Origin: Trichodesmium erythraeum IMS101
Lineage (GTDB): Bacteria > Cyanobacteriota > Cyanobacteriia > Cyanobacteriales > Microcoleaceae
Assembly: GCF_000014265.1 (NCBI RefSeq)
Contig: NC_008312.1
Location: 4,710,001-4,742,000 of the forward strand
Direction of reading: 5' to 3'
Length of the DNA stretch: 32,000 nt
The notes under the pieces are model-generated. The model had not been told where the DNA came from. It saw only the letters and a program-made list of their open reading frames with translations, and did not search any database. Shown here piece after piece: positions 1-32,000 of the stretch (position 1 is the stretch's first letter; each line of letters starts with the position of its first letter). The position numbers and the translations under genes were made by a program.

Positions 1-918
1 TCCCAAACGCTCAGGAGAATTAGCAAGTATCAGAGGACGTAGCCTTGTATCATACAAATCTCTGAGTATAGAAACAATTGCCGAAGCCACCAAAATATTT
101 TGTAAGCGACTACCCATAGTTCGGAGGGAACCACGACCACCTTGAGAGAAAAACCAATTTGAGACTCTTTCTGCATGAATAGGCTCAAATGTACGCCGTA
201 ATTTCCAAGGGAGACCATAATAATCAGGCATCTTCCTATATTCCTCCATAATCTGGCGAATCTGTCTAGTTTGTTCCTCAAAACCCATTTCAGCAAATTT
301 AGGATTTTCATAATTGTTGACAGATATAGGAACATCTTCCACTATAGGAGTAGGATACTCCTCTTTTTGTGGAGTTAACTCTAACTGTTCGGCAGCAGCA
401 GCCAAATCTTGCAAGCTTCCCACCAAATAATCTTTAAAACCCTTAATTCTAATTGCCAAATCCTGAGAAGTGCCAGCAAAAGTAGTCCGCATCTCCTTTT
501 CAATACGTTCTTTGCGATGCTCTAGTTTTTCTACCTCTATTTGCAAGGTTTGTTTATGTTGCTCCAACTGACTTAAAGCTTCTGGGACTAAACTCCCTAT
601 AGCCTTAGTTTGGGCTATCACTTCTTGTTGTAATTTAGCCTTAATTTCTTGTAAAGTAGCTATTTCTTCTTTCAAGTTTTGTTGTTGCTGTAGTCGATCA
701 ATAACTACTGTTGTTAATTCTTTTTCATTTTTATCAACTGGCGCGGTTGTAGAGTCCTCAGTCAAACTAGAAGAATCTGTAGAAAGAGTTTCAATCTTGA
801 TTTTTTCATCTAAGTCGGTAGCTTCAGGAATTATTTGATTTAAGTTATCTGAATTCACTGAAGTTTTTGTTAATGGTTCTTTTGGTTCTTTTGGTTGTAT
901 TTTGTCTGGGTACATCAT
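1..918 (-). CDS. Conserved cyanobacterial coiled-coil protein (DUF3086-like); C-terminus runs off the window
   Basis: The minus-strand frame is open from ATG at 918 (ATGATGTACCCAGAC...) to position 1, 306 codons. It is absent from the ORF track because no stop lies in the window. My translation starts MMYPDKIQPKEPKEP, continues through a heptad-rich QQQQNLKEEIATLQEIKAKLQQEV segment, and ends ...NWFFSQGGRGSLRTMGSRLQNILVASAIVSILRDLYDTRLRPLILANSPERLG. I recall that last block as the conserved C-block of DUF3086 proteins. The listed ORF 30..335 is another frame and looks spurious. Confidence 0.75.
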   Translation of the reverse strand, partial: MMYPDKIQPKEPKEPLTKTSVNSDNLNQIIPEATDLDEKIKIETLSTDSSSLTEDSTTAPVDKNEKELTTVVIDRLQQQQNLKEEIATLQEIKAKLQQEVIAQTKAIGSLVPEALSQLEQHKQTLQIEVEKLEHRKERIEKEMRTTFAGTSQDLAIRIKGFKDYLVGSLQDLAAAAEQLELTPQKEEYPTPIVEDVPISVNNYENPKFAEMGFEEQTRQIRQIMEEYRKMPDYYGLPWKLRRTFEPIHAERVSNWFFSQGGRGSLRTMGSRLQNILVASAIVSILRDLYDTRLRPLILANSPERLG

Positions 919-1162
919 GAAAAAAAATATAAAAAATTTATACTATTGAAAAAGAAAAAATTCCCATAGCTAGACTAAAAAAGCTGTAGTAATTTATGAA
1001 GTGGAAATAACACAGAAAAACTTTTGTTTTTCCAATCTCAAACTTTACATATTCTAGCTAGTGCAGTTTGTGACAAATAAAATAACTGATAAATTACAAA
1101 ATTATTAAAGTAATACTCATCAACAATACTTTTTAATTTTGATTTCTGGGTAGCGGCATCAG

Positions 1163-1555
1163 TTAATCCTGATTTAAAGGAAAGTTATTTTCTAGGCAAG
1201 TTCGCAACATTTTAGGATCAAAAATAATTGGTAGAAAATGGATACTTTTAATTTCCCTAAAATAGAATAGAATGGGAATAGGAGACCAGAATATTTCCCA
1301 GTTGAGCCAATCTTGATAAGGAAAGTTTCGTAAGAGTTTCTCTGAACGGTATACTTCTAAGGCTGTCTCAGTAAATTTCAGACGGATAGTTATTGTTTGA
1401 ATTAATAGAAAAAGTCCCAATATAGCGATCGCTATACTCACCCATTTTTGTATAAATGCCAAAGGTAATGCAGCAATTATTAGGACTAAAGGAATTTTAT
1501 AACTAGGGGCAAGTTCAATAGCTTGTTTTGCTTGTGAGGTAGAAATAGTAGTCAT
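1163..1555 (-). CDS. Small two-TM membrane protein, DUF3119-like
   Basis: 130-aa ORF with two hydrophobic helices (LVLIIAALPLAF, VSIAIAILGLFLLI) followed by ...FPYQDWLNWEIFWSPIPILFYFREIKSIHFLPIIFDP. This resembles the DUF3119 family found in cyanobacteria and plastid lineages. It is co-oriented with the flanking conserved genes. Confidence 0.7.
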   Translation of the reverse strand: MTTISTSQAKQAIELAPSYKIPLVLIIAALPLAFIQKWVSIAIAILGLFLLIQTITIRLKFTETALEVYRSEKLLRNFPYQDWLNWEIFWSPIPILFYFREIKSIHFLPIIFDPKMLRTCLENNFPLNQD

Positions 1556-2275
1556 AGTTTTATGTTAATTAATTCAATATAATTATCTATTTTTATTTTC
1601 TGTTTCTTGTTATCTACAAAAATCAGTCAAACATAATATTTGAGTGATTAGTTATTTCTATTCGGTGCTTCAACTGGAAGTATATGCAATCTTTATTCTA
1701 CAAGCATACGAGGTCGAACTGAGGTGACATTGCTAAGTTGTTGACTGCATTCAAACCTCATTTCACAACTAAAACTACACTAAAAGTATTTCAGCTAACA
1801 TAACTTTTTGCTCTTTATTTGGGTGCAATTTATTTTTTAATCCAAGTATTATAAAGCAGATAATTGGTTATTGTTATATTATAGATAATATCAGATTACA
1901 GCAAATACTTACAAAGCCTAATTTTTAAAACTTCAAAAACTACAATTGCAATTACTTTTTTGGTAATGAATCTTACCACCCTCTTAAAAAAAGTTTTTTT
2001 ATCTATGTTTTATCTATTTTTATCTCTTTATTATGCTTTATTTTACCCAAAAACTGTTTCGGCGGTTGGTTTTATTAGTTGAATCTATGCTTTAGCTAAT
2101 AAATGATAATAAAAAAATGATTATAATTTTTTTTATTCAATCAAAAGTCAATTATGGTCCAATTTTTTTTTTCAGAAGCCCGTAGCAAAAGCACAGAGTA
2201 TTATATAGTATATTCCAGATTAATATAGTTCAATTGACAGAATAAAATTTTTTTCCTATTCTACCCAACCCTAGT

Positions 2276-3073
2276 TCAAAGGCCCTGCTTCATGGCCCCA
2301 CCCATACCTTGGAACATTGCCCAAGATAAAAAGAAATTAAAAATAAAGATAGATATTAAGGATGTCACAACGGCCGTAGTTGTAGATTTTCCCACACCTT
2401 TTGCCCCACCAGTAGTAGTTAAACCCCAGCTTGTACCAATTACAGCAATTAAAACACCAAAGACAACTGATTTAGTTAATCCACTGCACAGATCCCAAAG
2501 AGTTAAAAAACTCCGGACAGAATCAATATACATGCTTTGGGGAATATCGTATAGATTTACTGCAATTATTAGTCCACCAAATATAGCAGCCACCAAACAC
2601 AATAAAGTTAAGATTGGCATCATTACACCACAAGCAATAACTCTGGGAATAACTAAATAATCTACTGGATCTGTTTTCAGTATATATAGAGCATCTATTT
2701 GCTCTGTCACTTTCATCGTGCCTATTTCTGCCGCAAATGCTGAACCTACTCGCCCCGCAACAACAACTGCTGTTAAAACAGGACCAAGTTCCCTAGATAA
2801 AGTTAGAGCCAACATACCTCCAACCATATTAGCTGTACCAAAAGCTACAAGTTCCCTGGCAACCTGAATAGTAAATACCATACCGACAAAACTAGCTGTC
2901 AGCAAGACAATTAGTAAAGATTCTGGACCGACGATCGCCATTTGCTCAATGGTATTACGACGATAAATTTTGCCATGGAATAAATGGACAAATACTTGGC
3001 CAGCTAAATATGTAGCTGCCAACATTCGTTGTCCCCACAACCCTAAACTAAAGTTAAAAAAAATTTTACTCAA
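2276..3073 (-). CDS. mlaE: MlaE/TGD1-family lipid ABC transporter permease
   Basis: 265-aa multi-pass hydrophobic ORF carrying the family block LSRELGPVLTAVVVAGRVGSAFAAEIGTMKVTEQIDAL, as in E. coli MlaE and plant TGD1. The length is typical of the family. Confidence 0.9.
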   Translation of the reverse strand: MSKIFFNFSLGLWGQRMLAATYLAGQVFVHLFHGKIYRRNTIEQMAIVGPESLLIVLLTASFVGMVFTIQVARELVAFGTANMVGGMLALTLSRELGPVLTAVVVAGRVGSAFAAEIGTMKVTEQIDALYILKTDPVDYLVIPRVIACGVMMPILTLLCLVAAIFGGLIIAVNLYDIPQSMYIDSVRSFLTLWDLCSGLTKSVVFGVLIAVIGTSWGLTTTGGAKGVGKSTTTAVVTSLISIFIFNFFLSWAMFQGMGGAMKQGL

Positions 3074-3251
3074 TATAAACTAGAATATTTACGAGAAATT
3101 TACTAATCTTCAACAAGATTTTTAGATCAAAATTTAAGTTTTCTTACAGATTTACTGATTTTAAGTGATATTTATCTATAATAAGCGAATTAGCTTATGT
3201 AGTTAACTTGCTACTGAAGTTGAATTACATCTGAACTTGTGGTTAATTATT

Positions 3252-3545
3252 ATGACTATTTTAACTAATTTCCTACGTTCTTTACTATTAACAACTATTT
3301 TTAGCTTTATCACTCCCATTATTTTAATTGGGGTTAGCTGGGTTAGCTTTACTTTAATTAGTCGTCTTCCTAGTTTACAGGGAATTGGTCAATCTGGTAT
3401 TGACCAAATGTGGGAATTATTAGCAACTTTCGGCAGTGGCCATCCTTGGCAAGGATGTTTAGTAATTGCTATTACCTGTAGTTTAGTAGGAGCTATGTTT
3501 GATACTTATGTGTTTTATCAAAATTCACCGAAAAAATGGGTCTAA
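3252..3545 (+). CDS. Small hypothetical membrane protein (about 97 aa)
   Basis: The ORF track starts at TTG 3237. ATG at 3252 (MTILTNFLRS...) is the more likely start. It has two to three hydrophobic segments and is divergent from mlaE. I recognise no family. Confidence 0.5.
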   Translation: MTILTNFLRSLLLTTIFSFITPIILIGVSWVSFTLISRLPSLQGIGQSGIDQMWELLATFGSGHPWQGCLVIAITCSLVGAMFDTYVFYQNSPKKWV

Positions 3546-5263
3546 AGTCTCTATCTTTTAGTTTGACCTTTTATGGATTAAAGTAGTAATGAATATATTA
3601 TCATATGATTAATTTAGATAATAATTATGAAAGCTTAATTTAAGTTTAGTATTTATCCGAATCTTGTACAAAGACATCGACGTTGCAAAGCTATTTGTTG
3701 GTGTACTTGTTATTTGGAATGATACTCTGGCTTGCTGCCAATAAAATTATCAAATAGGAGCAAATAAACCATTATTATCTAAGCTACTCAACTATTTTCT
3801 TTAAGTGCCTAAATAAAGTTAATTACATATTTTAGGTTGAAATTATTAAGCACTTTTTTGAAATAATTAAGTAAACTTAGCTGATTCTCACTCATTTAAG
3901 CATCAAACTAAATCAATGCATATTTAATAAATTTCCTGAGAATCTCAATTAAGTTTTGTTTAAGTTAAGTAAGTAGATAACCCAAAAATATAGAAATTTA
4001 TTGACTCCCATTACTATAGCTTTTTAATTAAATTATCATACTTTAGAATTGAGCCTTAAAACATAATTGCTACTGTAGGTTTAGACAAATTGTCACTAAA
4101 TTAATCTCAAAATTTCCTGACTATTTTACTGTTGATAATTCCGTAGTTAATTTCATAATATAATTTATTTGTAGGATTCATTAACCCCAAACAAGATATT
4201 AATTCTTTGAATTTGACAGCTTTTCGTTGTTATTTTTACCTTTTTTTTCGGCAAAGCGAACATAAGGTCTAAAATCAAATCCACTATTTTCTAAATATCT
4301 CAAGTCAATTTCTCCCTTTTCTTTGGTAGGGAATTTTTTTTATTTCTAATAATTTAGGTTTTTTTACTTCTACTTCCCAGGAATCAGGAGTTTTATTAAT
4401 TTATATTTTTTGATAATTTTTTTGATCGTTTCTTTCCTAACATCTATTCCCCATCATTGAGAAATTTTTATTCCAACCTATCTTAAGTTTTTTAAGCTTT
4501 CTTTGACCCACTGTTTGACTATATCTTTTTTGTTCCTTACTATATTTAACTTCCTATTTTTGCTTCTTCCTTTGTGATTATATAATTTTAATTCGCTATT
4601 TGTTTGCTATTAGTTTGTGATATGTTCGCTATTAATTCATTATTAATTCGCTATTAGTTCACTATATTTAGAAATTATGAATAATCTTTGGGCTATAAGA
4701 GACGATTACTAAAAGGCTAATAGTTGAAATTATCCCACTTTATTTTAAGATTTTATTCTATCTGAAGCTTTCTCGCTTCTCGTATAATGCTTAGATAATT
4801 CCAATAATTAGGAATATTTTTCTTTCACGGAGCCTTGCAGAGTTTGCTTTAGTCGCGATCGCTATTCCTTTCTTGAACAAATATGTGGGAAAATAGAAAA
4901 AACTTGACAACTTCTCCAACAAAAACCTACAGGAACTTTAATAAGCTCAAAAACTATTTTGAACTGAAATAACATGACAGAACAAAAGATGCACGGTAAT
5001 TACGATCACATTTAAGGGAGGAACCGAATTCGATAATTCTTTCTCCTAAGTTACAATTAAGATAATTTGAAAAAAATTTAATTTAGTTCCTAAGACTTAT
5101 AGTGTGTTTCATCATCAGTGATGTATGTCTGTGACTGGCAAGAGGCTCGCACTGTAAATACTTGATCATTAATGTTTATAGCTTATATACTCAATGTGAT
5201 CCAAAATACTTTTTGGTGTACAAACTGGGAATTTTTTGAATATTATCCTAATCACAAAAACTT

Positions 5264-5706
5264 GAGTACGGCAACTGCGATCATATCTTTACCATTTTCC
5301 TCACTTACTGAAGACAAAATCTACTATAAAATAGAAATAGAAACAAAGAATTAAATGACACATAAAATATAAATTGAGGAGGTAATAAATATAGCTATTG
5401 TTGATTTTTATATTGCCCATGAAATTGATTCCTAACAAAAATAAATAAATGATTTAATTTGCTAAATTATAGCCTTGTATAAAGATGTGATTACATTAAA
5501 AAAAAAGAGTACGGCAACTGCGATCGCATCTTTAACGTTTTCCTCACTTACTGAAAACAAAATCTACTATAAAATAGAAATAGAAACAACAAATTAAATT
5601 ATACATAAAACAGACATTGAGGAGGTAATAACTATAGATATTGTTAATTTTTTTATGTTGCTCATGATTTCGATTCCTTTAATTAGCTAAATATTAGATG
5701 TGATTA
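5264..5706 (+). repeat. Two decayed mini-units of the hsp20 repeat (leader plus start-codon relic, coding body deleted)
   Basis: Starts near 5264 and 5507, period about 243 bp. Each carries gagtacggcaactgcgatc...ttttcctcacttactga...ctactataaaatagaaatagaaaca...ttgaggaggtaataa followed by ATAGCTATTGTTGATTTTTAT. This parallels the intact units (…tttccctcacttactcaac…ggaggtaataaATGGCTATTGTTAGTTTTCCT). ATG has become ATA and a stop follows after 14 codons. Confidence 0.75.
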
Positions 5707-5751
5707 TATAGCAATCGAAGCAAAGGTTAGGACGTTAACTTAACAGCATAA

Positions 5752-6285
5752 TCAACTCTCAATGCGAAAATTTTCTATTGTTCCTTCTGACTTTCTGACT
5801 CGATTTTTAATTGGAAACCAATAATGTTCTATTTCATTTAAGTCAGGAGAATATGGTGGTAAATATTCAAGCTCACAATTCACTGATTCTATTAATTCTC
5901 TAACTTTTTGGGATTTATGAAAACTTGCATTGTCTAATATTACTAATTGTCCTGTTTTTAATTGTGGCAACAATTTTTCTCTCAACCATTTTTCAAAAAC
6001 TACACGGTTACAAGAGCCTTCAAATGTTAATGGAGCAACTAATTTTCCTTCACACAAACCACTTACAATACTTACCCTTAGACTTCTTTTTCCTGACTTT
6101 AAATCGTAATATCTTTTTCCCAATTCATTCCATCCATAACCATAATCTTCTCTATTATCCATACCTGATTCATCTATATACACTAGCTGTTCCGGCCTTT
6201 TATCGCGAATTTTGGCCAGAAATTTCTTTCTTTTGTCTTCATCTCTTTCTCTGTAACCGTAAGTTTTTTTTTCTTGTATAACCAA
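5752..6285 (-). CDS. IS630 transposase, DDE catalytic part (orfB), reached by a -1 shift in the A9 run
   Basis: 177 aa with LVYIDESGMD ... LVILDNASFHKS ... [18 protein letters not shown], the DD(34-35)E signature of IS630. A -1 slip on A AAA AAA AA joins ...IGYTRKKK to TYGYRERDEDKRKKF. I cannot tell whether this is programmed frameshifting or a lesion. Confidence 0.85.
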   Translation of the reverse strand: MVIQEKKTYGYRERDEDKRKKFLAKIRDKRPEQLVYIDESGMDNREDYGYGWNELGKRYYDLKSGKRSLRVSIVSGLCEGKLVAPLTFEGSCNRVVFEKWLREKLLPQLKTGQLVILDNASFHKSQKVRELIESVNCELEYLPPYSPDLNEIEHYWFPIKNRVRKSEGTIENFRIES

Positions 6286-6598
6286 TTTTTTTTAAGGCTT
6301 TACTTATAGTGCGATCGCTTACCTTATCTGGCCATTCATCAGCCATTTCTTTTTGAGTTTTACTGCCATTAATCTGGGCAAATTTTCTGAATTGTTCTAA
6401 GTCTGGTATTTTGGGATTATATCCTTTTTGATAACCTGTTTTTGCTTTTATATCCCCAGTTTCTCTTCTTCTATGTAACCAAGTATTGATGGTATTACGA
6501 CTAATCTTAAATATAGAACTTACTTGAGTTTTACTCATCCCACCATCAATGGCCTTAATAACTTTTTGTCTTAAGTCATAGCTATAAGGAGAAGGCAT
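6239..6598 (-). CDS. IS630 transposase, N-terminal HTH part (orfA)
   Basis: 119 aa: MPSPYSYDLRQKVIKAIDGGMSKTQVSSIFKISRNTINTWLHRRRETGD, a typical IS630 HTH region. It ends just after an A9 run (T9 at 6264-6272 on the plus strand). Confidence 0.85.
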   Translation of the reverse strand: MPSPYSYDLRQKVIKAIDGGMSKTQVSSIFKISRNTINTWLHRRRETGDIKAKTGYQKGYNPKIPDLEQFRKFAQINGSKTQKEMADEWPDKVSDRTISKALKKIGYTRKKNLRLQRKR

Positions 6599-6796
6599 AA
6601 TCTTTCCTAGATAATTTTTCGAGCATTATGTCCTAATCTTTGCTTCGACTGCTATACTCAAGAAATAATACGGCAGTTATGATCGCATCTTTTCTTTTTT
6701 TATTACTTGTTGAAGAAAAAAAGTCTACTAACTTAAGTAGAAACATCAAAAATAAATAAAATCACATCTAAAACATAAATTTAGGAGATTATAAAT

Positions 6797-7027
6797 ATGA
6801 CTCTTGTTAATATTTATATTGCACCTAAAATAAATTCCTAGCCGAAAGAAATAAATAATTTATTTGAGTTTTTTGCTCCTAGTATAAATCGTGAATTCAA
6901 AGGAATAGCATTTACACCAGAAGTTGAAATTTATGAAAAAAACAATGGAATTAATTTAAAACTGGAAATAACCGGTTTGGATAGTAAAGATTTAGATATA
7001 CAAGCTACTGCTAAAGCAGTTAATTGA
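6797..7027 (+). pseudogene. Hsp20/alpha-crystallin relic (start plus part of the ACD)
   Basis: A leader with ttaggagattataaATATG is followed by MTLVNIYIAPKINS*. Further on, ...KGIAFTPEVEIYEKNNGINLKLEITGLDSKDLDIQATAKAVN* matches the ACD beta-strands of the intact copies (FTPAVEIYENNDAIDLRLEIPGLEVKDLDVQVTAEAVE). Similarity ends at about 7027. Confidence 0.75.
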
Positions 7028-7394
7028 AATAAGAGTCAAATCAGACAACCGATAGGGTCACCTGATCAGAGTGAAAGTAGTGACCACTAGGATTAAAACT
7101 ATAGGCATGAGAGTTATTAGCATTATCAGAAAATAAATAGGGCTAGTAACTTTATAGCAAATGAATCTATTGAACAAAATAAAAGGAATGACTACTTCTG
7201 TAACATTATAAGATTGCCTATCAAAATTTTACTGCAAGTATATGCTGCAATGATCTAGTAATTATAATCTTGCGCTGGGAAGGGAGTAATTATTTATTAT
7301 GGCAGAAAACAGGATTAATTTTGCTAATGTTTTTCTCTGGACTTCTGTTCAGAAAAATCTTCTAAATATTCACAAAATAACTAATTGATTAATT

Positions 7395-7772
7395 ATGCAC
7401 CAAAATATCTCTTCACTAAGCCATAAAAATTTACCAAGACCTAAGGGTATACCTGGCAACAATTCTGATGCACATATGTATTTATCAATGTATCAAACTA
7501 TTGCAAAAAAAGAGCATGTAGAAAAGGAACTACGAGATCTAGAGAGGCGAACTAAAAAGGCTAAACAAAAATTGGCTATGCTTGAGGAACAAATAAGCAA
7601 ATATCCTGCACTATCGCCCGAACTAAAAAATCCAACTCAGTCACAAACGAAACAACACACTAGTATGTTAAAAAAACACAAAACCTTGAACGTATTCGAT
7701 AAAACCAGCACAACTGGGAGGGGTAGTACTCAGAATGAAACGAAATTTACAACAATTACTATGGGATATTAG
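7395..7772 (+). CDS. Hypothetical lysine-rich coiled-coil protein (125 aa)
   Basis: ATG ORF. The central segment MYLSMYQTIAKKEHVEKELRDLERRTKKAKQKLAMLEEQISK is heptad-like and the tail is S/T/K/Q-rich low complexity. There is no clear SD. It lies in about 1.4 kb of unique sequence embedded between hsp20 relics. Confidence 0.4.
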   Translation: MHQNISSLSHKNLPRPKGIPGNNSDAHMYLSMYQTIAKKEHVEKELRDLERRTKKAKQKLAMLEEQISKYPALSPELKNPTQSQTKQHTSMLKKHKTLNVFDKTSTTGRGSTQNETKFTTITMGY

Positions 7773-7972
7773 TAATTCGTAATTATCTCTCGTTTTGTTG
7801 CTCCTTTATGTTTGGAAGTACAGGTTAAGTTTTGGATGAGGTTTATCTCATTGAGTATTGATCCCTCACGGGCTGATAATTAGTGAAAGTTATTGTTAAA
7901 TAAGGGTTTTAAGGATACATTAAAGGGTTCAAATTGGCGATGACAACACAAAAATATAATTATTATTAGCAA

Positions 7973-8003
7973 GGGTGTCGGTGAGGGAAGTTCGCCGACA
8001 CCC
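7973..8003. other. GC-rich hairpin (GGGTGTCGGTG / CGCCGACACCC) in an AT-rich spacer
   Basis: An inverted repeat with about a 10-bp stem around a 9-nt loop. No flanking U-tract on either strand, so it is not a canonical terminator. Confidence 0.4.
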
Positions 8004-8551
8004 GCAGCTAAATTGGATGTATTTTTCAAGTTTGAGACGACAAACACATATTGTGAATAAACTAGGGGTAATTTAATTTTAAAGACATTATATATAGAGA
8101 TCAGTAAATTAGATGTATTTGCCCTAATGGCTGCCCGAAAAGTTGAAATAAAAATCAACTAAAATTGGGGGGAGAAGGGGTTGGTTCTCGAAGCTAACTA
8201 ACTTCTTTTCTAGAAATGACGATGATTATTACTAACCGAAAAATCAATATTTTCTAAAAAAGTAGAATTATTTAAATCTTTGTCCGACAATAGTTTGGAG
8301 TATATTGTTGCCCTGTTATGAATTGAGCATATCATAGCATTTCAAAAAAGAATTTTATAAATAAGTTAAGTATTATAATCATGTCATAGTAGGCATTTTG
8401 AAAGTTAGTATTAGCAGGTAGTAAATAGCTACTGTGAATTTTTATGTTGTGCGTGAAGTTGATCCCGGCAAAAAAATCAATCAATTATTGGCTGGATATT
8501 TGCGCTGCTAATTAGCTAAATATTAGTCATTGAGAAAGATGGAATGAACTG

Positions 8552-8603
8552 AAAAAAAAAAGAGTAGGGAAAGTACCTGAGTTTGTTTCTCGTTTCCCTC
8601 ACT
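8552..8603 (-). terminator. Intrinsic-terminator-like hairpin plus U-run in ANTISENSE orientation (representative; recurs in every array spacer)
   Basis: The plus strand reads A10-g-AGTAGGGAAA-(20 nt)-TTTCCCTcACT. On the minus strand this is a 10-bp stem with one bulge, followed by c and a U8-10 tract. It recurs at about 9232-9281, 9910-9959 and in each later spacer. No T-run follows it on the plus strand. Confidence 0.35.
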
Positions 8604-8687
8604 TACTCAACACATAATTTACTCTAAAGTAGAAAAAGAAATAAGAAATTAATCGTACATAAAACATAAATTTCGGAGGTAATAAAG

Positions 8688-9199
8688 ATGGCTATTGCAA
8701 ATTTTTCTGTTCTCGGCAATATAGGTTCTTGGATGGGTTTTCCCGTTGTGGATCAAGTTGTGGATCAAATCAATTCCTTGAAAAAAGAAGTAAATTGTTT
8801 ATCTGAGGTTTCCACTTCTACTATCAATGGTAAAGTTACTTCTACTATAAATGGTAAAGTACAAGAAATAGAGTTTACACCAGAGGTTGAAATCCACGAA
8901 AACAATAATGGTATTGATTTAAGACTGGAAATACCAGGTTTAGAATTTCAAGGTTTAGGTCTACAAGTGAATGCTGAAAGAGTAGAAATTAAAGGAAAAA
9001 ATCGCCAAGACACTGAAGTAGAAGAACAAGATTAAGTTCGTTATGAATTTCATTATGGTGCTTTCCAACGCAGAATTTCTCTACCAGTTAGGGTTCAAAA
9101 TAACCTGGTAAAGGCTGACTATAAAGATAGTTTTTGCACATACATTTACCTAAAAGTGAAGCTGATAAAAATCAAGTTGTGAAGGTAAATGTTGGCTAA
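8688..9199 (+). pseudogene. Hsp20 family, type I copy 1: 115-aa ORF ended by in-frame TAA (9033-9035), with the C-terminal half still recognisable downstream
   Basis: GGAGG lies 8 nt upstream of the ATG. The ORF ends ...KGKNRQDTEVEEQD-TAA where intact copies read ...EEQD-TTG (L). Downstream the sequence continues in frame as VRYEFHYGAFQRRISLPVRVQNNLVKADYKD. A 1-nt deletion (gatagtttttgcaca versus gatggtattttgcat) then shifts the frame before the ancestral stop at 9197-9199. Confidence 0.85.
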
Positions 9200-9365
9200 A
9201 TATTAGTCATTGAGAATGATGGAATGAACTGAAAAAAAAGAGTAGGGAAAGTACCTGAGTTTGTTTCTCGTTTCCCTCACTTACTCAACACATAATTTAC
9301 TCTAAAGTAGAAAAAGAAATAAGAAATTAATCGTACATAAAACATAAATTTCGGAGGTAATAAAG

Positions 9366-9877
9366 ATGGCTATTGCAAATTTTTCTGTTCTCGGCAATAT
9401 AGGTTCTTTGATGGGTTTTCCTATTGTGGATCAAGTTGTGGATCAAATCAATTCCTTGAAAAAAGAAGTAAATTGTTTATCTGAGGTTTCCACTTCTACT
9501 ATCAATGGTAAAGTTACTTCTACTATAAATGGTAAAGTACAAGAAATAGAGTTTACACCAGAGGTTGAAATCCACGAAAACAATAATGGTATTGATTTAA
9601 GACTGGAAATACCAGGTTTAGAATTTCAAGGTTTAGGTCTACAAGTGAATGCTGAAAGAGTAGAAATTAAAGGAAAAAATCGCCAAGACACTGAAGTAGA
9701 AGAACAAGATTAAGTTCGTTATGAATTTCATTATGGTGCTTTCTAACAAAGAATTTCTCTACCAGTTAGAGCTCAAAATGACCAGATAAAGGCTGACTAT
9801 AAAGATGGTTTTTGCACATACATTTACCTAAAAGTGAAGCTGATAAAAATCAAGTTGTGAAGGTAAATGTTGGCTAA
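9366..9877 (+). pseudogene. Hsp20 family, type I copy 2 (same TAA allele, further decayed tail)
   Basis: The 115-aa ORF differs from copy 1 at 2 residues. It carries the same TAA at 9711-9713. The tail has a second stop (ggtgctttcTAAcaaaga) and the same 1-nt deletion. Confidence 0.85.
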
Positions 9878-10044
9878 ATATTAGTCATTGAGAATGATGG
9901 AATGAACTGAAAAAAAAGAGTAGGGAAAGTACCTGAGTTTGTTTCTCGTTTCCCTCACTTACTCAACACATAATTTACTCTAAAGTAGAAAAAGAAATAA
10001 GAAATTAATCGTACATAAAACATAAATTTCGGAGGTAATTAAAG

Positions 10045-10556
10045 ATGGCTATTGCAAATTTATCTGTTCTCGGCAATATAGGTTCTTGGATGGGTTTTCC
10101 TATTGTGGATCAAGTTGTGGATCAAATCAATTCCTTGAAAAAAGAAGTAAATTGTTTATCTGAGGTTTCCACTTCTACTATCAATGGTAAAGTTACTTCT
10201 ACTATAAATGGTAAAGTACAAGAAATAGAGTTTACACCAGAGGTTGAAATCCACGAAAACAATAATGGTATTGATTTAAGACTGGAAATACCAGGTTTAG
10301 ACTTTCAAGGTTTAGGTCTACAAGTGAATGCTGAAAGAGTAGAAATTAAAGGAAAAAATCGCCAAGACACTGAAGTAGAAGAACAAGATTAAGTTCGTTA
10401 TGAATTTCATTATGGTGCTTTCTAACAAAGAATTTCTCTACCAGTTAGAGCTCAAAATGACCAGGTAAAGGCTGACTATAAAGATGGTATTTTGCATATA
10501 TATTTACCTAAAAGTAAAGCTGATAAAATCAAGTGATGAAAGTCAATGTTGGCTAA
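10045..10556 (+). pseudogene. Hsp20 family, type I copy 3 (same TAA allele)
   Basis: The 115-aa ORF is identical to the ORF at 11367. TAA lies at 10390-10392. The tail has an extra TAA and indels near aaatcaagtgatgaaag. Confidence 0.85.
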
Positions 10557-10722
10557 ATATTAGTCATTGAGAAAGATGGAATGAACTGAAAAAAAAGAGT
10601 AGGGAAACTACCTGAGTTTGTTTCTCGTTTCCCTCACTTACTCAACACATAATTTACTCTAAAGTAAAAAGAGAAAGAAGAAATTAATCATACATAGAAC
10701 AAAATTTTCGGAGGTAATAAAT

Positions 10723-11199
10723 ATGGCTATTGTTAGTTTTCCTATGGTGGGGGATATAGATTCTTTTATGACTTTTCCTCTTGTGCGTAGAAACAATTCC
10801 TTGAAAAAAGAAATGAATTGTTTATCTGAGGTTTTCACTTCTGCTATAAATGGTAAAGCTAAAGAAATAGTATTTACACCAGCGGTGGAAATCTACGAAA
10901 ATAATGATGCTATTGATTTAAGGCTGGAAATACCAGGTTTAGAAGTTAAAGATTTAGATGTACAAGTGACTGCTGAAGCAGTAGAAATTAAAGGAAAACG
11001 TCGTCAAGAAACTGAAACGGAAGAACAAGACTTGGTTCGTTCTGAATTTCATTATGGTGCTTTCCAACGCAGAATTTCTCTACCAGTTAGAGTTCAAAAT
11101 AACCTGGTAAAGGCTGACTATAAAGATGGTATTTTGCATATACATTTACCTAAAAGTGAAGCTGATAAAAATCAAGTTGTGAAGGTCAATGTTGGCTAA
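10723..11199 (+). CDS. Hsp20/alpha-crystallin small heat-shock protein, type II (158 aa, intact)
   Basis: Complete ACD: FTPAVEIYENNDAIDLRLEIPGLEVKDLDVQVTAEAVEIKGKRRQE...LVRSEFHYGAFQRRISLPVRVQNNLVKADYKDGILHIHLPKSE. This matches the canonical sHSP pattern (PGv..eDi.V......l.I.G.r......ER.yG.F.R...LP..v....v.A.y.dGvL.i.lPK). GGAGG RBS present. Confidence 0.93.
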   Translation: MAIVSFPMVGDIDSFMTFPLVRRNNSLKKEMNCLSEVFTSAINGKAKEIVFTPAVEIYENNDAIDLRLEIPGLEVKDLDVQVTAEAVEIKGKRRQETETEEQDLVRSEFHYGAFQRRISLPVRVQNNLVKADYKDGILHIHLPKSEADKNQVVKVNVG

Positions 11200-11366
11200 A
11201 TATTAGTCATTGAGAATGATGGAATGAACTGAAAAAAAAGAGTAGGGAAACTACCTGAGTTTGTTTCTCGTTTCCCTCACTTACTCAACACATAATCTAC
11301 TCTAAAGTAGAAAAAGAAATAAGAAATTAATCGTACATAAAACATAAATTTCGGAGGTAATTAAAA

Positions 11367-11891
11367 ATGGCTATTGCAAATTTGTCTGTTCTCGGCAATA
11401 TAGGTTCTTGGATGGGTTTTCCTATTGTGGATCAAGTTGTGGATCAAATCAATTCCTTGAAAAAAGAAGTAAATTGTTTATCTGAGGTTTCCACTTCTAC
11501 TATCAATGGTAAAGTTACTTCTACTATAAATGGTAAAGTACAAGAAATAGAGTTTACACCAGAGGTTGAAATCCACGAAAACAATAATGGTATTGATTTA
11601 AGACTGGAAATACCAGGTTTAGACTTTCAAGGTTTAGGTCTACAAGTGAATGCTGAAAGAGTAGAAATTAAAGGAAAAAATCGCCAAGATACTGAAGTAG
11701 AAGAACAAGATTAAGTTCGTTATGAATTTCATTATGGTGTTTTCTAACAAAGAATTTCTCTACCAGTTAGAGCTCAAAATGACCAGGTAAAAGCTGACTA
11801 TAAAGATGGTATTTAAAGATGGTATTTTGCATATATATTTACCTAAAAGTGAAGCTGATAAAATCAAGTGATGAAAGTCAATGTTGGCTAA
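11367..11891 (+). pseudogene. Hsp20 family, type I copy 4 (same TAA allele, plus a 13-bp tandem duplication in the tail)
   Basis: The 115-aa ORF is 100% identical to copy 3. TAA lies at 11712-11714. The tail contains ctataaagatggtatttaaagatggtattttgc, a duplicated aaagatggtattt. Confidence 0.85.
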
Positions 11892-12058
11892 ATATTAGTC
11901 ATTGAGAATGATGGAATGAACTGAAAAAAAAAGAGTAGGGAAACTACCTGAGTTTGTTTCTCGTTTCCCTCACTTACTCAACACATAATTTACTCTAAAG
12001 TAAAAAGAGAAAGAAGAAATTAATCATACATATAACAAAATTTTCGGAGGTAATAAAT

Positions 12059-12535
12059 ATGGCTATTGTTAGTTTTCCTATGGTGGGCGATATAGACTCT
12101 TTTATGACTTTTCCTCTTGTGCGTAGAAACAATTCCTTGAAAAAAGAAATGAATTGTTTATCTGAGGTTTTCACTTCTGCTATAAATGGTAAAGCTAAAG
12201 AAATAGTATTTACACCAGCGGTGGAAATCTACGAAAATAATGATGCTATTGATTTAAGGCTGGAAATACCAGGTTTAGAAGTTAAAGATTTAGATGTACA
12301 AGTGACTGCTGAAGCATTAGAAATTAAAGGAAAACGTCGTCAAGAAACTGAAACACAAGAACAAAATTTGGTTCGTTCTGAATTTCATTATGGTGCTTTC
12401 CAACGCAGAATTTCTCTACCAGTTAGAGTTCAAAATAACCTGGTAAAGGCTGACTATAAAGATGGTATTTTGCATATACATTTACCTAAAAGTGAAGCTG
12501 ATAAAAATCAAGTTGTGAAGGTCAATGTTGGCTAA
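12059..12535 (+). CDS. Hsp20/alpha-crystallin small heat-shock protein, type II (158 aa, intact)
   Basis: Differs from the 10723 copy at 3 residues (V/L, E/Q, D/N). Same leader variant (gggaaaCtacc..., ...aaaattttcggaggtaataaat). Confidence 0.93.
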   Translation: MAIVSFPMVGDIDSFMTFPLVRRNNSLKKEMNCLSEVFTSAINGKAKEIVFTPAVEIYENNDAIDLRLEIPGLEVKDLDVQVTAEALEIKGKRRQETETQEQNLVRSEFHYGAFQRRISLPVRVQNNLVKADYKDGILHIHLPKSEADKNQVVKVNVG

Positions 12536-12703
12536 ATATTAGTCATTGAGAATGATGGAATGAACTGAAAAAAAAAGAGTAGGGAAACTACCTGAGTTTG
12601 TTTCTCGTTTCCCTCACTTACTCAACACATAATCTACTCTAAAGTAGAAAAAGAAATAAGAAATTAATCGTACATAAAACATAAATTTCGGAGGTAATTA
12701 AAA

Positions 12704-13204
12704 ATGGCTATTGCAAATTTGTCTGTTCTCGGCGATCTAGATTCTTGGATGGGTTTTCCTACTGTGGAGCAAATCAATTCCTTGAAAAAAGAAATCAACT
12801 ATTTATCTGAGGTTTCCACTTCTACTGTAAATGGTAAAGTTACTTCTATTATAAATGGTAAAGTCAAAGAAATAATGTTTACTCCAGCAGTCGAAATCCA
12901 CGAAAATAATGATGCTATTGATTTAAGGCTAGAAATACCAGGTTTAGAAGTTAAAGATTTAGATGTACAAGTGACTGCTGAAGCAGTAGAAATTAAAGGA
13001 AAACGTCGTCAAGAAACTGAAACACAAGAACAAAATTTGGTTCGTTCTGAATTTCATTATGGTGCTTTCCAACGCAGAATTTCTCTACCAGTTAGAGTTC
13101 AAAATAACCTGGTAAAGGCTGACTATAAAGATGGTATTTTGCATATACATTTACCTAAAAGTGAAGCTGATAAAAATCAAGTTGTGAAGGTCAATGTTGG
13201 CTAA
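12704..13204 (+). CDS. Hsp20/alpha-crystallin small heat-shock protein, chimeric type (166 aa, intact)
   Basis: The N-terminus resembles type I (MAIANLSVLG..., TSTVNGKVTSIINGKV duplication, type I leader). From about AVEIHENNDAIDLRL onward it is essentially type II and includes the full C-terminal half. Confidence 0.93.
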   Translation: MAIANLSVLGDLDSWMGFPTVEQINSLKKEINYLSEVSTSTVNGKVTSIINGKVKEIMFTPAVEIHENNDAIDLRLEIPGLEVKDLDVQVTAEAVEIKGKRRQETETQEQNLVRSEFHYGAFQRRISLPVRVQNNLVKADYKDGILHIHLPKSEADKNQVVKVNVG

Positions 13205-13631
13205 ATATTAGTCATTGAGAATGATGGAATGAACTGAAAAAAAAAGAGTAGGGAAACTACCTGAGTTTGTTTCTCGTTTCCCTCTCTTACTCAATACTAA
13301 ATCTAGTCTAAAGTAGAAGGAGAAAACTCATCTGGGGTTTTCACTTCTACTATTTTTGGTAAAATCAAAGAAATAGCTTTGATACCAGGAAGTGTTGATA
13401 CCACTAAAGGTGAATTAAGATCTTTTTATGATTATTTTCTAGAGCACCGGAACTCTCGCCTATTCGGTTAAAATAAAATCTGATGGGTTAATTTCCGGGG
13501 CATCTTCTAAGGTAGCTATTTTGCCACCACCGCCAAAACCCGGTAGCCGACCTTGGCATTGTAATATAAGTCTCCGGTGGCGCGATCGTAAACGATGTCT
13601 GCTACAGATCTCGAAACGGCTTTTTTGTTTT

Positions 13632-14542
13632 TACAGCAATTTTCAGGTAAATAGACCACAGTGGTTGAACCAACCGAAGGCATCATCTTCAGTAATGAAA
13701 TTTACAACTTCAGCCATTGCTTGCTCCAGTGATTCATGGGTACGTGCCTCACAAGAACGGAGAAATTGCTTCAGTTTCGACCAACAAAGCTCAATAGGTG
13801 ATAAATCAGTAGTAAGACCTGGGTTTAATAAAGTGATAAATACCTCAGTATTTGTACTTCCTGGTACAGTCATCGACGCAATCAGTCCATCCAGGTTCAA
13901 AGCACCAATCAAAGAAACATTTCCACCCTTGCTACCTGGGATACTACCAACAGCTCGTTCCCCATCTACGGCTCTGGCGAATAAACGAGACATTGACAAA
14001 TTTATTCGGGCTTCATCAACAAATACTAAATTTCTGACATCAATTTTATCTAACCAACGTCGATAGTCATGTCTTAACTCTTGGACTCTTGGGGTATCTT
14101 GCTCACTGGCATAAAGACTTTTTTTTTGCACCGTAAGCCTAATTTTTCTACGGCGCGATGCATTGTGGAGATACTCACCCTAATTCCTGTTGTTTCTTGA
14201 TAGCGAGCGCATAATTCTCTCAGCAATAAGTCATTTTTCTCCTCTACCAGAGATTTGATGATGTTGAGATTATCATAGGAAATTATTGGCTGCTGATATC
14301 CTCCACGTCGTTTGGCCTCAATTTGTCCAAGAGTGACGATAATGACGCAACAAATTTTCGTACCATAGACAAGCTGACCTTAAATCTTTCAGCCAACTGA
14401 CGTTGAGAGCCTTCTTTTGCTTCCCAAGCTATAATCACGCGACGACGCAAATCACTCGAATACGATACTGGCATTAAATTTAACAATTACATCAAACCCA
14501 TTTTACCGCACTTTGTGGTTCAATTACCTGAAAAGTGCTGTA
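13632..14542 (-). mobile_element. IS630-family element, type 2, copy A (911 bp, internally deleted)
   Basis: Ends are TAcagcaattttcaggtaaatagaccaca... and ...tgtggttcaattacctgaaaagtgctgTA, an imperfect IR of about 30 bp flanked by TA. It is 121 bp shorter than copy C (1032 bp). Confidence 0.85.
13643..14486 (-). pseudogene. IS630 type 2 transposase, fragmented and deleted (copy A)
   Basis: The HTH part is MPVSYSSDLRRRVIIAWEAKEGSQRQLAERFKVSLSMV. This is followed by frame changes, including at an A-run (T10, 14119-14128, on the plus strand; T9 in copies B and C). The 162-aa ORF reads ...VFVDEARINLSM...NPGLTT-DLSPIELCWSKLKQF and lacks the DNL...PPYSP block that is present, though frameshifted, in copies B and C. 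Confidence 0.8.
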
Positions 14543-14658
14543 ATGTCGCTTGTTCCAGATGCTTTACAAATTACAATGATTATTTTTGGAATTAATATTT
14601 TAGACATTTTTGCCCAAGGTCAAATAACCTTAAACAGTCAATTGCAAGATAAAGAATT

Positions 14659-16017
14659 TTAAGAAATAATAGACTTTGTGCTGCTTACCTTTCTGTCTGT
14701 ATTTTTTTGATAATCCCAAATCTGTTTCCCAATAAGACCAATACCTGCAATAGCAACAACTGCACCACCTGTAGAAATAGCAGAAACAATAGCAGCTCCA
14801 GCAACTACTCCACCACCACCTGCAGCTAATGTGCCACCTCCTAACCAAGCTAACGCAGCATTTGTAGCTGCTGCTCCACTTAAAGAACCAATCGCCGTCC
14901 CTGTGGAAGCTGCTGCCCCTAAAGTAGATGCAACAGTAACTACTGTACCTGCTGAAGCTCCTGCACAAACCATTGCACCTCCGGTAACCATTGCTGCTGT
15001 TGGTATTGCTTTTTGAATAATAAATTTTTGCCATTCTGGGGAAATTTCCACCCAAACTGCTTGAATAACTGAAGCACTTAATAAAACTGCTCCTAATGGT
15101 GGATATATAATTACAACAGTTGTGATTATACCTGAAGTGAATGCTTTTAGTCCTACCTGATTAATCGCTTCTTCAAGAGTCATTTTATCCTGTAAAACTT
15201 GAATCAGAACAGGAATAACTGATTCTGCCAACGTAAAGCCCAAAGCTGCAAAAGCATTTCCTCCCATTAACCTTTGAATAACTTTGATAGCAGTACCTCG
15301 AATAAAACCACTTTTTAAACCATTTATAGCTACTTCAAGGAATTTTTCCAGTTCAGCTTTATCAAGCGCTTGCTCTCCTCTACAATAAGCTGCAATAGTT
15401 TTGATAGACCGGAGCAAAATATTAATAGTAGTGTTAATTGACGCACCTGTAATGCCAGCTCCTCCTACTTCTCCTACTAGTGCAGCACCTTCCATTAAGT
15501 TAGCAGCTAAATATGGATTTTCAGCAACCCAAACAGCAAAGCCTTTACTAATAGGAAAACTTTTTATCCCATCTACGTTAATTATAGTTTTTGTTCCATA
15601 TAAACTAGGATTTTCTGAATTAGTAAGTATATCACTTTTGTAGTGTCCAGAATTAACTTGTTTTTCTACATATTCAGAGGTACCTACTTTAGCTTGAATT
15701 TCTTCTATAACCTTTCCTACTTTTTCAACATAAATATCAGGGGCATACTTAGTTCCATCTGCGGGGATTTGATAAGCACGAGTTTCAAAGCCTTGTAGTG
15801 AAGCTCTAATATTGAAACCAATTGTTTGTAAATGTTCAAAGGCAAAACCAAATGCTTGTGGATTTTCAGTAACTTGATGATTATAGCTGTTAATTAGGCC
15901 TGAACCTGGTTCTAGTATTTTTGCAGCTCCGTCTTGAACAGCTTCTACTACTGCTGATATGTTTCTAGTTGTTTCAGGAATTAGACCATTGATAATAGAA
16001 TCAATTTTATCTTTCAT
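14659..16017 (-). CDS. Hypothetical 452-aa protein: soluble N-domain (possible PD-(D/E)xK / Mrr-like fold) plus C-terminal multi-helix Gly/Ala-zipper membrane region
   Basis: This is the long 473-aa ORF in the track. The likely start is the internal ATG at 16017 (MKDKIDSIINGL). The N-domain reads ...FGFAFEHLQTIGFN...(33 aa)...APDIYVEKVGKVIEEIQAKVG, an E...D...QxK spacing like Mrr-type nuclease cores. The C-terminal approximately 230 aa are hydrophobic, with runs such as GGAMVCAGASAGTVVTVASTLGAAASTGTAIGSLSGAAATNAALAWLGGGTLAAGGGGVVAGAAIVSAISTGGAVVAIAGIGLIG. Confidence 0.7.
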   Translation of the reverse strand: MKDKIDSIINGLIPETTRNISAVVEAVQDGAAKILEPGSGLINSYNHQVTENPQAFGFAFEHLQTIGFNIRASLQGFETRAYQIPADGTKYAPDIYVEKVGKVIEEIQAKVGTSEYVEKQVNSGHYKSDILTNSENPSLYGTKTIINVDGIKSFPISKGFAVWVAENPYLAANLMEGAALVGEVGGAGITGASINTTINILLRSIKTIAAYCRGEQALDKAELEKFLEVAINGLKSGFIRGTAIKVIQRLMGGNAFAALGFTLAESVIPVLIQVLQDKMTLEEAINQVGLKAFTSGIITTVVIIYPPLGAVLLSASVIQAVWVEISPEWQKFIIQKAIPTAAMVTGGAMVCAGASAGTVVTVASTLGAAASTGTAIGSLSGAAATNAALAWLGGGTLAAGGGGVVAGAAIVSAISTGGAVVAIAGIGLIGKQIWDYQKNTDRKVSSTKSIIS

Positions 16018-16161
16018 TATAATTTTAGAAAATAGAGAGCTTTTCTTGTTATTATAAAACACATAATTGTTTGCAAACAACAGAATATTTACTGAATTCC
16101 GATATTTTTTTTATATTCAGATTGCTTTCATTGTTCGCCGACTAAGAAGCGAGTACAATCT

Positions 16162-16524
16162 CTATAATAACATTATAATTGCCCACTCGACACAATATTC
16201 TACTGCTTTGTACAAAAGTTCTTTAAGAGCTACTTCAGCTATAATTTTTGAGTATTTAAGCCAAAATGAGTCTGAAGAATATTGAGAAAGCGCCCAATCA
16301 ATACAATAGTCTACTGTTTTGTATAAAAAGTCTTTCGTATTTTTTTTAAATGAAGTTTCTAACAGCATAGGCCATAAATCCTTAGATTTATTTGCAGCAA
16401 ATCTTGACAGAGAAACAGCAGATTTTGATAGAGACTCGGTAGACTTTGATAGAGATTTGGCAGATTCTAATGAATACCTAAAAGTTTTTCCACTAAAAGA
16501 TTCTAAGCCTTTCCAGAATGACAT
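16162..16524 (-). CDS. Hypothetical 120-aa protein with internal repeats
   Basis: Co-oriented and 59 bp downstream of the 103-aa gene. It contains heptad repeats SLESAKS/LSKSTES/LSKSAVS encoded by approximately 21-bp tandem repeats. It also has a duplicated motif: FLYKTVDYCIDWA and LLYKAVEYCVEWA. Confidence 0.5.
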   Translation of the reverse strand: MSFWKGLESFSGKTFRYSLESAKSLSKSTESLSKSAVSLSRFAANKSKDLWPMLLETSFKKNTKDFLYKTVDYCIDWALSQYSSDSFWLKYSKIIAEVALKELLYKAVEYCVEWAIIMLL

Positions 16525-16583
16525 TTTTCAATATTAAAATTTTTTAATGATATTTATTTAACAAGATTTATTATTTCTCAATA

Positions 16584-16895
16584 TTAATTAGAAGAATCTT
16601 CTAAGTTTATTTTTTCTGTTACTTCTTGTGTTGTTTTATTATATTCTTCTTCTACTTCTTCTAATATATCTTCAAAATTTTTGTCACTTGTAGGTTTGTA
16701 ATAAGCAATATCTGCTAAGGCTTGCCCCAATTTGCCTTCACGAATTTTTTGCATCATTATTTTTTTGTTTTCTTCCTTTGACAGGTTAGGATTAAAATAA
16801 CCTTTTAGAGCGTCAAGAAACTTTTCTGGACTTAAGGAAGGTACTACAGTATTTAGTATTTCAAATGCTATTGTAGTTGGATTATTAAGATTCAT
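16584..16895 (-). CDS. Hypothetical small acidic protein (103 aa), first gene of the minus-strand cassette
   Basis: ATG is preceded by GGAG at -12 to -9 (ggagtcaaatctATG). The C-terminus is acidic (EDILEEVEEEYNKTTQEVTEKINLEDSS). I recognise no family. Confidence 0.6.
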   Translation of the reverse strand: MNLNNPTTIAFEILNTVVPSLSPEKFLDALKGYFNPNLSKEENKKIMMQKIREGKLGQALADIAYYKPTSDKNFEDILEEVEEEYNKTTQEVTEKINLEDSSN

Positions 16896-16938
16896 AGATT
16901 TGACTCCTATTTAATATGTAGACATACATGGACTGGAA

Positions 16939-16998
16939 TGACTTTTTTTTGGACATTATTTCTGACTTTTTTTTTGGTATTTTTGACTTTTTTTTTGG
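16939..16998. repeat. Three direct repeats TGAC-T(8-9)-GG upstream of the cassette
   Basis: tgacttttttttgg (16939-16952), tgactttttttttgg (16963-16977) and tgactttttttttgg (16984-16998), with spacings of 24 and 21 bp. They lie 45-105 bp upstream of the ATG at 16895 (minus-strand view CCA(8-9)GTCA). Confidence 0.6.
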
Positions 16999-17327
16999 TA
17001 ATTGGTTTGGGAGATGGACGTTTTTTATCATTTTTATAATAGTTTTGGTAGTTATTGCTTTTTGAAACTTACAGATACATACACAAACTTATCCAATCTT
17101 AGATTACAAGGATGTGTATTATTATATAGTTTTTTTTTGTTCTAAATTTCCCTTATAAAATCTAATTTTATCTTAATTTTAATACTTAGATTTTCCGTTA
17201 ATTTCTTAGTAGTTATTTTTTTCTTCTCCAATTCCACGGGTTAATTTGTTGATTTGTTGGCAATCCCCAAAATCCTACTTGTTTATTTTGTGCTTTTTGT
17301 TGTGCCACTGCCTGCTGTCTCCAGGTG

Positions 17328-17499
17328 GGTGGTCTGGTATTTTAAAAGTGTTACAGCATATAAAAACCCAGACTAAATAAAATAATACACTTGTCTATTA
17401 TTTTTGACAAGTGTTTTTTTTTATTATTTATTTATGTTTTGAATTTTTGATATAGCTTGCTGTGGGTGTTGTACCCGAGGGGGTGATCTGGTATTTTAA
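17328..17499 (+). repeat. Two copies of an 18-bp motif GGTG(G/A)TCTGGTATTTTAA bracketing the hairpin
   Basis: The copies lie at 17328-17345 and 17482-17499, with 17/18 identity. Looser similarity extends upstream (ctgctgt...). The second copy abuts the TTG start of the primase-polymerase-like ORF. Confidence 0.6.
17387..17422 (+). terminator. Rho-independent terminator-like hairpin (possibly bidirectional)
   Basis: ACACTTGTC-(10 nt loop)-GACAAGTGT followed by T8. The upstream flank is A/T-rich (aaataaaataat), so the minus-strand version also has a partial U-tract. Confidence 0.55.
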
Positions 17500-17502
17500 G
17501 AA

Positions 17503-18135
17503 TTGACAAAAAGACTAAAAATAACAGATCAATTGAATATTACACCGAGTACTTATTTTTTACAAGTGTTTTCACATAGGAACTCTCCTATTAGAAAAAC
17601 CGACGGATGGTTCACTTGTAAAAATTATCTAACCGACGATTTACTAATATCCCTCTGGAATTCCCCGACAGACATTATCGGCGTTAGATTTGGCCCTAAA
17701 ACCAAATACTGTCTGTTAGACATTGACATAGACTCCCCCCATCATCCCCGAAACTCAAATAATCTAAGAAATATCCTCGGTTGTCTTGAAGATGTTGGCC
17801 TAATAGACCCCGTTCCGATCCAATCCTCCGACTCCGGCTGCCTATATATTTATTACTTCTTACCTGAATTAGTTCCAACCTTTGGGCTAGCCAGTCTATT
17901 ATCTAATACCTTAATCTCTGCCGGGTTCGACATAAAAAAAGGCCATTTAGAGATATTTCCAAACCCTAAAACATATATTGATACTGAAAATCATAGGGAA
18001 TATTCCAAATATAATGGCCATCAGAGATATTGTTATCAGAAACATCAGAAGAAGCTAATGAGTACTTGTTTGATTTAAAAGAGAGGCAAGGAAAAAGTAA
18101 ATATGGGAAATTAACACTATGATCGGCAACAGATT
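17503..18135 (+). pseudogene. Decayed primase-polymerase (AEP)-like or replication-protein-like gene
   Basis: The 191-aa ORF (TTG start) contains KYCLLDIDIDSPHH (DxD-type motif) and PIQSSDSGCLYIYYFLPE, which resembles the sGG.H.yf motif of AEP/prim-pol N-domains but has substitutions. The end of the ORF looks out of frame. A better-looking continuation (WPSEILLSETSEEANEYLFDLKERQGKSKYGKLTL*) lies in another frame, which implies a frameshift. Confidence 0.4.
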
Positions 18136-19188
18136 CCACAACTGACCATTACAAAAGGTTTGGCTTCGCTGGAATATATGAAATATAGGTGCAACAGTAA
18201 AACTTAGTTGGGTTTTGAGTTGCTTCCGCAGGAATTGAAAATACTTTTCACTTGGTTGATAGGGCAACTTATCAACCTTATTTTTTTTAGGAGGAAATAT
18301 GTCAACTTGTATTGTTTACTCTGACGGGATAAACCCAAGGACAAACGCTTGGGAAGTAATAGAGAATTTGTTAGTTGAACTCATGAAAAACAACGAGCAA
18401 ATAATTTTATTTAACAGAAATTCATTAGATCAGTTCACTCAATTTTATCTTACAGCAATTTTCAGGTAAATAGACCACAGTGGTTGAACCAACCGAAGGC
18501 ATCATCTTCAGTAATGAAATTTACAACTTCAGCCATTGCTTGCTCCAGTGATTCATGGGTACGTGCCTCACAAGAACGGAGAAATTGCTTCAGTTTCGAC
18601 CAACAAAGCTCACACTTGTGATAAATCAGGAGAGTAAGGGGGCAAAAACTTGACTTGAGCACCGACGGACTCAATGGCAACTCTGACACGTTCAGCATGA
18701 TGAACCTTGAGATTATCCATTACCACGATTGCCCCTTGCCACAACTGAGGTAGTAAGACCTGGGTTTAATAAAGTGATAAATACCTCAGTATTTGTACTT
18801 CCTGGTACATTCATCGACGCAATCAGTCCATCCAGGTTCAAAGCACCAATCAAAGAAACATTTCCACCCTTGCTACCTGGGATACTACCAACAGCTCGTT
18901 CCCCATCTACGGCTCTGGCGAATAAACAAGACATTGACAAATTTATTCGGGCTTCATCAACAAATACTAAATTTCTGACATCAATTTTATCTAACCAACG
19001 TCGATAGTCATGTCTTAACTCTTGGACTCTTGGGGTATCTTGCTCACTGGCATAAAGACTTTTTTTTTGCACCGTAAGCCTAATTTTTCTACGGCGCGAT
19101 GCATGGTGGAGATACTCACCCTAATTCCTGTTGTTTCTTGATAGCGAGCGCATAATTCTCTCAGCAATAAGTCATTTTTCTCCTCTAC

Positions 19189-19540
19189 CGGGACTTTAGT
19201 GAAAAAATAGTAAAAAAAAGGGTATAATGTATACCTGATATGTATTTTACGTTAATTACTGGCCTGGGAAAAGTTTGATGAAAGAAACAACTTCAGTGGC
19301 CATGCCCTCTTGTTTCCATCGATGGTGCGATCGCTTTAACAATGTCTTTAAAACAAAAGCCCAAAAAACAGGGTTTAGGGAATATATAGGAGGATTACTC
19401 TTGAGAAAGCGATCGAAAAAACTTGTCTCAAATTGCCAACAACACTGTAGGTCACACGTACCACAAATTACGGCATTTTCTAGTTCGAGCAAATTGGTCT
19501 GTAGATGCTGTGAATGAGCGTCGTCTTCAAGTAATGTGGG
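19189..19540 (+). mobile_element. IS701-like element, 5' fragment (first approximately 352 bp)
   Basis: It starts with the terminal repeat CGGGACTTTAGTG and appeared identical to the first approximately 352 bp of the complete copies wherever I compared them by eye. It ends abruptly at ...gtaatgtggg. The left flank is CTAC. Confidence 0.85.
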
Positions 19541-19698
19541 GGTAGTCCTGTATATGTAGTGATAAAATTACAGTGAAGCGATCGCTTCATTATAATGATT
19601 AATGAAATACCAAATAGCTCCTAGATGGTTTTCTAGCTTTTTAGAAAAGGATAAAGTCTTTCTGACCAACCGAGAAATTCTTTGACGCAAAGTATTAT
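19541..19698 (-). mobile_element. IS1-family element, terminal 158-bp fragment
   Basis: Minus-strand translation gives NTLRQRISRLVRKTLSFSKKLENHLGAIWYFINHYNEAIASL*. This parallels the C-terminus of E. coli IS1 InsB (…[39 protein letters not shown]). The putative end repeat ggtagtcctgtatatgtagtgat lies at 19541. Confidence 0.7.
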
Positions 19699-21074
19699 CG
19701 GGACTTTAGTGAAAAAATAGTAAAAAAAAGGGTATAATGTATACCTGATATGTATTTTACGTTAATTACTGGCCTGGGAAAAGTTTGATGAAAGAAACAA
19801 CTTCAGTGGCCATGCCCTCTTGTTTCCATCGATGGTGCGATCGCTTTAACAATGTCTTTAAAACAAAAGCCCAAAAAACAGGGTTTAGGGAATATATAGG
19901 AGGATTACTCTTGAGAAAGCGATCGAAAAAACTTGTCTCAAATTGCCAACAACACTGTAGGTCACACGTACCACAAATTACGGCATTTTCTAGTTCGAGC
20001 AAATTGGTCTGTAGATGCTGTGAATGAGCGTCGTCTTCAAGTAATGTGGGAACGTCGCCAAACAAAACCTTCTCGATCCTATTGCTTTAATTATAGACGA
20101 TTCAGGCCACAGAAAAAGTGGTAATTTTACTGCAGGAGTAGGGCGGCAATATATAGGAGAAATAGGAAAAACAGATAATGGTGTAGTCGTGGTGACAACT
20201 CATCTTTATGATGGAGTTAAAAGTCTACCTTTAGACATAGCTTTGTATCAGAAAGCTGATTCTTTTCCAAAAGGAAAAAAAGACCCAGAATTTGTCAAGA
20301 AACCAGACGAGTGCAATGTCTCTAGTAGATCAATGTTTGTCCAGAGGACACCAACCAGAAATTGTGTTAATTGAAATTTGGCTATGGTAACAATACATCA
20401 TTCTTAAATCAACTAGAGAAAAGAAGTTTAACTTATATAGGAGGATTAGCTAAAAATCGAAAAGTCATCATTAAAAAACAAGATGACATTAAAGAGGAAA
20501 TTAGATTAGACAAGCTGGCAGAAAGTATACCTCAGAAAGCTTTCAACTTAGTTCAACTAAGTACAAAAAATGCTAGAGAAGTTTGGGTAGCTACATTAGA
20601 AGTAGAAATATCTAGGATGTCAGGTCAAAAAACTATAGCTATCGTTATGAATGCTAAAAGTTTTTCTGAGGCCACTGATATTAACTATTATATCACTAAT
20701 AGAGAAGACAAATATGTAACTCCTGAGTGGATATATTCTACTTATTCTCAAAGAAATTGGGTGGAAGTTTTCTACAGGGAAGCCAAAGGATGGTTAGGAT
20801 TAAGAGAATATCAAGTCAGAGATAAAATCAGCCTTAAAAGGCATTTTATTTTAGTATTTTGTGCTTATACATTTATTATCTGGCATCAGTTAACAGGAGG
20901 TATAAGAAGGCGTTGGGCTAACAAACCATTAAATACGTTTACTGATACTTTAGAAGCATTTCGTACCGCAATATCTTATCGTTTTGTTGAGTGGTTAGAT
21001 GAAAACATCGACGTATTTACCGCTCATAAAGAGAGTTTAGGGTTTGTTTGGGCTTGAAATTTGCTAAAGTCCCG
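19699..21074 (+). mobile_element. IS701-like (IS4 superfamily) element, complete copy 1 (1376 bp)
   Basis: Terminal repeats are CGGGACTTTAGTGAAA... and ...TTTGCTAAAGTCCCG. The right flank CTAC matches the left flank of the 5' fragment at 19185-19188, a 4-bp target duplication spanning the composite. Size and the 4-bp duplication fit the IS701 family. Confidence 0.85.
19785..21057 (+). pseudogene. IS701-like transposase broken into at least 5 frame segments
   Basis: Track ORFs 19785..20027, 19933..20124, 20189..20374 and 20371..21057, plus my reading of intervening frames: ...LIIDDSGHRKSGNFTAGVGRQYIGEIGKTDNGVVVVTTHLYDGVKSLPLD..., AMSLVDQCLSRGHQPEIVLI, FGYGNNTSFLNQLEKRSLTYIGGLAKNRKV. Together these form one transposase only if about 4 single-nucleotide frameshifts are bypassed. 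Confidence 0.8.
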
Positions 21075-21536
21075 CTACCAGAGATTTGATGATGTTGAGA
21101 TTATCATAGGAAATTATTGGCTGCTGATATCCTCCACGTCGTTTGGCCTCAATTTGTCCAAGAGTAACGATAATGACGCAACAAATTTCGTACCATAGAC
21201 AAGCTGACCTTAAATCTTTCAGCCAACTGACGTTGAGAGCCTTCTTTTGCTTCCCAAGCTATAATCACGCGACGACGCAAATCACTCGAATACGATACTG
21301 GCATTAAATTTAACAATTACATCAAACCCATTTTACCGCACTTTGTGGTTCAATTACCTGAAAAGTGCTGTAAAACCTAAGATGCAGGAGTTAAATTGAA
21401 ACATCTTTATGCAATTTTTGAAACTATGGCATACTCAAAACTCTAAACACTTATTCCCCTCTGCGAATTTTTAGTGCTCCCCTGATGGTCTGTGGTCATA
21501 ACTTTTTGTCTTTAAGGCTAATACACTATTTTAAAA

Positions 21537-21566
21537 TTGACACGCTACTACAAATTTCTAATAATT
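21537..21566 (+). promoter_or_regulatory. Candidate sigma70-type promoter for the 780-aa gene
   Basis: TTGACA (21537-21542) followed by a 16-17 nt spacer and TAATAA/AATAAT, about 125 nt upstream of the ATG at 21692. This is a motif match only. Confidence 0.25.
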
Positions 21567-21691
21567 AATGCTAGTATAAAGTAAAATATTATCACTAAAA
21601 ATACAGATTTTTAGCTTAATTTATTGTTTAATAAACTTATACCTACTTTTACTAATAAATGAGGTACTGATAACTGATAATTGAAAATACT

Positions 21692-24034
21692 ATGAATAAT
21701 GAAACTGATACTCCTGTTAATACCGACAATTATTTATTAAGAAGCGTACATACAAACAATTTCCCTAAAATTTTAGATCAGCTAGGCATATCTTTAGTTG
21801 TTTCTACTTATCAAGCAGGTAAATTAATTGTATTGCGTGCCGATAATGGAGTAATTAATACTCACTTTCGAGCCTTTAAGAAACCTATGGGATTAGCAGT
21901 AACTAACGAAAAAATTGCTCTGGGAACTGCTTATAAAATTTGGGATTTTCGTAACGTTCCAGCAGTAGCAGAGAAAATAGAACCCCAAGGGAAATATGAT
22001 GCTTGTTATTTACCAAGAAATATTCATATAACTGGAGATATTGATATCCACGAAATGGCTTGGGTGAAAGATGAATTATGGTTTATTAATACTCGTTTTT
22101 CTTGCCTTTGTACTCTCGGTCATCCTAATAGTTTTGTGCCCAGATGGCGACCTCCTTTTGTCACTGGATATGACTTAACAGACCGGTGTCATTTAAATGG
22201 ATTTTGTTTAAAAAATGACCTACCAAAATATGTCACAGCTTTAGGAGAAACTGATACTGCTGCTGGTTGGAGAAAGAATAAAGCTAATGGGGGAATATTA
22301 ATAGATATAGAAACAAATGAAGTATTAATTCGGAACTTATCTATGCCTCATTCTCCTAGATGGTATCAAGAACAATTATGGTTATTAGAGTCTGGTAATG
22401 GTAGTCTGGCAAAAGTTGATTTAAACCAGAGAAAATTACGAACAATTGCTAAATTACCAGGGTTTACTCGCGGTATAGATTTTTGGGGAAATTTAGCATT
22501 TATTGGTTTGTCTCAAGTTCGAGAAACTGCTGTTTTTACGGGTATGCCTATTACTGAACTTCAAGAAAGAATTTGTGGGGTTTGGGTGGTAAATATTTTA
22601 ACTGGAGAAACTATCGCTTTTTTAAGATTTGAAGCTGGAGTTCAAGAAATTTTTTCTGTGGCAGTTTTGCCTAATATTCGCTTCCCAGAAATTATTGAAT
22701 GGGATGAAAATTTATTAGCAAATTCCTATGTTTTACCTGATGAAGCTTTAGCAGAAACAATCAAAACAACTGTAGAAATAGCTATGGCAGAAACTCATTT
22801 ACTTAAAGGAAATAAATTATATCAAAAAGGTGAATTAGTAGAAGCGATCGCTGCATATCAAGAATGTTTGAAGTTACAACCAGATTTGACAATAGCGAAA
22901 TATAATTTGGGAGTTGCTTTAGGAGATAATCAACAATATGAAGCAGCAATTAATGTTTTAGAACAGGTAATTAATACAGAACCAGATAATGCCGATGTTC
23001 AAAATAGTATTGCTTATGCTTATAGTCAAAAAGGTGAATTACACAAAGCAATTAAACATTACGAAAAAGCAATTTATCTCAACGGTAATTTTGCCAAAGC
23101 ACATTTTAATTTAGGCATAACTTTGTTAAAAAATGGAGATTTAAAACGAGGATTTGCAGAATGTGAATGGCGCTGGCAAACAGGACAATTTACACCCTTT
23201 CAATGTCCTCATCCACGATGGAAAGGGGAAGATATTAGCAATAAAATTTTATTAATTCATACTGAGCAAGGAGCAGGAGATGCTATTCAATTTATCCGTT
23301 ATGTTCCTTTAGCAGCAAAACTTTGTCAAGGTATTATATTGGTCTGTCTACCAGAGTTAATTCCTCTATTTAAAAATATCCCAGAGATTGATAAATTAAT
23401 GCCACCAGGAGAACTAAAATTATCAGAGTTTGATATCTATGTACCCTTAATGAGTTTACCCTATATTTTCGGCACAACTTTAGAAACAATTCCTGCCAAT
23501 ATTCCCTATCTTCAATCTACAAATAGCAACCCCATAAATCTTACTAATACTCAATATAAAGTAGGCATTGTTTGGAGTGGTAGTTCTACTCATAAAAATG
23601 ATGGTAATCGTTCTTGCAAAATCACAGACTTTTTACCTATTTTACAGGTACCAGGAGTCAAATTTTATAGTCTACAAAAAGGAGAAAATAGGCAAGAATT
23701 AACTCAAGTTCCCAGTAATATTCAGATAGAAGATTTAAGTTATCAGTTAAACAATTATGCTGATACAGCAGCAGTAATAGAGCAACTAGATTTAGTAATT
23801 ACTGTTGATACTTCTGTGGCACATTTAGCAGGAGCATTAGGTAAAAATGTATGGAATTTATTATGTTTTAATCCGGACTGGCGTTGGTTACAAGAAGTTG
23901 AAGATACTCTTTGGTATCCAACCATGAAATTATTCCGTCAGTCTCAGTCAAGAAAGTGGCAAGAAGTTATTGAAAAAGTTCAGGAACATTTGTGGAAAAT
24001 TATCACAGGAAACATGATTATTAGTAATAAGTAA
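21692..24034 (+). CDS. Fusion protein: TIGR03032-family N-domain + TPR repeats + GT9-like (heptosyltransferase-fold) C-domain
   Basis: 780 aa. The N-terminal approximately 340 aa (SVHTNNFPKILDQLGISLVVSTYQAGKLIVLRA..., DIHEMAW...ELWFINTRFSCLCTL, RWRPPFVT...DRCHLNG, MPHSPRWY...LWLLESG) match what I recall of TIGR03032 proteins. The middle has TPR repeats (AIAAYQECLKLQPD..., AIKHYEKAIYLNGNFAKAHFNLG). The C-terminus (LLIHTEQGAGDAIQFIRYVPL..., VGIVWSGS..., LVITVDTSVAHLAGALGKNVW) resembles GT9-like domains commonly fused to TPRs. Confidence 0.85.
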   Translation: MNNETDTPVNTDNYLLRSVHTNNFPKILDQLGISLVVSTYQAGKLIVLRADNGVINTHFRAFKKPMGLAVTNEKIALGTAYKIWDFRNVPAVAEKIEPQGKYDACYLPRNIHITGDIDIHEMAWVKDELWFINTRFSCLCTLGHPNSFVPRWRPPFVTGYDLTDRCHLNGFCLKNDLPKYVTALGETDTAAGWRKNKANGGILIDIETNEVLIRNLSMPHSPRWYQEQLWLLESGNGSLAKVDLNQRKLRTIAKLPGFTRGIDFWGNLAFIGLSQVRETAVFTGMPITELQERICGVWVVNILTGETIAFLRFEAGVQEIFSVAVLPNIRFPEIIEWDENLLANSYVLPDEALAETIKTTVEIAMAETHLLKGNKLYQKGELVEAIAAYQECLKLQPDLTIAKYNLGVALGDNQQYEAAINVLEQVINTEPDNADVQNSIAYAYSQKGELHKAIKHYEKAIYLNGNFAKAHFNLGITLLKNGDLKRGFAECEWRWQTGQFTPFQCPHPRWKGEDISNKILLIHTEQGAGDAIQFIRYVPLAAKLCQGIILVCLPELIPLFKNIPEIDKLMPPGELKLSEFDIYVPLMSLPYIFGTTLETIPANIPYLQSTNSNPINLTNTQYKVGIVWSGSSTHKNDGNRSCKITDFLPILQVPGVKFYSLQKGENRQELTQVPSNIQIEDLSYQLNNYADTAAVIEQLDLVITVDTSVAHLAGALGKNVWNLLCFNPDWRWLQEVEDTLWYPTMKLFRQSQSRKWQEVIEKVQEHLWKIITGNMIISNK

Positions 24035-25115
24035 AACTTTGACTAAGCTATAAATTTAAGTCTTATGCACTCAAATAAGAAACCGGGTTTATTACTCTAA
24101 TTATTATTTTTCACTATCACAAAATTTTGTCTATCAACCTAGTTTTTGCTTAAGCCCTAATATTATAAGTTTATAAGTGAAGTATGAAGTATTTTACAAA
24201 TATAATATTTATTAATGATTTAATTTTAATTTATTAATATTTAATATTAATTTTATTTATAATTAATAATAATAAATAGTATTAAAAACCCTAAGTTTTT
24301 ATAAGGTTATATCTATTTTGGCAAAAACTATAGATATTTATTAGCATTATTATATTTAAGTAAATTTAACTGCTAATATAAAGTCAAGTTTACTGCTGAT
24401 AAAAAAATAAACTTTGCTAATTTTTTCTATGAATTTTATTTAATTTTGATTGTCTAACTATTAACTGAAAAACATATAATCTTTTGTTAGGTCTAAGTTT
24501 TATAGCAAGGTTTGAAAAATGAAAAATGTCAAAAAATAATGCTTGATATTTGAGTAAAAATACTTACGAAAAAATATTACTTCTAACATTTTTATTCTCA
24601 GTAATTGTTGATAAGTATTTTGTATTTTGGTTACTCAAATAGCTACCCAAGAGTTATTGTCTTGATCCAGGCTTAGACGAAGTCCGTGGAATTTCGATAA
24701 TGCATCGTGGTAGAAAACTTTTATACCACATTGGGAGATATCCCCAAAGCTGGTTAAACCTTGCTATATGTTTTTAACAAATGTCAGTATTCACAGTATT
24801 GGGAAAAATTTATTCTTATTGGATATAGTGGCATTGAATTAGTAGTAACCTGATTAAAATTAACAGATGAATTAGTCTAAGTAAGAATTCACTCTATTTG
24901 CCTAGCCGTAATTTTTAATCGCTTCGGTAGAGGGTAGTAGTGAGTAGGTAAGGATGTTGAATAGAATTTTTGTAACCAGTAAGAAATAAATTTACTCCAC
25001 CTACTTTTATTTGGGTTTTATTTATAGGTAAAAAAGTGGAAATTACTCAAGCGATCGCCCTAACTCCTGAGCTCCTTCCTCAACCCCGACTTATTTATAC
25101 TGAGTCTAGTATTAA

Positions 25116-26491
25116 CGGGACTTTAGTGAAAAAATAGTAAAAAAAAGGGTATAATGTATACCTGATATGTATTTTACGTTAATTACTGGCCTGGGAAAAG
25201 TTTGATGAAAGAAACAACTTCAGTGGCCATGCCCTCTTGTTTCCATCGATGGTGCGATCGCTTTAACAATGTCTTTAAAACAAAAGCCCAAAAAACAGGG
25301 TTTAGGGAATATATAGGAGGATTACTCTTGAGAAAGCGATCGAAAAAACTTGTCTCAAATTGCCAACAACACTGTAGGTCACACGTACCACAAATTACGG
25401 CATTTTCTAGTTCGAGCAAATTGGTCTGTAGATGCTGTGAATGAGCGTCGTCTTCAAGTAATGTGGGAACGTCGCCAAACAAAACCTTCTCGATCCTATT
25501 GCTTTAATTATAGACGATTCAGGCCACAGAAAAAGTGGTAATTTTACTGCAGGAGTAGGGCGGCAATATATAGGAGAAATAGGAAAAACAGATAATGGTG
25601 TAGTCGTGGTGACAACTCATCTTTATGATGGAGTTAAAAGTCTACCTTTAGACATAGCTTTGTATCAGAAAGCTGATTCTTTTCCAAAAGGAAAAAAAGA
25701 CCCAGAATTTGTCAAGAAACCAGACGAGTGCAATGTCTCTAGTAGATCAATGTTTGTCCAGAGGACACCAACCAGAAATTGTGTTAATTGAAATTTGGCT
25801 ATGGTAACAATACATCATTCTTAAATCAACTAGAGAAAAGAAGTTTAACTTATATAGGAGGATTAGCTAAAAATCGAAAAGTCATCATTAAAAAACAAGA
25901 TGACATTAAAGAGGAAATTAGATTAGACAAGCTGGCAGAAAGTATACCTCAGAAAGCTTTCAACTTAGTTCAACTAAGTACAAAAAATGCTAGAGAAGTT
26001 TGGGTAGCTACATTAGAAGTAGAAATATCTAGGATGTCAGGTCAAAAAACTATAGCTATCGTTATGAATGCTAAAAGTTTTTCTGAGGCCACTGATATTA
26101 ACTATTATATCACTAATAGAGAAGACAAATATGTAACTCCTGAGTGGATATATTCTACTTATTCTCAAAGAAATTGGGTGGAAGTTTTCTACAGGGAAGC
26201 CAAAGGATGGTTAGGATTAAGAGAATATCAAGTCAGAGATAAAATCAGCCTTAAAAGGCATTTTATTTTAGTATTTTGTGCTTATACATTTATTATCTGG
26301 CATCAGTTAACAGGAGGTATAAGAAGGCGTTGGGCTAACAAACCATTAAATACGTTTACTGATACTTTAGAAGCATTTCGTACCGCAATATCTTATCGTT
26401 TTGTTGAGTGGTTAGATGAAAACATCGACGTATTTACCGCTCATAAAGAGAGTTTAGGGTTTGTTTGGGCTTGAAATTTGCTAAAGTCCCG
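25116..26491 (+). mobile_element. IS701-like element, complete copy 2 (1376 bp)
   Basis: Same termini as copy 1, with a 4-bp target duplication TTAA (25112-25115 and 26492-26495). All ORF-track fragments have amino-acid sequences identical to copy 1. Confidence 0.9.
25202..26474 (+). pseudogene. IS701-like transposase, same multi-frameshift allele as copy 1
   Basis: ORFs 25202..25444, 25350..25541, 25606..25791 and 25788..26474 are identical in sequence to those of copy 1. Confidence 0.8.
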
Positions 26492-26842
26492 TTAATTAAG
26501 GATCTAAATTTCAGCATTTTTGATTTTTGGGAATGCTTAGCAAACAGAGATCGGCGAGAAATTTAAGGGGACTTAACGGCTTTGTTGCATGAATGTTGCG
26601 ATCGCAGATGACTCCCTGGAGAGATGCAGTTCTAGATGTGTACTTGATAACTTTCGGGTTTACCATTCTGTATCATGGGGTTCAGGATAGCGCATTGAAT
26701 GAATAACTCCACTGCTTGATTATCAAATTATCGTCTTCGTAACTTCCCACCAAATAAAACTTTGAACCTAAACATAGTAGACATCTCCAAAATAAAAAAT
26801 AAGGTAAAATTATCAAAACCATTTATTTATAAAGTCTCCCAA

Positions 26843-27740
26843 ATGAATCCAACTTTAGAATATATTTATAACCATCCAAAAGAAACAAAAAGAATTATTG
26901 GCATTACTTATGAACAGCTAATAAAATTAATCGCAAAGGCCCAAATAATAGAATCAGAGAAAAAGAAGGCGATCGCTAAAACAGAAAAAAGATTAATTAA
27001 AGCAGGTGGAGTCAGAAAAAAGAATTTAACAAAGGAGGAAGAAATAATTTTAACGTTATTTTATTTACATCAAATACCGACTTTTCAAACATTAGGAATT
27101 AACTTTGGTATAAGTGAATCAAGTGCTAATAATATTTTTCATTACTGGATAGATATTCTCAGAGAATTACTGCCAGCAAGTTTATTAGAACAAGTAAAAA
27201 AAAAAAGAAAATGAATTGGAATGGTTAAAGGAGATATTAACAGAATTAGAATTAATTGTAGATAGTACAGAACAAAGTAGAGAAAGACCAAGTGAATATA
27301 AAGACCAAGAAAAATATAAAATATGAAAAAATAAAAATCATACTTTTAAAAATCAAATAATAACGACACCAAAAGGAACAGAAATAGTAGATGTAATAGT
27401 AGGAGAAAAAGGTCCAGTAAATGATGTAAAAATATTAAGAAAACAACAGGATAAATTTGATAAAAAACAAAAATTTCAAGGAGATAAAGCTTATGAAGGA
27501 GTAGAAAGAACTACTACACCAAAAAAGAAACCAAGAAAAAAAGAAATGCCGCTAGAAATCAAAGAAGAAAATCAAGAAAAAGCCAGAAAGAGAATATTTG
27601 TAGAACATGTAATAAGATTAATTAAAATATTTGGAATTGCTAGAGAAAGATTCAGATTAAAAGATAATAATTATCAAAAAGTAATCTTAACAATATGTGG
27701 TTTAGTGCGACTAAGAATTGGATCTTTTATATTAGCATAA
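26843..27740 (+). pseudogene. IS5-family / Harbinger-like (HTH_Tnp_4 + DDE_Tnp_4) transposase with one frameshift and one in-frame stop
   Basis: MNPTLEYIYNHPKETKRIIGITYEQL...LTKEEEIILTLFYLHQIPTFQTLGINFGISESSANNIFHYWIDILRELLPASLLEQVKKK is followed by an A-run frameshift (about 27200-27212). The sequence continues ENELEWLKEILTELELIVDSTEQSRERP...YKI-TGA-KNKNHTFKNQIITTPKGTEIVDV...FQGDKAY...RIFVEHVIRLIKIF...ICGLVRLRIG. This closely resembles a transposase family common in filamentous cyanobacteria. I could not define the element ends. Confidence 0.75.
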
Positions 27741-27867
27741 ACCATCAAAAGCTGAGATAAAAATAATAAATTAAAGTACAATAAATATTTGAATTAGTAA
27801 CACAAAGTATCTCTGATGCCCATAAAACTGTACAAATTAACTATCTTCATAAGTAGCGATCGCACCA

Positions 27868-28741
27868 CTAAAGATAGTTAGGATAAGCGTTTGAGTATTT
27901 TTGGAGATGTCTAGTGGTTTCAGATAGAGAGCGTCTATGGTATCCACTTTCATGCTTCCATTTTTGCCGTCCTATTTGACGAATTCCTCTGAGGTTCTCA
28001 TCTCTGGGAGCGGGTAGGGCTTTACAGTTGCCATGCTGCCTAATCACAGCATTTTTACGCGGTGGAATGGTCGTTTTTATGCCTCCTTGGTGAGCTGTTT
28101 CATAGCACTTGTATTTGTCATCAGCCCCATCACCTGAAACTTGGGCTATTTCACCTTCTACTCCATCTAATAGGTCAGAAAATACTTGGTCGTCACTCAC
28201 ATCATTGGTTGTGACAACTGCTGTGACAATCTCTCCGGTGGCCTCATTCACACTCTAGTAATTTACGCCATGTCCTACGTTTACCTACACCATGAATCCT
28301 GGTTTTCCATTCCCCTTCACCGTAGACTTTGACCCCTGTAGAATCAACTACCAAATGCATCCCTTCTGTCCTTGGTTTCACTGGTATCCCGATATTTAGT
28401 TTTCTGACCCTACGGCATACAGTGCTATGGTCTGGTACAGGTAAATCTAATCTCTAAAAATCAAATATAGATTCTACAAATCCTTCTGTCTGTCGCCCCG
28501 CCCTGCAAACAAACTACTGAGAGTGACCATTAGTTCAATAGCTACATCGCTATAGGTATTCGATGCTCCCTGACGTCCAGTTTGATGTTGATTTACCAAC
28601 TGTTCTATCACTTCATAACTTAGCCAAAATGTCAGGCTCCCTCTCTGCTTTAAGGAGGCATCATCCATACGACCAGTTGCTAACCCGGTACTTGGACTTG
28701 GACTTAGACTTGGACTTAGACTTAGACTTGGACTTACTCAT
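27868..28741 (-). pseudogene. IS5-family, IS903-like transposase relic (several frameshifts, 3' truncated)
   Basis: Minus-strand pieces read M(SK)7YRVSNWS..., DDASLKQRGSLTFWLSYEVIEQ...NTYSDVAIELM..., ...PVPDHSTVCRR...MHLVVDSTGVKVYGEGEWKTRIHGVGKRRTWRKL... and NEATGEIVTAVVTTNDVSDDQVFSDLL...VSGDGADDKYKCYE...IPPRKNA...YHRRSLSETT. They are collinear with IS903 transposase as I remember it (…YRVTNWPAYNNALINRGSLTFWLDDEAI…, HLVIDSTGLKVFGEGEWK…, AADGAYD…, YNRRSIAETAM). Confidence 0.75.
28691..28735. repeat. Hexanucleotide microsatellite (CTTRGA)x7.5
   Basis: cttggacttggacttagacttggacttagacttagacttggactt. It encodes (SK)7 at the extreme N-terminus of the IS903-like transposase on the minus strand. It produces the spurious LDLDLD ORF on the plus strand. 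Confidence 0.9.
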
Positions 28742-28905
28742 AAGGAGAGTTAATGCAGGATTTTGTGCTACCCACTGTTATTTTTACCATCTTTCCTTGC
28801 TTTGTGCAACAAAGCATAATTATATTATAAACAATCTTAACTGAATGGAACCAAAGGCCTAACTTATTTAGACTAAATCAACCAACAGATATTCTTAAAG
28901 ATTTA

Positions 28906-30814
28906 TTGCAAGATAAACGGTCTCCTGCTACTAGACATGGTTATGAAAGGGATTTAAAGGAATTTTTCAATTATGCAGTAGGTCAGTTACCCACACCAGA
29001 AATAGTCCAACAGTTCTTAAACCTAGACGAATTTACAGCCAAACAAATAGTCTTGAGTTATCGACGTTGGTTGTATTCTAAAGACCTCAAACCAGCAACA
29101 GTAAATAGAAAACTAGCAGCCATAAAAGCTTTAGTTAAGTATGCAAAAAGAATAGGCAAGAGTTGTTATGACCTAACTGACATACAAAGTGATAAAGTAA
29201 TTCCCTACAGAGATACAACTGGACTACCAGTGTCACAGATTACAGCAATTTTCAGGTAAATAGACCACAGTGGTTGAACCAACCGAAGGCATCATCTTCA
29301 GTAATGAAATTTACAACTTCAGCCATTGCTTGCTCCAGTGATTCATGGGTACGTGCCTCACAAGAACGGAGAAATTGCTTCAGTTTCGACCAACAAAGCT
29401 CACACTTGTGATAAATCAGGAGAGTAAGGGGGCAAAAACTTGACTTGAGCACCGACGGACTCAATGGCAACTCTGACACGTTCAGCATGATGAACCTTGA
29501 GATTATCCATTACCACGATTGCCCCTTGCCACAACTGAGGTAGTAAGACCTGGGTTTAATAAAGTGATAAATACCTCAGTATTTGTACTTCCTGGTACAG
29601 TCATCGACGCAATCAGTCCATCCAGGTTCAAAGCACCAATCAAAGAAACATTTCCACCCTTGCTACCTGGGATACTACCAACAGCTCGTTCCCCATCTAC
29701 GGCTCTGGCGAATAAACGAGACATTGACAAATTTATTCGGGCTTCATCAACAAATACTAAATTTCTGACATCAATTTTATCTAACCAACGTCGATAGTCA
29801 TGTCTTAACTCTTGGACTATTGGGGTATCTTGCTCACTGGCATAAAGACTTTTTTTTTGCACCGTAAGCCTAATTTTTCTACGGCGCGATGCATGGTGGA
29901 GATACTCACCCTAATTCCTGTTGTTTCTTGATAGCGAGCGCATAATTCTCTCAGCAATAAGTCATTTTTCTCCTCTACCAGAGATTTGATGATGTTGAGA
30001 TTATCATAGGAAATTATTGGCTGCTGATATCCTCCACGTCGTTTGGCCTCAATTTGTCCAAGAGTAACGATAATGACACAACAAATTTCGTACCATAGAC
30101 AAGCTGACCTTAAATCTTTCAGCCAACTGACGTTGAGAGCCTTCTTTTGCTTCCCAAGCTATAATCACGCGACGACGCAAATCACTCGAATACGATACTG
30201 GCATTAAATTTAACAATTACATCAAACCCATTTTACCGCACTTTGTGGTTCAATTACCTGAAAAGTGCTGTAAACAAATACTCCAGTCGCCAAATACTAA
30301 TCATTTTCAGGGAAAAAGGGACTACGCAATATTAAGACTACTTTGGGATAACGCCTTACGCCGGAGTGAAGTAGTAGCCATTGATATAGGAGATATAAGC
30401 TTAAGCGATCGTACTATTTGGATAAAAGGTAAAGGTACACAGGATAAAGAACGTATCACCATTAACCATAGAACAGTTGCAGCATTAAAAGATTATTTAT
30501 CAATTAGAAAAGGTGGCATAAACGACCTATTATTTATCAGTCTTAGTTCTGCTAATTGGGGTAACAGATTGGCTGATGATACTGTGTACAACTTAGTAAA
30601 ACGCACTTGTTCCGAACTAGGAATAGACAAACCCATGTCGCCACATAAAATCAGACATTCTGCCATTACTCATTTTCTAGACAAATCTGATGGAGACATT
30701 AGAAAAGTACAACAATATTCTCGTCATAAAAATGTGCAGACAGTTTTAGTCTATGACGACAATAGAAAAGACTATCAAGAACAAATGACTGATCTTATGG
30801 GAGAAGATTTTTAG
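28906..30814 (+). pseudogene. Tyrosine recombinase/integrase (XerC/D-like, about 292 aa) interrupted by IS630 type 2 copy C
   Basis: The N-part 28906-29242 (TTG start) has a SAM-like core-binding domain: RSPATRHGYERDLKEFFNY...TVNRKLAAIKALVKYAK. The C-part 30272-30814 reads GKRDYAILRLLWDNALRRSEV..., IKGKG, HKIRHSAITHFL, YSRHKNVQTVLVY (R...K...HxxR...H...Y). Deleting 29243-30272 (the IS plus one TA) restores ...PVSQIKQILQSPN... in frame. Confidence 0.9.
29241..30272 (-). mobile_element. IS630-family element, type 2, copy C (1032 bp, full length but frameshifted transposase)
   Basis: It has the same inverted repeats and TA/TA junctions. ORF fragments 29252..29488 and 29503..29862 plus the N-terminal HTH part need about 4 frame changes to assemble. 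The DNL...HH.../[10 protein letters not shown] block is present out of frame. Confidence 0.9.
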
Positions 30815-30925
30815 GACTAAAAGTCGTGACAATTTAAAAACTAGAAATAAATTCCGAAACTCTTATCTATTTACTATTACAACCAAACCTATTCTCAAAA
30901 AGTGGTAGGATTTTGACATAAATAA

Positions 30926-31162
30926 AATAGGATTGCTATAGAGTTATTTTCATTTTCTGACTCACCAAAAAGATTAACTCGACCAGAAGCTTGTGGTTTA
31001 AGGCATTTAGCATTAGAAGTAGATAATATTGATGAGTCTGTTGATTATTTGAAATCTCACGGTATAGAAGTAGAAAATATTAGAATTGACGAGATAACTG
31101 GTAAGCGTTTTACTTTTTTTCCAGATCCAGATAAATTACCTTTAGAAATTTATGAAAGTTAA
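30926..31162 (+). pseudogene. VOC/glyoxalase-family (YaeR-like) gene, C-terminal approximately 78 codons only
   Basis: The translation IAIELFSFSDSPKRLTRPEACGLRHLALEVDNIDESVDYLKSHGIEVENIRIDEITGKRFTFFPDPDKLPLEIYES* parallels E. coli YaeR residues ...VIELFSFPFPPERPSRPEACGLRHLAFSVDDIDAAV...IRVDPYTQKRFTFFNDPDGLPLELYEQ. An in-frame stop lies at 30923-30925 and no N-terminal half is present. Confidence 0.8.
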
Positions 31163-31370
31163 TACAGCCCTTGACCTTGTTATTTAGATACACCTAGGCT
31201 GGCAAGATGCATGCACGACATGATTTTGATCATAAAGGCTTTAGCCTGATTTTGGTGGTTTAAGCTAAAAAAGTTAGGATTTCGGGCTGACTATGACAGA
31301 AAAGTTAAGGGACAATTCTTATTCAGATCAAAGAAAAATTTGCATAGTTTTTTTTTGGTAGTTGTACTTT

Positions 31371-31529
31371 CTACTCACGAATCTCTAGTTTTGTTGATAG
31401 ATTTGGCCCAATTTGAGGTTCTTTGCCAGCTAAGAGTCGCTCAATATTGCTACTGTGACGCCAAATCACATATATACCACCTGCAATAGCAAATATCTTA
31501 TAGAAGCCATTTTGGATCTTTCTGAAAGA
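31371..31529 (-). pseudogene. plsY: plsY (glycerol-3-phosphate acyltransferase) 3' fragment, cut by the downstream IS
   Basis: Minus-strand translation gives ...GFYKIFAIAGGIYVIWRHSSNIERLLAGKEPQIGPNLSTKLEIRE* (stop at 31371-31373). It carries the PlsY C-terminal signature WRH..NI.RL..G.E.kI. The frame is lost at the IS junction, about 31505-31529. Confidence 0.65.
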
Positions 31530-32000
31530 CTATAATGGATAGAAAATGCCATATTCTAGTAGCTTGACAGATGAGGAGTGGGTTATAATTGAACCCCTGT
31601 TACCCAAAAAGAAAAGAACTTTTCCCCCCAAATGGACTAAAAGAGAAATATTGGATGGTGTTCTCTACCAACTTAAGAATGGTTGTAACTGGTGTGATTT
31701 ACCCAAGGATTTACCTCCTTATTCGACGGTATTTTGGCACTACAAACAATGGCGTATTGGAAGGAGTAATTGAGAAGATTAGAGATGTTTTACATTGGGA
31801 TTTCTGCGTCAAAAGGTAAAAAAAAAGCGCTCCGGGACAACTTTAATCATCATTGACTCACTAATCATCAAAAATACTTGTAATGCAAGTACAGAGTCGA
31901 AAGGATTTTTATTACAGAGTACTAATGGAATCAAGTGGCATCTAGCAGTAGATAGCCTCGGTTTTCTTTTTTTTACTCATTTAAGCAATATCAGTCTCTG
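31513..32000 (+). mobile_element. IS5-family (IS427/IS1031-like) element, 5' part, runs off the window; transposase frameshifted
   Basis: ORF 31546..31773 reads MPYSSSLTDEEWVIIEPLLPKKKRTFPPKWTKREILDGVLYQLKNGCNWCDLPKDLPPYSTVFWHYKQWR. A 1-nt insertion then shifts to GVLEGVIEKIRDVLH (ORF 31589..31819). An A9 run (about 31819-31827) leads to KKKRSGTTLIIIDSLIIKNTCNASTESKGF...TNGIKWHLAVDSLGFLFFTH. These blocks are typical of this IS group. The left end is approximate. Confidence 0.75.

Follow-up and report, generated by a model that had tools for sequence, protein, structure and literature searches.

Cyanobacterial class-A small heat-shock proteins (sHSPs; HspA, Hsp16.6 and Hsp17) are encoded by one to three genes, and in the nearest relatives of Trichodesmium such genes are clustered: Dapis sp. 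BLCC M126 carries three intact tandem copies of 146 aa with a period of 608-723 bp, and in Okeania and Hydrocoleum a single contig bears two or more hsp20 copies. The premise of the original prediction for the locus described here, that sHSP genes usually occur singly or in small numbers, fails in this clade. Defective variants in tandem arrays under concerted evolution are described for 5S rDNA gene-pseudogene repeats (PMC3123226) and Trypanosoma brucei arrays (PMC1855330). Another seven-unit array, with units of ~0.7-1 kb, lies at genome positions 103,000-110,200 of T. erythraeum IMS101 itself (Pfreundt et al. 2014, PMC4143802).

We analysed a window of 32,000 nt of the IMS101 genome (the whole stretch from position 4,710,001 to 4,742,000 of NC_008312.1), in which seven head-to-tail small heat-shock gene units of 643-692 bp each occupy 8518-13202 (Table 1). 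Intact HspA-type sHSPs are encoded by three of the seven units, and the other four encode 115-aa products that end at one common TAA. The tandem array, the three full alpha-crystallin domains (ACDs) and the shared TTG-to-TAA change had been proposed beforehand, as had a separate ribosome-binding site (RBS) and conserved leader for each unit, and all of these were found in place. U1-U3 are annotated solely in the RefSeq re-annotation and are absent from the original record. We consider it probable (roughly 0.7) that concerted evolution carries a transcribed pseudogene allele through this array.

Table 1. Units of the hsp20 array and neighbouring features; positions are those of the window, and each unit starts at its anchor.
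Feature	Positions	Strand	Length (bp)	Locus tag	Content
Two degenerate mini-copies of the unit	~5295..5700	+	~243 each		Leader, GAGGAGGTAATAA, ATA replacing ATG, then unit end
Third mini-remnant, like the two above	~8330..8517	+			Adjoins U1 upstream
U1, type I	8518..9197	+	680		Leader; 115-aa ORF 8688-9035 ending in TAA; dead tail 9036-9197, intact-like proximally, haplotype a with 1-nt deletion distally
U2, type I	9198..9875	+	678		115-aa ORF 9366-9713; mosaic tail, block beta with second TAA proximally, block a distally
U3, type I	9876..10554	+	679		115-aa ORF 10045-10392; tail beta + b (1-nt deletion)
U4, type II	10555..11197	+	643	Tery_3061	ORF 10723-11199, intact 158-aa HspA-type sHSP
U5, type I	11198..11889	+	692	Tery_3062	Annotated hypothetical; 115-aa ORF 11367-11714; tail beta + b, plus 13-bp duplication at 11801-11827
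U6, type II	11890..12533	+	644	Tery_3063	ORF 12059-12535, intact 158-aa sHSP
U7, chimera (type III)	12534..13202	+	669	Tery_3064	ORF 12704-13204, intact 166-aa sHSP; leader identical to U5, type I-like N-terminal region, ACD and tail identical to U6
Eighth leader and gene remnant	13203..~13420	+			Remnant strongly decayed, without N-terminal part
Broken IS630-family transposase	13643..14486	-			

The eighth leader and its remnant were also found in a metagenome contig (L011). The mini-remnants are old array debris, older than the eighth-leader remnant. In metagenome contigs with a lectin/hemolysin-type gene after the array, homology to the window stops at 13633.

An I/V-x-I/V motif following the ACD is the C-terminal anchoring motif of sHSPs. 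Both the full ACD and this motif are found in U4, U6 and U7, which are members of the Hsp20/alpha-crystallin family. Pfam HSP20 (PF00011) matches were limited to the 158- and 166-aa products (E about 1e-21; 77.2 bits for U4 and 77.9 bits for U7, gathering cutoff 20.8); the scan took U4 and U7, and U6 was placed by its 98.6% DNA identity to U4 and the Hsp20 name in the source records. The ACD matches that of HspA in PDB 6EWN (E 1.9e-33, residues 51-147), AlphaFold2 modelled the type II ACD confidently, at pLDDT 78-90, and the C terminus reads ...NQVVKVNVG, with V-K-V aligned in 47 homologues. In these three features the intact copies resemble class-A sHSPs, from which they differ by an N-terminal extension of ~12 aa and slippage duplications (VDQV, STINGKVT).

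The four short ORFs all end in ...EEQD-TAA, in a column where the intact units have TTG. As had been noted beforehand, they are nearly invariant: U3 and U5 encode one and the same protein, from which those of U1 and U2 each depart at three residues. Past the stop, the lesions that had been listed are all present, namely a second TAA (U2, U3 and U5), 1-nt deletions and the 13-bp duplication of U5. Ahead of the TAA, 53 of the 97 ACD residues aligned to PDB 6EWN are encoded. The 115-aa product has no Pfam HSP20 match at E<=0.01, and its AlphaFold2 model, built from the same 47 sequences as that of type II, has no confident fold (pLDDT 40.8). Three residues conserved in at least 90% of the 47 homologues have been lost (D91G, R105N and E108D). 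From sHSP structures, we take the product to be without beta6-beta9, including the dimerisation strand, and without the C-terminal V-x-V motif. By Pfam score, by the incomplete ACD and by the loss of near-invariant residues, the truncated units fall outside the class-A sHSPs and the HSP20 family; as in pseudogenes, the stop is premature relative to all homologues and the downstream sequence is disabled. The context GAT-TAA-GTT is common to all type I copies, to a diverged type I' allele (contig L018) and to two wild recombinants (P0027 and P0064), and it demonstrates a single origin of the TAA allele, in agreement with the original prediction.

Concerted evolution with unequal crossing-over had also been proposed, and our results support the view of the array as a recombining mosaic. 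The four-gamete test over the seven units gave 210 incompatible site pairs, which require at least 6 recombination events (Rm), and the two copies of the proposed super-repeat of type I plus type II units, U3U4 and U5U6, have 98.7% identity along 1322 nt. The proximal tail of U1 groups with the intact units, and its distal lesion is common to U1 and U2 and absent from U3 and U5. Recombinant units also occur in the wild, in which an intact head is joined to the tail-a or tail-b frameshift (P0023, P0033, P0026, P0030, P0036 and P0040) or the TAA block lies on a type II background (P0027 and P0064); one type II copy is itself frameshifted by 2 nt (P0022; contigs L004 and L008). Identity among the IMS101 type I units is 96.3-98.8%, against ~94% to type I' of L018, so that paralogues within the genome are closer than the same type between lineages. 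This divergence between lineages is equal along the unit (head 20/345, leader 7/137, tail ~10/162) and everywhere exceeds that of the flanking DNA (1.2-1.6%).

Pairwise, the type I units differ at 2-5/345 positions in heads, 0-4/168 in leaders and 3-16/162 plus indels in tails. Segregating sites number 10/345 in heads and ~30/162 in tails, and the predicted inequality of divergence before and after the TAA is thus present, but the independent decay of the tails is not: their variation consists of a few shared haplotype blocks in mosaic, the intact-type state among them. Synonymous diversity of the type I heads is also low, so protein-level selection does not explain the head/tail contrast. Between types I and II, heads differ at 52-56/309 positions and tails at just 5-13/162. 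The contrast reflects different recombination histories, in which a few old tail haplotypes exchange with intact tails.

Each unit has TTTCGGAGGTAA ahead of its ATG and a leader of ~170 nt, and in type I the RBS, start codon and leader are all intact. Comparison of the leaders gives 0-4 differing positions inside one type and 9-10 across types. Since the leader is homogeneous in all units, the type I copies would still be transcribed and co-regulated, and the expression record shows that they are: the mRNA of Tery_3062 equals that of the adjoining intact genes in abundance and rises >10-fold at high Fe (PMC12090762, Table S2), with the caveat that RNA-seq reads of Tery_3061-3064 multi-map among the seven units. 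Few loci respond to Fe as strongly as the hsp20 cluster.

The alternative that fares best, although improbable, is that the 115-aa product (N-terminal region plus beta2-beta5) is maintained and dosage-amplified, and could modulate, by way of its N-terminal region, the hetero-oligomers of the intact sHSPs or their substrate binding, much as the original prediction had allowed. The gene retains an RBS and a leader of its own, and its mRNA is induced together with that of the intact genes. The same ORF is found on dozens of marine metagenome contigs, some adjoining intact units. All recovered 115-aa ORFs are open; they amount to at least 45 different proteins, grouped in three 90% clusters, and no shorter one is among those listed. 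Frameshifted members do occur in the type II and III clusters, a contrast that is ascertainment-biased. Lineages that are ~6% apart in their type I copies have the allele in common. The ~20 substitutions in the half-ACD came without a frameshift (estimated p about 0.05 if the indel-to-substitution ratio of the tails holds there), and between type I and type I' omega is 0.39 (8 synonymous and 12 nonsynonymous changes; one-sided binomial p about 0.05), a value that conversion from constrained paralogs may have produced. The heads are far less variable than the tails, but with their low synonymous diversity homogenisation accounts for this invariance.

The evolution of the half-ACD speaks against maintenance of the product. 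pN/pS is 0.83 and 0.72 for type I against intact units, versus 0.14 for the intact paralogs against each other, and partitioning assigns ~17 nonsynonymous changes to the branch of type I, against 3.4 synonymous ones, an omega of about 1.3. These values show apparently neutral-like evolution under relaxed constraint, read from small counts and from an omega that gene conversion confounds. In the N-terminal region, omega is about 0.75-1 (I-III and I-II comparisons); that of the intact paralogs is similar, as implied by their overall and ACD-half ratios, so it gives no discrimination. The lost near-invariant residues, the missing Pfam match and confident fold, and the strands and motif presumed absent count against the product too, and we found no proteomic record of it. 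It is slightly more doubtful still that this open half-domain sHSP, present in four copies, is induced under stress and modulates or caps the oligomers of the intact sHSPs, or is a holdase itself. If the product does work, it would be an unusual half-domain chaperone, a natural split sHSP.

Type I could also be kept for an RNA or DNA role, as promoter/leader copies that titrate a regulator, or as spacers or recombination substrates for fast expansion and contraction of the array. The leader is the most conserved segment of the unit. Its conservation reaches Dapis and covers a -10-like TAAAGT/TAAAAT as well as a palindrome-like element upstream; type I units yield transcripts, and the other seven-unit array of IMS101 yields a very abundant ncRNA (PMC4143802). 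We regard this as unlikely. RNA structure in the leader and near the RBS was not significant (z -0.7 to +0.7; the 76-nt regions around the RBS gave -3.1 and -3.9 kcal/mol, z +0.68 and +0.51), and the leader had no match in Rfam. The Shine-Dalgarno-occluding 5'UTR hairpin of RNA thermometer-controlled cyanobacterial hsp genes (Cimdins et al. 2014, PMC4152365) has no counterpart here, the Shine-Dalgarno sequence being unpaired in the predicted folds. Moreover, type I leaders are indistinguishable from those of intact units, homogenisation alone suffices, and the mechanism is purely speculative.

Assembly errors collapse repeats and do not add copies, and although short-read metagenome assemblies do reduce the array to a single unit (type II in L011 and L012, type I in L021), we reject an artefact or sequencing error as the source of the IMS101 copy number or the TAA, a very remote prospect given that the IMS101 genome is finished (7.75 Mb), that each of the four type I copies has distinct diagnostic variants and indels, and that the TAA recurs on independent contigs from many samples with intact neighbours, across I-to-II, I-to-III and III-to-I junctions, of which the latter two are absent from IMS101.

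Two to three intact copies are found in related marine Microcoleaceae. Under the spread of a transcribed pseudogene allele by concerted evolution, T. erythraeum would have expanded its array to seven units plus remnants. Type I would have lost constraint in the first half of the ACD and gained the TAA at codon 116, and the allele, having arisen once, would have been copied across the array, partly inside the two-unit I+II block, by recombinational drift or by hitch-hiking with dosage amplification of its intact neighbours. The near-identity of type I heads would arise because their recombination partners are only each other, and the heterogeneity of the tails because exchange continues with the near-identical tails of intact units. 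The leader, which includes a probable promoter and the RBS, is kept homogeneous across all units, and the chaperone would be supplied by the three intact genes. The type I ORFs are most likely expressed pseudogenes, and the 115-aa product is probably non-functional. Against the pseudogene reading, a defective allele would not readily be expected to make up as many as four of seven units in a bacterium.

The locus offers a compact case of concerted evolution on a bacterial chromosome, legible at the sequence level, and a protein-coding array where a disabled allele has reached the majority of copies yet stays transcribed. It also corrects the count of "four sHSPs" in the literature to three intact hsp20 genes and four truncated copies in IMS101, because Tery_3062 is truncated and three more copies were originally unannotated. 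Multi-mapping among the seven units affects how RNA-seq of Tery_3061-3064 is interpreted. T. erythraeum is a model marine diazotroph, and the array is a further concrete example to consider when asking why so much non-coding and pseudogenised DNA is tolerated in Trichodesmium.

Compared with the one to three genes of class-A sHSPs, the array has seven units, four of them truncated after beta5. The clusters of Dapis, Okeania and Hydrocoleum have genes (59-68% identity) and a leader that are homologous to those of the array, and the copies of Dapis M126 are fewer, all intact, and lack both the N-terminal extension and the nonsense allele. By its description, the array at 103,000-110,200 is alike in having seven units, in the same genome, with partial gene copies that are transcribed; it holds only a 3' gene fragment with a ~260-nt ncRNA, whereas the hsp20 array consists of complete units with three functional genes. 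With the 5S rDNA and T. brucei arrays it shares head-to-tail homogenised units, neighbours that are most alike, mosaics, two-unit higher-order repeats and a high-copy defective variant. Unlike them, the hsp20 array is short, protein-coding and on a bacterial chromosome, its defective variant still has a promoter, an RBS and an ORF that is open for 115 codons, and its homogenisation is segmental, with separate histories for heads, tails and leaders.

Exact protein look-ups placed the window in the finished 7.75-Mb genome of Trichodesmium erythraeum IMS101, and the original prediction of a seven-unit tandem hsp20 array carrying a nonsense allele proved correct. Each of the seven units (U1-U7) consists of a ~170-nt leader followed by TTTCGGAGGTAA, ATG and the gene body. 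Four units (type I: U1, U2, U3 and U5) encode 115 aa and have a common TAA at the column where the intact units carry TTG. The intact units are U4 and U6 (type II, 158 aa) and U7 (type III, 166 aa), the last a chimera with the leader of U5, a type I-like N-terminal region, and the alpha-crystallin domain (ACD) and tail of U6. Only the 158- and 166-aa products match Pfam HSP20, and the closest solved structure to type II is the ACD of the cyanobacterial HspA (PDB 6EWN, E 1.9e-33, residues 51-147). By alignment with 6EWN, the TAA, at codon 104 of the type II frame, leaves 53 of the 97 ACD residues (roughly beta2-beta5). Neither stop-codon read-through nor a split gene was accepted, as the IMS101 tails (the part of the gene after the TAA) contain extra stops and frameshifts and have no start codon in the ACD frame. 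Peptides specific to type I are the C-terminal tryptic QDTEVEEQD and LEIPGLDFQGLGLQVNAER. Two in-frame slippage duplications were seen in the N-terminal region, one of 12 nt (VDQV VDQ) in type I only and one of 24 nt (STINGKVT) in types I and III, and all Trichodesmium copies have an N-terminal extension of ~12 aa that looks like a duplicated ancestral N terminus.

Coordinates of the array and neighbouring features (window positions; for U1-U7 the unit start, unit lengths 643-692 bp)
Feature	Position	Strand	Details
Mini-copies (two)	~5295-5700		degenerate
IS630-family element	5708-6653	minus	ORFs 5752-6285 (DDE_3), 6239-6598 (HTH_Tnp_IS630)
125-aa ORF	7395-7772		flanked by mini-copies
Mini-copy (third)	8330-8517		just before U1
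U1	8518		type I
12-nt duplication	8743-8766		equivalents in U2, U3, U5
24-nt duplication	8814-8860		equivalents in U2, U3, U5, U7
U2	9198		type I
U3	9876		type I; example of conserved leader, 9876-10044
U4	10555		type II
U5	11198		type I
U6	11890		type II
U7	12534		type III
Eighth leader	13203		followed by decayed remnant
Broken IS630-like transposase	13633-14486	minus	ORFs of 162, 50 and 67 aa
Recurring equal-length ORFs	18713-21057		119 + 92 aa (18713/18729), 99 aa (19766), 228 aa DDE_Tnp_1 (20371)
DUF4915-TPR gene	21692-24034
Recurring equal-length ORFs	25183-26474		99 aa (25183), 228 aa DDE_Tnp_1 (25788)
Tandem repeat	28690-28736		hexamer/18-mer, ACTTGG x 7.7
Recurring equal-length ORFs	29503-29862		119 + 92 aa (29503/29519)

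The 158-aa products are ABG52205 (Tery_3061) and ABG52207 (Tery_3063), the 166-aa product is ABG52208 (Tery_3064) and the product of U3/U5 is ABG52206, annotated as "hypothetical protein Tery_3062"; those of U1 and U2 are known only as the RefSeq re-annotations WP_052845803 and WP_052845804. Tery_3061-3064 were treated as "four sHSP genes" by Cimdins et al. 2014 (PMC4152365), whose table of sHSP numbers in cyanobacteria includes them, and in PMC12090762, which ranks them in the top ten for induction at high Fe. Normalised expression of Tery_3062 is similar in magnitude to that of its intact neighbours (31, 18 and 22 versus 34, 19 and 29 at high Fe), and at low Fe it drops in parallel with the intact neighbours (PMC12090762, Table S2). 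Neither the truncation of Tery_3062 nor the three further truncated copies upstream are mentioned in these two papers or in the other literature searched.

Nineteen contigs from marine metagenomes (Tara and others) encode the exact U3/U5 protein, and 15 and 11 further contigs encode the variants P0006 and P0007. Altogether we detected 45 distinct 115-aa sequences in three 90%-identity clusters; judging from this recurrence, the truncated allele is genuine and widespread. In the JGI metagenome_contigs, scans with a type I-specific 20-mer and a leader 24-mer gave no matches, and the genome_contigs scan matched Dapis sp. BLCC M126 only. Metagenome contigs contain the unit junctions I to II, I to III and III to I. 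Short-read assemblies collapse the array between identical flanks, to one type II unit in contigs L011 and L012 and to one type I unit in L021, and are uninformative on copy number. A genuine single-copy haplotype in L011 and L012 was rejected in favour of assembly collapse, since another contig of that project, L021, is reduced to type I instead.

One contig (L018) carries a diverged type I allele (P0061) whose product shares 90% identity with that of IMS101 type I; immediately downstream come a 146-aa intact unit and a lectin-like gene. The allele has the same GAT-TAA context as IMS101 type I and differs from it at 20 of 345 head positions (the gene up to the TAA), 7 of 137 leader positions and about 10 of 162 tail positions, while its flanking DNA is only 1.2-1.6% different from that of the IMS101-like L011. 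The common context together with this divergence shows that the nonsense allele had a single origin, which predates the present copies. Head and tail have diverged to an equal degree over this longer span.

The IMS101 array records at least six recombination events, with 210 incompatible pairs among 72 informative sites. At six proximal-tail sites, derived states including a second TAA are common to U2, U3 and U5, and U1 has the intact-type state; in the distal tail, one lesion set with a 1-nt deletion (tail a) is common to U1 and U2 and another (tail b) to U3 and U5. U2 is thus a mosaic, grouping with U3/U5 proximally and with U1 distally. The predicted I+II super-repeat was confirmed (U3U4 and U5U6 are 98.7% identical), and type I similarity declines with distance along the array. 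In wild populations such lesions are found on genes that are otherwise intact, with the tail-a frameshift on type II or III heads (P0023, P0033), the tail-b deletion on type II heads (P0026, P0030) and both lesions on type III heads (P0036, P0040). Units of type II background also carry the NRQDTEVEEQD-TAA block (P0027, P0064). Some of these units could be assembly chimeras, and several come from k=119-141 assemblies, in which a chimera would require a real bridging k-mer. Two independent assemblies (L004 804-983, L008 759-938) share a type II copy frameshifted by a 2-nt deletion (P0022, 59-aa product), so intact-type units are also being pseudogenised in natural populations.

About 130 nt before each ATG are conserved between Trichodesmium and Dapis (contig L017, 9111-9280 and 9719-10003), including an A-run, a palindrome-like element, ACTTACTCAACA, TCTAAAGTA/TCTAAAATA and the RBS. 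The element GGCAATTGCC is a perfect palindrome in Dapis and degenerate in T. erythraeum. The conservation points to a putative promoter in every unit, with a -10-like TAAAGT/TAAAAT, proposed from the cross-genus comparison only, about 55 nt before ATG; the conserved leader may comprise operator and promoter of the cluster. Consensus promoter and terminator scans of the leaders found none, and the sole Rfam hit, to DUF805b, was below threshold (E 0.6). An RNA thermometer or structured leader was dismissed, as no significant fold and no hairpin occluding the SD were found.

Beyond U7, an eighth leader precedes a strongly decayed remnant that is also present in L011. Upstream lie three ~243-bp mini-copies, in which the leader, the RBS GAGGAGGTAATAA and the first codons (ATG to ATA) are fused to the unit end (...TTAATTAGCTAAATATTAG). 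The array either formerly reached further upstream or was seeded twice. With debris at both ends, the locus is an old array. The IS630-family element nearby is missing from the otherwise 99.65%-identical L011. In L011, L021 and L028 the array is succeeded by a lectin/hemolysin-type gene; its homology to IMS101 ends at 13633, where the broken IS630-like transposase begins, and this array-distal neighbour is disrupted in IMS101. Further downstream, recurring equal-length ORFs indicate several probable repeated IS copies around the DUF4915-TPR gene, and the hexamer/18-mer tandem repeat lies within a higher-GC stretch.

The best explanation, with a probability of roughly 0.7, is that a tandem sHSP array has undergone concerted evolution in a pseudogene-tolerant genome and that the nonsense allele, still transcribed, was amplified until four of the seven units carried it. 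The comparison of head and tail divergence proposed with the original prediction comes out unequal in form: type I heads have 10 segregating mutations in 345 nt (n=26), and tails about 30 in 162 nt, with three indels besides (n=23; Fisher p = 7e-9). It fails as evidence of selection. Even the synonymous sites of the heads vary far less (4 per ~75 sites) than the tails do, which rules out protein-level constraint as the cause of the contrast. Variation in the tails comes in a few common blocks, among which the intact-type state is always represented, and not as decay private to single copies; in L024 the tail behind a type I head is fully of the intact type. Type I tails, still 92-97% identical to intact tails, would exchange with them, and type I heads recombine only among themselves because they are 17.5% diverged from type II heads. 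Tail exchange with intact units and head exchange within type I would be the simplest account of the contrast.

A functional 115-aa half-domain product is unlikely. For the half-ACD, intact paralogs compared with each other have a pN/pS of 0.14, and comparisons of type I with intact units give 0.83 and 0.72; a three-way distance partition assigns ~17.1 nonsynonymous and 3.4 synonymous changes to the type I branch (omega ~1.3). Type I has replaced three residues that at least 90% of 47 homologues share (D91G, R105N and E108D), and AlphaFold2 with the same 47 sequences gave a pLDDT of 40.8 (pTM 0.26) for type I and 78-90 across the ACD for type II. The omega of 0.39 between the IMS101 and L018 type I alleles (8 synonymous, 12 nonsynonymous; p about 0.05) would favour a maintained product, but the differing sites often match intact-paralog states, so conversion from intact paralogs may explain it. 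No disrupted type I heads were seen among sequences retrieved by exact 115-aa identity. N-terminal omega is about 0.75-1 between type I and types II and III, the intact II-III comparison implies similar values, and these do not discriminate between the readings.

Among relatives, Dapis sp. BLCC M126 has three tandem 146-aa copies, all intact; at least two copies share a contig in Okeania, Hydrocoleum and other Dapis strains, and at least two stand in tandem in another Trichodesmium lineage (L033). The ancestral state was therefore a small tandem hsp20 cluster, which T. erythraeum has since enlarged, most of the copies probably dying. The array reading corrects the sHSP gene annotation and literature count for IMS101. 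This kind of phenomenon is well known, and the IMS101 instance appears to be undescribed.
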